This document shows positions 1 to 64,000 of a stretch of 64,000 nucleotides of DNA, in pieces; the first letter of the stretch is position 1; every line of letters starts with the position of its first letter. The position numbers were made by a program, and so were the translations under genes. Source of the DNA: Isurus oxyrinchus. Taxonomy: Eukaryota. Below the pieces are notes generated by a model that searched no databases, had not been told where the DNA came from, and worked only from the letters and a program-made list of their open reading frames with translations. The DNA is taken from positions 185,318,001-185,382,000 of the forward strand of contig JANJGN010000005.1 of NCBI GenBank assembly GCA_026770705.1. Direction: 5' to 3'.

Positions 1-638
1 CCAGTCGGGGGCGCGCCGCCATTTTATGTGGGTGGGCCAATTAAGGCCCGCCTAGTGTGTCGTCCGCCAGGAAGTCCTATGCGCTCCCTGTGCGGGCAGC
101 GGGGGGATTCCCTCAGCAGAGGAGTGCGCTCTTTCACGCATGCGTGCGAAGGAGTGCGCTGATCTCCCTGAGGCTAAGTGCTGCCTCAGGGAGATCGGCG
201 CCAAATTCAAAAATGGTCAAGGGGCAGAAACAAAAATTCCCTGACGTGTCCCCTCATGTGACACTGTCACATGAGTTGCGACATATCCATCACTTTAACT
301 CCAGCCTTTATTAAATTTTTAAAAACCCTCATGTAACCTTATCCTGCCCGTGGATGAGGTTTCATGCTTTTTCCGAAGCCCACCAGGGCTCCCGGCCTGC
401 CTGCCAACCCTAAGGTTAGATGGGCAGGTCCACTAATTAAGTCAATTGCTTTTTAATAGGCCTCAATTGGCCATTGACAGGTCGGTGGGCGCACAACTGA
501 CTCGGCTGCGCCTCCGCCAACCTGAAAATTGAAATGACGCGGGGTGACAGCAGGAGTTCCGCCCAACATCATCCCACGGCATTTTACATATCGGCGAGTG
601 GGCCCCGCCCCCACTCGGCGGCCTAAGGATCCTGGCCC
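1..638. mobile_element. Non-autonomous PIF/Harbinger-type MITE (GC-rich family A), left end outside window
   Basis: Ends in TIR-like GATCCTGGCCC (638) followed by TAA. Related to 6639-7318, and in reverse orientation to 39337-39975 and 45343-45964 (shared 'cgccattttacg..gggccaattaagg', 'ctcatcccgccc', 'ctgcctcagggag'). Confidence 0.75.
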
Positions 639-641
639 TAA

Positions 642-1095
642 CCTTGCAGCTAAAACTCTCCCATCCTTGGAACCATTGTGGTAAATCTGCACTGGACCCT
701 CTCAAGGGCCTTCACATCTTTCCTAGGGTTGGTGATCAGAACTGGACGCAATACTCTAGCTGAGGCTTAACCAGAGCTTTATAAAGGTTCAGCAAGATCG
801 TCCCTGCTTTTGTAATCAATGCCTCTATCATGAAGGCCAAGGTCCCACATGCTTTGCTAACCACTTTCTCAATGTGTGCAGCCAGCTGCAAAGGTTGATG
901 CACATGCACCCCCAGGTCCTTCCGCCCCAGCACACTTTTTAGAATTGTGTCATTAAGTCCGTATTGCCTCTCCCAATCCCTTCTGCCAAAATGCAGCACC
1001 TCAAACTTATTTGTATTAAATTCCGTCTGCCACTTGTCTGTCCATTCTGCTAGCCTATCTGTGTCCTGTTGCAGGCAATTTGTATCACCCTCACT
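642..1095 (-). mobile_element. CR1 LINE ORF2 C-terminal fragment (decayed)
   Basis: ORF 736..999 (-) reads KDLGVHVH...ILLNLYKALVKPQLEYCVQF, the typical CR1 post-RT motif. Confidence 0.85.
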
Positions 1096-1259
1096 ATTGA
1101 AAGACTGTGGAGAAAGAGCCAGGCAGCAAGACTAACCCTGTCAAAGAGCTGGTACAGGCCTAAGGGGCCAAACGGCCTTCTGCATTGTATGAGCCTATGA
1201 TCCAATTGTCTCATTATTCATGATTTATTTTGTAAGGAACTATATCATTGACATTTATT

Positions 1260-1690
1260 TCTAAATTTATGAGGGTGGTTGATGGGATAGATGTAGGGAG
1301 TCCAAAATTAGAGGTCATAAATATAAGGTAGGCACTAATAAGTTAGGAAGCAATTCAGGAGAAAATTCTTTACTCAGAGTTGTTAGAAGGTGGAACTTGC
1401 TACTACACATATTGGTTGAGGTGAATAGTATAGATGCAGTTACGGGGAAGCTAGATGAGAACATGGGGCAGAATTCGATGGGGCTGGGGCCATAAAATGT
1501 GGCGAGCAGTTCAAAATTCCATTGACTTTGGTGGGGCCGGAAAATCCTGCCGGCAGGAGTGGCTGGAAAATGACGGTGAATTTAATAGAAGGATCTGCCG
1601 ACAGGGTGAGATGATGTAATGTGGGAGGATGCTTGTGTGGCATTGACCTGATGGGCTGAATGGCCTGCGTCTGTGCTGCAAAATTCTCTG
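1260..1690 (+). mobile_element. CR1 LINE 3' end, interrupted by a small MITE-like insert (~1466-1580)
   Basis: 'ttctttactcagagttgttagaaggtggaacttgc' and 3' UTR 'gatgggctgaatggcct' are present. The insert starts GGGCAGAATT. Confidence 0.65.
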
Positions 1691-2002
1691 TCATGACACC
1701 GTTTCCAATCCTTGGTATTTATCTCCACTATCAGGTTGAACTGACAGACCTTTAACTCTGAAGCAACTTTGTAGTGATGCTGATGCCAGGCTATTAATTG
1801 TCCGAACATAAGCCAGAAAGCAAAGTTAACCTGATACCTATGCGAAAAATAAATCATACGGTTTGCCAGTTTTTAGACTGTGGGCAAGGAATTTCCTTGT
1901 CTCAGTAAGCATGGAATATTAATGATCCCTGGGTTAACTGCTTTGGTCTGCTTCCAACACAGCCAGTATTAGTGACAGTGCCACTGCAAAATAATTGGCA
2001 TA

Positions 2003-3010
2003 GGCCGGAATTTTCCAGCCCCATTTGGGGGGGGGGGGGGGGGGGCGGTGGTGAGGGCTGGGGGGACAATATGACAAGACAGCCAAAAATCCATTTCACG
2101 CCATCGTGAAACCAGTTTGCAATTGTCTGCTCCACCCGTGAATGGCGGGCTGCATTTCCTACCGCCGCATGTCGAGAACCTAAGTTCAATACTTTAGCAT
2201 CTCGTTATAAGCCTTGCCCGCCGGAATCATCCCCACCTCCCCCACCCCCATACTGGATCATCCAGGCACTTCAGCATGTGTTTCACGACTGTACATAAGC
2301 GGCATGCACCTGGCGAGCTGCACTTCACTCGGGACTTTGAGGTCTGTTTGTCTACCTTGCTTCAGGCAGCACTCGTGGTCATCAGCGCCAGGCTTCACAG
2401 GCAGCACCACATCACTGTTAGGGGGGCTCACAGGTAGGTCTCTACCTACCTGACCAGCCATAAGGCAGGGCTAGGGCTTACTTGGGGAAGGGGGAGAAGT
2501 GGTCTCAGGCAAGGGAAGAGGCTGCAGGGTGAGGGTTCTACTGGGGAAGGAGGGCATCCCAGGATGTGTGTGAGGGCAAGTGGCCTCAAGATGGTGAGGG
2601 CTGAGGAGGCAGCCTCCAGAGGAGATGAGGCCAGATGGAGATGTGAGAGTGTGTGTGAGAGAGTGAGTGGTGATGTCCCTTGAGCTGGCAGTGAGTGAGA
2701 TGTCAGTGAATGTGTGATGGGTTTGTGAGTGTGTGAGTTTAGAGTGATGAGATGGTTGCCTTACCCTGGCAGCATGGATGAGATCATTCATCTGTTATCT
2801 GCACTGGATGACCAATCTCTTGTGTGCAGCATTGGCACTGACCACCTCTGACATCGCCTCCCGAGCCAGAGTGGTGAGACTGATGGGCCTCCTGCGGCCA
2901 GAGAGGGGGCAGGGGACTTTACGGCGGACCTCCATGGCGTCCAGACGCTGTCCCAGGGATGCATCATTAAATCAGAGGTCTGAACTCTTCTTTCTTTGGC
3001 CAGCAATGCG
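2003..3010 (-). mobile_element. Harbinger-type element with decayed Myb/SANT-like exon
   Basis: TIR GGCCGGAATTTT at 2003. Minus strand ~2765-2990 translates *FNDASLGQRLDAMEVRRKVPCPLSGRRRPISLTTLAREAMSEVVSANAAHKRLVIQCR*QMNDLIHAAR, followed by a GTAAGG donor. Paralog at 37.2-38.6 kb. Confidence 0.75.
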
Positions 3011-4400
3011 ACAACCTATTGGACTTTAACTCTCAGGTCGGAAAATAAAGGGACCGGATCTTCTGTTCTCCAGTTTGTTGGCAACCGATGCAGCCCCCAA
3101 GGGTGTTTGGGAAGTTTGAACTTCCGATGGACAACTCCCTTGCTCCTGGGAACCGTCTGAAAAAATCTCTGAGTCTGAATTAGAGTCGGAGACTTTGGAT
3201 GGCTCCAACTCACCCAGTAATTGGATAATTACCCAGGAATTGTAGGACAGAGAATCCTAGTCTAACTCCTGGGTAACTATCCAACTGACCCCTCCACCCC
3301 TATTCCTCCCTCGACCACACTTGACTGCCCCCAATACCCCGCTGACCACAATCCCCACCCTGCCGGCTCTGACCCCTGAGCTGACTAGCCCCCACCACCC
3401 AATTCCCCCTGGCCCTGACTCCCACCACAGACCACCTCCCCAACCTAACCTAACTAACCTCTACCACCCGACTACTCCCCAGACATTCAGACTGTCCCTC
3501 AAACTCTCTGACAACCCCCAACTTGATATGACCAGCCCCCGACCTGACAGCCTCTCCCAACCTGACCACCTACCCACCTCATCCATGCTACCCACCAGCC
3601 ACTCTACCCATCCACCATCCTTCCCATTCACCCCTTTACCTCACCCACCCCTACCCACTTACACATTCACACATTTACCCATTAGGCAGAAGCTTTTTGA
3701 GGCTTCAGGGGTGTCACCTGCTGCCTGGAGAGCTGGTGAGAAACCCACGCATCTTTTTGGGAAGGTCAACTTGGAATCAAGACCCGGGGGTGAAGGTCTT
3801 GCCTAAGAGATCTGTTGGCCAATCAAACACCGGCAGCTCTTACGATCAGCCACGCCACTGGAGAGCCTGTGAGCGACAGGTTCCGGAGTCCCAGGACCAT
3901 GGAGTAACCCAGGCCAGAGGTAAGTAATGTTGGAAGGGGTTTCACAGGGTGGGGGTAACGGGGAGAGGGATGCAGTGTGTGTGGGCAGCAAGGACAGGGG
4001 GTGGCACTCAGCACGTCACCCTTTCTCAATGTTGAGCTCCTCAATCAAGCTCTAAGTGCCTTTGATTGACAGTCCCCCCACCCCCCACACCTCCACCCTC
4101 ACCCCCACCTCTACCCCCACCCCCAGCCTTACCATCTCCAGGAACAGTTATAGTTGCCATGTGTGCCGCATGGTGATTGGCCTGACTACGGTTGGGTTAA
4201 TACCAGCAGCGGTGGGATGCAACCCTTAAGTGGTCATTGGTTGGCCACTTAAGGGATTCAATTGACAGCGGGATGGGAAGACCATGGACCTTCTGCCCAT
4301 AACTTAATTCCGGCAGGGGTGAGAAGGCAGTGGGATTCTGGTACACTGCCATCCAGCCTCATTACATGCCCTTCCCGTCTCCAAGCTCACCGCCAGCGAG
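3010..4400. repeat. Decayed GC-rich interspersed repeats (MITE-like) with a C-rich low-complexity tract
   Basis: C-rich 3290-3680. The 'gccaatca..ggcagctct' motif near 3810-3840 resembles the elements at 44.1, 58.8 and 63.7 kb. Confidence 0.45.
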
Positions 4401-4512
4401 AGCAGGAGGTTCCACCGACTCACTCATCCATGCACTCATACACTCATTCGCTAACTTTGTGAAAAGTTGTTTAAGTGTCCCAAGGCTTTTCCGCATGTTA
4501 GTGAACGCTTAC

Positions 4513-4700
4513 CAGCCTACAGCAGCTAGCGCCTTCAGTAGCAGGGCGAGGTGGCTTGCCTTCCTCTGACGACCTGGCGCAACAAGGAAGCAGTTCCACT
4601 GAAGGCATGCTCCACATTCCTGAAGAAAGCGGAATCGGAAGACCCGGCCAGAAATGCAGAGCTCCATTGCGGCACAGAAAAGTGGGAGCGGAGCAGCATG
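4513..4700 (-). other. Candidate (first/alternative) exon of an unidentified minus-strand gene
   Basis: Repeat-free, CpG-containing island ending in CTG|GTAAGC (donor 4512-4507). Two frames stay open to the donor: ATG 4617 gives MWSMPSVELLPCCARSSEEGKPPRPATEGASCCRL (phase 0), and ATG 4667 gives MELCISGRVFRF...LLLKALAAVG (phase 2). Product not recognised. Confidence 0.35.
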
Positions 4701-5214
4701 CTGACAGTGATTGCCGCTCCTCGAGAGATTCAAGCCAAAGGTGTCAGCCAAGTGCTTATTCCACATTCCCTCCAGTGTGCTTCAAAGGCTTGTCAGTACA
4801 GCTGCTGATCTCTCTTAAAGCATAATTTTACAAAGTTGACTGAGATTCATAAAATGCAAAGCAGTTTGAGCAATACCCCAAAGATACAGGATAACATTTT
4901 GCATCAAACTTTTCATCAGTAAAGCCACTCAGCAATATATCCATGGTGGGGCGGGGGGAGCTGGTGCTTCTAACCTATGGTGTTGTTCCAAAATCTGAGA
5001 ATGCCCATCAAAAGAAGTCAGGAGAACAAATTTGAGAGCTATGAACAAGTTAATCCAATAAACTAGGGTCCTGGGAAATGTAAACAAAGGTACTAGTTAA
5101 TTAAGAAGTTTGGGGTTTCATTTCAAGACCCAACAGGTCAGATCTGGTGTCCCAGACAGGAAAATGGGAACATCCAGTGGTGAAATTTCTGGAAGAATGG
5201 GCCACGGTGAAACA

Positions 5215-5620
5215 TGCAGCCATTGCTTTGTTGGTAGCACTCTCACCTCTGAGTAAGAAGGTTTTGCGTTCAATACCTACTCTAGGACTTGAGCACAAAG
5301 ATTAAGGTTGAGGTGCATTACTGAGGGAGTGCTGCACTGTTGGAGGTGCTGTCTTTCAGATGAGACCTTACGCCAAGTGGATGTAAAAGACCTAATGGCA
5401 CTACGTGGAAGAGGACCAGAGGAGTAATCCATAGTGCCCTGGCCAATGTTTATCGCTCAATAAACATCAAAAAAAACAGATGACCTGGTCCTAAAATTGG
5501 CTGCCACGTTTCCCACATTATAACAGTGACTACACTTCAAAAAGTACTTCATGGGCTGTAAAGCATTTTGAGATGTCCAGTGGTCATGAAAGGTACTATA
5601 TAAAGACAAGCCTTTCTTTT
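5215..5620 (+). mobile_element. tRNA-derived SINE (DeuSINE/SacSINE1-like)
   Basis: Head 'ttggtagcactctcacctctgagt..aaggtt..gttcaa' (A/B-box remnants), core 'ctgagggagtgctgcactgttggaggtgc', and L2-like tail 'aaagcattttgagatgtcc..gaaagg..ctatataaa'. Confidence 0.75.
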
Positions 5621-6139
5621 TTAGCCAAAGATAACCCCAAGTAACTGGCTTCATTTTCTACCTGCAGCGGACCTGAAAGGGCTTTTGTTGTGGACTAAGT
5701 TCATGATCGAAAATCAGCTCTGGCAAATCTGAATCTACAATCTGGAAAAAAGAAATTAAAGTGTTGAAAGGGAGTTGTCCTGTCTGCAGTAATGTTAGCA
5801 TCCTGCCAGCATTTATTGTGGGATAGTTATTCTGGTTCGATTCTTCCTTTCAATCCATTACCACAAACTTGTATTTTGCATTGTTACTAATTACAGGCAC
5901 AATCATTAGCACATCAGTAATAAACTCCCTTTTGTTCTTGGTTATCAGACAATGAACTAAATTTTTACAAAAAAAAATTGATTGAATGCAGAGACAATAA
6001 CCACTGAAGGTTTAGATTTAATATGATTCATTATGCCCCTTAATTTGCATCCATGTTCTATCAGTTTACAGTGCCTATTCCTGATTTCCTCATATGTTTC
6101 ACAGGGTTCAGAAGACATGCTTTTTTCTCCCCTGTGAAC

Positions 6140-6530
6140 GTAAGAAGGTAAGAGCCGGAGCAGGCCATTCAGCCCCTTGAATCTGCTCCATCATTCAGTG
6201 AGATCATGGCTGATTTGAACTCCATCCACATGCCTTGGCTGCACCTTTGTATTCCTGACTAGCAAAAGTCTATCAATCTCAGATTTAAGATGATGAATTA
6301 AGCCAGCTTTTATCGTGGGAGACAGTTCAACAGTTCTACCGTCCTTTGCAGGTAGTGTTTCCTAACTTTTCTCCTGAATGGTCTGGTTCTGATGTTAAGG
6401 TCATCTTGTCCTTGTCTGCCTTACCAGCAGCAAATGTTTCTCTACACCTGCCTTACCAATTCCTTCCAAAGTCCTCAGTGCCTCAATAAAATCACCTTTG
6501 GGCCTTTATATTCCAGAGAATACAAACCTT
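6140..6530 (-). mobile_element. CR1 LINE 3' fragment
   Basis: Reverse complement of a CR1 3' UTR ('ggagcaggccattcagccccttgaatctgctcc..tcagtgagatcatggctgat'); similar to 60314-61040. Confidence 0.7.
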
Positions 6531-6638
6531 GTTAAAGGAGGACGGTATGATCACTTCTCTTCAGGCAATAAGGCTGCATCCGCCACTTGCTTTTAGCCTG
6601 GAGCACTTCTTGCTCTTCTGAAATCGCAGGGTTACACG

Positions 6639-7318
6639 GGGCAGGATTTTGAGTTCAATGTGCGGACGCTGTTGGTGGGCCCGGGCGTGACCGGGAAACG
6701 GGCCGCTGCCCACGACCGGCCCCCGACTGTGATGTCACGCTGGCTGGCCAATTAGCGGCCAGCCTCCGTGAAAGGCGCGCTGAAAGGCTCAGCACTCCCG
6801 GGGTGGGGGAGGGAGGAGGGCGAGCGCTGAAGTCTGCGCGGGTGCGCGGGGGGGGGTGAGGTGGTGGGGGGGGTGGCTGGATGGGGGGGGGGAGCGCGGA
6901 ATGAAAGCACCCTGACGGCAGAGAGCGCTGGATGAACAAAAAGCCACAAATAAAGATCTTAAAATGCTGAAAAAATTGTCCGGGCGTCAGAACGAGTCAC
7001 GTAAACGTATGGATGCTGAAAATTCTGCCCAGACATTTTTATCTGTTTTTAAATTAATCTCGGGAACCTCATCCCGCCCTTTGGATGGGGGTTTCCTCAA
7101 AAAGGCAAAGGCTGTCTGACTGATTAGCCCACCCGCCAACCATACTGTCGGATGGGCGACGAACAATCCCCAGTAATTGCAACGGTAATTGTCAGTGGGT
7201 GCGCTGCCAACTCTTGCTCATGCCTGCCAACCAAAATATCACCTGGCCGCCATCAGGTACTAGTTCACGCTCAAGCGTGTCAGGCGCACGCCTGCACACC
7301 GAGTGAAAAATTCTGCCC
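6639..7318. mobile_element. Harbinger-type MITE (family A related)
   Basis: TIRs GGGCAGGATTTT (6639) and AAAATTCTGCCC (7318). Confidence 0.75.
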
Positions 7319-7712
7319 GTGACTTTTCTCAATCTTTTGCATCACTCCATTTTCATTTTCTCGGTTGTGGATTACCGCAGGTAAATGGCTTTTGGAGCTC
7401 ATGATTTACTGCTTTGCTTAATAAACTTCATTCACATTAAACCAAGGAGCACCTGTTCCCCTAAATACAGGATGAAAGATTTGATCTGCCTGTTATTTTG
7501 CCTTCGTTACAGTCAGTCATTAACAAGGATCAAGCGATTCTGGTTATGTTCTATTGGAAAACTAACTCCACCATAAGTTGTAAACTGACATTGGACCCAA
7601 AGTATTAAACTATATGTTTCTCACTCAGATGGTAAATGGAAAGAAACAACTTGCATTTCTATAGCACCCTTCACAATCTCAGGATGCCCCAAAGCACTTT
7701 ACAGCCAATGAA

Positions 7713-9211
7713 GGCCTGAATTTTCACTCCCCCGGCTCGGGAGCGCAGAGTCCTGGCTCCACGACCCCGACTTGGGATAAAGTGGCCCAAAGGTCAGATT
7801 TTCATTCCGGGTTGGTGGGGTTCCCTGGGAGGTCGAGGCATACGACCCTGGAATGATCCTGGAGGATGCCAGGTGTGGAGGCGGGCTGGGTGGGAGGCTG
7901 GACTGGGAACACCAGGACTGTATCGAAGTTTAAAAAAAACAGGATAACATAAAGCAGCCCTCCGGCCCTTACCCCTCACATCCCACACACTGCCTGTACC
8001 CCATCCATGCTAACCCATGACACCTCATGCTCCCCACCCATTCCCCACCATGGCCTTCATACCCTTCATACAAACCCATGCCCCCACCTACCCCCCTCAC
8101 GGCCCTTTACAGCCCCATGCCAACTTAGTATGAACTCATGACAATCCATGCCTTCCACCCACCACCCTTTGCTCTTACACCTACCATGACAACTCACCGA
8201 GTATCCACCATGGGCTGACCTCAAGATCCATGCTCAGATTAAATAAAATTCCAAGCGTCTATTGCAGACTTTATTATTTTTAAAAAAGCACCCTCATTCA
8301 CAAAAGAAATTTACTGCATTTACATTCCTTCAACAATATTATGCCTTATAGCAACAAACATTTCATTCAATTACATAATCTCATATAAAACAAGCATTGG
8401 AAATCATTGTCCCATTTCAAAGAGTCCATAACCACTTGGAGGTGTCAATCAAACTGTGAAATGGCAGGCACCCCACTGTGATAATGGACAGTTTTTAATT
8501 TAGTCATGCAGCAGTAATCCAACAATGGTAGACCTCAGACATACCTCAACAGACAGAGTGAAATAGCAAGCAATCATTGTTTTCACACTCCAGACAGTTT
8601 TTTTCAAAGAGGAAAGGGCAGGAGTTTTAAATGTCTTGACAGCTTCCTTTTACAGTTCATCTTGATAGTTCGACAGTTGTTTCTGACAGCTCCTATTGAC
8701 AGTTCATCTTGACATTTTTGGCAACTGTTTTGACAGTTCCAGTGAGCTCCACAATTCCAGTAAGTTAATGAACTTTTTACACACATTCATGCCTAATTTT
8801 AGCATCCCAAAGAGCACCTTACCTCTCCCAAAGGGCACTTGACCTCCCCCAAAAGACAACTGACCTCCCCCAAAAGTGTCGCAGGACCATATCCAAGCGG
8901 TACCTAACCTTGCCAAAACGGTACCCTGGCTATCCAAAAGAATCCACAAAGATCAGACCTGCTCCTTCCAGGTCTAATCTGTGCACAACAGACACCTCTC
9001 ACAGCAAACTCATGTGTGAGTGGAGGCAGCTGCTGATATCAATAAGTAGCCTCCTCCGCAAAATGCACATGCACGAAATGTGACCTGAACCCATTCCCAC
9101 CCCCATGAAAATGGTAGGTGCTGTGTTTGGGGGCAGGACTTCCAATTTTCAGGCTCATTTGCCATTTTTGCAATGGCTCAGAGAATGTCAGGCATTGCAA
9201 AAATCCAGGCT
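7713..9211. mobile_element. Harbinger-type non-autonomous element nested in a SINE tail
   Basis: TIRs GGCCTGAATTTT (7713) and AAAATCCAGGCT (9211). The flanks rejoin into the SINE sequence 'tttacagccaatgaa|gta..tgaag..gtcactgttgtaatgt'. Confidence 0.7.
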
Positions 9212-9429
9212 GTAGTATTTATGAAGCAGGTCACTGTTGTAATGTTGGATGCAGATAATTACTTCATAGACATGATCATCCTGTAATTTGTGTTTAAAAG
9301 CACATCATTAAACTGAGTGGGAAGATGTTATGGAGAAAGACAGTCCTCAGGGAGCTTCATTGAGTTAAACCAGCCGAATGAAGGAGAAGACAGTTGTTAG
9401 GTGATTGGAGAAGCGATGGTAAAAGATAA

Positions 9430-9830
9430 AAGAAAGACTTGAATTGATATAGTGCCTTTCACAACCTCAGGCCATCCCAAAACAGTTTATAGCCAATGAG
9501 CTGGTCTCGAAGTGTAATCACTGTTATAATGTAAGAAATACAGCAGCCAATTTGCACAAAGCAAGTTGCCACAAAGAGCAACGTGATAATGGCCGGATAA
9601 TCTGTTTTAGTGATGTTGGTTGAGAGTGGGATAAATATTGGCCGGGATACCAGGAGAATTCCCTAGCTCTTTTTTGAACTAGTGTCACAGGATGGTTTAC
9701 ATCGATTTGAGAGAACAGGTGGTTCTCATTCGAAAGATGGCACCTCAGCAACACACTGGATTATGTGCTCAAGTCTCTGGAGTGGGACTTGAGCTGATCA
9801 CTGCCTGACTCAGAGGTGAGTGTTCTGCCA
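9430..9830 (-). mobile_element. DeuSINE/SacSINE1-like SINE
   Basis: Reverse complement of the 5215-5620 family ('gtgctcaagtctctggagtgggacttga', 'ctgactcagagg'). Confidence 0.75.
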
Positions 9831-11331
9831 TGGTAGTGATTAAGGAATTGGCCACCCATGGGAGAAATAGAGTTGCCCTTCATTAAGGACCTAAACTCTT
9901 AGTGGTTGAATATACATGTGCACATATAACCCAACTAGACTGCAAGGAGAATGAGATATATACCAATGACAAAAGAAAAAGTAATCTCTTACCCATCAAT
10001 AACCCCCAGTTGCCATGACTAAGAAGCCTACTTTATGACATAGTAGGTACGCATTGGACCTTTTTGCACCCATTTAACATGTGTAAAATAGACACAATGA
10101 AGACCAACTTCAGCGGCATGTGTCCTGTATCTTGAGCAAGGCTAAAAGGCATCTGATCTGATAAAACAGGCACTGGGCTCCTTACATCTACAAATGCGGG
10201 CCCAGAAATTTGATAGAGCCCATTAATGATAGCCAGGGGCAAGAGGCAGGTACCCTGTGCCTGAATGGTGAGGTCTCATTCTCTAAAGGTACTAGTCCTC
10301 ATACAAATGACTGGTGCGGCGCAACAGCCCACAGGCTGGATGGGTCAGCCCAGGGGCCAGGTCAGTGATGGGGGAACCGTGGGTCAGGCTAGGTGAGTTG
10401 CATGGACCAACAGGAGGGTAACTGGGGCTCAAAGGTGGCGAAGGTGGTGGGTTCAGGCCAAGAGTCCCCAATCATGAGGGGGTGCAGTGATGAACAACTG
10501 GGAGAAGTCACTTAGTGGTGGCAGCAGTTTGGGATCAGGAGGGAGACGAACAGGCGTTCGGAGGAGCAGGAGTCCTTACATTCAAGAAAGCAACTTAATT
10601 TCTTTATTGCGGGCAAACCCTAGGGTTGGTTTCTTTGAGCGTAGCCCAGGTTGGCACTGACTGCCTCAGGGCAGGCCAAACTTGGACAGTGGAATTCAGA
10701 CTGGCATTAGTCCCTTCATTTGCAAATGCCCGGGGCTAAAGATGCCAGAGACTGACCTTAGGCTGCATTCAGCGGTGAGTTCCAATCCAGATGTGGAAGG
10801 GCCAAGGTTACAAAATCACCATCATTTTAAATTAGAACACATAGCACCTTATGGAGAAAAATAATTCATTCTATTCTAGCGTGGCTCTGTAGTTTGTGAA
10901 AATATTTGTCTTGGGCATATTTGCTCTAAGGTTTCAATATTTCTTACTTGTGATTATAGCAAATAGCATTCAACTGAGGAAGGTTTCTGATTTCTTTCAG
11001 TGTAATGTCATGTCATGTTTTGTTGTCTGATGGGCAGCAAAGAAATGAGATTTTGGTTTCAACCATTTTCAAGCAACTGTCTCCAAATACTTACCAGCAT
11101 CCAACCTGCCAAGGGAGGCAAGCATTTTCATACTGGCATGAAGTTGGAGTGTGTCATTTGGCAAGAGTTCACACCACCAACTTCATGCTGGAGTACAGTC
11201 TGTGCTTGGTCTGCTTCCAGTGCTAATTTCACAGTATAAATGGCATTATTATGTGTTCTTTGCGTAAGTGTACAAGGCTGTTACTCATAGCCAGATTGGA
11301 GGGAACTGGCTCGATGGGCATGTCCACTTAC

Positions 11332-11465
11332 TCCCGCAACACCCACCCAACCACGCCCCAACAATGTTCTCCCCAGAAATCTTCGGCTGCCCATGTCAAA
11401 ATGCACACTACATCTGCCTCGTGTCAGACCCTGTATGCATCACAGAATTTGTGCAGGAGCACATT
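11332..11465 (-). other. Candidate non-coding exon (134 nt)
   Basis: Acceptor tttttacag| at 11466 and donor |GTAAGT at 11331-11326, in repeat-free sequence. Confidence 0.3.
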
Positions 11466-11949
11466 CTGTAAAAATAGGCTTCATTGAATATTGGTGAGCT
11501 CTCTTCCTTCCCTCAGCCACATTCTAGTTAACGGGGTGGGGAGGTGGCCTGCTCTAGGCATCTCACAGTGCTTCTTTGTAAACACTCATTAGGAGGTTCA
11601 TTAAACTAGCCTGGAGGAACGTTTGCAGTCCACAGTCATTCTCCCCCATTGCTGTCAGGAGACATTCCTTTACCGAATGCTTTTCTACTAATGACATTCA
11701 ACAATTGAAGCCAGGAATGCATTAAGTAAGTAATTATGGAAAAGTACATTCTCTCAGATGATGCTTGCAATACAGGAAACCTTAATCTGTTCACATTTTT
11801 GACCCTACTATCTTAAATCTGGTCTTTAATGGGTTTTCCAATGATCACTAACAACTAAGATTGCCATCTAACAAAAGACATCCATGTATTAAAATGTATA
11901 TTTGTATACTTTGTTTAAGAGTCAGTTTAGAATTCTATTTTGGCAAAAA

Positions 11950-12370
11950 AAAACCTTGCATTTATGTAGCACTTTTCACATCTTCAGGATATCCCAAATT
12001 ATTTCACGGTCAATGCAGTGTCCCTGAAGTGCAGTCTCATTAAATCGGCAAAAAATGGCAATTAATGTACATAAGGTGCCACAAACAGAAAATTAAATAA
12101 ATGAGCTGTTCATCTGTTTTGGTGCTATTAGCTGGGAGACAGATCCTGGTCAGGGCAGCAAGAGAAACCCCTGCAAGAAAGGTCATCTGTATTCTACTTG
12201 AATAGGCAAATGGGACCTTAACTTAGCCTCTCATCCAAAAGATGGTGCCTCCAACAATGTCGAAGCCCATCAGTACTACCGTATCAGGCTAGTAGGTTTA
12301 CTCGGTTCAGGGAGTGTAATCTGAATCCACAAACTTCTGACTCAAAGGCAAGAATGTTACCCACTGAGCC
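11950..12370 (-). mobile_element. DeuSINE/SacSINE1-like SINE (old copy)
   Basis: Tail 'cttgcatttatgtagcacttttcac' and head 'ttctgactcaaaggcaagaatgttacccactgagcca'. Confidence 0.7.
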
Positions 12371-12414
12371 AGATTGACACTTTGAGTTTAGCATTGACAA
12401 GCTGACTTATATAA

Positions 12415-12545
12415 TTAGTCATTCCCCTTTAACATCAGTCAATCCACTTAATCATTGCTCATTTCTCTTTAGCGTTAGCCAATTCCCTTTTATCATTGGT
12501 CAGGATCCTTTATCATTGGCCAATCCCCTTTTACCATTGGTCAGC
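12415..12545. repeat. Degenerate ~20-21 bp tandem repeat (consensus ~tttatcattggccaatcccc)
   Basis: About 6 imperfect units, e.g. 'tttatcattggtcaggatcc', 'tttatcattggccaatcccc', 'ttttaccattggtcagccc'. Confidence 0.6.
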
Positions 12546-13399
12546 CCGCGCACATTGGAACAGTTTTGCAATCAGCTTACTTGAATCAATATTGCTTGCT
12601 CTGACTTTCACAAAAGCAAACTGATTTTTCTGCATTGGAACTAAAATGCTTGTTTCTTTGTGTCCCAAGCACCTCGATTTATTTGAATAGGATTATAATT
12701 AATGCTTTTCTCAAGAAGAGAAAAGGAAATCTCATTGCCTGACTTTGAAAAGTATGTAGGAGCATGAAAATCAGAGTCTTGTCCTTCATTCACTTAATGC
12801 TCCAGAATGTCTGATTTTGAATAAAATCCTGGGGAAATTTCCAAAAAGTGAGATTTGTGCGCTGGCGAATTCTTAGCTCAAAATGTATATGGAATAATGA
12901 TTTTCACCCAAACAGGATGGCGTTCAAACAAGTTGGAAAATTAACCTCCCAACTCAACGGTGTCTTTCTATCGCTCTGACTGAGTGATGAGCAAGCCCAG
13001 GAGATTACAAGCATTTGGCCAAGCATTTGAATGCAATGTCAGCCAGGTCTTCATCACAGGGGCTCAGGTTTATACAAAACATAGACAGAGTAAGTGTCAG
13101 GTCAATTACATTCTGGGCAACTTCAAAACACAAATGGCTGAATTGTAGATGTTTACAAACTGTGTGTGTTTCTGGTGTGTTTCACTGGTTTCTGATTCTG
13201 TCTTGGGGGCAATGGGATGAGAGAGGGGTGGCGTGGGGCAGGGAGGGAAGCACAAATCAGTGTATTTCTGACTAACTAAAAACTTTAACCGGGTAAACAA
13301 TCAAAGCACCAGCCTGGACTATTTAACATCCTCTTTAAAATCTTTTGATACAATGTAAGGGAAGGCTTCAGCCATTTTCCTGAAATGAAATCTCAAAAA

Positions 13400-13660
13400 T
13401 GAATGTGCGTGTGTTTAAAAGGGTGTGTGCCCAACTGTATTTACAGGCGTGCATGTTTTATAACATGTCATATGTGTATGACACATTTATGTATCTATAT
13501 CCATTATTATTTATAAATACATGATTGTGATGTGTGTATAAGACGTGCAAATATGCGTGCTCATATATTGATGATGCATGTGTGATTGCTTTTAAGATTA
13601 TGATATATGTTTTATTGCTACATGTATACTTGCATACACATATTTTTATGTGCACTTATA
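13400..13660. repeat. AT/GT-rich low-complexity tract
   Basis: Degenerate (TA)/(TG) alternation. Confidence 0.6.
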
Positions 13661-14102
13661 ATAGCTTACAGCAATTTAAAAAACAATATTCCAACATAAC
13701 AGTAGCACTCAAACTATTGCCCTCCATATTTCAGTCAAGAATAAATACCATCATACTGAATAACAAGATGCAGAACGCTGTTTTAAAAGTTCACCAGTGG
13801 GGTAAGCATTATCATTTAATAAAAAAAATGAGTTCAGTCAGTTGTTTTTTTTTGTTTGTGCAGCCCACACAGTTTGAGCAAATCAGTAATTTTGCTTTTA
13901 AACACTCGTATATTTTACTCATCAGTTCATCTGTATTGACTAACCAATGTCACGGATAAAGAGAGAATATTATTCTCAGTCATTATAACCAACCTGCTCT
14001 TTGGTGTAATTTGGCACAGGATCAGTTTGAATGCAAGTACCTGAAAGAGCTGAAAGCTTAGCAGCAAGTCTACAGTTTCAATTTCAGCCCGGATCCACTC
14101 AC

Positions 14103-14293
14103 GGTTTAGAGCAGTTCCTTCATCCAGCATTTCTTTTTTAGCTATTATTACCGAGTCTAAAGTTCATGACCCTACATTGGACACAAGCACAGTAGCACAA
14201 TAGATATCAGAAATCTCTGTGTGGCATTCACGTGACATGGCTCCCACGAGGCAGTATAGAAATGAGCTTATTACAAAGCTCTCTGCAGCTAAC
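14103..14293 (-). other. Candidate exon (191 nt), possibly 5' UTR plus start MLDEGTALN
   Basis: Strong acceptor tttttttttatcttgttgcag| (14294) and donor |GTGAGT (14102-14097). ATG at 14130 is in phase 1 to the donor. Confidence 0.35.
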
Positions 14294-15689
14294 CTGCAAC
14301 AAGATAAAAAAAAAGCATCGCCAACAATGGATTGAAAAATGATACAAAGAGTGTTATTAGCAACGCATGTATAGAATTATGAATAATCAGTATTAAAAAG
14401 CAAATAAGCTTTGAGAAACAATAATCTTGTTTTAATTAAATATTATAATGGAAACATTTTGCAAATTTATCTGTAATTTTTGGTTGCAGACTGAAATAGA
14501 TGAATTGGCATATGTTTTGGACCTGGTAAGCAATTGAAGTAAATAGAAAAGGCTTTGCTGCTGCTCATAGGCTTATTCTCATGCTTAGAAGAAAAGGAAT
14601 AATGCAAAAAGATAAAGACATGCGTGGACTATTGGCAAACCTGGTGAATCCCACGAGATGTATTTTAAAACTAAGGGGTTAGACCTTGCATTTCTTTAAA
14701 CCTGTTGATTTCAATAGAAATAAATAATCATGAGACATGTAAAAAAGGGGCTGCCCATTCTCAATCACTCAGTTTGCACAATGGCAAAGTCACAATTATC
14801 CCCAATGAGCCCATTTTTGGAGACCAATGTCTTGCGCCCCAGTAACCAGTTTGAACATGCACTGCAGCTGCATTGCCATCTTGATGCTCCACACTGGGCA
14901 TTGGTAAGTTTTTGTCCTTATTGTCCATGAGTCCTTTGCCTTTTTTCCCCCAATTACATGTAGTCAGTTCACTAATATATGGGAGGTTTTACATTCAGGC
15001 TGAGCTTGAGTTGAAACTTGAACATAACATCATTGCAATAAACCTGGCACACCACCCAGTGTATTCCAGACACTTTCTCCTGGATGTGCCCCAAGGGATA
15101 CTCGAGGTCAATGGGTTTCACATTTGTTTTTTTATACATTCTTAATCATTGAAATTTGATGCTATAAACCTTTAGTGCACTGAGTGTGTGCTTACTCCAT
15201 TCTACTTGTCAGGGTATACAGGCAGCCTCACCTTGTCAACCTTTGCCTGCTTTTTAACACCTTCACACATTGTAGATTGATGGGTCAGTCTTCTCCCTTT
15301 TCTCCCTTTGGATTCACAAAAATGTTAACTGCTTCTGGAGCCATATAACTAGCCACTCAGAGGCTAATTTCTTTTAAAATATATCCCACCTTCAAATCTG
15401 AACATGGGAGTCACAACAATGTGAAAAGCATAGAGAACACGGATAGAGTAGGAAAATACATGAAGTTTAAACAAAACAGCAGGTGGGTTAAAAAGAAGAG
15501 AGAAGGGAGGGTCAAAGGGCAGACATACGTTTATGTAAAAACAGCTTAAAAATCTATGTTTGTTTCTATGGTTTATGGTTAACATTGCAGTAATCAAACT
15601 CTGTTTGATGCCCAAATAACATTAGTATCACCTTATTGTTCGGATGTCTCACGCAACTAGTTACTCCCCCTTGATGCCCATTAATCTTC

Positions 15690-16655
15690 TAATCAGCTCA
15701 CCTTGATCCCTCAACAATGGACTGCCGCAAGGATCAGAAAAGGCAACGTGCCACCAACGAAGTCGCGCAAATTAGCATATGTGGACAATCTTGCCCTGGC
15801 AATGCAAGTAGCCACCTTCGACAACATTGAGTCCACTTTGAACAGGGACTTCAACATCATGCCTGAGTAATTCCAGAAATGGAGGCTCAAACCAAACCTG
15901 CACACCCCATTCCATCTTGATGACAAGAATGCTAAACACCCCCCGATTGCGACCGTCTGCAGCAACCTTGTACGACATGACTCCAGTCCGGCTTACCTCG
16001 GAGTAAAGCTGGACCTAACGCTAACCTTCCACAATCACCTGAAGAAGGTAGCCACCAGGACAAAGTAAAGAGTCAACTCAATCCAGAAACCTCCAAACAC
16101 CAGTTGGAGAGCCCCAGCGCCCAGTACTATGGACTTCAGCGATGGTCCTTATATACTCTGTAACAGAGTACTGTCCACCGACATATACCTGAGGTAGCCA
16201 CACACAACTGGTTGATGTTCAACAGAATACTCAAGTCCACCCCAACACCCTGGCTACCTGTGCTGGCATACATTTCCAACTCCTCAAGAATCTTATATCA
16301 TTCAATAAGGTCGCCTTTCATTCTTCTAAACTCCAATGAATACAGGTCCAACCTACTCAACCTGTCCTCATAAGAAAACCCCTCCATTGCCTGGTTTGGA
16401 ACTCCCTCGGAATTCATGGGCATTTCTAAAGCACATCTGTACAAACCAAGGCAGGTGTGAAAACTGATCTGCAAATGGAAAATTAAAAACTCTCCTGTGG
16501 GCGACTGTGATCACCCAGAACAGACCAAGAAACACATAATGACTCATAAATACTCAGGAGGTATTACAGCGATACACAGTGCCACTCCTGACATAATATC
16601 CTGACTTGGCCACCTTGATGTAAAATTATAGTTATTGATCTATACGAAAGAAGAT
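15690..16655 (+). mobile_element. Vingi/Ingi-clade non-LTR retrotransposon relic, with an internal minus-strand CR1 piece (~16280-16390)
   Basis: Translates RKLAYVDNLALAMQ (YADD-like), FQKWRLKPN, YLGVKLDLTLTFHNHL and C-terminal KWKIKNSPVGDCDHPEQTKKHI (zinc knuckle remnant). 3' end 'tatacgaaagaaga'. Confidence 0.7.
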
Positions 16656-16984
16656 CTTCTCCTAAAGTGCAGGCTCCACCCTTCTTTAAGACCCTCACAG
16701 AGGACGCTTTGTTAGATAGAACACACTTGAAATTAAACTACTTGATGCTATTAAAAGATAGTTTGAGTTAAGACTATCTTGTAAATGAACATTTCCAACT
16801 CCATGAAGGGCATTTTTAAGATGGCAGCATTTTGCTTCTAGAAAGAGAAATCTTATAGTTATCCAGATTGCTCATGACATTATCCAGCTTAAAGTTACCA
16901 GCCCTCCAATATTGACCTGGAGTTCACCGGAATTAAATAAAGACTAACCTTGTGTTATATCATCACAAGCAACAGAGGAGAAAA

Positions 16985-18125
16985 AGTCCTCTCCCTCCCA
17001 GAACCTTGATAAGGTCCCCCTTGTCCTCACTTATCACCCCACCAGCCTCCACATTCAAAGGATCATCCTCCACCATTTCTGCCAACTCCAGCATGATGCC
17101 ACCACCAAACACATCTTCCCTTCACCCCACCTGGCGGCTTTCTGCAGGGATCGTTCCCTCTGGGACACCCTGGTCCACTCCTCTATCACCCCCTATACCT
17201 CAGACCCCTCCAACGGCACCTTCCCATGCAATTGCAGAAGGTGCAACACCTGCTCCTTTATTCCCCCCCACCCACCCCTACCTCACCATCCAAGGGCCCA
17301 AACACTCCTTTCAAGTGAAGCAGCATTTCACTTGCACTTCCCTCAATTTAGTCTACTGCATTTGCTGCTCCCAATGCGGTTTCCTCTACATTGGAGACAC
17401 CAAACACAGACTGGGTGATCACTTTGTGCAACACCTTTGGTCTGTCCGCAAGCATTACCCAGACCTCCCTGTCGCTTGCCATTTCAACACTCCACCCTGC
17501 TCTCATGCCCACATGTCCGTCCTTGGCCTGCTGCATTGTTCCAGTGAAGCCCAACGCAAACTGGAGGAACAGCATCTCATCTTCCGACTAGGCACTTAAC
17601 AGCCTTCCGGACTGAATATTGAGTTCAACAATTTTAGATCATGAGCTCCCTCCTCCATCCCCACCCCCTTCTGATCCCCCTTTTTCCAATAATTTATAAC
17701 TTTTTTTACAATTTTTTTTTCTTTTCCCTCCTATTTTTAAATTTATTTCGATCTATTATTTCATCTCCACCTTTTAGCCCATTTCAATCCCTTCCCCTCA
17801 CCCCACCCCCACTAGGGCCATCTGCCACTAGCTTGCTTCCCTTAATGTCCCCTATTAGCCCATCCTTTAGATAATATCACCACCGTCAACACCCCTTTGT
17901 CCTTTTGTCTATGACATCTTTGGCAGTCTCTTCTTGGCCTCCACCTATCACTGGCCTCCTATCGAGCTCTCCTGTCCCACGCCTTCTACCAGCTTATATT
18001 TCATCGCATTTCTATATGTCTTAGTTCTGATGTAGGGTCATACAGACTCGAAACGTCAACTGTGTCCCTCTCCGCAGATGCTGTCGGACCTGCTGAGTTT
18101 TTCCAGGTAATTTTGTTTTTGTTCT
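16985..18125 (+). mobile_element. Penelope-like element, 5'-truncated: GIY-YIG endonuclease remnant, 3' UTR and hammerhead motif
   Basis: ORF 16952..17599 contains FTCTSLNLVYCICCSQCGFLYIGDTKHRLGDHFVQHL...EQHLIFRLGT*QPSGLNIEF. An 11-bp TSD agaggagaaaa lies at 16974-16984 and 18126-18136. Confidence 0.9.
18023..18061 (+). ncRNA. Minimal type I hammerhead ribozyme motif (A9 appears mutated)
   Basis: AGUU-CUGAUGU-A-GGGUC-AUACA-GACUC-GAA-ACGU-C-AACU: stem I AGUU/AACU, stem II GGGUC/GACUC, palindromic ACGU as stem III. Confidence 0.7.
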
Positions 18126-18579
18126 AGAGGAGAAAATGTGGTTGGGGGGATTAAAAACATGGTGCATTTTGGTCAACTCCTTTGGACACTTCTGTTTCTT
18201 AAGTATAAAAGTATTGCCATGGATGTGTCAAACGACCAATAATGGGAGCATGGGGGCGGGGCAATTGGAGGTGGGAGATCATGTGATGAAACCGGGAATT
18301 CATCCAACCAAAGTTGGCAACCCTGACCCAGCCTGATATCATTACAAACAGCAGCACCAAACAAGACAATGAGAAATATTTAGCAATGACAGTGTGGTGA
18401 TTTGTATTGGATTTGATTTGAGTTGCTTCTATTGTGTCTCCTGAAGCTTATGGGATCTCTTTGACATCCCCTTGGGCAGAAAGCCATTGAAAACCAGCTT
18501 TCAAACATGCTTAATAAATGTAACACAAGTAACTGTTCTTACACGATGTGCTTTTATCTTGGCTGTGCTGTGTGCCTGA

Positions 18580-18940
18580 GAATCAGAGAGTCCTACAGCA
18601 AAGAAAGAGGGCCATTTGGCCCATCATGCCTATCCTGGCTGTTTGAAGCCAATGTCTAATTTAGCCCATAATGTCAGCATTTTCTCCATAGCCCTGCAAA
18701 TTAGTTCTCTTCAAGTACATCTCTATTTACCTTTTGAAAATTCCCACAGAATCTGATTGCACCGCCCTTTCAGGAAGCGTGTGCCACATCCTAACAACCC
18801 TCTGTGCGAAGGCGTATCTCCTAATTTCCCCTCTAGTCATATTGCCAATTATTTTAAATCTATGACTTTGGGGTATTGACCAACTTGCCAGAGGAATCAG
18901 TTTCTCCCTGCGGGCTTTATCAACACCCCTCATCATTTCT
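18580..18940 (-). mobile_element. CR1 LINE 3' fragment
   Basis: ORF 18727..18936 (-) reads MRGVDK..HRFKIIG..FAQRVVRMWHTLPE. Confidence 0.85.
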
Positions 18941-19139
18941 GAATTGGAGCATCTACCAGAATGTCGGATTTTGTTTTAAAGTTAATAACATTTTATTAAG
19001 ATTGACTTAGAACAATTCATTTTTTTATTTGCATTTCCTGCTCAACAACACTTTTTTTTTGTAAAAGGGAGACCATGGTGCAAATGCTTACATCTGAACT
19101 TCTTGCAAAAAGAAGTGTGAATTTCACAAAAGCTTCTTT

Positions 19140-19660
19140 TTTATGCACTCATGGCACTGCTGGCAAAGGCAGCATTTATTGCCCATTCCTAATTGCCCTT
19201 GAAAAGGTGCTGGTGAGCTGCCTTCTTGAACCGCTGCAGTCCGTGTGATGTAGGTACACCCACAGTGCTGCTGAGGGAGTTGGAGGATTTTGAGCCAGCA
19301 ACAGTGAAGGAACAGCGATATGGTTCCAAGTCAGGATGATGTGTGGCTGCCTGCTGCCTTTGTTCCTCTAGGTAGCAGAGGTCATGTGTTTGGCAGGCTC
19401 TGCAGGAACCTTGGCGATTTGCTGCAGTGCATCTTGTAGATGGTACACGCTGCTGCCTCATTGTGCATCAGTGGTGGAGGGTTTGAATGTCGAAGGCGGT
19501 CAGTAGGGTGCCAGTCAAGTAGGCTGATTTGTCCTGGATAGCATCGAGCTTCTTGAGTGTTGTTGGAGCTGCACTCATCCAGGCAGGTGGAGAGTATTTC
19601 ATCACACTCCTGCTTTGTGCCTTGTAGATGATGGACAGGCTTTGAGGAGTCAGGAGGTGA
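19140..19660 (-). mobile_element. LINE 3' end, CR1/L2 supergroup family B
   Basis: 'gcatttattgcccattcctaattgcccttga..ttcttgaaccgctgcagtcc' tail and CTIYKMHCS motif. Same family at 21.5-22.3, 31.4-32.0 and 61.6-62.0 kb. Confidence 0.85.
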
Positions 19661-21494
19661 ATGGAACATGCTCAAGATAGCTTTGCATGTAAGACATAAT
19701 GGGCTAGAAGCTCATCAATGCCCCCATTCTGAAATCACAGAAGAAGCATTACAGATACAATACTTGCCTGAACTGGAAGGTCTAAGTCATGCCTGAATTA
19801 GGTCAGTTGTGCCTCAGTAGGCAGCTTATCATTGTTCCAGGGCTGATAACCCTCCATGATTGACCTGGAGCCTCCAGGAATTAAAGATTAATCCTCTGGA
19901 GGCTACAGTGAATAACTGCAGTAGAAAGATCATAGAGGCATTAAAAACAGAGGTGTGTTTCCTTCATTCTGTTAGAACATCGTTGTGTTGTTAAAATACT
20001 GGTGAGGCTCAAAAAAAGGCCATTTGGCTGGATGGAACACTTGGAGGTAGGAGGTCATGTCATAAAACCTATGGATATCCTACCTTGCACAGGAATAAAT
20101 TTTGAGTCACCTGCAAGATATGGCTTTAGATAAGTGCCAGTGTTGGGTGGGAGGGGGAGTGGGGGCCAGCAGGGGAATGTCAAGGACAGCTAGAGGGGGT
20201 TGAATATGGTCATTAGGGGTGCTGGGGAGCTGGGAGGGATGCACCTGTCTCTCACAAATTATTTCTAAAAGCAAAAAAATTAAAGTTTGGTGTTGACAGG
20301 GTCCTTGCCTTCAGTCAAGCCAGGAAAAACTCTAGAAGGCAATTTTTTCAGTGGGATCCTAAAACAAGTGGTTCGGCTCCTCAGTGGCCCATGCAAGGGA
20401 TCAAAATGCTTGCTTCTCAAGTGTCTTTGGGGGCACAGCTTATTGTCCTCAGCATGGGGAAACAGGAGCACATTTCTACCTCAATGAGCACAGGGCAGCC
20501 ATTTGTTTCCACTTCCTAAGATAAGCTGGTCAGACTCAAGGGCAGCAATACCAACTTAACATTCTTCAGGTAATGACTCAGACAGCAGTGGCAAAGGCAA
20601 CATGGAATTGAGGCAGACTGATGGACCTGTGATAACAAAAAAGGCAACTCTTGTAAAACAAAAACCCTGCAGTGCATATAGTGCTCGCAGTAACCGATAA
20701 TGCCCGTGAATTTGAAAGGGAGATGAGAAAAATGGAATCCGCCTGATGCTTGTTTTTCATGATTATAAATAACAGGTGAACCCATCACCTCCCATCTACA
20801 GTTTAGTTGAAACAATTTCAATTTTACGTTGTAGGCTAAGAAAATGAAACAAAAGTTAACGATTGCCGATTACCTGTAGTATAGAAAAATCAGCCATGCT
20901 TTTAGATACTCTTTCTCATTGTATTTAATGCTTAGTCATACCCTTCACCTCAGAGAAAAGCGGATATGCACAATGCAAGAGATGACAGCTTATTTTTTTT
21001 AATTCCTCGATGTTTTAAACCTATTATGTTTCAAAGCTAGGCCCAAATTTTGGCAGTAAATGATAATGGGAGCTGACTTGATGTGAGCAGCACGTTTTCC
21101 TCAGGTGATCTGCTGCCTCTGAAGACCCCAAAAATGTGGGCAGGACACATGCACACATTTCCGACTGGAAATCTGCCACCTACCATGTTAAAAAGGAGAA
21201 ACAAGGGGCAGCTTTGGCAGAACTACCTGCTGCAGCCTCCAACTGCACTGCCACCTTCCAGATGATTGGGTCTAAGGTCCAAAATCTGGGGCTCCTCTTG
21301 CACCATTCATACATGGGGCAATTATTACTGTGCAGGGAGCAGTGAGGTCAGCAAAAGACCACTCACAAACTTAACCTCTTGATAAGAGTCATCAAAATTG
21401 TTCTGTATTTCCCTTTATGATCTGTTATATTCCTAGCAAATTATACAATTGTGGTAGAATTGATGTTAAAACAATTTCACTGTATATATTTTTT

Positions 21495-22265
21495 AAATTT
21501 TATTTGTTTCTTGGATGTGGACATCACAGGCAAGGCCAGCATTTGTTGCCCATCCCCAATTGCCTTCGAGAAGGTGGTGGGTGAGGCGCCTTTTTGAACC
21601 GTTGCACTCCATATGGTGTAGGTACACCCACAGTGCTGTTAGGGAGGGATTTCCAGGATTTTGACCCAGAGATAGTGAAGGGACGGCGATATAGCTCAAA
21701 GTCAGGATGGTGGTTGAGTCGGAGGGGAGTTTTTTTTAATTCATTCATGGGATGTGGACATCGCTGGCTCGGCCAGCATTTATTTCCCTTAATTGCCCTT
21801 GAGAAAGTGATGGTGAGCTGTCTTCTTGAACTGCTGCAGTCCATGTGGTGTAGGTACACCCACAGTGCTGTTAGGGAGTGAGTTCCAAGATATGCAGGTG
21901 GTGGTGTTCCCATGTGTCCACTGCCCTTATCCTTCTTGCTGGTATAGGGTTTGGAAGGCGCTGTCAAAGGAGCCTTGGTAAGTTGCTGCAGAGCATCTTG
22001 TAGATGGTACATAATGCAACCACTGTGCATTGGAGGTGGGGGAACTGAATATTGAAGGTGATTGATGGGATGCCAATCAAGTGGGCTGCCTTGTCTTGGA
22101 TGGCGTGGAGCTTCTTGAGTGTTGTTGGAGCTGCGCTCATCCAGGCAAGTGGGGAGTATTCCATCACACTCCTCACTTGTACCTTGGAGGTGGTGGACAG
22201 GCTTTGGGAGGAGTCAGGAGGTGAGTGGCTCGCTGCGGGATTCCCAGCCTCTGCCCTGCTCTTGC
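21495..22265 (-). mobile_element. Two adjacent family B LINE 3' ends
   Basis: Tail repeated at ~21495-21720 and ~21735-22265. ORF 21964..22176 reads RSVMEYSPLAWMSAAPTTLKKL..QDKAAHLIG. Confidence 0.85.
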
Positions 22266-22959
22266 AATCTGGTCTTCGTTATTGTGTTCATTTTTATTTA
22301 TTTTTTGCTTAATAACAATTCTATATTTGCCCCATTTTTTTCACTGTCTCCAGCAGGCATGGGAAGTTGGTCATTTCAGTGAAAATCAGGCATTGCCGTA
22401 CCACTGCCCTGCCCCCTGCCATCACACCATCATGTTTTCGCTGGCAGCTCCGGCACAAATCAGGACGAGGCCTGACTGATATAATCCGGCCCTGTTACGT
22501 GAACGCTGACCAGGATCCCGCAGGCCAGCTGCCAACGACTTGAATGGGCACAGGGTTCAAATGGCCGCATGTGCCAATGCATCAGGAATGTTTGTTACTA
22601 CCACCGCCCCTCCCCCACTCCACACCCCCGCCTGCACCATTCCCGCTGGTTAAAAACCGATCCTCCAAACCTTGGTTCGGAACATGAGTGGCCCATTCAT
22701 GACACCATCAGATTTCAGCTTTAGATTACACAAATGAGGTTTGAGCAGTGGTTATGTCATTATTTGACCCCCACACCCCCACCGCTTCATGGAGCTACCT
22801 CGAAGACAAATTTATGAGCACTTTAGCTAATCATATTTAACCATTCACCTTGACGATTATGTGTTTTGGTATAATCTTTGACTTATATGTCTTGCATTAG
22901 CCCATTGAGAGTTGGGCATATTTTAAAGGGGCCTTGCTCCTGGATCAAATCCAATCACC

Positions 22960-23200
22960 CAACTCTCTCCAGTCCTACAACTCTCCCAGATACCTGTGTT
23001 CCTGAAATTCTGGCTTCTTGTACATTCCTGATTTCCTCTGTCCTACCATTGCCAGCCATGCCATCATCTGCCAAGGCCATAAGCTCTGGAATTGCCTCCC
23101 AAAACGTCTCCATCTCTCTCTTTTCCTTTACATGCCCCTTAAAACTCACCACTTTCACCAAGTTTTTAGTCCTTTGACCCAACATCTGCTTAGGTTTGGT
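22960..23200 (+). mobile_element. L2 LINE 3' fragment
   Basis: 'ctctccagtcctacaactctcccagatacctg', 'aagctctggaattgcctccc'; matches 29510-29700. Confidence 0.7.
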
Positions 23201-23254
23201 TCTTTACTTGCCTCACACCACACACCATACCCATGCCAAGCACCATTATCCATT

Positions 23255-23460
23255 TTGTCATTTAATCTCTCCTATATTCCACCCCATTACAGACTTTCCC
23301 TTTTGTTCTTTCTCCCTTCTCCCACTTCCCTGCCTCAGAACTTGCTTAAAAGTTGTACCCTCTCTTAACATTTCCCAGTCCTGCAGAAAGGTCCTCAACC
23401 TGAAACTTTTACTTTGTTTGTGTCTGCAGAGATGGGACATGACCCACAGAGCTTTACCTC
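23255..23460 (+). mobile_element. Old Penelope-derived 3' terminus (decayed hammerhead region)
   Basis: 'cccagtcctgcagaaaggtcctcaacctgaaacttttact..ctgcagagatg' is colinear with the PLE terminus at 18023-18100. Confidence 0.5.
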
Positions 23461-24284
23461 CTGGGGCCCAGGGTCAACTATTGTTGGTAACCTGCCCATG
23501 AAGCAGCTTGCGATGTTTTCCGACATGAACAGCGCTATACAAATGCAAGTTGTTGTTGACTATGGCATCAGGTTTTACTGGGGAATCAATAGGTGGTCAA
23601 GGGGTGCCTGTCCCCAATTTCCAATTCGATAGGGCGCAATGCTTTTCAGGCACGAAAGTGGTCAACCGTCAGTTAAATTTCTCGCCCCCCCCCCGCCCCC
23701 CCTTCCCCACACCCTGGTTAAAACTGTTCATCAAAAGTTAAACCTGGTGCAACATGAATAACGCTTTCTAAAATTGAGATTTTCCAATTAAAAGGTGAAT
23801 TCATCAGTCCACTTTCTCTCGGCGTTTCAAATGATGGCCATCTGTCAGCTGTAGTTGTGAAAATGTAGACATGGCCCTCAAAACAGTGCGCCTGTCATTT
23901 CCAATACGAAAAAGAAATGAATGAAAAAAAGAAAAGATTGTGACATGAAAGCAGCTGGCAAAAGGACTCCTGTCAAACAACACATTCAGCTCATGGGAAT
24001 AGTATCCGTCAAACTGACAATCTGTTTTGGAAAGAGAGTCGAACTGACTACATCCAGTTAGTTAGCTACCATTCAAAAGGATCTATTTCAAAAGTATTCA
24101 GTACACTTCCGTTGTCAGTGTTCTGGTGGAAACCTATAAGCTGCTGGTTCTCTTTCTTTAAGAAGCTAAAGATTAATTATTGGTGGGTTTTATTTCCTGA
24201 TATATGTGCCTTGAACTATGACTAATGCTGCTGAGTCTTTAAATTCCACTGGTCGATGTTGGTATGTGAATGAATAAAACAAGA

Positions 24285-24620
24285 CCCTGTCCCCCATCTG
24301 CCCTCTCAGGCAGATGTAAAAGAAACCCAGGATTGTGGAGAAGAGCCGGTAAGTGGGGAAGTTGATGGGGGGCGTGGGGGGGGTGGTGATGATGGTGGCA
24401 TTATCCCCGATGTCCTGGCCAATATGTAGCCCTCACCCTACATCACAAAAAAGAGATTATCTGGTCACTAACATACTGCTGCCTGTGGGAGCTTGCTGTG
24501 CGCAAATTGACTGCTTCATTTCCAACATTACAACCGTGACGATGCTCGAAAAATATTTATTCGGCCATAAAGCACCACGAAATGTCCTGAGTTCATGAAA
24601 GATGCCATAAAAATACAAGT
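24285..24620 (+). mobile_element. DeuSINE/SacSINE1-like SINE (head missing)
   Basis: Core 'ccccatctgccctctcaggcagatgtaaaaga' and 'tgtgggagcttgctgtgcgcaaattg', plus tail. Confidence 0.7.
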
Positions 24621-25204
24621 CTGTGCGTCCATCTTGGTGTTTGTATTAACTTTTTTTGTCTACCATCATATCTGAGACATTAAACTATATACTCTTAATA
24701 TGTTAATACATCTGACAAAGGAATTTTATACTTAATTAATTGTATTCTAATATTGCATCGTAATTTCAAAAGGCTACTGCCTACTCTTAATGAACTTAAA
24801 GTGGCAGTGACAACCTGGTGATATATAAAAGGCACAACAAGATCTCACCATCTGAATCTGGTTGACCTGACACTTCTCTGAGGCTGGTATCATGGTGCAT
24901 GGTGGAAAACCAATCCTTGCATGCTGTCAGAAAAGTATTTAAAGCAGAATTTTCAGGACAGTAAAATGGAAGACGGAAATTAGATGAGTTACCTATTCGG
25001 AGAAGCTGCCTGAGTGTTATCTTATTGTACAATGGCGCTATTTTAATTAACATAACGTATGGTTTCTGGTGCTAAATTGTTTTTGAGTGAAGCAACATAT
25101 GCTCTAAGGACCATCCAATAGCGGAATTAATAGATTTTAAAAGCAACAAAATGAATCTCTACTTTCACCTCTCCACACATTGCTGCTGCAAAGGAAACAG
25201 AAAC

Positions 25205-25820
25205 ATCGCCAAAAGAAGGTTTACAAGGGTGATACCAGGACTGAGAGTCTATGACTGTCATGAAAAGATGAACAGGCTGGGACTCTTGTCTTTAAGAGTA
25301 GGCCGAGAGTCTCATCGCCAACGCCAGCTGAAGCCGAGTGTTGGCAGCGAAAGGGGTGCGTAGCAACCCGGGCACCCCACCCACCCGCTCCCCTTCCACC
25401 GTCTGTCCCACCTGGGACAGAGACTGTTGGTCGTGCATTGGACTCTTCAGTCACCTGAGGACTCATTTTTAGTGCGGAAGCACATCATCCTCGATCCTGA
25501 GGGACAGCCTAAGAAGAAGAGGCTGAGAGATAGCCTGATAGAGATCTTGAGCAGTATGAAAAGGTTACGGTAGACAAAAAGAAAAGACATTTTCATTTGT
25601 GGAAAAGACCAAAACTGGAAGCCATAAATATACGATAGTTATGAATAAATCCAACAGGGGATGCAGGAGAAGCTTTTTCACTCAGAGGATGGTGAGAATA
25701 TGGAACTTGGTACCACAGGGTGTAGTTGAGGTGAAGAACATAGGTGCATTTAAGAGCAAGCTAGATAAACACATGAGAGAGAGAGGAACAGGATGTTATG
25801 TTGATGGAGTTGAAATTTAA
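25205..25820 (+). mobile_element. CR1 3' fragment interrupted by an RTE element
   Basis: RRFTRVIPGLR..EKMNRLGLLSL before the insert and FFTQRMVRIWNLVPQGVVE after it. Confidence 0.8.
25310..25519 (+). mobile_element. RTE-clade LINE 3' end
   Basis: Encodes VCPTWDRDCWSCIGLFSHLRTH (RTE C-terminal Zn finger remnant). (AAG)n tail. TSD-like aggccgagag (25300-25309) and aggctgagag (25520-25529). Confidence 0.75.
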
Positions 25821-25864
25821 CTGTTAGATTAAGGGGGGTAGGATGATATCAATACATATCCTGA

Positions 25865-26135
25865 TCGATCAGATTTAGGTGTTGGTTGAGGGATAAATAT
25901 TGGTCACAACACCAGGAAGAAATTCCCAACCCTTCTTGGAAGAGTGCCATGGGATTTTTTACATCCACCTGAGAGGGTAGACAATGCTTCAGTTTAACCT
26001 CTCACCCGAAAGACAGCACCACCAACAATGCAGCCCTTCCTCAGCCCTGCACTAAGAGTGTCAGCCTATATTTTGTGCTCAAGTTTCTGGAGTGGGACTT
26101 CAGCCCACAGCCTTCTGTACACTGAGTCACAGCTA
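25865..26135 (-). mobile_element. DeuSINE/SacSINE1-like SINE
   Basis: 'gggatttttacatccacctgagagggtagac', 'gtgctcaagtttctggagtgggactt'. Confidence 0.75.
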
Positions 26136-26542
26136 ACACATGGTGGTAGAAAAAAACAGGGATCTGTAATAATCTGCTCCCCCCTGCCATCCCCCCAACC
26201 CCTCACACTTTACTCCTCCTACAGACCACGCTTCTGAGTTTAGCATTCATTTACTTCTCCTTGGCTTTGTGAGGCTTTGTGTTCTTGACTGAATCCTTAG
26301 ACCAGGATTTCCCAAATATTTTACCAGTCTGACCTCATTTAACGCCTCAGGCATCGTGTGACTCCAGAGTGAAGATTTGTGCGGTACAAGATCTGTTGCA
26401 GTGGGGGAATTGGGGGGAGGGGGAGTTCAGCTGCTGAAGGGAGGGGAACTTCAGTCCTTGACCCGGGGGAGGGAAGGAACAGGAGTTGAACATTGGGGGA
26501 GATGATTAATAGGCAGGTTTCTACAATAAAAAGAACATTTAC

Positions 26543-26774
26543 CTTTACACAGGCTTTTTTTACAGCAGCAATCAAGCCTCAGAGGGCAGTCGATTTGGCC
26601 ATGCCCACCAGTAGAAAAAAACACGAGATTTAAAGGGACATCACAGCTATCAGAAATCAGTTCGAGCCCCACGGCAACCATTGCAGCGCTGGTAGCCTGT
26701 GACTCCAAAATCTCTGTTGCGGCCAACAGTTTGGGAAGCCCTGAAATCATGTAGTGGATACATTTTCCAGATTC
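26543..26774 (-). other. Candidate exon in a repeat-free island
   Basis: Donor AAG|GTAAAT at 26542. The frame of ORF 26451..26876 is open across it (phase 1). Acceptor is weak and the product is unrecognised. Confidence 0.25.
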
Positions 26775-28100
26775 CTGAATGCAGAATTTTACAGTGCGGT
26801 GGGCAGAGGTGTTTGGAGTGAACGTTAAATGAAGAGGAGGGTGAGGAGGACACAGATCTCTGTTCGAATCCAGCACAGACTGCCAGATTACAGAAGAAAC
26901 AGCTTTTCATGTTGGTGACATTGAGTGCTTTTAGCAAATTGTGCTTGAATATTCTGAACCCAGTTCCCAGTGGATGTGACTTCACAACACAAAACTGCTC
27001 AGAATTTGGCACATTTTGGCTCTAATTGGCACTAACTTGGCAATCTCATTTACAGAGGCCATAGGAATAATTGGTAGGGGAAATGAGAAGTGTGTGTAAT
27101 AGGAGTAGCATTTCTGACAACGCTCGCAGAGATAGATCAAAAATTCCTCTTCTCCAAGCTGTAATCTTTTTGTTTGGTGGGGGGTTGGGGAGGGAAGCAA
27201 AGATTTACCTTATTTACAAATAAAATGATGAAACAAAACCTCCATCTGTCTAGCAACTGGCACACCCAACAGAGGTAATGTTCCCATCAAGTCATCTGGG
27301 TTGTTTTATGGGAGGCAATCTGCCATTTGTTTTTAAATACAAAACAGAAAGACTGGCAGAGATTTTGGAAAAATGAATCGGTCTCACACACCGTAGCCTG
27401 TTTCATGTGAGTTCGTTTAACAAAGGCTCCCACAAACAATGATTAACTTAGACATTATTGGAACAATAAAGTGTTATGGAAAATTGGTTGTGCTTTTTAA
27501 AAGAGTGTTTGATCAAAAGGTGTTATCACGCTACAGTGGAATATGCCATTTACCACTTGGTCTGATAACACACAAAGGACACTACCTCTTCTTCCCTGGC
27601 TGCAGGATAGAGGTATTAAAGGCAATTGAACTAGCCTTACTACATCCAATTAAAGTGTAAAAATAATTTTTTTCCAAAACAGACACTCATACTTGGCAAT
27701 GTATTTGAGTTCTAAGAGCAGTCATAGGACTATAGAGCCATACTACATCTGCCATTGAAAAACATGCCACTGAGGGGCTGGGGGGAGATGGTAAACATAA
27801 ACGTGCAAAGCCTACAAAGAAGATTTTCAAGACTGAGACCAGTTATGTTTGGAAAGAGCAAGAATCAATACGGGCTGATTGACAGGGAGGTGCCATTTTG
27901 TAGAGATTGACATGTCTCTTGGCCAGTTTGACCCTGCAGCATCAGCTTGGTTGATTGTCAGTGAAGTGGGTCTCTAGTCCCCAGGCTTTTTGGCACGGTA
28001 GACCTACCTCGCATCCCCCCCCTCCTCCCCCAACCCTGCAAGTTGTATAACAGGCTGGACTCCATGGCACCATCACCAAAACAAAATAACTACGTGCATG

Positions 28101-28254
28101 CGTCACGCCCAATTTGTGAAACTGCCCGTTTCATGAACTGGGCAAACCCATTGCACGGATCATGAACTGGGTGGTCAAGCTGCCAGTTTCATGAACTGTG
28201 CGGGTAGGATTGCCCATTTCAAGAAATGGGCAGTTTCACAAATTGGGTCCAACG
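28101..28254. repeat. Fold-back element built from nested palindromic units
   Basis: Arms 28108-28145 and 28210-28247 are reverse complements (35/38). Internal tcatgaactg-like units are repeated. Confidence 0.75.
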
Positions 28255-28589
28255 TAACGTATGCATCCATTTGGAAGGTGCAATTATAACCACCTCTCCC
28301 CGTTCTGTCAGAATTAGCTCACAGCTCTACTGGCAAAACCAGGTCTGCCGCCAGCAACGCAAGTGTGGGAATTTTTTCTTTATTGGCTAAGAAGGAGATG
28401 ATGGCAACTCTGCAGGATTGGAAACTCCGAGAATTGAAAGTTAATCTCCTCAACCCCAGAGCATGAAAGCATCGGGGCATTAAAAGAAATGTTGCTTTTT
28501 TTTACATTTTCCTTCAACACTTTAGCTTATTAGTGATAAAACTATTGCAAAATTGAGGAAAAAATATTTTTCTGGACTGTCATCCAAGA

Positions 28590-29820
28590 AGCATCAATGG
28601 ACTTCCTTGGCCAACAAACTTCCCTTCCTGGTCCCCAGGTTAGCTGACATGGTAAACATTTCTCTCTCTTGAGGTGTTGTCCCTCTCTTCCTCAAATCTA
28701 ACTTCATCGCCCCTCCCCTCAAAAATCTAACCCTTGACCCCTCCATTTTTGCAAATTACTGTCTATCATTAAACTCCCTTATATCTCCAAAGTCCTTTAA
28801 TATGTTGTCACTTCCCAAACTCATGCTCATTTTTTCCTGGAACTCGATATTTGAAGCCCTCCAATCAGATTTTCAAGTCTGCCACAGCACTGAAACAGCT
28901 CTTATCAAAGTCGCAAATTATATTCTATGTGACTGTGACAAAGGTAAACTATCCCCCCTCGTCCTACTCACCCTGCCTGCAGTCTTTGACCACACCGTCC
29001 TCCTCCAACACCTCCCAGCTCTCAACCAGCTGGTTGGGACTGCATTCACCTAGTTCCATTTTATCCATCTAATTGTAGCCGGAGAACTGCTTCTCTGTGA
29101 GTTCAGTGGCTCCTCTTCCCATTTCTGCACAGTTACCTCTGGCGTTGCCCAAAGACTGATCCTTGGCCCCTCCTTTTTCTCATCCAGATGCTGCCCCCTC
29201 TGCAACATCATCTGAATCATGTCAGCTTCCACATGTACACTGATGACACCCAGCTCTACCTTGCCACCACCTCCCTCAACCCTTCCTCTGTCTCAAAGCT
29301 GTCAGATACTTATCCAACATCCACCCTCCGTAAACTTGAGGTCATCCAAATTTCTGCTGCCTGTATTCTAACTTGCACCAAACAGCATTCACCAATGACC
29401 TTCATGTTCAATGACCTACCTTGGCTCCAGGTTAAACAACGCCGCAATTGAAAAATACCCTTCCTTGTTTTCAAATCCCTCCAGTGACTGGCACCTCCCC
29501 ATCTCTGTAACCTTCTCCAGCCCTACAACTCTCTGAGATACCTGTTTTCCTCTAAATTTGGCCTCTTGGGCATCCTTGATTTTAATCGCTCCGCCATTGG
29601 TGGCTGCACATTCAGCTGCTCAGCCCTTAAACCTCTCCGCCTCTCTACCTTGCTTTTATTCTTTAAGATATTCCTTAAAGCCTACCTCTTTGGTCAGCTT
29701 TTGGTCACCTATCCTAACACCTCTTTATGTTACTCATTGGCATATTTTGTTTTATTATGCCTTGGTGAAGTGCCTTGGGGGAATCATGTTAATGGCGTTA
29801 TATAAATACAAGTTGTTGTT
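28590..29820 (+). mobile_element. L2 LINE RT plus 3' end (decayed, internally deleted)
   Basis: LQSDFQVCHSTETALIKV, SGVAQRLILGP, FHMYTDDTQLYL, and tail 'ggcgttatataaatacaagttgttgtt'. Confidence 0.9.
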
Positions 29821-31224
29821 TCCATTTGGCATAGGAGGATGGTGTGCTGTGAGGATTAACAGGTAGAGCAACCAATAGTGGGAGCCAGAGGGCCAGGGCA
29901 GTTGGAGGCGTTTGGTCAGATAATGAAATCTCTAGGAATATACAGCAAACAAAGTTGGCAACAGTACTGAAAAGAATGGGGGAGAGTCTAGCCTCAATTG
30001 CCGACATTTGCTATGTTCAACAAAAAAAAGGACAAGCAAAAAATGAAAAACATCCTTTTGCATTGACTTTTCCTTCCCCTTATTCCTACTTTCTCTCTCC
30101 CAGTTTCTTGATGAACATGCTAGTTAGCAAACCAGAATAGGAGTACCAAAAGCTACACACCAACGTGCGGGATGTGTGATATAATATTTATCTGTCTGCT
30201 TTGTGTGCCCTCTAAAGCCCACATGAGAGCTACAAAGTGGGATAAACTATGTCGAATACTCACTGATGTTAAATATTCTGTTTCAAAAAATATCTCGTGT
30301 TCTATTCCATAAAGGAAATTGTGGATTGTTTTCTGACTGCTACTGGCGGATGAAGATTATTTGGTTGTTGGTCTTTATGTGAAACTGGTTTAGAAATAGG
30401 ATTACAATTTGATTACCTGGAATAACGAAAGGAAACCTTCCTCCTCTTGAATATTTTGTGGAGGAAGGTGGAGAGGTTTTACGTGTTGGTTTTCTATGTA
30501 ACAAGGGGCAGTACAGGAGTGCTGACTGGAGGCTTAGATGAAAGCAGTCAGTTACCCTCATAAGGTCAGTTGCAGAGTAAGCTAATTCTAATGATAAAAG
30601 AAACAGAGGAGGAGATGAGAATTTTTTTTTTTACGCAGTTGAGTTCTTATGATCTGGAAAGCACTGCCTGAAAGGGCAATGGATGCACATTGGTTCTTTC
30701 AAAGAGCTAGCAGGGACACGATGGGCCGAATCTCCAGTATGATTTTTTTGAGTCTTGAAGAGTGAACAGTTGCTCACTGCAAAGAAGAGTTTGGATTATG
30801 TATCGAATTTCTTATATGAAAGCACATTGAGGGTAGAGGCATTAGTCATAACAGCACAAAAGAAGGCTATTCAGCCCATCGAGCCCATGCTGGCAGTTAA
30901 ACTTCTCCTTTGTTTAATTACTCTCTTATTCTCTTTCCTAGTGTCCCTGTGTGATATCACCATTGGAGGGCCAGGAGACATATATTTGAGATCAACTCCT
31001 GGTTTTCTTTCACACTGCATCAACCAACAGACTGTTTGAGATCAGGTGGAGGTGGGGGTTTGAGTGTTGGAATAAAGAAAGGGCAGGCAATCAGTTACAA
31101 GTTAAGTGGTAGAATCATAAAGGGGGTGCAAGAGCGGAGAGACTTGGGGAGCGATTGTGCGCAGGTGGAAGATTAACAAAGCAGTTAATAACATGGGAGC
31201 TTGGACTTTGTGAATTGAGGCATA

Positions 31225-31369
31225 GGGCTGGATTTTCTGGCCTGCCAGCGGCAGGCATCAGCATGGGGGGGGACAAGAAAATTTGGAGAGCCTTTGAAAG
31301 CGGCCCTCCAAATTTCACCGACCCGCCCACTATAATGTCCGCCAGTGGTAAGGCCAGAAAATCCCAGCC
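31225..31369. mobile_element. 145-bp hairpin mini-MITE
   Basis: TIRs GGGCTGGATTTTCTGGCCT and AGGCCAGAAAATCCCAGCC, with ATA on both sides and an inner inverted repeat aaatttggagagcc/ggccctccaaattt. Confidence 0.75.
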
Positions 31370-31399
31370 ATAGAGTATAAAAAAAGAAAGTATTTTTTA

Positions 31400-31985
31400 A
31401 AATTTACATTCGTTCAAGGGGTTCGTGGGAGTTGCTGGCTAGGCCAACATTTATTGCCCATCCCTAATTGCCCTTGAGAAGGTGGTGGTCTTGAGCCGCT
31501 GCAGTCCATGTGGTGTAGGTACACCCACAGTGCTGTTAGGGAGGGAGTTCCAGGTTTTTGACCCAGTGACAGTGAAGGAACAGCGATTTATTTCCGAGTC
31601 AGGATGGTGAGTGGCTTGGAGGGGAACTTGCAGACGGTGGTGCTCCCATGTGTCTGCTGCCCTTGTCTTTCTAGAGGACATGGGTTTCGAAAGAGCTGTT
31701 AAATGAGCTTTGTTGAGTTGCTGCAGTGCATCTTGTAGATGGTACACACTGCTGTTACTGGAGGGAGTGGATGTTTAAGGTTGTGGATGTGGTGCCAATC
31801 AAGCGGGGCTGCTTTGTCCTGGGTGGTGTCGAGCTTCTTGAGTGTTGTTGGAGCTGTACTCATCCAGGCAAGTGGAGAGTATTCCATCACACTCCTGACT
31901 TCTGCCTTGTAGAGATGGTGGACAGGCTTTGTAGAGTGAGGAGGTGAGTTACTCTCTGTAGAATTCCCAGACTCTGGCCTCTGCA
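31400..31985 (-). mobile_element. Family B LINE 3' end
   Basis: ORF 31699..31986 reads YKAEVRSVMEYSPLAWMSTAPTTLKKLDTTQDKAA. Confidence 0.85.
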
Positions 31986-31999
31986 AACCCTAAATTATT

Positions 32000-32570
32000 A
32001 GTTGGTCCCAGCTAGGATAGTGTGTCCAATTCTGGGCAGCACACTTTAGGAAGGGTGTGAAATCTTTGGAGAGGGTGCAGAAGAGATTCACTAGAATGGT
32101 TCCAGGAATGAGGGATTACAGTTACAGGATAGACTGGAGAAGCTGGGACTCTTGCAGGAGAGAGGAGATTTAATAAAGGTGTTTAAAATCAAGAAGGATT
32201 TTGGTTGAGTAAAGAAAGAGGAACTGTTTCCAATGGACAAAGGGTCAATGACCAGTGGACACCAATTTAAGGTGATTGACAAAAGAAGCAGAAGTAATGT
32301 GAGGATAAACCTTTTTACACAACGAATGGTTAGGACTTGGAATGCACTGTCTGATAACGTGGTGGATATAGATTCAATGGTAGCTTTCAAAAGGGAATTG
32401 AGTAAATACTTGAGAAAAAAAATTGCAGGAATATGGAGAAAGAGTGGGGGAGAGTGGGACTCCAACAACACTCAAGAAGGCAGCATACCACCACCTTCTC
32501 TTCGAAAGAGCCAAAGCTGACTCGATGGGCTGAATGGCCTGCCTCTGCTATTTGGCGATTCTGTAATCAC
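32000..32570 (+). mobile_element. CR1 LINE 3' end
   Basis: LERVQKRFTRMVPGMR, GHQFKVI..NLFTQRMVRTWNAL, and 3' UTR 'gatgggctgaatggcct'. Confidence 0.85.
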
Positions 32571-33419
32571 TGAACAACAAACATTCCACCCACACTGATT
32601 CCAACAATTATTAAGTGTGTGGAATATAACGAAAGATCATTTTCTTGCAATCGAGAGGGATATATTGAGGGGTAATGAAATGGATCTCGCCACAAAAGTC
32701 CCCTGTAACTGCCCAACAATACAGCCTATACTCTTTACATTCTGTTACATTCCTGGTGTTTATGAATTCACTCTATAATTGACAGGCTGATTATCTGCTG
32801 ATTATCTGCAATAATTTCTGCTCCCTCCCGCTCATTCTTTTTTTTTGTCACATGCGTTTCATAGATTTTTTTAAAATGTTGTTATCTTTTTAAATTCCTT
32901 TTCTCTTGGTGTTATATTTGAAATTCGTTCATTTTAGAGGAGATGACAAGCTGGCTGGAAGTTTCTCATCTTATGTCCTTCCCACAACTAGTTTGGGAAA
33001 ATGCATTTGAACTGTTTGAGGGTCTACCAGCAGGACCAGCACATCCCACTAGGACACACACGTGTGGCAGCATCAGAACACAATGCATTCCGGGGGATAA
33101 AAGGCAAGTGGGCAGAACCCAGGCACCGACATGTTCCAAACTCTCCACTGAAGGAGCCACGCACAACTCTGCTCTCCAGCACATAAGTCAGTTCCAGGAG
33201 TAGCGATGAGTCCTTATTTTCGAATCAGCTCCTGAAGTTATTCAAGGTGATAAAAGATGATTGCTTTGAAAAAAGACAATGAATCATTTTAAGCTTTGAG
33301 ACATTTCATTGTCGGCTGGAACAGTTTACCCTAATTGCGTTTCTTTTGTGAATTTGGGAACGCCGGTTCTCCATTTTGTTTGCTTAGTTTGCCTTCCTCA
33401 CACCACACAGTTGGGTGTC

Positions 33420-33860
33420 TCTAACAACTTGCATTTGTCTAGCGCCTCTCAAATAGTAAAATGCCTTAAAGGCGCACCACAGAAGCGCTATCAGGCAAAA
33501 TTTGACACTGAGCTATGCAAGGAGCTTTTAGGGTGAATGACCAATATCTTGGTCAAAGAGAAGTGTCTTAAAGGAGGAGGGTGAGAGTTAAAGAGGCTTA
33601 GGGAGGGGATTCCAGAGCTTAAGGATCTTTAGGCAAATGAAGGCATGGTCACCAATGAAGAGACAGGGGGAAAGCACAGATATCTCAGGGGGTGGCGGGG
33701 CTGCAGGAGATTACATATAGGGAGGGGCAAGTTCACAGGCGGATTGGAAAACAAGGATGAGAATTGAAAATTCAAAGCATTACTGTACGGGGAGCCAATG
33801 TAGGTCAGTGAGCACAGGGGTGATGGGTGAATGGGATGGCGCAAGTTGGTATACCAACAG
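33420..33860 (-). mobile_element. L2 LINE 3' fragment
   Basis: Starts with reverse tail 'aacaacttgcatttgtctagcgcct'; reverse complement of the 29400-29820 type sequence. Confidence 0.75.
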
Positions 33861-34205
33861 CAGATTAGCGGCAAACAACACTGGAGTCCAAGTGGCCCAG
33901 CTTTTGCAGGGCACTGTTGCGCTGTGAATATGGTCTGGCTTTCATTCGATTTACCATGCAGCCTTCGATCACGCAGACACTCCCACAACGGGAATAATCT
34001 ATAGAATCTTGAAGGCAAATAAGCTGGTTAAAAAGTATTAGTTCCATTCTAGTGTCACAATGAGACCAGCTTGAATTGTTGTAAAGGAGACAATTTAACC
34101 TTTAAAAGTAGTTAATTAGTTTAAAAATAAACAGAAATCTGACCATATTACCAACTGGATAACTTTTACAAAGTAGTCTTTCATCCCAAATCTTAGGAGG
34201 CAATA

Positions 34206-35382
34206 CTGCCATCTAGTGACTAAGCTGGAGATAGATTTTAGTTTTACTGTCGTTCCTTCATGGAGAGACTGATATGTGCCATGACCCCTCACATAACACA
34301 CATTGTTATGGCTCCCTCAGTAATACAGGAACCATATAAACACCTTGTCCAGAACGTGCCCTCTGTCCATAGTGTCCTTACAGTGCAGCTTCCAGTGTGA
34401 GGATCGTAGAGAAACTTCATTGTATTGTCTAAGTGTCGAAACAGAGAATGCAACCATGCCTACGTACAAAAATAGCAGATAATGAAAAGTATTCCTTCAG
34501 ACTTTGCTTCGATATTTGTAACTCAAAAGCCTTTTCTGACACATTGCATTCCGCTGCTTGTCTCTTGCTCTGCAGAATTAGAGGCAACAGTCTCCAGGAC
34601 ATGCACAGCTCCAAAACAAAACCCATGCGTTAGATAGCAGCTCTTTGGGAGTTTGTTAGAGTGATATTGAATTTGTTTTAAGTCGCACCTCATTTCGAAA
34701 CTGAGCACTGACTGGTTCAAAGGTTCTTCAATCCTCAATTAAGGATGGTTGAGTGCAAATGCTGTGTATGAATCTCGATGACATCACATCGTGTGGCAAG
34801 GTGCCATACTGAATCAAATAGGGGCTGGAAGGGAGGGCTGTTTTGACTAGGGCACTGCCCAGCAAATACAAGTGTAAAACGACTAACAACTATGGAATAG
34901 AAAGGTTAAAAAGATGAATTCTTTTGCCTGAAGGGATACCTCTAATGACTTTTGAGTTCGTGTCTCACCAGACTGAGGATAGGCTTGAAGATTGACAAAC
35001 CTGACCTTTGATCTCATCTTTCATTCAGCTAGCCTGTCCACACATCGCAGAGATGCCCATTGTTACTTAACTTCTTAGCAGCCAGTGACAAATTGACTCA
35101 TTGCATTTGCACAGTTTGACTGCGGTGTCTGCAGCACAGAGCTTACCACGAGAGAAATTTGTTCCATATTGTCAAGGTACCCAATGTGGAGCCATTCCAA
35201 ATGATTAGCATCAGCCTAATGCCCCTTATGAACAGTAGCTACAATGAAAGGACCAAGGTGTTGATGGAGGTTGTGAAAGAGAATTGAGTTCCGCCAGTTC
35301 ATCATGATCGTGCTGCGGCATTTCTGCCATTAGGTGGCAGAAGTGCTCTTTGCGATGGAATGACACAAGTGACATCTAGTGG
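34206..35382. promoter_or_regulatory. Three CTCF-like motifs
   Basis: 34206-34219 (-) TCACTAGATGGCAG, 35327-35340 (+) CCATTAGGTGGCAG and 35369-35382 (-) CCACTAGATGTCAC. Each is one mismatch from CCACYAGRKGGCRS. Confidence 0.4.
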
Positions 35383-35569
35383 CAGAAGTTAAGTACTATA
35401 GCGGTTTGGCCCTAATACATCAAAGCGGGCAAATCTGAGTAATATGACGAAGTGGTCGTGGATCTAATGATGCAGGAGGCAAAACTGTGCAGTCTGCAGG
35501 ATTGGTGTGAGCTAGGATGGCTCCACGCAATGACAGTTCAGCTTTCTCTGTCACCGCCACCAAGCATGC

Positions 35570-35875
35570 CTCTGAGATCTCCGTGCTCCTTCAATTCTGG
35601 CCTCTTGTGCATCCCCGATTTCCATCACTCCATCATTGGCAGTCGCACCGTTAGCTGCCTGGGCCCTAGGCTCTGGAAATTCCTCCCTCAACCTCCCTTC
35701 CCCTCTTTCTCTCTCTTGCCTCCCTTAAGGAGTTCCTTAAAACCTACTTCTTTCACCAAGCTTTTGGTCATATTTCCAAATCTCCTATCAGATTTGATCT
35801 GGTAATGCTCCTTTGAAATGCCTTAGGACATTTTACTAATGTTATGGGTGCTGTACAAATGCAAGCTGATGTTGC
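35570..35875 (+). mobile_element. L2 LINE 3' end
   Basis: 'tgcctgggccctaggctctggaaattcctccctcaacc' and tail 'gtgctgtacaaatgcaagctgatg'. Confidence 0.75.
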
Positions 35876-35999
35876 TACTCCCCCACAAGGAACTATGATG
35901 AGAGCCCCTTGGGTGAATCAGCCCTTAAAAAGAAACTTGAAAATCAGAGCAAAATCATTCACTCACTCGCAGAGTTTTCTACCAAGTGTTGTAAAGTTT

Positions 36000-36231
36000 A
36001 TCTGTAGTGTTCAATTGTTCTGGGTTTGATTATGTGAATCTGTTTACTATTGATGCACACTGTGGTTGATTGGTTAAGCCTGGGTGCAGACTCAGGTGAA
36101 AGTTTTAAAAAAACTGTAGGAAGGGAGCCGAAGCAAGTAGAAGACATTTTAAAGCATTGTGAATAAAACCTGGTAACACACACAGAAACTAATATCATTT
36201 ATGCATTGCTCTGAGAGATATAAACTATACA
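36000..36231 (+). repeat. Dispersed repeat, possibly a solo-LTR 3' part (paralog 55090-55314)
   Basis: Shared blocks 'tgtttactattgatgc', 'tgattggttaagcc', 'cattttaaagcattg..aataaaacct' and 'gctctgagagata'; both copies end in CA. Confidence 0.55.
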
Positions 36232-37426
36232 ATCTCATCCATGTGTATTGTGGAGAACCCGGCTTGGCGTACTTCCATTATTTCCACCTCATGCACACAT
36301 TGGCCCTTAATCTCTGTAGAGTTCTCACAATTACCTGTCAGGCCTTCAGCAGGAATATCATTAATGGTCATCTTTAGCTCTTTTTACGCCTTTTCTCCTG
36401 GAACTCGACCAATCTCCCATCAGCGAACTCCCATGGAGCTTTGTTTAATCTTTGCACTATTGTAGAGGCATCACCTACATTTCTAAATAATGTTTCTGAG
36501 TGGGATACACAGTCCAAAATTCCCTTTTGTATAACTATTGCTATTATTTAAATAATGCTGCACATTTCAGAACACTGGACAGAGGTTTCTGTTTGTGAAT
36601 GACTTAGGGCCAACTTCCCTTATAAGAATTTTTGCAAACTAGTCTCAAGATCTTTCAGAGGAATCATTGGGTGTTTTCAAACTGATTGATGAGAGTGATC
36701 TCCTGCTGAGCAGGATTTTGGGCAGTCTACTCAGATCCAGCACGAATAAATCTACTGCCTGAAAACCACACATGGTTCAGTGCAAATTGCCGCTATATTG
36801 TAGGTCTCACTCAGAGAGACCTTTAGGATGGCTGATGGGGAATTGAAATGCAGTAAGTGGTGCTTTGGAGTGTGTGCTTACGGTGAAGGATGCTTTATTC
36901 TGCATCTAACTCATATTCAACCAGAAGTGCTCAACATTATAACTGAAAGTAAAAATGTTCCGGTTTGTCATACCCCCATTTTGATAAGCGCAAGGAAAGT
37001 AATGAGAACAATTCCTGTTTTCCGTTGCATTGCTGTTAATTCTTTCAGAGGCATTGCAACAGCTCCACCTTACAGTTTTATTTGAGCTCAATACTCTCCA
37101 CGTGTGAACAGCTCTTGTACTACTGCAGGGTTTACTACTCGTTGGGAGGAATCGTCCCAGGTTTGCACTAAGTGCAGTAGCGGGCCTGAAAAAAGACACT
37201 TTACCCACTAGCTGCAATAGCAGATTTTCACAGCACATCGTCTCCTTCCCGCCTCATTAATTACGCAGCCACAGGAAACTCACGTGATCGCTGGTAGGTA
37301 GGCAGACTCCGATTCACCCACCACACCATTACCTCACCGCTTCCTCACACCGGACGCCACATTTAAACTGCATCCCCGTGTGCAAAGTTCTCGATGTTTG
37401 CAGCCCAGGACTGTTCCAGTGAAGAC

Positions 37427-37669
37427 ATGGCCCCAAAAGCCAAGAAGAGTGCAGCCCCCTGATTCAGTGACCCATCCCTGGGATGCCTTCTGGACACCAT
37501 GGAGGACCACCGCAATGTCCAGTTCCCTGCTCTGGTCCACAGGAGGCCCATCAGCCTCACCACTCCGGCTTGGGAGACAATGGCAGAGGTGGTCAGTGCC
37601 AGTGCTGCACACAATAGGTCAGCCATCCAGTGCAGATAGAGGGTGAATGATCTCATCCATGAGATCAGG
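37427..37669 (+). pseudogene. Decayed Myb/SANT-like DNA-binding exon (Harbinger accessory ORF)
   Basis: MAPKAKKSAAP*FSDPSLGCLLDTMEDHRNVQFPALVHRRPISLTTPAWETMAEVVSASAAHNRSAIQCR*RVNDLIHEIR fits the trihelix pattern (PRFS..L..LL / AWE..A..V / R...QCR.R.NDL); two in-frame stops. Confidence 0.75.
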
Positions 37670-37784
37670 ATAAGGCAACCATCTCATCACTCTAAACTCA
37701 CACGCTCACAAGCCCATCACACATTCACTGGCATCCCACTCACTGCCAGCTCAAGGGGCATCACCACTCATTCTCTCACATGCA

Positions 37785-38375
37785 AGGTTGTACAGAACCT
37801 TGGTGAGGCCACAGCTGGAGTACCGTGTGCAGTTCTGGTCGCCACATTATAGGAAGGATGTGATTGCACTGGAAGGGGGTGCAGAGGAGATTCACCAGGA
37901 TTTTGCCTGGGATGAAACATTTAAGTTATGAAAAGAGGTTGGATAGACTTGGGTTGTTTTCGTTGGAGCAGAGAAGACTGAGGGGCGACCTGATCGAGGT
38001 GTACAAGATTATGAGGGGCATGGACAGGGTGGATAAGGAGCAGCTGTTCCCCTTAGTTGAAGGGTCAGTCACAAGGGGGCATAAGTTCAAGGTGAGGGGC
38101 AGGAGGTTTAGGGGGGATGTGAGGAAAAACTTTTTTACCCAAAGGGTGGTGATGGTCTGGAATGCGCTGCCAGGGAGGGTGGTGGAGGTGGGTTGCCTCA
38201 CATCCTTTAAAAAGTACCTGGATGAGCACTTCACATGTCATAACATTCAAGGCTATGGGCCAAGTGCTGGTCAATGGGATTAGGTAGTAGGCCAGGTGTT
38301 TCTCACATGTCAGTGCAGACTCAATGGGCCGAAGGGCCTCTTCTGCACTGTGTGATTCTGTGATTTTGTGATTCC
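37785..38375 (+). mobile_element. CR1 LINE 3' end (relatively young)
   Basis: ORF 37864..38283 reads VQRRFTRILPGMKHLSYEKRLDRLGLFSLEQRRLRGDLIEVYKIM..FFTQRVV..WNALP. Tail (TGTGATTY)n. Confidence 0.92.
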
Positions 38376-38764
38376 GGTGAGCAGGGTTTATAATGAGAAG
38401 TTAAAGAATTGAAATTAAGTTCCTGACGTGCGCTGGTGGAAACGTGACCCACCATTGATGGGTGGAGCGGACAATCGTAAACCAGTTTCACGACGGCGCC
38501 AAACCAATTTTTGGCCTTCTTGCCATATTGTCCACTTGTGTCTGTCCTGACGCCCGCTGCCATTGGGGCCAGACCATTCCGCCCATTGTTTTCTGCTGGC
38601 CTCTGTTCCAAAATAGGTAACTGGGGATGGAATCACCAGTTCATCCATTAAGGTAAAATGGTCAGAAATGGTGACTGGAGAACTGGAAAAAATCCTACCA
38701 CAGTCTATCTGTCCAATGGATCAAATTTAAATTAACTTAAAGGGTTAAAGGTTTCTTCCAGAGG

Positions 38765-39110
38765 ATTATATGTCAAGAGAATGAAGGGGTTTGAAAGGCT
38801 TCCATTTGTGGGTGCGACCAAACCTAGTGTCCTTAAATGCAAGATAAAGATAACTACTAAATTCAATAGGGAATTCAGAAGAAAATTATTCGTCCAAAGA
38901 ATGATAAGGATGTGTAACTTGCTAGCACATGGAGTCTTTGAGGAGAGCAACACTGGTGCTATTTAAGAAGAAGCTAGATAAACGCACAAGGGAAAAAGGA
39001 ATAGAAGGTTATGCTGATGGGATTAAATGAAGGGAAGTGGTTGGAGCCTCATGTCAAGCATAAAACCCAGTTGGGCCAAATGGCCTGTTTCAATTCTGTA
39101 AACTCAATGC
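38765..39110 (+). mobile_element. CR1 3' fragment (old)
   Basis: FRRKLFVQRMIRMCNLLAHG and 'ttgggccaaatggcctgtt'. Confidence 0.7.
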
Positions 39111-39336
39111 AAATGAAAAAATTCACTTGGATGATTTTGGATAAAGAGAAGCTTTTCCTTAGCCATGTGGTCTTTTCATTTAATGGATAAAAAGGAGTAA
39201 TTCTCAATTAAATTAAAAATACTTTTATTTCTCATGTTACCGTATAATTACTCCCGAGAGATATTTAGGGCGATGAACAAGCGTTTGTTGCTCACTTGTG
39301 TCAGCTGGCTCATTGGGCAGTGTTCTTTCAATCATA

Positions 39337-39975
39337 GGCCTGAGTTTCTCAGTCGGTGTGCGGGGACGGGGCCTGATGTGTGACGTTTCATTCAGTGGGC
39401 GCACACCGGAGTCGGCTGCGCACCCGCCGATATGTAAATGGCCCATTAAGGCCAGTAACGAATTAATTAATGCAATTGCTAATGCTGCCCATCAACCAGA
39501 GGTTGGCCGGTGGGCGAGAAGGCCAAGCGGCCTTTACATTTTTTTACGAGCGGGATGAGATTTCCCCGACGCTTTTATTAATTAAATTAAAAATTTCTCC
39601 GAAATATAAAAACATGTCCCATCTCATGTGACACAGTCACATGTTCAATTAAGTTTTCAATCCAATTATTTGATCACTTCAAAAGAGCTTCAATCTCCCT
39701 GAGGCAGCTCCGGGCCTCAGGGAGATCGTAGCGCTCTCTCGCGTGCATGTGCGAAAGAGCAGTGTCCGACTCTCCCTCCTCCCCCCCCCACCCCAACCCG
39801 CACAGGGAGCGCTGAGCGCTATGGCTGGCGTCTTATGCTGGGCGGACCTTAATTGGCCCGCCCGCGTAAAATGACAGCGCCAATCGCGGGCGGCAGTCAT
39901 CTCTGCGACCGTCCCCGCCCACTCCCGCCAAGCCCCCCCCCCCCACCCCCACCCGCCGACTGAAAAATTCAGGCC
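39337..39975. mobile_element. Harbinger-type MITE family A
   Basis: TIRs GGCCTGAGTTT (39337) and AAATTCAGGCC (39975), flanked by ATA and TTA. Confidence 0.78.
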
Positions 39976-40714
39976 TTAGAATTTTTCAGGACAGAAGGAG
40001 GCCACTCAGCCCATTGAGTCTGTGCCCGACCAGAAGATTCCGACCCTGGTTCTCTTATAAATGATCTGAAACCTGTGTCTTCTGGTCATTGGCCACCTGA
40101 CAGTGAAAACATTTTCCCACTCATTTATCAAAACTCCTTGCAACTCTGAGCACCTTATATTATAAATCTCCCTCTAAACCTTCTCTGCTCTAAGGAGAGC
40201 AATCCCAGCAATCCACATCACTGAAGCCCCTCAATGGTACCAACCTTGAGGACGTTCGCTGACATGAGGCTCCACAAATGTTGTCGGTCGTCTGAGCCAC
40301 TGGATTGTGGTTTCAATGATATAGGAAGACACTCCAGGGAAGTGTTGAGGTACAGGTAAGTGCCACTGCCTTGATCACATGCTGAATTGAGCCCTATCTG
40401 CCCATTCTAAAGGCTCAGTTGGATATCAAACCTCCCACGACGTTACTGAACGAGGGCAAAATTCTCCTGGTGTCCCGACCAACATTCTGCCTTCACCTCA
40501 AATCACAAAGAACAAATGAGCTGCTAATTCCTCTCATTCCTTGCCTACATCTCAACAGTTAGTGCACACCAAAGTAAGTCATTTAATATGAAGCACGAAA
40601 TGAAATTTTCCGGCCGACATGATAAGACACTAAAGCAAGTAAGCCTTTCCACTACAAAAACAGAATTACCTGGAAAAACTCAGCAGGTCTGGCAGCTTCG
40701 GCGGAGAAGAAAAG

Positions 40715-40753
40715 AGTTGACATTTCGAGTCCTCATGACCCTTCGACAGAACT
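40715..40753 (-). ncRNA. Hammerhead-like motif (CUGUCGA core)
   Basis: Minus strand reads AGUU CUGUCGA A GGGUC AUGAG GACUC GAA AUGU C AACU. Confidence 0.55.
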
Positions 40754-41277
40754 TGAGTGAATCCAAGGAAGGGGTGAAATATAAGCTGATTTAAGGTGTT
40801 GGGGGGGGGGGTGGTGGGTTGGGTGGGGGGAGAGAAGTGGAGGGGGGGTGGTGTGGTTGTAGGGACAAACAAGCAGTGATAGAAGCAGATCATCAAAAGA
40901 TGTCACAGACAACAGAACAAAAGAACACATAGGTGTTAAAGTTGGTAATATTACCTAAACGAATGTGCTAATTAAGAATGGACGGTAGGGCACTCAAGGT
41001 ATAGCTCTAGTGGGGGTGGGGGGATCATAAAAGATTTAAAAATAATGGAAATAGGTGGGAAAAGAAAAATCTATATAATTTATTGGAAAAAACAAAAGGA
41101 AGGGGGAAACAGAAAGGGTGTGGGGATGGAGGAGGGAGTTCAGGACCTAAAGTTGTTGAATTCAATATTCAGTCCGGAAGGCTGTAAAGTGCCTAGTCGG
41201 AAGATGAGGTGCTGTTCCACCAGTTTGCGTTGGGCTTCACTGGAACAATGCAGCAAACCCTTTCTTGGATTCACTCA

Positions 41278-41316
41278 AGTTCTGTCGAAGGGTCATGAGG
41301 ACTCGAAACGTCAACT
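41278..41316 (+). ncRNA. Hammerhead-like motif (CUGUCGA core)
   Basis: AGUU CUGUCGA A GGGUC AUGAG GACUC GAA ACGU C AACU. Confidence 0.62.
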
Positions 41317-44099
41317 CTTTTCTTCTCCGCCAATGCTGCCAGACCTGCTGAGTTTTTCCAGGTAATTCTGTTTTTGTTTTGGATTTCCAGCATCCGCAGT
41401 TTTTTTATTTTAAGCCTTTCCACTAGATTGGTGTACCTTTCACCTATTCAGCACCTTACTGTTTGAGATGCTGAATCCACATTAAATAGCTGGATTACCA
41501 GCAAACCTCCTCTTGCCCGTATTACATTTAAACAAATGTATCAGTTGCCTGACACTAAAGAATTTTGTGGAATTTTGGGGTTCTTGCCAACAGCCACTGG
41601 ACACCAGAACCTGAATGAGATTACGGCTCAGACCCCAATCTTGCAGATGGCCAGCATTGAATGGCATGTGCTATATTTACAGCTGCCAATCAGATGTCAC
41701 TGAGGAATGCAGAGTGTAAACTAGGAAGTGTAAGTTAGATTGTTTAATTCAATATAAAATCATGCACAGAATGAGAAATTAAGAGTTGGGAATAAAGACG
41801 TGAATAAGAAAGAGAGAGATAAAAGAGAGAAAGAAAGTATAAAAAAATTACTTTAACTATTTCTTTTTCAATCTCCAACTATAATTAAAATCTTAAGGAA
41901 CGTGACTCCACACTTGTGAATTTCATTTTCAGTACTAGAAAGGTTGTTTGACAGTGGTTAAGACTTAACATGCCTTTAAAATAGTCGCTTACATTTGAAT
42001 GGGCTAGCCCTACTTTTTTCTGGCATTTTGAATGGCTAACCAGGGGGTAAGTACCAGAATTTCACCCCTTCCATGCATATGAATGCTGAATCTCTCAGCG
42101 AGATACTGGTGTGGTAAAGCTTGTGGAGGATGAGGGCAAATTGGCAGCAACTTCCTGACTCCCACCTTCAACTGAACATGTGTGGACACACGGTAGCTGC
42201 TGTTGAATGTACTCCATAGTCCTGGCAAGGCTGACAGCCTGACCATGATGTGCAAAATTCTGACTGTTGGATTGTGCCAATGAAGTGCCAATGCTGTTAT
42301 GGTAAACAATGCCACGTGTCCCTTATTTACATTCCTGTTAACCTGAATTTTAAATTGATTGCCATCACAGTGTCCCTTGCTCATCTTTTGTGTGCGCAGG
42401 TCCTAACTAAACAGGTTGTACCCCCTCCATTCAATGTGAAAAAAATGCTTCAAATGTTACTTTTTTGTGGTATGGAGCAGGAGCACATAAACATTTTGGT
42501 TTGTATATCGCATTGGATGCCTTCTCTCTGTCATTTGGCTTTGCCAATCACAAAGCCAAAGAGCAGAGGATTCCGTGGTTATCCATACTGAGTATAATTT
42601 ACACAAGCAATTGAGAGGGAAACACTAAGGACTGGGGAGGGAGGGTCTTAAAAACCCAAGGGGAGCAGCTAGATAAGCACATGAAGGGGTAAGGAGGAAG
42701 AACCATGTGCCGGGAGGGTGAGATAAAGTAGGATCAAAAAGGGCTCGTGTGGATCTTAAATGGACAAGTTGGGCCGAATGGTTTTATTCCGTGCTGTGCA
42801 TTTGATTTAATTCTAGGTAATTGGTCATGCTCAAAGCCAGCATTGGGACTCCAACAAGTTGCAAAGCTTTGGCTTCAGGGAGATCCCTTCACTCTTTTGT
42901 CACTAGATGAAGTTCCATTTCTCTATAATTAACAGAGAACATATCAAAGCAATCTCTAGAAACTGGGTGCTTTGTCCTCTGTAAGCACCGATGCTTAATA
43001 CAATGTTCGATTGATATCCTGGGTCCTTCACTCAATTACCTTCAGGTGTTGAGGAAGAAATTTCACAGGAGCTTTATCCACTCAGAAGTTTTACCTGTGG
43101 CTGTTCACCTTCCTCAGGAGATTAAATAAAGTGGAGAGAGCCCATGACAGTGCAAATTGTACAAGGTCTGTTGAGAGTTGAATGAGCTCAGAGGGCCAAA
43201 GGGTATTTTCCATGTCCCTACTTTATGACCTTAATAATAATTTTATGATGTTTCAGTCCGGTTTGGCTCATAACTTTCGCAAAATACCCAACGGGCTCAA
43301 GGAGGAGCAGAGGTGGTGGGGGAAAGCAGATTTTACAGTCTTACACACACAAAAAAAAAATCCTCTGTTTTTTGCAGACTTAATGGTCACTCTGGGACCT
43401 ATTTCCTGCTCTCGGTTAACTTTACCAGAAAGTTAGATATAAAGGTGTGCGAAACCCTTAAAAAATAACAACTGCAAATTGATGTCAGTGCTTTTTTCTT
43501 AAATAAAAGAGTTACTTCTGGTCTTTGAGGGTGACAAAGTAAGTGGATTAACCCATGTGTTTTCAGCACACCGATTTATACTCCCCACACAGTGGACCAG
43601 CCAATGAAATGGAAGAAGCAATAATCTTCAGAAACAATTGAAAACTACAATTAGGAGGAATTTAAACAGTTGAAATGGCACAGAGGGCAACTGTTGAGAA
43701 AGAAAAGTAGTCAGGATGATTATGCAGTGTTATGGATAAGAATGGTAGCTTTGTTGCTGAGGCACTTGATTCGCTACTTCCAGAATCTGGGAGATGGGGG
43801 AACCATGCTCGTGGCCAACTCTCTGGAGAAATCGATATGGTTAAGGAGGGAGTGCCAGAGCCAGCCATCAGTGTGCTAGCTATGGTCAACTTCCCTGCAA
43901 ACCCACAGCCCAAGTTAGTCTGGGGTCATTAGAATCACAGTGGGCTCTCCGTGAAAACTGGCTGCTCCCTAGCATCCTTAACATTCCACTTTTGCAAGAA
44001 CCTACCTCTGTTCCATGTGGAAGCCTCGCTTCCTGCCACCCCAGGAGTTGGCAGGGAACACAACCCGGCTGACTCCGTGTGCCCCGCAGCCATATCATG

Positions 44100-44717
44100 C
44101 TCAAATGAGCGTTAGGTGGCTCTAGGCGGGGTCTCCTGCCCTCACTTGGGAGGAAGTCCCGTCCTAGAGAGCTGTCAGCCAATCAGATTGGCTGGAAGTT
44201 CTCCAGCCCCTGAAGAAGAAATGCAGGGGGATGCCTGAGACTAAGTCCGGGCACCAGAGGCCCAGGTAAGTTCAAGGGGTCCGGAGCAGGGAGGGTAGGG
44301 AAGGGCTGGGGCGTGAAGAGGGCAATCGGTGCCTCGAGGGGAGGCTGGTGAGTGTCCAAAGGCCATCGGACTTTAAGGGGAGCGCGGGGGGGGTGGGGCG
44401 GGTGGGGAAGGCAAAGTCAGGCGGGGCTTCTGATGAAGGTGTCACCCACCCTTCCTGCCCGAAATGTAACTCTGTTGGTTTTCAGCCTTACCCCGTGCAA
44501 GTTCAATCCTCCCGCTAGCCTACAGATTTGAGGCTGTTGGGAAATGGCTCTTAAGGGCCTCAGTTGAGGCAAGGGCGGGCTTTCTATCCATGGCCTTGCC
44601 TGCCTCAGTGTAAAATCGCAGCGTGGGTGGGAACCCAGAGGGAATCCCGCCCCTTCAATTTCACACCCCCCTCCCCCGTCTAAAACCCGCCGGAGGGGGG
44701 GGCGTAAAATTCTGGCG
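44100..44717. mobile_element. GC-rich MITE-like element (family C)
   Basis: 'gaggaagtcccg..gagagctgtcagccaatcagattggctgg'; ends 'gtaaaattctggc'. Related to 58450-58925 and 63540-64000. Confidence 0.55.
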
Positions 44718-44909
44718 CCGGTTTCAACTACATGCCAGTGATAGAGAGCTATAATTTCAGATCCCCCGTGGCAAGTTGCTACCCTCACTGCCTTGCAAAC
44801 TACATTAAATTCTAGTTACACAGAAACATTCCTGTGATTTTTCCCTGTATTGCTATTAACCAGGCCATTAAAAGAATATATTATCAGAGGTCAAACAAAG
44901 TCATTTAAA

Positions 44910-45285
44910 GAAATAACTTGCATTTATATAGTGCCTTTCATTGCCTTAGGATGTCCCGAAGTGCTTTATAGCCCATGAAAAGCTTTTCAAAGTGTAGTTA
45001 CTATGGTAACAGGGGAAATGTGACAGCCAACTGGCAACGTCTTACAAAGAGCAACGTGATTATGACCACATAATCTGTCCTTGTGATGCTGGTTGAGGGA
45101 TAATGTTGGGAGAACTCCCCTGCTCTCCTTTAACAGTACCATGTGATCTTTTACACCCAAGAAGGCAGTTGGGGCCATTCACCCAACAAATGGGTACCTC
45201 CAACTGTGCAGCTCTCCCTCACTGCTGCACTGAGAGTGTCAGCCTAAATGTTCTGACTTCAACATAACAGTCCTACCGACTAAGC
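44910..45285 (-). mobile_element. DeuSINE/SacSINE1-like SINE
   Basis: Tail 'aacttgcatttatatagtgcctttca' and core 'acctccaactgtgcagctctccctcact'. Confidence 0.72.
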
Positions 45286-45342
45286 CCTATGTAAAGCCTG
45301 TCAAAAGTCTTATCTCTCACACTGTGGCATCTAGTTTATTAT

Positions 45343-45964
45343 GGGCAGAATCTTCGGCTCAGTGAGCGGGGGTGGGGCCCGGCTGCTGAAGCGTAAAATG
45401 ACACGCGGTGATGTCAGGCGTGCGTCATTCAGGTTTTCAGTTCGGCAGGTGAACACCCAAGTCAGCTGCCGAACTGTCAAAGGCCTATTAAGGCCATTTA
45501 AAAACTAACTGAGACACTTAACAGAGCTGTCTGTCCAAACTTAAGGTTGGGGGGGGGGCAGGCAAAGAGACCAGGCGGCCTTTGCATTTATCATGAAACC
45601 TCATCCACGGGCGGGATGAGGTTTCACAAAGTGTTTATAAATTGAGTAAAAATTTTCATTAAAGTGCATTAACATGTCCCAGTTCGCGTGACAGTTTCAC
45701 ATGAGGCAACTCTGTGCCTCGGGGAGATTTCTTATGCACGCAAAAGAGCGCAGGCCCCCGACTGAGAGAAACCCCCCACCACTACCCACCCCACCAGCCC
45801 CGCCCCCCCCCCCCGCCCACATGGGGAACGCTCAGTGCTTCCGGGTGCGCGTCACGCTGGGCAGGCCTGAACTGGACCGCCCACCTGAAATGGCGGCGCC
45901 CAGCCAATCACGGGTGGCGATCCCTGCACAGCACCGCCCCCACCGACAGGGAGAAAATTCTCCC
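45343..45964. mobile_element. Harbinger-type MITE family A
   Basis: TIRs GGGCAGAATCTT and AAAATTCTCCC; reverse-complement homolog of 1-638. Confidence 0.78.
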
Positions 45965-47844
45965 CTGTGAGTCGCTCCAATGCTTTTCTGTATTGGCTTT
46001 CTTGGTAAAGTATACCTTGCGTTTCTCATTCTTTACGTAAAGGCTTTTTTTTAATGATATCTCTTCCTTGATCTACTGTTTATGTTCAGGATTTGTCTTA
46101 CTTCTAACATTTAATTGTTTACAGGTAGAAAAGCCTTCCTTGCTCGAAACGTTTACTCTGTCTTTCTCTCCACAGCTGCTGTCGGACCTGCTGAGTTCTT
46201 TCCGGTAATTTTAGTTTTTTCTTTCAAAGAAACAGTGAGCTATGATTCTGTGGACTATCAAAGAAAAAAATCATCTAGCCCACTCTTTGAAAATGAAGAA
46301 AATATTGCCCACTTTCCCAAAGAAATCCCTAGTAGCTCCTTTACAGTGCTCTAAACAAATATGAAACAGAGCCACAGGAATCAATCAACCCGTGTCAGGG
46401 TAATCAAATTTCATAAGTAGAATATTATTGCTCCAATTGCTGTCGCATTTGATTTCATTTAGTTGGTTAATTCTATTCTCTTGTGTTCTTGGTTAGAGAA
46501 TGACTTTTCACTCAGATAATCTGTGAAGTATTTGAAATCTCGAGCAGTTGAAGGAAAATCGTTTTTTACATAAGCAACATCACTCACTGCTCACCGTAAG
46601 CTGTATTAAGATCTTTTCTGTGTAAGCCTTGCAGAAGCGGCCCTATTAACAGTAGGGATGCGGGGCTGTTTTTTTGGCTCCTTTGGCTGGTCAAGGGAAA
46701 CGCCAGATTGGTCAGAGAATTCAAACATTCCCAGTTGCAGATTGGTGAAAAGAGTCCTTGGCAAGGAAACATGAAATAGCTCATAGAACAAAATCGTTTA
46801 CTTTTTGCAACTGTGTGCTAGATGGCCTACATCTTGCACTACAATTCCAGTTGCATGTTTCTCTTTCCTCACGCAGTTTTCCGGGACATGTAAAGTGCCG
46901 CATTGTCTGTAAAGCCCTTTGAGATGTCCTGTGCTTGTGGAAGACACCTACAGTGCAAGTCTTTCCATTTTGTCTTTCTAATGCACCCTGGGTTACTGTA
47001 CTTTGAGCACTGGACAACCTGAAATCTTTCGAAAGGAAATTATTCTTTACAATTGCGTTTGATCTTGGCTTCTGCTCTAACCAGTAAGGGTGGCTGGATA
47101 GAGATGGTGATTGTGAGCCTTGGCTGATTCTGATGCTAGTTATCAAACCCTGACTGGTAACTCAGCAGCTAACTAACGATGAGTGCTGCTCTAACAATAC
47201 TCAGGAAGCTCAACACCATGCATGGCAAAGCAGCCTGATCGATCGGCCAACCCCCCACCCCCCCCACCCCCCAACAACAACCTTAAACATTCACTCCCTC
47301 CACCACTGGCACACAATGGCTACAGTGCGGACCATATACAGGATGTGCTGCAGCAACTCACTCCTTTCAGGTTTCAGAGAGCAATGGGGCCACAAAAGAA
47401 GTGAGATTTCGGAGACCAGATGGGCCATCAAAGCAGCGAAGTTTTTGAAAGCAGTGGGGCTTTTATGCAGTCTGTGGGTTCAGAGTTACGCTCCGAAACA
47501 AAAATTGAGGTGTGACATCAGAGCAGTGTTGTAAGTTAACTGGCTGGTGAGTATTGCCACTTCGGGACTAAGTCCAAACAACTGGCAGATTAAAAACTGT
47601 AAAAAACAAATCAGTATTAATAATAACTAACAAGTAAATAGATGGTGAGTCTTACCTTATTTTCAAGCAAGGTTTATTACAATATGTAAGGTGTGTTAAG
47701 TATTAGTAGGATTTATCAGTATTAGTTAGGTTGATTAATGGTAGTAAGGTTTATTAATAGCAATAGGGTTTATTAGTATTGGTACGGTTTATTAGTGTTG
47801 GTAAGGCTTATTAGCAATAGCAAGGTTAACTAATAAATAGAGAA

Positions 47845-48820
47845 ATGACAGGGCATCTTGTGCTATGTGGGAACTCCAGGATGCTACCTGTGTCCTGGAT
47901 AACCATTTGTGCAGGAAGTGGCAGCAGTTGCAGTAGCTTGAGCTCCAGGTTTTGGAACTTAAGCAACAGCTGATGTGAGTGTGGTGCTTGAGACTTTCTG
48001 GATACTGCATTTATAGATGAGATCACCCTGCAGCTTAAGACTATGCAGGGAGAGAGTGAAAGGGTGACCACCAGACAATGATAAAGAAACAGGCAGGTAG
48101 TGTAGGAGTCCCCTGAGTACATCCCACTCTCCAACCAGTATTCAGTTCTGAATACTGATGAGAGTGATGGTTCATGTGGGGAGTGCAACCAGAACCAAGG
48201 TACCACAGGTGGCTCAGCTGTACAGGGGGATACAAGGAAAACTGGAAGAGCAATAGTGATTGGTGATTCAATAGTTAGAGGAATCGAGAGGCATTTCCGT
48301 GGCCATGGACACGAATCCAGGATGCTGTGCTGCTTCCCTGGTGCCAGGGTCAAGGGTATCACTGAGCAGCCGCAAAGCACCCTGAAGGTAGATGGCAAAC
48401 AGCCAGCAATCATGGTCCACATTGATACAAACAACATAGGCAGAAAGAAACATGTGGTACTACAGTCAGAATTTAGGGAGCTAGGTAGGAAATTAGCAAG
48501 CAGGGCCTCAAAAGTATCAATCTCCGGATCACTCCCAGTGCCATCTACAAGTGAGTATAGAAATCGGAGAATAAAGCAGATGAATGCATGGCTGGAAAGA
48601 TGGTGCAGGAGGGAGAGCTTTAGATTCTTGGGGCATTGGGACTAGCTCTGGGGGAGATGGAACCTGTACTGGCTGGACAGATTGCATCTAAATAGAGCCA
48701 GAACTGAGTTCTTTGCAGGATGATTTGCTAGTTTTTTTTATTCATTCATGGGATGTGGGCTTTGCTGGCTGGGCCAGTATTTATTGGGGAGTGTTATCAA
48801 GAAGGGTTTCAACTAACTCA
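47845..48820 (+). pseudogene. CR1 ORF1: Cys-rich motif, coiled coil and SGNH/GDSL esterase (disrupted)
   Basis: CAMWELQDATCVLDNHLCRK..LELQVLEL. ORF 48256..48645 reads IGDSIVRG..CCFPGARV..VHIDTNNIG..NAWLERWCRRESFRFLGHW, followed by a D-x-LHLN motif. Confidence 0.85.
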
Positions 48821-49645
48821 GCAGGGGTGTGGGAACCAGGAGATAATATCAGAGAGGAATATCAAGGTGCACAGAATACTGGGAGAGATAGATTGCACTA
48901 GAATAAGGAATAGTAAGCGAATAGGTGGGTCAGAGTTAGGGAGAAAATAATAAAGTCTAAATCAGCATTACTACACATGTATGTGAATGCACAGAGTTTG
49001 GCAAATAAGATTGTGAATTACAGGTGCAAATTGCCATAAGGTTTTCGCTATAACAGAAACCTGGCTCAAAGAAAGGCAGGATTGTGTGTTAAATATTCCT
49101 GGATACAAGGTGTTCAGGAAAGATCAGAAACAGGGGGAGGATTGGCAGTATTGACTAAGGGGAGCATTGCAGTGCTGTAGAGAGAGGATGTTCCAGAGGG
49201 GTCAAGGACAGAATCTATTTGGCTAGAACTAAGGAACAAAAAAGGTGCAATTACATTGTTCAATGTAGTCTATAGGCCATCAATTAGTGGGAAGACGTAG
49301 AGGAACAAATCTGCAAGGAAATTACAGAGAGTAGTTATAATGGGGGATTTTAATTATCCAAACATAGACTGGGAAAGTAGTAGTGTAAAGGGCAGAGAGG
49401 GACAAGACTTCCTAGAGCGTGTTCAGGAGAATTTTCTAAGGCAGTATGTTTCCAGTCCAATGAGAGGGGATTTACTGCTAGACCTGGTTCTTGGGAATGA
49501 GGTGGGCTAAGTGGATCAGGTGTCAGCAGGAGAACAATTAGGGGACAGTGATCATTGTGTCATAAGGTTTAGGCAGTCTATGGAACAGAACAGTCCAGAA
49601 CAGTAAGAAAAATTAACTGGGGAAACCAACTTCAATGAGGTAAGA

Positions 49646-49928
49646 TAAAAGCAAAAAACTGCAGATGCTGGAAATCCAAAACAAAAATAAAAATAAAAAT
49701 ACCTGGAAAAACTCAGCAGGTCTGGCAGCATCTGCGGAGAGGAACACAGTTAATGTTTCAAGTCTGTATGCCTCTTCAACAGAACTAAGTAAAAATAGAA
49801 GAGAATATTTCACCTCTTTTCTATTTTTACTTAGTTCTGTTGAAGAGTCATACGGACTCGAAATGTTAACTGTGCTCCTCTCCGCAGATGCTACCAGACC
49901 TGCTGAGTTTTTCCAGGTATTTTTATTT
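49646..49928. mobile_element. Palindromic Penelope-terminus cassette inserted in CR1 ORF2, 15-bp TSD
   Basis: Two inverted PLE termini meet at ~49805-49812. TSD ttcaatgaggtaaga at 49631-49645 and 49929-49943. Confidence 0.9.
49833..49871 (+). ncRNA. Hammerhead-like motif (CUGUUGA core)
   Basis: AGUU CUGUUGA A GAGUC AUACG GACUC GAA AUGU U AACU. A more decayed mirror copy lies at 49748-49786 (-). Confidence 0.55.
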
Positions 49929-51654
49929 TTCAATGAGGTAAGAATGGACCTGGGCCAAATAAATTGAAGTTAAAGGTTGGCAGGAGAACAATAGGCTACC
50001 TTCAAGGAACAGATAGTTCAGACACAGCCTATGTATATTCCCTCGAAAGGGAAAGTTAGGGCAAACAAATCCAGAGCTCCCCAAATGACAATAGAGATAG
50101 GATTAAGATAAAGAAGAAAAAGTGCGCTTATAACAGATGTCAGGTAGAAACTACAATTGAAACCAGGCTGAATATAGAAGGTTCAGCGGGAGGTGAAAAA
50201 GCAAATATTGGAAGCAAAAAGTAAGTGTGAAGAGACTGGCAGCTAACATAAAAAGGAATCCCAAAGTCTTCCATTGGCATATAAATAGTAAAAGCATGGT
50301 AAAATGAAGCAAAGAGCTGATTAGGGACCCAAAAGGGGTTTTACACATGGAGGCAGGGTATTAAATTAATACTTTGCATTTATCTCTACAGGCAAAAAGA
50401 TGCTACGCAGGCTATGGTGAAAGACAAGGAGATTCGGTCACTAGAAGAGTTTAAAATTGATAAGGAGTAGGCAATGGATAGCTTGTCTGCACTTAAAGTT
50501 GATAAGCCACCAGGATTGGATGAGATACACCCAAGGATACTGAAGGAAGTGAGAATAGAAATTGCAGAGATACTGGCCATAATTTCTCAGTCTTCCTTAG
50601 ACTCAGGGGTGGTGCCAGAGGACTGGAGAATTGCAAATGTTACACACTTGTTCAAAATAGGATGTAAAGATGAGCCCAGCAACTACAAGCCAGTCAGTTT
50701 AATTTTGGTAGCAGGGAAACTTCTAGAAACAATAATTTGGGGCAAGATTAATAGTCACATGAACAAATGTGGGTTAATTAAGGAAAGCCAGCATGGATTT
50801 CTTAAGGAAAAATCATGTTGAACTGACATGCTGGAGATTTTTGAAGAGAGAACAGAGAGGGATGATGAGTCCAACATTGTTGATGTGGTCTACATGGACT
50901 ACCAAAACACATTTGATGCGGTGCCATACAACAGACTTGTGAGCAAAGTTATAGCTCATGGAATAAAAGGGACAGTAGCAACATGAATATGAAATGTGCT
51001 GACAGGAAACACAGAGTAGTAGTTAATGGATGTTTTTCGGGCTGGAGGAAGGTTTATAGTGGAGTTCCTCAGGGATCAGTATTGGCACTCTTTCTTTTCC
51101 TGATATATATTAATGACGTAGACCTAAGGCTCAATTTCAAAATTTGCAGATGATATGAACCTTGGAAACATTGTGAGCTGTGAGAATTTCAAAATGAAAT
51201 AGACAATTTGGTGGAATGGGCGGACATGTGGCAGATGAAGTTCAATGTGGAGAATTATGAAGTAACTCATTGTGGTAGAAAGAACATGGAGAAACAATAT
51301 AGAATAAAGGGTACAATTCTAAAGGGGGTGCAAGAGCAGAGGGACCTGGGTATACATGTTCATAAATCAAGTCTGTGATGACATCTGAAGTTTTACAGAG
51401 TGCACACACCTGTCAAGGTTTCATAATACGTCTAGGTGATTTCCTGTGGCATTGCGCACAATGAGTCAGAGGGTACAATATTCTGTAAGAATAAGGTTGA
51501 TTAACGTAGTGTGATGGGGAATGTTGTGTTCCATTGTTCTGTGTTTGACTATGTGAGTTTATTGCTATGATCTGGTTAGGGATCAGTAACGTTTTGTTTG
51601 AAGTAGACGAAGTGTGGAATCCTCGTTACCCACTAGGAGAATAAAGATACACGA

Positions 51655-54000
51655 TTCTCTGCTAGGCCTGGTACTGTGCAATAAGATAGGTTCAATTGAT
51701 AACCATAGTGAAGGCACACCTAGGTGGCAGTGAGCATAATATGATTGAATTTTACCTTCAGCTTGAGGGAGGTAAGAGTGGGTATGAGTATTTTAAACTT
51801 AAATAAGGGCTATTATGAGGGCATGAAAGCAGAGCCAGCTAACACAAACTAGCAAATGGGGTTAAGGGATAGGTCAACAGAGATGCAGTAGCAGAGTTTT
51901 AAAGGGATATTTCAGAATATACAGAATAGATACATTCCAATGAAAAAGAAAAATTCGAAGGGGAGGACCCACCATCTGTGGTTAACTAAAATATTTAAAG
52001 AAAGTATCAAACTTAAAGAAAAATCATGTAATTGCACAAAAACAGGCAGAATATGAAGATCAGCAAAGAATGACTAAAAGATTAATGAGAGAAAAATTAA
52101 GCATGAGAGGAAACTGGCTAGAGATACAAAAGTGGTTAGTAAGAGTTTCTATAGTTACTTAAATAAGAAAAGAGTTTTTTAAAAAAAGTGAGTTTTGGTT
52201 CTATAGAGAGTCCGTCTGAGGAATTAATAATGGAAAATACGGAAGTGACAGATGAATTGAACGGGTATTTTACATCAGTCTTCATTATGGAGGATACAAG
52301 GAACATCCCAGAAATAGCTGTAAATCAGGAAAGAAGAGAGAGAGGATCTCAGGAAAATTACAATCACAAGAGAAGTGGCATAGAGCAAATTGTTGGGGCT
52401 GTGGGCTGACAAAACCACGGGTCCTGATGGATTTCATCCTAGGGTCTTGAAAGAAGTGGCTAGTGAGATAGTTGATGCATTGGTTTTAACTTTCCAAAAT
52501 TCCCTGGATTTGGGGAAGGTTCCATTTGATTGGAAAAAAGTAAATATAACTCCTTTATTCAACAAGTAGGGGTGGGATGGGGGGGAGAGAGAAAGTGGAG
52601 AACCATGGCCAGTTAGTTTAACATCTGCCATAGGGAAAATGTTTGAAACAATTATTAAAGATGTTATTGCAGGGCATTTAGAAAAATACAAGGTAATCAG
52701 GCAGAGTCAAAATGGTTTTGTGAAAGGGAAATCATATTTAACCAATTGATGGGAGTTCTTTGAAGGAGTCACCGGTGCTGTGGATAAAGGAGAACCGGTG
52801 GATGTGCTGTACTTAGATTTCCAGAAGCATTTGATAAGGTGCCACATCAAAGGTTATTGCAGAAATTAAAAGCTCATGGTGTAAGGGTAACATAATGGCA
52901 TGGATAGAAAATTGGCTAGCTAACAGGAAGCAGAGAGCTGGCATAAATGAGTCATTTTCTGGTTGGCAAGATGTGGTGTGCCACAAAGATCAGTGCTGGG
53001 GCCTCAACTTTTTACAATTTATATAAATGACTTGAATGAAGGGATCAAAGGTATGGTTGCTAAATTTGCTGTTGACACAAAGATAGGTAGGAAAGTAAGT
53101 TGTGAAGAGGATATAAGGAGGCTGCAAAGGGATATAGATAGGTTAAGTGAATGGGCAAAGATCTGGCAAATGGAGTATAATGTGGGCAAATGAGAAATTG
53201 TCCATTTTGGCAGGAAGAATAAAAAAATAGCATATTTTCTAAATGATGAAAGGATGCAGAGCTCTGAGATTCAGAGGGATCTGGGTGTCCTACTGCATGA
53301 ATCACAAAAGGCTAGAATGCAGGAATAGCAAGTAATTAGGAAAGCTAATAGAATGTTATCGTTTATTGTTGGGGAATTGATTACAAAAGTTGGGAGGTTA
53401 TGTTTCAATTATCCAGCGCACTGGTGAGACCACATCTGGTATACTTCTGTACAGTATTGGTCTCCTTATTTAAGGAAGGATGTAAATGCACTGGAAGCAG
53501 TTCAGAGAAGGTTTACTAGACTAATACCAGGAATGAGCGGGTTGTCTTGTAAGGAAGTTTGGACAGGTTAGGCTTGTATCCACTGGAATTTAGAAGAGTA
53601 AGAGGCAACTTGGTTGAAACCTTTAAGATCCTGAGGGGTCTTGACAGGGTGGATGTGGAGAAGATGTTTCCTCTTGTGGGAGAATCTAGAACTGGGGTTC
53701 ACTGTTCAAAAATAAGGGGTTGGCCACTTAAGACAGTGATGAGGAAAAAAATTTTCTCAGAGAGTTGTGAGTCTTATGAACTCATTACCTCAAAAGGCAG
53801 TAGAAGCAGAGTCTTTGAATATTTTATAGCAGGGATAGATAGATTTCCCCCCTTATAAGGGGATGAAAGGTTTTTGAGGGTAGGAAGGAATGCGGAGTGA
53901 AGGTTACAATCAGATTAGCCATGGCCTTAATTCAGTGGCAGAGCCAGCTCAAGGGACTGAGTGGCCTACACCTGTTCCTAATTCGTATCTTTGAATGTTC
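51655..54000 (+). mobile_element. 5'-truncated CR1 LINE (ORF2 through 3' UTR), decayed
   Basis: GPDGFHPRVLKEVA, VLYLDFQK, GVPQRSVLGPQLFTIYINDL, KFAVDTK and DRLGLYPLEFRRVRG; 3' UTR 'gggactgagtggcctacacctgttcc'. Confidence 0.9.
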
Positions 54001-55089
54001 CTACTTTTCCACAGTTTTAAACAAACAAAATAATCTTTGCTATAAAAGTCAGAAAAGCAAAACAATCTACAATATCAATCTTATACTTCAACAGTCAGAA
54101 TTAACATGAGGCATATATGATTTAATAATCATACTCTGGTTGAGCATATCACACCGCACTTGAAATGGCAGATATGACCAAGACAGATCCCATGGATTTC
54201 TTAGCAACCCATCCAAATGCCAGTGACCACTGTGAGTTACAATATGTCATTAAAATTCTGTCTCTCTTATGAGGGATTTCAACTCCTACCTTTCAAAGAT
54301 TTAACATCTGAACTCCCTCAAAAGCTGCTCTGACTCAGACTACCTCAATGACAGTTCACCTCCTGATGGTTCAATCTCTCCTCCTAAGACTGTGTCCCAC
54401 GGGATTCACAAAGCTGCACTCTGAATCACTGACACAATGCCTGCTCTTTCACAAAATGTTAGCTTCAATAAGCTGGCACTGCCCCTTGGTGTCTCCACAT
54501 TCCAGTCTTCCCGGCTGCCTCGAGCTATAAGGGGATACCAGGGCTTCTTCTGAGCCCTAACTGCTTGGCATGGAACTAATAACCTCCTATCACCTTAGCA
54601 GCCCCCCAGGGCTCCTCTGAGCCCTCACTGCTTGGAGCCTACTAACTGCTCCTGGGGCTTCTCTGTGAGCTACAAACCACGTGAGGTCCAAACTGCAACC
54701 AACCTCCTCCCAGCAAACACATAGATAAATTGAAATCAGAGAACCTTCTTAAGCTCCATCCATCTCCACGATCACATAGCCTTTCGGGGTTTACTGAACA
54801 CTTTTAAACTAATCTAGTTCTAACTTCCAAAACAAAACATCTCTCTGAACTGCACTTCTTTGTAAGCAGTGTAGACATCACATCTCCTGTTCTCTAGCCA
54901 AGTAAGCTGACCTGCTGTTTTCTTGGCTCAATCTCTTCTATTCTGACTCCATTTAACAATCATGAGTAACCTTCTGAACTTTTCTTTCAGGTGTTCTATC
55001 AATCTCTAAAGTCCAGCATTTTAGTTACATTACCTTCCCAATAACAATCTTGCCAGGACCAAACATTACCTCAAAAATATTAACATGAA

Positions 55090-55314
55090 CCATGAATTAA
55101 ATATTTGTCACACTGTTTACTATTGATGCTTACTGTTTTTGATTGGTTAAGCCCAGGTATGGACTCAGTGAAAAGTAAACAAGTTATAGAAAAAGCTGGA
55201 AGCCAGATATGTAAGCGTGGAGCAGGCATTTTAAAGCATTGCAAATAAAACCTACTACACACATAGAAACTAGTGTCATCTTTGCCTAGCTCTGAGAGAT
55301 AAAGAATATAAAAC
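55090..55314 (+). repeat. Dispersed repeat, paralog of 36000-36231
   Basis: Same conserved blocks including AATAAA; the minus-strand ORFs here and at 36 kb share LNQS.TV.INSKQ. Confidence 0.55.
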
Positions 55315-57239
55315 AGGGAAGCTGTGAAGGCAATTGTATGATATACGCAAGACTTTAAATACTCTTTTTTACAGATATATGGAGAAGGATTTTCAAATTC
55401 CAGTGGAGTTGGGACCAAGTGTGGGTGCAATTTAAGAAAATCCCAGCCCAGAGGTCATCACTAGATTCCGATGCCTCTGGGACAATCTGAAAGTTTCAAT
55501 GTTCTGGCAGGAAGAGGGAATGGGGTACATGCATGTGGCCAATTAATGGCCCATTAATCTCCTTTGGGAGCTCATTAATGGGCCGGGAGATGGGAGCTGC
55601 AGTCTTCAACAGCAATTTTGGCAAACCCGAACAGTCTGGTGCATGTTTCTGCATAGCTGTCATGTTCACTGCAGGGCAACAGAATTTTTTTTTCAATGCT
55701 TAAAACGATAAAGTACTTGGCCATCCTGTACCTCTATCACACCTCGGATATCATACATTGTACCAATGTTTTTCCCAGTGGCCCTCCACTTTGTAGCACT
55801 TTTTCTGCTGTCCCTCTGAGGAGCTGCCTGCTCTGATCAGCGAGGCAGTGACAGGCTCAACATGGCTACCACCTGCCTTTGCCACTGGTGCCAGGCAGGC
55901 AGCTCCTGCCTCCTGGAGACACTCAGCATCACTACCTGGGTGCCAAGTTTGCCTTGTGCTCAACTAGGGCACATACCTATAAATATAGTGTTGCATGAGC
56001 AATACAGTTGAAGTGCAGGATCAGGACCCCTCACTGGGTCCCCGACCCTGCTTTGACAATCTAGTCTATGAAACCTATATCATATCTTAAAATCAAGATT
56101 TTTAATTAAGGGAACAGTTTGCAATTTGAAACAATTGCGCTGGGAAAACATCACGAGAAAGCATTCTGCAGATTTTGACATTTCTCTAAATTTCCTCTTA
56201 AATTGGTAGGTACCTTCTGCAGAGTATCCGTGACAGAAATCATTTGAATTTTTGAAAGACTGCATAGGAAACTCAAGTATACAAGCTTAGGGCCTTCTGA
56301 TGGTATTACTAAGCATTCAGAAATTTTTGCTATACACTGTAATTGTACAAATATTCCCACAACTGTCCATTAACTGGTTTGTCGTTCCCACAGAAACTGA
56401 CTTTCATGAATGTCCTTTTCATTAACAACTGGCATTTGACTTGTTAACAGGGAAAGGTATTTCATATTGATATTCCTTAAAAAAAAACATTAAAAATTTT
56501 GAAGTGAGGCTTCTGCATCTAACAAACTATCATTCGAGGCGGGTAAATGAATAATGTCCTTGCTTTCCTCTCCTGGGTTAAACCACACAAGGTTAGCACT
56601 AGAAAAAGCTTTAAAATGGCCAAAGTATTAGTATTCCTGACACCATATATTTGTGTTTTCTCAGAGCGCTGGCCACTTATCACAGTTGAGATATAATTAG
56701 TTGTGAGACTTAAAGAAAAGAACAATTGACAGCAGTCAGCTTATACCTCTTTTGATAATCGAGTGCGGATAAAAAGGAAAAATTGAAAGTGGTGTGCAGG
56801 AAAAATATTGAGTGCAATAGATGGCTGAGAGCCGGCGTGTTTGAAACATTCAACAAATCATTCAAACACTGAAATGTTCTCTTCAATTGGACAGAGAAAA
56901 AAAAACACAGAGGAGCCAGTCCATTTGCTTTGTCATTCAGCTGCAAGGAGCTGGTATCTTATCCCTCCTGGTCATCAACATATTTTAATCCCTCAGGAAT
57001 GGCAGTGGGACAATATCCACCCCCTTCAGCATTGATCTCAGCTGGGAATTTCTGCAGGTGAAGAAATATTGAGGCAGAATTTCCTAGCAACATATCGATG
57101 AGTTTAATGACACTCACCACCTTTAGTTTGTAAATCATCCAGTAACTTGTGGCGAGGAACAGGTACCTCATGAGTTGTGAGCTGCCCACCTCCCCGCGAG
57201 TTTCATGAAATCAATACATTTGTACATTGGTGACCAAGT

Positions 57240-57700
57240 AAACTTGCCACTGAAAGTTAGGCCCAGTACTTCACAGCTTAAATACGGTTTTAATGATGAG
57301 ATTTATGTTCACATAATTCTGATCAACCTCTCCAGCCCAGAAAGGGAACAATGAAAGATAATGGAGTCTCATTTCTGCAGATAGTGAATTGTCGTTACAA
57401 CACTTTTAAATTTCTCATGTTTGTGTTCTGCCTCTGTTTTCTCCCTCTCTGAATTCAATCTTCCTTTCCCTCTGTTTATTTCTCTTTCTGAACTTGATTT
57501 GTCTCTAATTCATCCAATTTCCTTCTCCGTTGTTCCTCTGTTTCTTTCACAATCCTTAAATCCCATTGATTAAGGAGATAGATAGTTGGCCCCGTCATTC
57601 ACTGAGGTTCCAGGTGCCTGTTGATCCTCGCAGTGTAGTTATCAGTTCCCTCTTCCAGCGATTTGCAGTGCAAACATTTTTTGAGCTAAAGGGCACTGGA
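57240..57700. repeat. Old interspersed repeat related to ~41700-42020 and 59170-59260
   Basis: 'tcaacctctccagcccagaaagg' (57320s) is the reverse complement of 'cctttctgggctggagaggttga' (59216-59238). Similar CT/GA-rich organisation at 41.8 kb. Confidence 0.4.
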
Positions 57701-58449
57701 TGAAATTTAAATTGTGAGATATCCCATGTGGCTCAGTCTATTTCTCAAATTTAGGTTGATCATTCTTCTAAGGAGCAAATTTTAAAGGGATATGAGGAAA
57801 GAGCACGGAATAAGACCAACTGACTAGGTCTTTCAAAGAGCTGGTATAGGTAAATTACTTCCTGTGATGTATCATTTTGTGACTGTAAGATTAACATTTA
57901 ATATTTTATTACTCACCTCACTGAGGCCATGCCTTAATCTTCTGGCTAGTCTGTAGAACATCAGTTGCTGAACTGTCTTCTTATAGGTCAACCCCTTTCT
58001 ACTCCAGGGCCATTCTTGATGTTTATCTCTAATAAATAGATTCCAAACTAGCTGGTGAAATATGAAACTTGATACAAATCCCTTTCTTGATAGTTTCTTT
58101 ATTTACAGAATGCATCAATATAAATCTCTACCTTTTACCTACTAACCTGGTATCCCAGCAGTCCCTCCTTATATGTACTCAAGATATTTAATCTATCAAT
58201 ACCCACCACCTGTTTATCCTTAACCTTAACAATACAATAATCATAATATTAACAATCTCTACTTTCTTTACAAAGCTTTTATACGTCTTTTTGAGTTGCA
58301 CATAATGGACAATTGAACAACTAATAGTCACTGAAGGGCCTCCTCCAGCTTACTCATGTCTCCACATCAGTAGGAGTTGATCTATGAGAAGACAATTCAA
58401 CAACTGATGTCCTACAGACTAGAGAGAAGGTTGACATTAAGGTACATGA

Positions 58450-58925
58450 TAGTGCAGGGATTTTACCTGGGACAGGTGGAGGACAGTGCCAGCTATGAAG
58501 CCCAGAAGTTTTCACTGCTTGGGCTGTTGATAGGTAAGATGGGAGTGGGGGATGCTCACCTCCTTTCCAGGCCCCCTGTGACCATCTTTGGGTCCCTCCC
58601 CCAAGGTCTTCCCACGTTTGCCCTCCCCCTGCCCTGTCCACCCTGACTTTCTAGCCGCCTTGTTCTCCTTGCTGGGGCCTGCCAACCTAGCCTCTGCAAG
58701 ACCCTCCCACTTACCTTCACATCCGTCTCTATTCGTGTTCATCATCAGAGACTGGGTGCAGTCCCAGCAGTGGCCACTGCTCCTGGTGGAGATGCTGGGA
58801 TCAGGGAGCGACTGACCATTTGATTGGCTGGCAGCCCTCAAAGGCGGGGCTTCCTCTCCAGATGAGAGGATAACTTGGCTCATGACAATTAATGGCCTAA
58901 AATAAAACAAAATAAAATTCAGCCC
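58450..58925. mobile_element. GC-rich MITE-like element (family C, reverse orientation)
   Basis: 'gattggctggcagccctcaaaggcggggcttcctc'; TIR-like 'gcagggatttt' and 'aaaattcagccc'. Confidence 0.5.
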
Positions 58926-59538
58926 CAGAGTGTGATGCTGGTGGAAAGTGATTTCAATTCCACACTGTTAATCTCTTCAAAAATTGTGTAAACCCTTGTG
59001 CTACATAGAAAATTATAGAAGCAAATGAGCGAAGCTGGGGTATTGGAAGGGTCCAATAAGCATTATCCTTTGGACCTAGTGTAGGAAATAGCCCAGATTC
59101 CTGTCTTGCTATCAGCAGGCACACCTCAGTGACATTAAGTTACATGACAGTGTTGTAGAATTATGAAAAAGAATCACAGGCATTTGAATGGCGCATCTGT
59201 GGTCATTCATTGTTTCCTTTCTGGGCTGGAGAGGTTGATTGGCATTGCGCCATCATAAATTTGAATTACATGCATTACACATGTTATAAGATATAGTTTG
59301 GACAATCATACACATTAGGAGCACTTCAGAGGGGTCAGGCAACATCATAATCTCTAAGATTCAATTCTAAAATATGTGCACACACACCAGCTTGTTATTC
59401 ATTGTACACAGTTAGAACATGTACATGCCATACATGTATAATATATATTACTGAAAAGAGAGGCTTGGCAACCAATCAGCACCCTTTCCCCCTGCAGTAT
59501 AAATTGTTGTGATCATTTGAAATTTGGAATTCTTGCAT

Positions 59539-59574
59539 TTGTCCTGATGAGCGCAAGATGAAAAGCTTCAGCAA
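59539..59574 (+). ncRNA. Second-family minimal hammerhead motif (decayed) at the end of a different repeat (~59460-59600)
   Basis: UUGUC-CUGAUGA-GCGCAAGAU-GAA-AAGCUU-C-AGCAA has a canonical CUGAUGA/GAAA core and palindromic AAGCUU. Stems I and II are partly decayed. Confidence 0.55.
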
Positions 59575-59611
59575 CATGTCTCCCTTTTCAGCAATATTCA
59601 AGTTTGTACTA

Positions 59612-59836
59612 AACAAAAACAGAATTACCTGGAAAAACTCAGCAGGTCTGGCAGCATCGGCGGAGAAGAAAAGAGTTGACGTTTCGAGTCCTCATGAACT
59701 AGTTCTGTCGAAGGGTCATGAGGACTCGAAACGTCAACTCTTTTCTTCTCCGCCGATGCTGCCAGACCTGCTGAGTTTTTCCAGGTAATTCTGTTTTTGT
59801 TTTGGATTTCCAGCATCCGCAGTTTTGTTTTGTTTT
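59612..59836. mobile_element. Young palindromic Penelope-terminus cassette, 17-bp TSD
   Basis: Perfect 86-bp inverted arms at 59612-59697 and 59716-59801, plus a 35-nt tail. TSD tattcaagtttgtacta at 59595-59611 and 59837-59853. Confidence 0.92.
59701..59739 (+). ncRNA. Hammerhead-like motif (CUGUCGA core)
   Basis: AGUU CUGUCGA A GGGUC AUGAG GACUC GAA ACGU C AACU, identical to 41278-41316. Confidence 0.62.
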
Positions 59837-59860
59837 TATTCAAGTTTGTACTAGCAGCTT

Positions 59861-59900
59861 TATATATATATATATATATATATAAATACATATATAGATA
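59861..59900. repeat. (TA)n microsatellite
   Basis: About 12 perfect TA units, then degenerate. Confidence 0.9.
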
Positions 59901-60313
59901 GACACATACACTCATGTATGCAGGGGAGGGTGGAAATTGAGGTTATTCTATTTTGGTGAATCTTTCTTTCGTCTGAGATAAGTGCCATGGGAGACAGCAG
60001 GTTTATTTGAACGAATGATTTCACTTGATTTAAAATAAAGTGCTGTTCCACCACAATTTGAACTTCAGTAATTGTAACAAGGTGAACTGTGAGGCTGAAG
60101 CAGCTGTCAGCAGGCTTAGATATCAACTCTTGAGTGCACAGCCATCTACAACATGGGTGAGCAATTGCCTGGACATGTCCCTGTGCATGAAGCAACAGCC
60201 ATCAGGAGGACTGGGCAGCAGTGACTGAGCTGCTACTGTCTGATTCTATATATTTACTAAGCCTCTAAATAACCATGGTCCTCACAGAAGCAAACAAAGA
60301 ACTTGCATTTATA

Positions 60314-61040
60314 AGAACATAACAAATAAGTACAGGAGTAGACCATTCGGCCCCTCGAGCCTGCTGCACCATTCAATAAGATCAACGCTGATCACCTTGT
60401 GTTTCGATTTCCACATTCCCATCTAACCACAATAGCCTTTCATTCCCTACCCTAACAAGAATCTATCTAGCTCAGCCTTAAAAATATTCAATGACCCTGC
60501 CTCCACCACCTTCTGAGGCAGAGAGTTCCAAAGTCGCACAGCCCTCTGAGAGAAAAAATTTCTCCTCATCTCTGTCCTGAAAGGGCCACCCCTCATTTTA
60601 AAACAATGCCCCCTAGTTCTGGACTCACTCACAAGAGGAAACATCCTTTCGCTGTTCACCTTGTCAAGGCCGTTCAGGATCTTGTATACTTCAATCCAAT
60701 CACACCTCACTCTTCTAAACTCCAGTGGAAACAGGCCCAGTCTGTCCAACCTTCCCTCATAAGACAACCCACTCATTCCAGGTGTCAAACTAGTAAACCT
60801 CCTCTGAACAGCCTCCAATGCACTTTCATCCTTCCTTAAATAAGGAGACTAAAACCACACACAATATTTGAGGTGCGTTCTCACCAATGCCCCATATAAC
60901 TGAAGCATAAGACCCTTACTTTTATGTTCAATCCCTCTTGCAATAAAGGATGGCATTCCATTAGCCTTCTTAATTACTTGCTGTACCCGCATACTAACTT
61001 TTTGTCACTCATGTACTGGAACACCTAGATCCCTCTGTAC
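60314..61040 (-). mobile_element. CR1 LINE 3' end inserted in an L2/SINE-type tail
   Basis: ORF 60447..60818 reads EAVQRRFTSLTPGMSGLSYEGRLDRLGLFPLEFRR..FFSQRAVRLWNSLP. Flanks ttgcatttata and ttgcacctata are TSD-like. Confidence 0.9.
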
Positions 61041-61199
61041 CGTTGCACCTATATAGCATCTTTCATGACCTTAGTACGATCCCACGCACCCCTCCCCCCC
61101 CCCACCCACCCCCCGCACAGAGAGCTTCAGTAAGTTTAACCAGTGAGCTGAAAGAATAAAGAGTCCTGGGAAGACGCAGAAGGGATAATAGAATTTAAA

Positions 61200-61620
61200 A
61201 AGAAAGAATTTGCGCAGCACCTTTCACAACTCTAGGACATGCCAAGGCTCTTTACCGCCAGTTACCTACTTTGTGAAGTGTTGTCACTGTTGTAATATAG
61301 GAAATTTGGCAGCCAATTTATGAACAGCAAGCTCCCACAAACAGCAATCTAATAATTACCACTTAACCTGCTTTTGGGAATGTTAGTTGATGGATAAATA
61401 TTTGTCAAGACATAGGAGCTAACTCTCTGGTGCTTCTGCAAAATAATGCCTTGGGATCTTTTATGTCACCCTGAGGCCTCAATTTAACATCTCAACTGAA
61501 AGACGGACTGTTTGACAGTGCAGCACTCCCTCAGTCAGGCACTAAGCTATCAATTACAATTTGTACTCAAGTTTCTGGAATGGGACTTCAGCCCATAACT
61601 CACTGACTCTGACTGTTACT
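61200..61620 (-). mobile_element. DeuSINE/SacSINE1-like SINE
   Basis: 'gacagtgcagcactccctcagt' core and 'tgggacttcagcccataac..ctgactctga' head. Confidence 0.78.
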
Positions 61621-61649
61621 AGCTGGGCTGCAGCTAACATCTGTTTTGA

Positions 61650-61990
61650 CATATTCATCCATGGTAGGTAGGTATCGTTGGCAAGGCCAACATTTATTGT
61701 GTATCCCTAATTGCCCTTGAGAAGGTGATAGTGAGGTGCTTTCTTGAACTGCTGCAGTCCAAGTGGTATGTAATACTATTATGAAGGTTTCATTCAGGGT
61801 GGTGTGTGACTCGGAGGGGAACTTGCAGGTGGTGGTGTTCCCAGGCATCTCTTGCCCTTGTCCTTCTGGGTGGTAGAGATTGCAGGTTTGGAAGGTGGTG
61901 TCGAAGGAGCCTTGGTGAGTTGCTGCAGTGCATCTTGTAGATGGCACACACTGCTGCTACTGTGTGTTGGTGGTGGAAGGATGGTTAACT
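61650..61990 (-). mobile_element. Family B LINE 3' end
   Basis: 'catttattgtgtatccctaattgcccttgagaaggtg', 'gctgcagtgcatcttgtagatgg'. Confidence 0.8.
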
Positions 61991-62029
61991 TGGTGGTAAA
62001 AAGTAACATTAAATGTTCTGTAGCATTTC

Positions 62030-62260
62030 TTTGAAGAAGCACAAGGAAGTTCTCTCTGGTGTTCTCACTAATAGTTATGCCTCACCCAACATTGCTAAAA
62101 ACAGATGACCTAAGATGAGGTCATTACCTCACTGCTGTTTGTGGGAGCTTGCTGTGTGCCGTGTTTCCTACATAACAACAGTGGCTACACTTCAAAAGTA
62201 CTACCTTGATCATATAGTGCTTTGGGACATCCTGAGGTGATGAAAGGTACTGTATAAAGT
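62030..62260 (+). mobile_element. SINE 3' half (DeuSINE-like)
   Basis: 'tgctgtttgtgggagcttgctgtgtgc', 'ctacacttcaaaagtac', and tail. Confidence 0.7.
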
Positions 62261-63539
62261 TGCAAATCAGTTAATCAATGGCAAAATGGAGTTGAGCTCA
62301 CCCCTTGGCATTGATGCTAATGTACCAGGAGTTTTGAGGGTGGATTAAGTTGAATTTTCTGACAGGAGTTTCTCATCCTAGGAGTGGAACATTCAGCAAG
62401 GCAATAGATCTGCGGAAAGTGTGCCAAAAGAAGGCTGTCCCTATTAAAGACCAATTGCAGAAGCATCGGACATGCCAGTGTCTAGTCAAGGCCCTGACAC
62501 ATGCTGCATAGAGAAAGGTCACTAACCATGTCAGTCCTTGATTCCTGGCTTCAAATCAGAAAGGCATTTGTTGGGATTAGGAGAAAGCTAACTGTCCTCC
62601 GGAGTTTTGGCTCACATCTATTAACAATGAGACAAACCAGAGTTAGGCACCACGCCATGTTGAGAGAGACTCCTCAGTGCACAGTGCACCACCACTGTTC
62701 TTTTGTTCTTTAGTGCTTGAGCACCAAGTACTGCTGCATGGAGGACAGGAAGGAGAATCTGTCAGGAAAGATCTCAAGCCTCTTTCAGAACCTAATGGAT
62801 ACGAGGGCATTTCTCAGTGGGGTCAGAACCTAAGTTCACCCTGCCACCCTGCAGCAGGTGGCACAGCTTTGGATCAGCCACCCCTTTTGAAGTGCAAACA
62901 ACACATGTCCAGGTAGAGAAGGGTTTTGGGGTGGAGGAGCGGGTGGGGGTGGGGTGGTGTTCTATGGGTAGTGACAGGTCATTACACCTGCATTTATCAC
63001 CTTCTCTCTAACCTGCTTTCCTTTTTTGAATCACGGTGTGTGATTGGATCCTACAAAAGAAAATCCCATCAGTCTCTCAATGTTTAAAAGCACCGTGAAT
63101 TATGAAAGATAGTATGAGCGAGAAAAAGGAATGGTAGATGAACTAGCAAAGCTGGCTAATGCACAGATGTGTGTGTCATGAAAATTACATAACTAAATAT
63201 ACCAGATACACACTCTTCAACATCAGCTTTAAGAAGTTGACATGAGGAGTCAGGTTAGGGTTAGGCTAGCTTATCTGGAAGGAGCTGTGCAGTGTTGGCA
63301 GGATGATCCAAAACTGGGAACTTTTGATCTTGGACACAACTTAAATAACAATTTTGATTAAAGAAGACTCACTAAGCTCCCCTTTCTCCCCAGTGATTGC
63401 ACCCAACTCAAATTTCTCATATAAAAAGTCCTGGAAACACTCATCGTGTGTGGAGAGAGAAACAGAGACAGCGAAACTAGTTCTGCTGAAAAGTCATCCA
63501 CCTGGAATGTTGGGCTCCATCTTGGGGTGGTGTTGAGGT

Positions 63540-64000
63540 TCTTGCCTGCCAGCTGGAGGGCCAGTGAGGGACCCGCGGTGTCTCTTTTCAGGAAGGCCAG
63601 CCAAACCACATGCCAATCAGGCAGCAGCAATGTCGCTGAGGGTCCTTCCCCTGATGTCAAGACCCCACGGGCCCCGATTCCACCTAGTGAGAGCTGCTAG
63701 CCAATCAGAGGCCAGAAGTTCATGCGTTCGGCAGCACCACAGCAGAGGCCGTGTCTGCGTGCCTGGAAGGGCCCCCTGGAGCCCCAGGGTTGTGGAGGAG
63801 CCAGGCTACAGCTAAGTAATATTGGGCATTGGGAGTAGGAGAGTGGGGGCGGGTAGGGGGGGCGTTCATGAGGTTGGGTTTGTGGGGAAAGGAGGGGTGA
63901 GGGTGATCAGAAACAAGGGCTGGGGGGTGGTTGGGTCTCAGCAGCGCCCCCTCCCTCCCCTCCCTGTTGTCCAGTCCCTCGATCAGGCACTGGTTGCTTT
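63540..64000. mobile_element. GC-rich MITE-like element (family C), runs off window
   Basis: 'gagagctgctagccaatcagaggcc' and a G-rich tract, as in 3800-4080 and 44100-44420. Confidence 0.5.

Follow-up and report, generated by a model that had tools for sequence, protein, structure and literature searches.

A uridine at core position 6 of the hammerhead motif in an abundant Penelope-like element of Isurus oxyrinchus

A minimal hammerhead motif in the pseudo-LTR (pLTR) of a Penelope-like element of Isurus oxyrinchus carries U instead of the consensus A at core position 6, and U6 marks every younger subfamily of this element, which is very abundant in the genome and was recently active. We propose, at a probability of about one half, that U replaced A6 in the master lineage, with the remaining core bases and the two stems preserved, and that the resulting motif would be a slow self-cutter, acting as a dimer or with the assistance of the element's protein, with uncut RNA as the likely template. 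The preliminary description of this DNA had already placed a Penelope-type minimal hammerhead in recently mobile elements, a view that our data support.

Five motifs in three insertions

The stretch of DNA analysed (the window, 64 kb) holds five hammerhead-type motifs, all with U at position 6 and reading CUGUCGA or CUGUUGA as previously claimed (Table 1). They represent three insertions and not five independent cases, each insertion being bounded by a duplication of 15-17 bp. A hammerhead descriptor matched the window five times, as compared to a mean of 0.02 and a maximum of 1 in 100 shuffles. No match to Rfam at the gathering score was obtained anywhere in the window, the folding energies of the five 39-mers were no better than those of shuffles (z -0.57 to 0.58), and folding of 59701-59836 lent no support either (z 1.09).

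Table 1. Features of the window that carry or surround the hammerhead-type motifs
Feature	Position	Strand	Details
Core CUGUCGA	40749	-	U6 C7
Core CUGUCGA	41282	+	U6 C7
Core CUGUUGA	49782	-	U6 U7
Core CUGUUGA	49837	+	U6 U7
Core CUGUCGA	59705	+	U6 C7
Minimal hammerhead motif, probable type I, youngest subfamily (U6, C7)	59701..59739	+	52,044 exact genome copies
Fold-back insertion	59612..59836	both	87-nt inverted repeat, 100%; flanking duplication at 59595 and 59837
Insertion, 3' element piece (-) plus inverted pLTR with long tail	40655..41410	both	15-bp duplication at 40640 and 41411
U6 C7 hammerhead motif with a decayed stem III palindrome (AUGU)	40715..40753	-	
Hammerhead motif, U6 C7, identical to 59701-59739	41278..41316	+	
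GIY-YIG endonuclease frame, C-terminal 40 codons	41138..41260	-	Translation; C-terminus same as 926-aa frame of L077
Fold-back insertion, older U6 U7 subfamily (loop AUACG)	49646..49930	both	116-nt inverted repeat, 93%; 15-bp duplication at 49631 and 49929
U6 U7 hammerhead motif in decay, with a G-A mismatch in stem II and ACAU as stem III	49748..49786	-	
U6 U7 hammerhead motif with a decayed stem III (AUGU)	49833..49871	+	
Older A6 subfamily copy, 5'-truncated: broken linker and endonuclease frame, pLTR	16985..18125	+	

The motif at 59701-59739 has a stem I of 4 bp, a stem II of 5 bp with the loop AUGAG, an extra A after A9 and the palindrome ACGU, and is predicted to be cut after 59735. Every position of the consensus core (C3 U4 G5 A6 N7 G8 A9, G12 A13 A14, A15.1-U16.1 and H17) is as expected except A6, which is U. 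The helix II traits of minimal hammerheads (min-HHRs), G10.1-C11.1 and the extra base after A9, are present, and helix III is replaced by a palindrome at 15.1-16.1. The preliminary description took ACGU for stem III; ACGU is indeed the form in the majority of each subfamily, but it is intact in only two of the five window copies (41278 and 59701), while AUGU or ACAU, the forms expected from CpG decay, stands in the remaining three.

In the 59612-59836 insertion a minus-strand copy with a short tail (59611-59697) ends inside stem II and meets, head to head, a plus-strand, long-tailed arm that begins at the first base of stem I. The minus-strand piece of the 40655-41410 insertion consists of the end of the GIY-YIG frame, the 3' untranslated part and a short-tailed pLTR. 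None of the window copies has a direct-tandem partner, and the possibility that a fold-back cassette serves as the active dimer was ruled out, as its complementary arms would make a long hairpin.

Stem I pairs at all four positions in all five window motifs. The pairing of stem II, described earlier as kept, is complete in four of them and broken in the 49786 copy (GAGGC/GACUU, one G-A mismatch). The difference between GGGUC and GAGUC, which had been read as a stem that varies and stays paired, is a one-sided change (G-U for A-U) and not covariation, and the loop AUACA is likely a product of CpG decay of AUACG. The copy near 18 kb does have A6, as had been noted from its CUGAUG, but its motif (18023-18061) reads CUGAUGU, with U at position 9, so that A9 is lost and the core is not canonical; by its flanks this copy clusters with the A6 rows of the tree described below.

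Covariation, which had been suggested as a check, was seen for stem II, only across families and with one event per pair, but not usefully for stem I. Among 50 rows, many of them picked by pattern, 99.6% of helix II cells are paired and two of the five pairs show two-sided changes, a signal for which 16 of the 18 underlying rows were chosen by a pattern that fixes stem II. Helix I is paired in 85% of cells with a single two-sided cell; in the A6 A7 subfamily it is interrupted by a C-A mismatch.

The host element and the history of position 6

The motif is located in the pLTR of autonomous, tandem Penelope-like elements with an open frame for a reverse transcriptase (RT) and a GIY-YIG endonuclease. 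In one such tandem (L077) the pLTRs, 3,353 and 3,340 bases apart, enclose an open frame of 926 amino acids that matches RVT_1 at 7e-08 and GIY-YIG at 9e-04; the score of the latter, 19.9, is below the Pfam cut-off of 22.6, although the GIY-YIG motif is visible in the translation. A Cys-x4-Cys-x2-Cys can be read by eye in the linker between the RT and the endonuclease, where the Neptune and Nematis clades have a Zn-finger-like motif, and a Neptune-type affiliation may be entertained as a lead only. Tandem and inverted pLTRs, 5' truncation and a one-sided tail are all present, as in endonuclease-bearing Penelope-like elements, and many insertions join two copies head to head, one tail being short and the other long, between duplications of 15-17 bp.

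Genome copies were counted by sequence patterns, and all copy counts describe one lineage in one genome. In one sequence context 72,119 copies have U at position 6 and 1,668 have a different base; among the matches listed for these non-U copies (1,668 in total), 7 of 100 have A6. By contrast, A6 is found in 85 of 100 matches listed (279 in total) for the older AGGUC/GACCU family and in 21 of 23 copies of the next oldest family. A tree of 73 copies built from the flanks only places A6 on one side of a branch with support of 100/99, and one A/U change suffices; the subfamilies follow the order A6 A7, A6 U7, U6 U7, U6 C7. The copy counts and the flank tree rule out random decay or CpG decay as the source of U6, and the claim that U6 is a family trait is upheld by the ratio of U to non-U copies and by the exact copies of the youngest 39-mer (Table 1). 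Nor is CUGUUGA merely decayed CUGUCGA, as it is partly an older subfamily. Position 6 changed once more in an amplified side branch, in which 1,271 copies read CUGCUGA, whereas any substitution of a stem U on this background accounts for 143 copies. A, U and C are all found at position 6 in amplified branches.

Could U6 be fully active and compensated, position 6 being unneeded in a dimeric or protein-bound state and the loss of A6 removing a misfold between core and cut site? With A6 and U7 or C7, U4-G8 are predicted to pair with ACGU and the cut-site strand, the predicted misfold helix is about 4 kcal/mol weaker with U6 C7, and the three bases seen in amplified branches fit such freedom. However, the U6 U7 forms carry a predicted misfold of their own, no compensating core change accompanies U6 and published CUGA mutants show no rescue of this kind, the sole rescue in a full mutational scan, in which every single CUGA mutant had low activity, being a C3-G8 swap (PMC9901934). 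We consider this explanation very unlikely. The same predictions bear on the U6A revertant that had been put forward as a control: in the youngest background a natural A6 copy is predicted to misfold, its core and cut site locked in a 5-bp helix (-11.3 vs -7.3 kcal/mol), so that a non-cleaving revertant would refute nothing and the control is weak.

Constraint after the A6U change and the role of the motif

Constraint was measured across six successive U6 groups. One of the 31 core and stem positions has changed since U6 (A-U to G-U, the pair being kept), as against four of the seven tolerant positions (p=0.002); upstream of the motif, where 8 gaps also arose, the figure is 46 of 197 (p=0.008). 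These p-values overstate independence, as four of the five motif changes fell in one step. The changes fell on sites at which catalysis is tolerant (7, 17, the loop and a wobble), and position 17 stayed non-G. Between the active variant and the weakened fold that were rightly weighed against each other earlier, this pattern leans towards a core that may still be under selection; the adjoining non-ribozyme bases are conserved as well. Of the 62 bases downstream of the motif 8 changed, none in the last three steps, and since these bases are nearly as conserved, conservation is not special to the ribozyme.

A6U would, on another view, be a functionally neutral loss carried along by a master element that succeeded, the remainder of the motif being too young to have decayed. 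The single origin on the tree, the dispensability of hammerheads in some Penelope-like clades and the derivation of all counts from one lineage in one genome agree with this, but the upstream rate predicts about 7 changes in the 31 motif positions and one was observed, and in our estimate a neutral loss is very unlikely.

It is possible, if on the doubtful side, that the motif does not cut at all, and that the first ~100 bases of the RNA (or DNA) are kept for binding of the RT-endonuclease, for placing the two priming sites or as an internal promoter. The downstream bases, nearly as frozen as the motif, fit this explanation, and so do the copy starts: short copies tend to begin with the first bases of stem I, and the start lies 31-40 bases upstream of the cut in 37 of 70 short copies whose end was mapped and in 9 of 23 from an unbiased subset, as expected of transcription starting at stem I. 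An internal promoter is described for Penelope (PMC2377424), cleavage-dead anole mutants insert normally (PMC11167929) and position-6 mutants are weak (PMC7151607, PMC9901934). Set against a non-cutting motif is the placement of the observed changes on catalysis-tolerant positions, with 17 non-G throughout; moreover, among the core bases, of which position 6 was counted singly, only position 6 was seen changing in amplified branches.

New copies hardly ever begin at the cut site, and such starts were not in excess in U6 or older subfamilies; the test was also negative for the older A6/early-U6 group and therefore does not separate the groups. In the assembled contigs considered for RNA ends and splicing, no GT-AG joint was listed. 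A second, upstream GGACUCGAAA in the youngest branch was considered as an alternative cut and set aside, because the same start cluster occurs in subfamilies that have no second GGACUCGAAA.

For the slow self-cutter that we favour, we envisage that transcription from a promoter in the pLTR would begin near the A in stem I, which would place the motif both at the 5' terminus of the RNA and at every tandem junction. The element-encoded protein would nick both target strands and copy uncut RNA from two tail sites, whereas two motifs could pair via ACGU and build an active core. Cutting would be a slow side step that either liberates units out of read-through RNA or takes off the capped end, and a weaker core would then be tolerated or mildly favoured. 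A natural A6C hammerhead cleaves slowly, at under 0.1 per minute (PMC3088659), and cleaves well in manganese (PMC7151607), and in the anole the Penelope hammerhead requires its protein for cleavage (PMC11167929). Insertion in vitro proceeds without cleavage (PMC11167929). Naiad elements amplify without any hammerhead. Against a catalytic role stand the downstream conservation, the lack of cut-site starts and the strong reduction of cleavage by published position-6 changes; a consensus ribozyme carrying A6C was left with a rate of 3.55e-6 per minute at 0.3 mM Mg (PMC7151607).

Known systems and significance

The min-HHRs of Penelope-like elements (PLEs), as presented in passages of Cervera and De la Pena 2014 (PMC4209133), share with the shark motif a probable type I layout with a putative 4-bp helix I, the extra base between 9 and 10.1, G10.1-C11.1, a palindromic 15.2-16.2, the lack of helix III, the place in the pLTR, nearby opposite-strand pairs and copies that are mostly truncated. 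The shark family differs by U6 in its dominant family and by a 5-bp helix II; the one core change named in these passages is U3-A8 in Schistosoma, and neither they nor the searched supplement mention sharks. No A6U Penelope hammerhead was found in the literature searched, a scope to which Lunse et al. 2016 (PLE hammerhead dimers) does not belong.

The A6C hammerhead of phage Bcep176 (Perreault 2011, PMC3088659; Naghdi 2020, PMC7151607) likewise has a natural pyrimidine at position 6, as does the shark C6 branch. Whereas slow cleavage favoured by manganese was measured for Bcep176, which is one ribozyme of a phage, the shark motif has U6, lacks helix III and has become fixed in a lineage of retroelements with more than 70,000 copies. 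The anole Poseidon element PAc (Frangieh 2024, PMC11167929) resembles the shark element in its RT and GIY-YIG domains, tandem pLTRs and two tail ends, and also in priming on both strands and an uncut RNA template, which for the shark element we infer. PAc belongs to the Penelope/Poseidon clade and has a frame that opens within the hammerhead, whereas the shark frame starts downstream, the shark linker is Cys-rich as in Neptune/Nematis and the shark core has U6. Non-LTR retrozymes (bioRxiv 10.64898/2026.07.22.740005) carry a type I hammerhead related to Penelope pLTRs, but they consist of short non-coding units in tandem, every one of which contains a hammerhead; the shark units are 3.35 kb long and coding, and are inverted in the window, which sets them apart from retrozymes.

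It is conceivable, though unlikely, that shark Penelope-like elements repeatedly tune down their ribozyme at position 6, from A to U and then to C in a branch, because cutting at the 5' end would destroy the capped, copy-competent template. If true, the series A6 A7, A6 U7, U6 U7, U6 C7 would be a natural experiment tying cleavage rate to amplification, and the protein-bound dimer would leave a 'fixed' core base free to vary.

The role of the hammerhead in endonuclease-bearing Penelope-like elements has been called unclear (PMC11167929). The shark family offers ordered natural versions of the motif from before and after the loss of a core base, those from after the loss being the most numerous among the contexts counted. 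Measurements on this series would tell whether a dimeric or protein-assisted hammerhead can do without A6 or whether the fold persists in the absence of catalysis. A search that insists on CUGANGA would overlook more than 70,000 motifs in the Isurus oxyrinchus genome.

The motifs and the origin of U6

The preliminary description placed five hammerhead motifs in the window, and all five were recovered at those positions with U instead of the consensus A at core position 6 (U6). A descriptor of stems plus core matched five times in the window as compared to a mean of 0.02 over 100 shuffles, and Rfam gave no match in the window at gathering score. The five motifs form three insertions, each lying between flanking duplications of 15-17 bp. 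Some details held only in part: the ACGU palindrome said to stand for stem III is intact in two of the five copies and gone in the remaining three, stem II pairing is preserved in the window copies other than that ending at 49786, where it is disrupted, and the 18 kb copy, said to retain CUGAUG, does carry A6 but has U at position 9.

Motifs and other elements in the window (pLTR, pseudo-LTR of a Penelope-like retrotransposon)
Feature	Position	Strand	Remark
Motif of the 18 kb copy	18023-18061		A6
U6 motif	40715-40753	-	
U6 motif	41278-41316	+	
U6 motif	49748-49786	-	stem II disrupted
U6 motif	49833-49871	+	
U6 motif (39-mer)	59701-59739	+	predicted cut after 59735
Hammerhead-like motif	44426-44480	+	canonical CUGAUGA with a GAAA core strand; its stem II region is long and degraded; probable member of an older Penelope family
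Old truncated pLTR piece, same superfamily	46143-46219	+	begins inside stem II 3' strand
179-aa frame	48106-48645	+	by eye similar to the esterase-like ORF1 that CR1/L2-type LINEs carry
Further interspersed repeat family	19145-22206		
Frame like a LINE 3' end	21524-22213		
Further interspersed repeat family	31420-31929		
Further interspersed repeat family	61645-61976		

Searching the 4.98 Gb genome by motif patterns yielded 52,044 exact copies of the 39-mer and, in one 35-base context, 72,119 matches with U6 against 1,668 with other bases (7 A6 and 89 C6 by hand count among the 100 of these listed), which bears out the proposal that U6 is a family trait. The older-loop context gave 6,854 matches (about 58 A6, 39 U6 and 3 other, by hand count among the 100 listed), and a distant family with an AGGUC/GACCU stem gave 279, with 85 A6 counted by hand among the 100 listed. 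As A6 is found in the older families and in the hammerhead consensus, the direction of change is from A to U, and U6 is, by comparison of copies, a fixed, derived trait. Among 235 copies grouped by flanking features (11 rows unclassified), the two oldest A6 groups lay at median distances of 11.5% and 10.6% from their majority sequence, A6 U7 at 4.9%, the U6 U7 groups at 5.3% and 6.5% and the youngest at 1.1%, values biased low by the many rows chosen by exact motif match. A motif-free tree of 73 long copies, rooted at the midpoint only, was comb-like, and a branch supported at 100/99 separated its 12 A6 rows from all others. Contigs near the young motif come from runs under four organism labels, and one record of the organism labeled X18 is identical to window 59701-59781, hinting that the young family may be common to relatives.

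Constraint on the motif and its putative cleavage

The covariation expected for both stems was found in part. In an alignment of 50 natural motifs stem II was 99.6% paired, and at 2 of its 5 pairs both sides had changed, a signal that amounts to one change between two families and comes from 18 rows, 16 chosen by a stem-fixing pattern and 2 found by the downstream block alone; stem I was 85% paired, with one two-sided cell. We derived a majority sequence for each of six U6 groups that succeed one another and compared them, covering 60 of the 61 non-A6 tree rows (one long-branch row was excluded). Since U6 arose, a single one of the 31 positions in core and stems was altered, its pair being retained. 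This compares with 4 of 7 catalysis-tolerant positions (7, 17 and two bases of the loop; p=0.002 by Fisher test) and with 46 of the 197 positions lying upstream (p=0.008). Set beside the upstream count, a neutral relic appears improbable. Two cautions apply: 4 of the 5 motif changes occur in a single step, and the 62 bases downstream of the motif hold only 8 altered positions, none in the last three steps.

Position 6 has since changed again: the C6 core CUGCUGA gave 1,271 exact matches against 143 for any stem-U change in the same background. Since the 30 C6 loci inspected (among L011-L015 and L295-L319) have several flank types and the three C6 rows of the tree form no single clade, more than one branch or exchange is involved. 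The C6 form shares its core change with the hammerhead of phage Bcep176. In the youngest branch, as at 4040-4063 of L077, a tandem element at G000:C1 in this genome, and in many young copies, GGACUCGAAA occurs a second time directly before stem I, as a copy of the core and of the 3' strand of stem II; the 25-base zone holding this second GGACUCGAAA alters at nearly each subfamily step.

Because its core departs from the consensus at A6 and its cleavage is putative, we class the motif as a variant. It descends from the Penelope minimal hammerhead and most likely works like it. A natural A6C ribozyme is reported to cleave at <0.1 per minute (PMC3088659), manganese improving cleavage (PMC7151607), and in a full mutational scan every single CUGA mutant is described as low in activity (PMC9901934). 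That the U6 motif is fully active seems improbable. Energy models gave competing folds for each motif version: for L287, a natural A6 C7 copy, the prediction is -11.3 kcal/mol, the core being paired to the cut site, and for U6 C7 it is -7.3. A non-catalytic role, under which the conserved motif would serve some other purpose, is a tentative alternative. We favor slow, assisted cleavage by the U6 motif, to which we assign a probability of about one half. Among the papers listed by literature searches, no title or abstract opening pointed to a hammerhead with A6U in a shark or a Penelope-like element; Lunse et al. 2016 may contain position-6 variants, and the CUGU occurrences shown in the PMC4209133 supplement are not at the core.

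The host element and its RNA template

The motifs at 41 kb and 18 kb are each preceded by the end of a GIY-YIG frame. L077 carries three identical U6 motifs at spacings of 3,353 and 3,340 bases; the frame of its first unit is shifted near the start, and its second unit has an open 926-aa frame with RVT_1 (7e-08), GIY-YIG (9e-04, below the cut-off) and a Cys-rich linker. As U6 motifs flank this open frame, autonomous Penelope-like elements carry U6. Every cassette in the window joins two copies head to head, one with a short tail and the other with a long one, a layout described for such elements (bioRxiv 2021.04.23.441226). At L318, L305, L300, L315 and L107/L108 the arms of one insertion differ at subfamily-variable positions, e.g. 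C6 versus U6; such differences within single insertions may reflect two different RNA molecules copied at two nicks.

The zone directly after the motif (window 59740-59790; L077:4100-4240) differs between subfamilies: the older ones have an acceptor-like arrangement of pyrimidine tract, CAG and then ATG, and in young ones CCG ATG follows the motif with a stop after 10 codons, the first Met of the long frame lying at L077:4234. Older copies have a second acceptor-like tract ending at stem I, as is reported for Drosophila Penelope (PMC4209133). No splice joint was listed in the aligned contigs.

Thirty-seven of 70 short copies have their start at stem I, 31-40 bases before the cut, in a sample enriched for copies reaching there; in an unbiased subset of 23, 9 start at 31-40, 8 over 6-30 and 6 over 41-70 upstream. 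The counts leave out 13 rows whose ends were negative, most of them old copies that aligned poorly to the reference. From this cluster we infer that the RNA may start at stem I. The older flank fits the initiator pattern YYANWYY.

If cut RNA were the template, copies would begin at the cut site. For the youngest family, a base other than C precedes that site in 1,046 matches, and of 30 inspected 11 were true junctions, 18 point changes and 1 a deletion, giving an estimated ~400 junction copies at the cut as compared to >70,000; no excess of copies starting at the cut was seen in this family, against 8 of 39 unbiased copies ending 6-30 upstream. The older A6/early-U6 group had 57 non-C cases against 4,991, with junctions in 8 of 30 inspected. 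Since copy ends are not in excess at the cut in either group, uncut RNA is the likely template both before and after A6U, in parallel with the anole element, in which uncut RNA is copied too and, according to PMC11167929, cleavage-dead mutants insert normally and cleavage requires the element's protein.

Follow-up and report, generated by a model that had tools for sequence, protein, structure and literature searches.

The 64,000-nt window, the whole stretch of DNA analysed here, contains at 59595-59853 a short palindromic insertion, termed insertion A. It is probably a young and extremely 5'-truncated insertion of an autonomous Penelope-like element (PLE), with a palindrome that formed during integration. 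Insertion A is a small member of an already described PLE insertion pattern, not a new self-standing element. A preliminary description of this DNA had left the choice between a truncation product of PLE integration and a retrozyme-like element. The first option is favoured by the differing junctions of the inverted insertions, and the second is disfavoured by the lack of tandem units and by the minimal hammerhead core with U6. The locus is otherwise ordinary, and its value lies in the clean record of PLE integration that it provides.

Insertion A comprises 225 nt between two copies of a target site duplication (TSD), TATTCAAGTTTGTACTA, which are identical at 17 of 17 positions and cannot be extended on either side (Table 1). 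The two arms of 86 nt are exactly complementary (87 nt when the last base of the TSD is included) and are separated by a spacer of 18 nt. A tail of 35 nt is present on one arm only. A repeat of this kind is expected by chance with a probability of about 1e-10 for a 17-mer at a fixed place and of about 2e-7 for any 17-mer within 50 x 50 positions. Since the TSD alone has a chance probability of about 2e-7, a chance origin is excluded. The predicted fold of the whole insertion has about -177 kcal/mol, and both strands behave alike. All coordinates given earlier for the arms, spacer, tail, and TSD are confirmed, as is the absence of coding sequence, with no ORF at all in the 225 nt. A (TA)n microsatellite of 20 units (59861-59900) starts 7 nt beyond the right TSD.

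Table 1. Features of insertion A and of related loci in the window
Feature	Position	Strand	Basis or remark
Older high-copy repeat, target of insertion A	59488..59600 (approximate)	+	Motif scan; contig matches
Left TSD, 17 nt	59595..59611	+	Overlaps 3' end of older repeat; contigs of the repeat match through 59595-59600
Inverted tail-less copy of PLE 3' end, 86 nt	59612..59697	-	Ends in first T-rich tract
Head-to-head junction of insertion A with 10-nt palindrome GAACTAGTTC	59696..59705	.	Upstream parent variants compared
Minimal type I hammerhead motif	59701..59739	+	Compared with the min-HHR description in PMC4209133
Forward arm of insertion A, part of tailed copy 59701-59836	59716..59801	+	Sequence
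PLE tail of insertion A, 35 nt, single arm	59802..59836	+	34-nt counterpart at locus B
Right TSD, 17 nt	59837..59853	+	Sequence identity with left TSD
Locus B, inverted	40640..41425	.	15-nt TSD
Locus C, related subfamily, flipped	49631..49943	.	15-nt TSD
Copy D, 5'-truncated, non-inverted, tail-less	16974..18136	+	11-nt direct repeat at 16974 and 18126

As judged from sequence, insertion A is the 3' end of a GIY-YIG PLE. Further occurrences of its terminus lie in the window at 18022, 40753, 41278, 46143, 49787, and 49832. In copy D (about 16985-18125) and in the long arm of locus B (40655-41257), the upstream sequence is the final part of a reading frame, and the family is assigned to the PLEs because the terminus follows the end of a GIY-YIG ORF in both. 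What remains of the ORF in copy D is its broken GIY-YIG end (a frame at 17270-17596), for which seven homologues were found among 14 candidates, with 51-66% identity and one from little skate. Going by this single named homologue, the host is probably a cartilaginous fish. The Pfam GIY-YIG domain scores above the cut-off in one of the six proteins scanned (P0001) and weakly in three more, among them the window frame itself (E 0.042). The family protein has visible CCHH and upstream CX4CxxC motifs, the latter as CNCRRCNTC in copy D. Neptune and Nematis elements are described as carrying CX2-5CxxC upstream of a C-terminal GIY-YIG domain (PMC8557442). The motifs of the family point to a PLE of putative Neptune/Nematis type. 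The RT region is reached by none of the family copies in the window; an RVT_1 match is present in homologue P0003, though its gene model is perhaps chimeric. Across the family, the PLE features comprise a GIY-YIG ORF with CCHH (copy D and locus B), a hammerhead in the pLTR, a one-sided tail, and inversion with a TSD. A PDB search with the copy D frame returned chance matches only, and scans with family patterns gave no matches in metagenome contigs, viral contigs, or prokaryote genomes. A diverged fragment of the same terminus, tail-less and non-inverted, lies at 46143-46219 (+) with 79% identity.

The earlier inventory was right about insertion A but missed two sister inverted insertions, loci B and C, as well as an older motif at 59539-59578. 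Locus B has a tail-less minus arm of about 603 nt that extends into the endonuclease C-terminus. Its tailed plus arm measures about 153 nt and has a tail of 34 nt. Locus C has a tailed minus arm (49646-49804) and a tail-less plus arm (49805-49928). Insertion A and both sister loci follow a common plan: TSD, tail-less arm, head-to-head junction, tailed arm, and TSD. All four tail-less ends, including that of copy D, stop in the first T tract, and the ends of the insertions share 1-5 nt of microhomology with the TSD. The junctions, in contrast to this fixed plan, differ at three of the three inverted loci. The tailed arm of insertion A is identical to 41278-41401 of locus B at 123 of 124 nt; both thus belong to one subfamily, of which insertion A is the shorter product. 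Private upstream sequence amounts to 484 nt in the tail-less arm of locus B and to about 10 nt in that of locus C, and the opposite arm has a private tail. Neither arm at these loci is therefore a plain copy of the other.

Some features of the target sites are also shared. The reconstructed targets of insertion A (59609-59611/59854) and locus B (40652-40654/41426) read CTA|G at the end of the TSD, and CTAG is also present after the end of copy D (18124-18127). CTA|G at insertion ends is a possible cut preference, seen in three cases only. Locus C is enclosed by a decayed LINE (48106-53190, +), in which ORF1 has a GDSL-like match and frames for an endonuclease (49301-49507) and an RT (52951-53190) are recognisable.

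The following course of integration would account for these structures. The GIY-YIG endonuclease of the PLE, which is suggested by copy D, would cut both target strands 17 nt apart, the distance given by the observed TSD. Each free 3' end would then prime reverse transcription on the 3' end of the PLE RNA. Use of a distal start site would yield the tailed arm, and a start about 35 nt further in would yield the tail-less arm; the ends themselves are observed. Both cDNAs would stop early, at about 139 and 86 nt, and be joined head to head by end-joining, after which gap filling would fix the TSD. Two separately primed cDNAs are favoured because each arm in loci B and C has private sequence. In vitro, an anole PLE protein cuts and extends both target strands, and two start sites of reverse transcription bound the tail (PMC11167929). 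Insertion by this protein needs no hammerhead cleavage (PMC11167929). As an analogue for insertion A, this system is limited in that it is a Poseidon element that primes without homology (PMC11167929), and the account of the mechanism in that report does not treat inverted insertions.

A second way of making the palindrome, which is also a by-product of PLE integration, is fold-back or self-priming. A single cDNA would loop at its truncated end and copy itself; copying would stop at the T tract by annealing to the second target strand, and later deletions would give unequal arms. The tail-less arm of insertion A lies wholly inside the tailed arm, as this route predicts, and the 10-nt junction palindrome could be the tip of a hairpin, followed by a 12-nt skip at GA microhomology. 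Junction palindromes are interpreted as self-priming in PMC3846280, and one joint in the public contigs (59754/59755) is a nearly gapless fold-back. The junction bases of insertion A, however, fit an upstream parent variant equally well (loose-end consensus at 59701, 2-nt loss). Moreover, each arm of loci B and C holds sequence that is absent from the other, so that an extra one-sided deletion would be required at both loci. We therefore regard fold-back as unlikely. Whether two primers or fold-back are used is a step left open by the in vitro work as described in PMC11167929. Because the family is very large and has very short, young inverted copies, counts of arm ends would allow a test between the two.

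Of 24 public runs, all available as contigs, four guessed to be DNA (one sample, organism A) and ten of organism B contained at least half of the words. The word share is 0.88-0.89 in organism A and 0.62-0.63 in organism B; the lower share in organism B results from a flank divergence of about 1% (7 differences in 627 nt) and is uninformative on the presence or absence of the insert. Four of the 24 runs were aligned to 59200-60250, with 50-65 in 100 of each DNA run covered and 59853-59914 passed over as a repeat; no empty site emerged within this coverage. The numbers of aligned contigs per run (91,424, 47,369, 37,976, and 2,444) mean that the PLE family is very large. The junction of insertion A is part of the reference and cannot appear as a joint, so joint counts cover other loci. 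Each of the 15 joints listed of 468 runs from the left arm into either the spacer or the right arm; the arms measure 25-101 nt, and 14 distinct arm-end pairs are represented. These joints are read as inversion junctions of other loci. Loose ends with long unrelated flanks, in contrast, lie at 59800-59805 or at the mirror position 59609-59612 (24 listed of 1,015; DNA runs X4, X6, and X10). The end of the tail-less arm of insertion A in the first T-rich tract is thus common to other tail-less copies (loose ends 59609/59612 and 59800-59805). The clustered loose ends together with the varied joints indicate that copies have the outer tail-less end in common but vary at the inner junction. Of the RNA-guessed runs with a small word share, only X15 was aligned; the family is present in it, with nothing locus-specific to insertion A.

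The same contigs bear on a third explanation, in which the palindrome is a self-standing non-autonomous unit whose transcript is re-integrated in full by PLE proteins acting in trans. The junction of the palindrome would then recur at many loci. Two junctions do reach 9-22 times the depth of flank contigs in two organism B samples, although contig depth is no copy number; the deep arm-end pairs are 59717/59766 and 59701/59758. One of them, seen from both sides, has a depth of 510 (X10) and 529 (X6) against 24-29 for flank contigs, and the other has 226 and 255. Up to four contigs share one joint in one run, and six of the 15 listed joints occur in both organisms. In a rotifer, pLTRs were enough for a host gene to be mobilised in trans (PMC3846280). 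Yet the family is so large that about half of one run yields 91,424 contigs, and shared descent or hitch-hiking in larger repeats explains the same joints, as locus C inside a LINE illustrates. No junction is common to any two of the three inverted loci of the window. Insertion A has neither foreign flank nor tandem units, and its ribozyme is predicted to be unfolded. A self-standing palindrome is hence very unlikely. The preliminary description had taken identical junctions at many loci as the mark of a palindrome that itself transposes; the junctions of the window and of the listed joints differ almost throughout (three of three loci; 14 pairs in 15 joints listed of 468), but the deep joints may reflect recurrence at some loci. 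A weaker form, in which some fold-back stumps are secondarily mobile as coding-free palindromes with a PLE end on both strands that PLE proteins re-insert whole and that need no working hammerhead, is a shade less improbable, but still decidedly doubtful. If true, such stumps would make up a MITE-like class of palindromic retroelements that move through RNA in cartilaginous fish, with the junctions found at 9-22 times the depth of flank contigs as its first representatives.

That the palindrome is an assembly or library artefact is hardly credible. None of the 32 contig pieces listed (181,661 others unlisted) bridges the junction or either TSD boundary of insertion A, and the assembly may itself derive from the single DNA sample available for organism A. 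Against an artefact, insertion A is asymmetric, is flanked by an exact TSD of 17 nt, and has ends that coincide with those of other copies of the family. The sister loci, whose arms are aged and no longer identical, show that the structure exists in DNA. The arms differ at 4 of 119 positions in locus B and at 8 of 111 in locus C, with about half of the differences in CpG. In insertion A, they differ at 0 of 86 positions and contain four CpG each, in line with the young age proposed earlier. At every position where the arms of locus B differ from insertion A, the latter agrees with the state shared with locus B. Judged by these arm differences, insertion A is the youngest of the three inverted loci, an order that gene conversion between arms may have affected. 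Zero differences at 103 paired sites permit a divergence of up to 2.9%. Since this limit exceeds the divergence of about 1% between organisms A and B, insertion A is not datable relative to their split.

The hammerhead motif of insertion A has a helix I of 4 bp and a helix II of 5 bp (59713-59727) that starts from G10.1-C11.1, with pairs set by hand. One additional A follows A9, and helix III is only the palindrome ACGU. The GAAA box lies at 59728-59731, and cleavage is predicted after 59735. The motif had been called complete. It can indeed be drawn as a minimal type I hammerhead, but its core, CUGUCGA, has U at 59708 in place of the conserved A6, which makes the term too strong. U is found at core position 6 in five of the six family motifs in the window and is therefore inherited rather than a decay at insertion A. 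The U6 sites (59708, 41285, 40746, 49840, and 49779) span two subfamilies, and copy D (18023) has A6 but an altered position 9. A natural A6C variant of the hammerhead is slow, at under 0.1 per minute (PMC3088659). The term A6U for the hammerhead core was not found in our search of openly accessible papers. The spread of the young subfamily with U6 fits the reported insertion without need for hammerhead cleavage.

The palindrome also affects the folding of the motif. Helix II has a predicted pairing probability of 0.97-0.99 when the motif is folded by itself. This falls to 0.21 within the right arm and to 0.0000 (to four decimals) within the whole insertion. With 24 of its 39 nt within the arm, the motif would be sequestered by the hairpin, as had been proposed. 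The hammerhead is a passenger of the pLTR and, by these predictions, very probably silent at insertion A. Minimal type I hammerheads of PLEs act as dimers and cleave poorly, and the motif of insertion A shows their traits (PMC4209133). In a two-copy cofold of this motif, a duplex that is not a hammerhead (-18.2 kcal/mol) is preferred over a partial hammerhead dimer without helix I (-13.7 kcal/mol); as evidence on the dimer, this prediction is only suggestive. A heterodimer with the older motif at 59544 was rejected, as the helix III palindromes differ and the older helices are mutated. No Rfam match reaches the gathering score across the window, and no hammerhead is among the 13 sub-threshold matches in 58000-61500. 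The best of these are hairpin models on the palindrome of insertion A and were rejected as chance.

The target of insertion A is the 3' end of an older high-copy repeat. This repeat has its own hammerhead-like motif (59539-59578, +; core 59544-59564) with CUGAUGA and GAAA boxes and a palindromic AAGCUU helix III, and its helices I and II are mutated. We infer that the repeat (59488-59600) is of PLE origin. PLEs tend to insert in or beside older PLE copies (PMC6765202), and the site of insertion A at the end of a hammerhead-bearing repeat fits this preference. Another motif of the CUGAUGA...GAAA type, with a different helix II and related downstream sequence, is found at 44430-44464 (+) and perhaps represents a third family. 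The window also contains older imperfect inverted pairs of 80-85% that are unrelated to the PLE terminus (57936-57996/58372-58432, 57301-57358/59203-59260, and 61271-61360/62119-62197).

The preliminary description had placed insertion A in a putative host intron, which was not found. No host gene is present among the 105 of 944 open frames scanned with Pfam, most of which were chosen by a crude composition score. Five of the scanned frames had matches, two to LINE domains and three below the cut-off. A short minus-strand frame (56962-57051, in the stretch 56962-57087) behind a splice-acceptor-like site was rejected as a candidate: it has no homologue and so may not be an exon. If either strand of insertion A were transcribed, an RNA hairpin of 86 bp would be expected to form, with the whole hammerhead on the plus strand only. 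Genomes with such copies have to cope with numerous perfect hairpins; wherever these are transcribed, they could enter RNA editing or small-RNA pathways.

Several known systems resemble insertion A in part. In LINE-1 twin priming, both target strands prime cDNA and an inversion arises between the TSDs, with the inverted piece taken from a different part of the RNA. Insertion A likewise appears to have been primed from both strands, but its two arms copy the same 3' end and give a palindrome. Non-LTR retrozymes resemble it in being small and non-coding, with a type I hammerhead, a relation to PLEs, and a long TSD. They are described as head-to-tail tandem units with a canonical efficient hammerhead in each and a circular RNA (PMC7229834; bioRxiv 10.64898/2026.07.22.740005), whereas insertion A consists of a single head-to-head unit whose one motif is minimal and buried. 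No tandem units with hammerheads were found nearby (58500-61000), where only the (TA)n array is present. A retrozyme identity was thus rejected, given the absence of tandem units, the single complete motif, U6, helices with a probability of 0.0000 in the insert, and no Rfam hammerhead.

The hammerhead shares with the minimal motifs of metazoan PLEs a short helix I, an extra base at 9/10.1, G10.1-C11.1, and a palindromic remnant of helix III (PMC4209133). Pairs of such motifs at distances of 100-700 bp on opposite strands are also on record for metazoan PLEs (PMC4209133). The family of insertion A differs from the motifs described there by U6 (five of six window motifs), and insertion A itself by having the whole motif on one arm only. 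A report of a hammerhead in a shark Penelope element was not found in our search, which was confined to openly accessible papers; one match used the word shark for the shape of the motif. PAc, the Poseidon element from Anolis, is similar in that its tail is delimited by two end points some 35 nt from each other, insertion makes use of both target strands, and the hammerhead lies upstream of the ends (PMC11167929). [quoted passage not shown]

A close match is seen with inverted insertions of EN+ PLEs (PMC3846280; PMC8557442 Fig. 2). The published inverted insertion has an inverted pLTR, a tail of 31 bp, and a TSD of 9-10 bp (PMC3846280), and PLE tails of 30-40 nt are reported (PMC8557442, PMC11167929). 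Insertion A shares with these insertions the head-to-head 3' end, the one-sided tail, the enclosing TSD, the 5' truncation, and the small junction palindrome, with a GIY-YIG ORF in longer copies. It departs from the rotifer inverted PLEs described there in having no ORF, and the TSDs of insertion A and loci B and C are 15-17 nt against 8-10 nt in rotifers.
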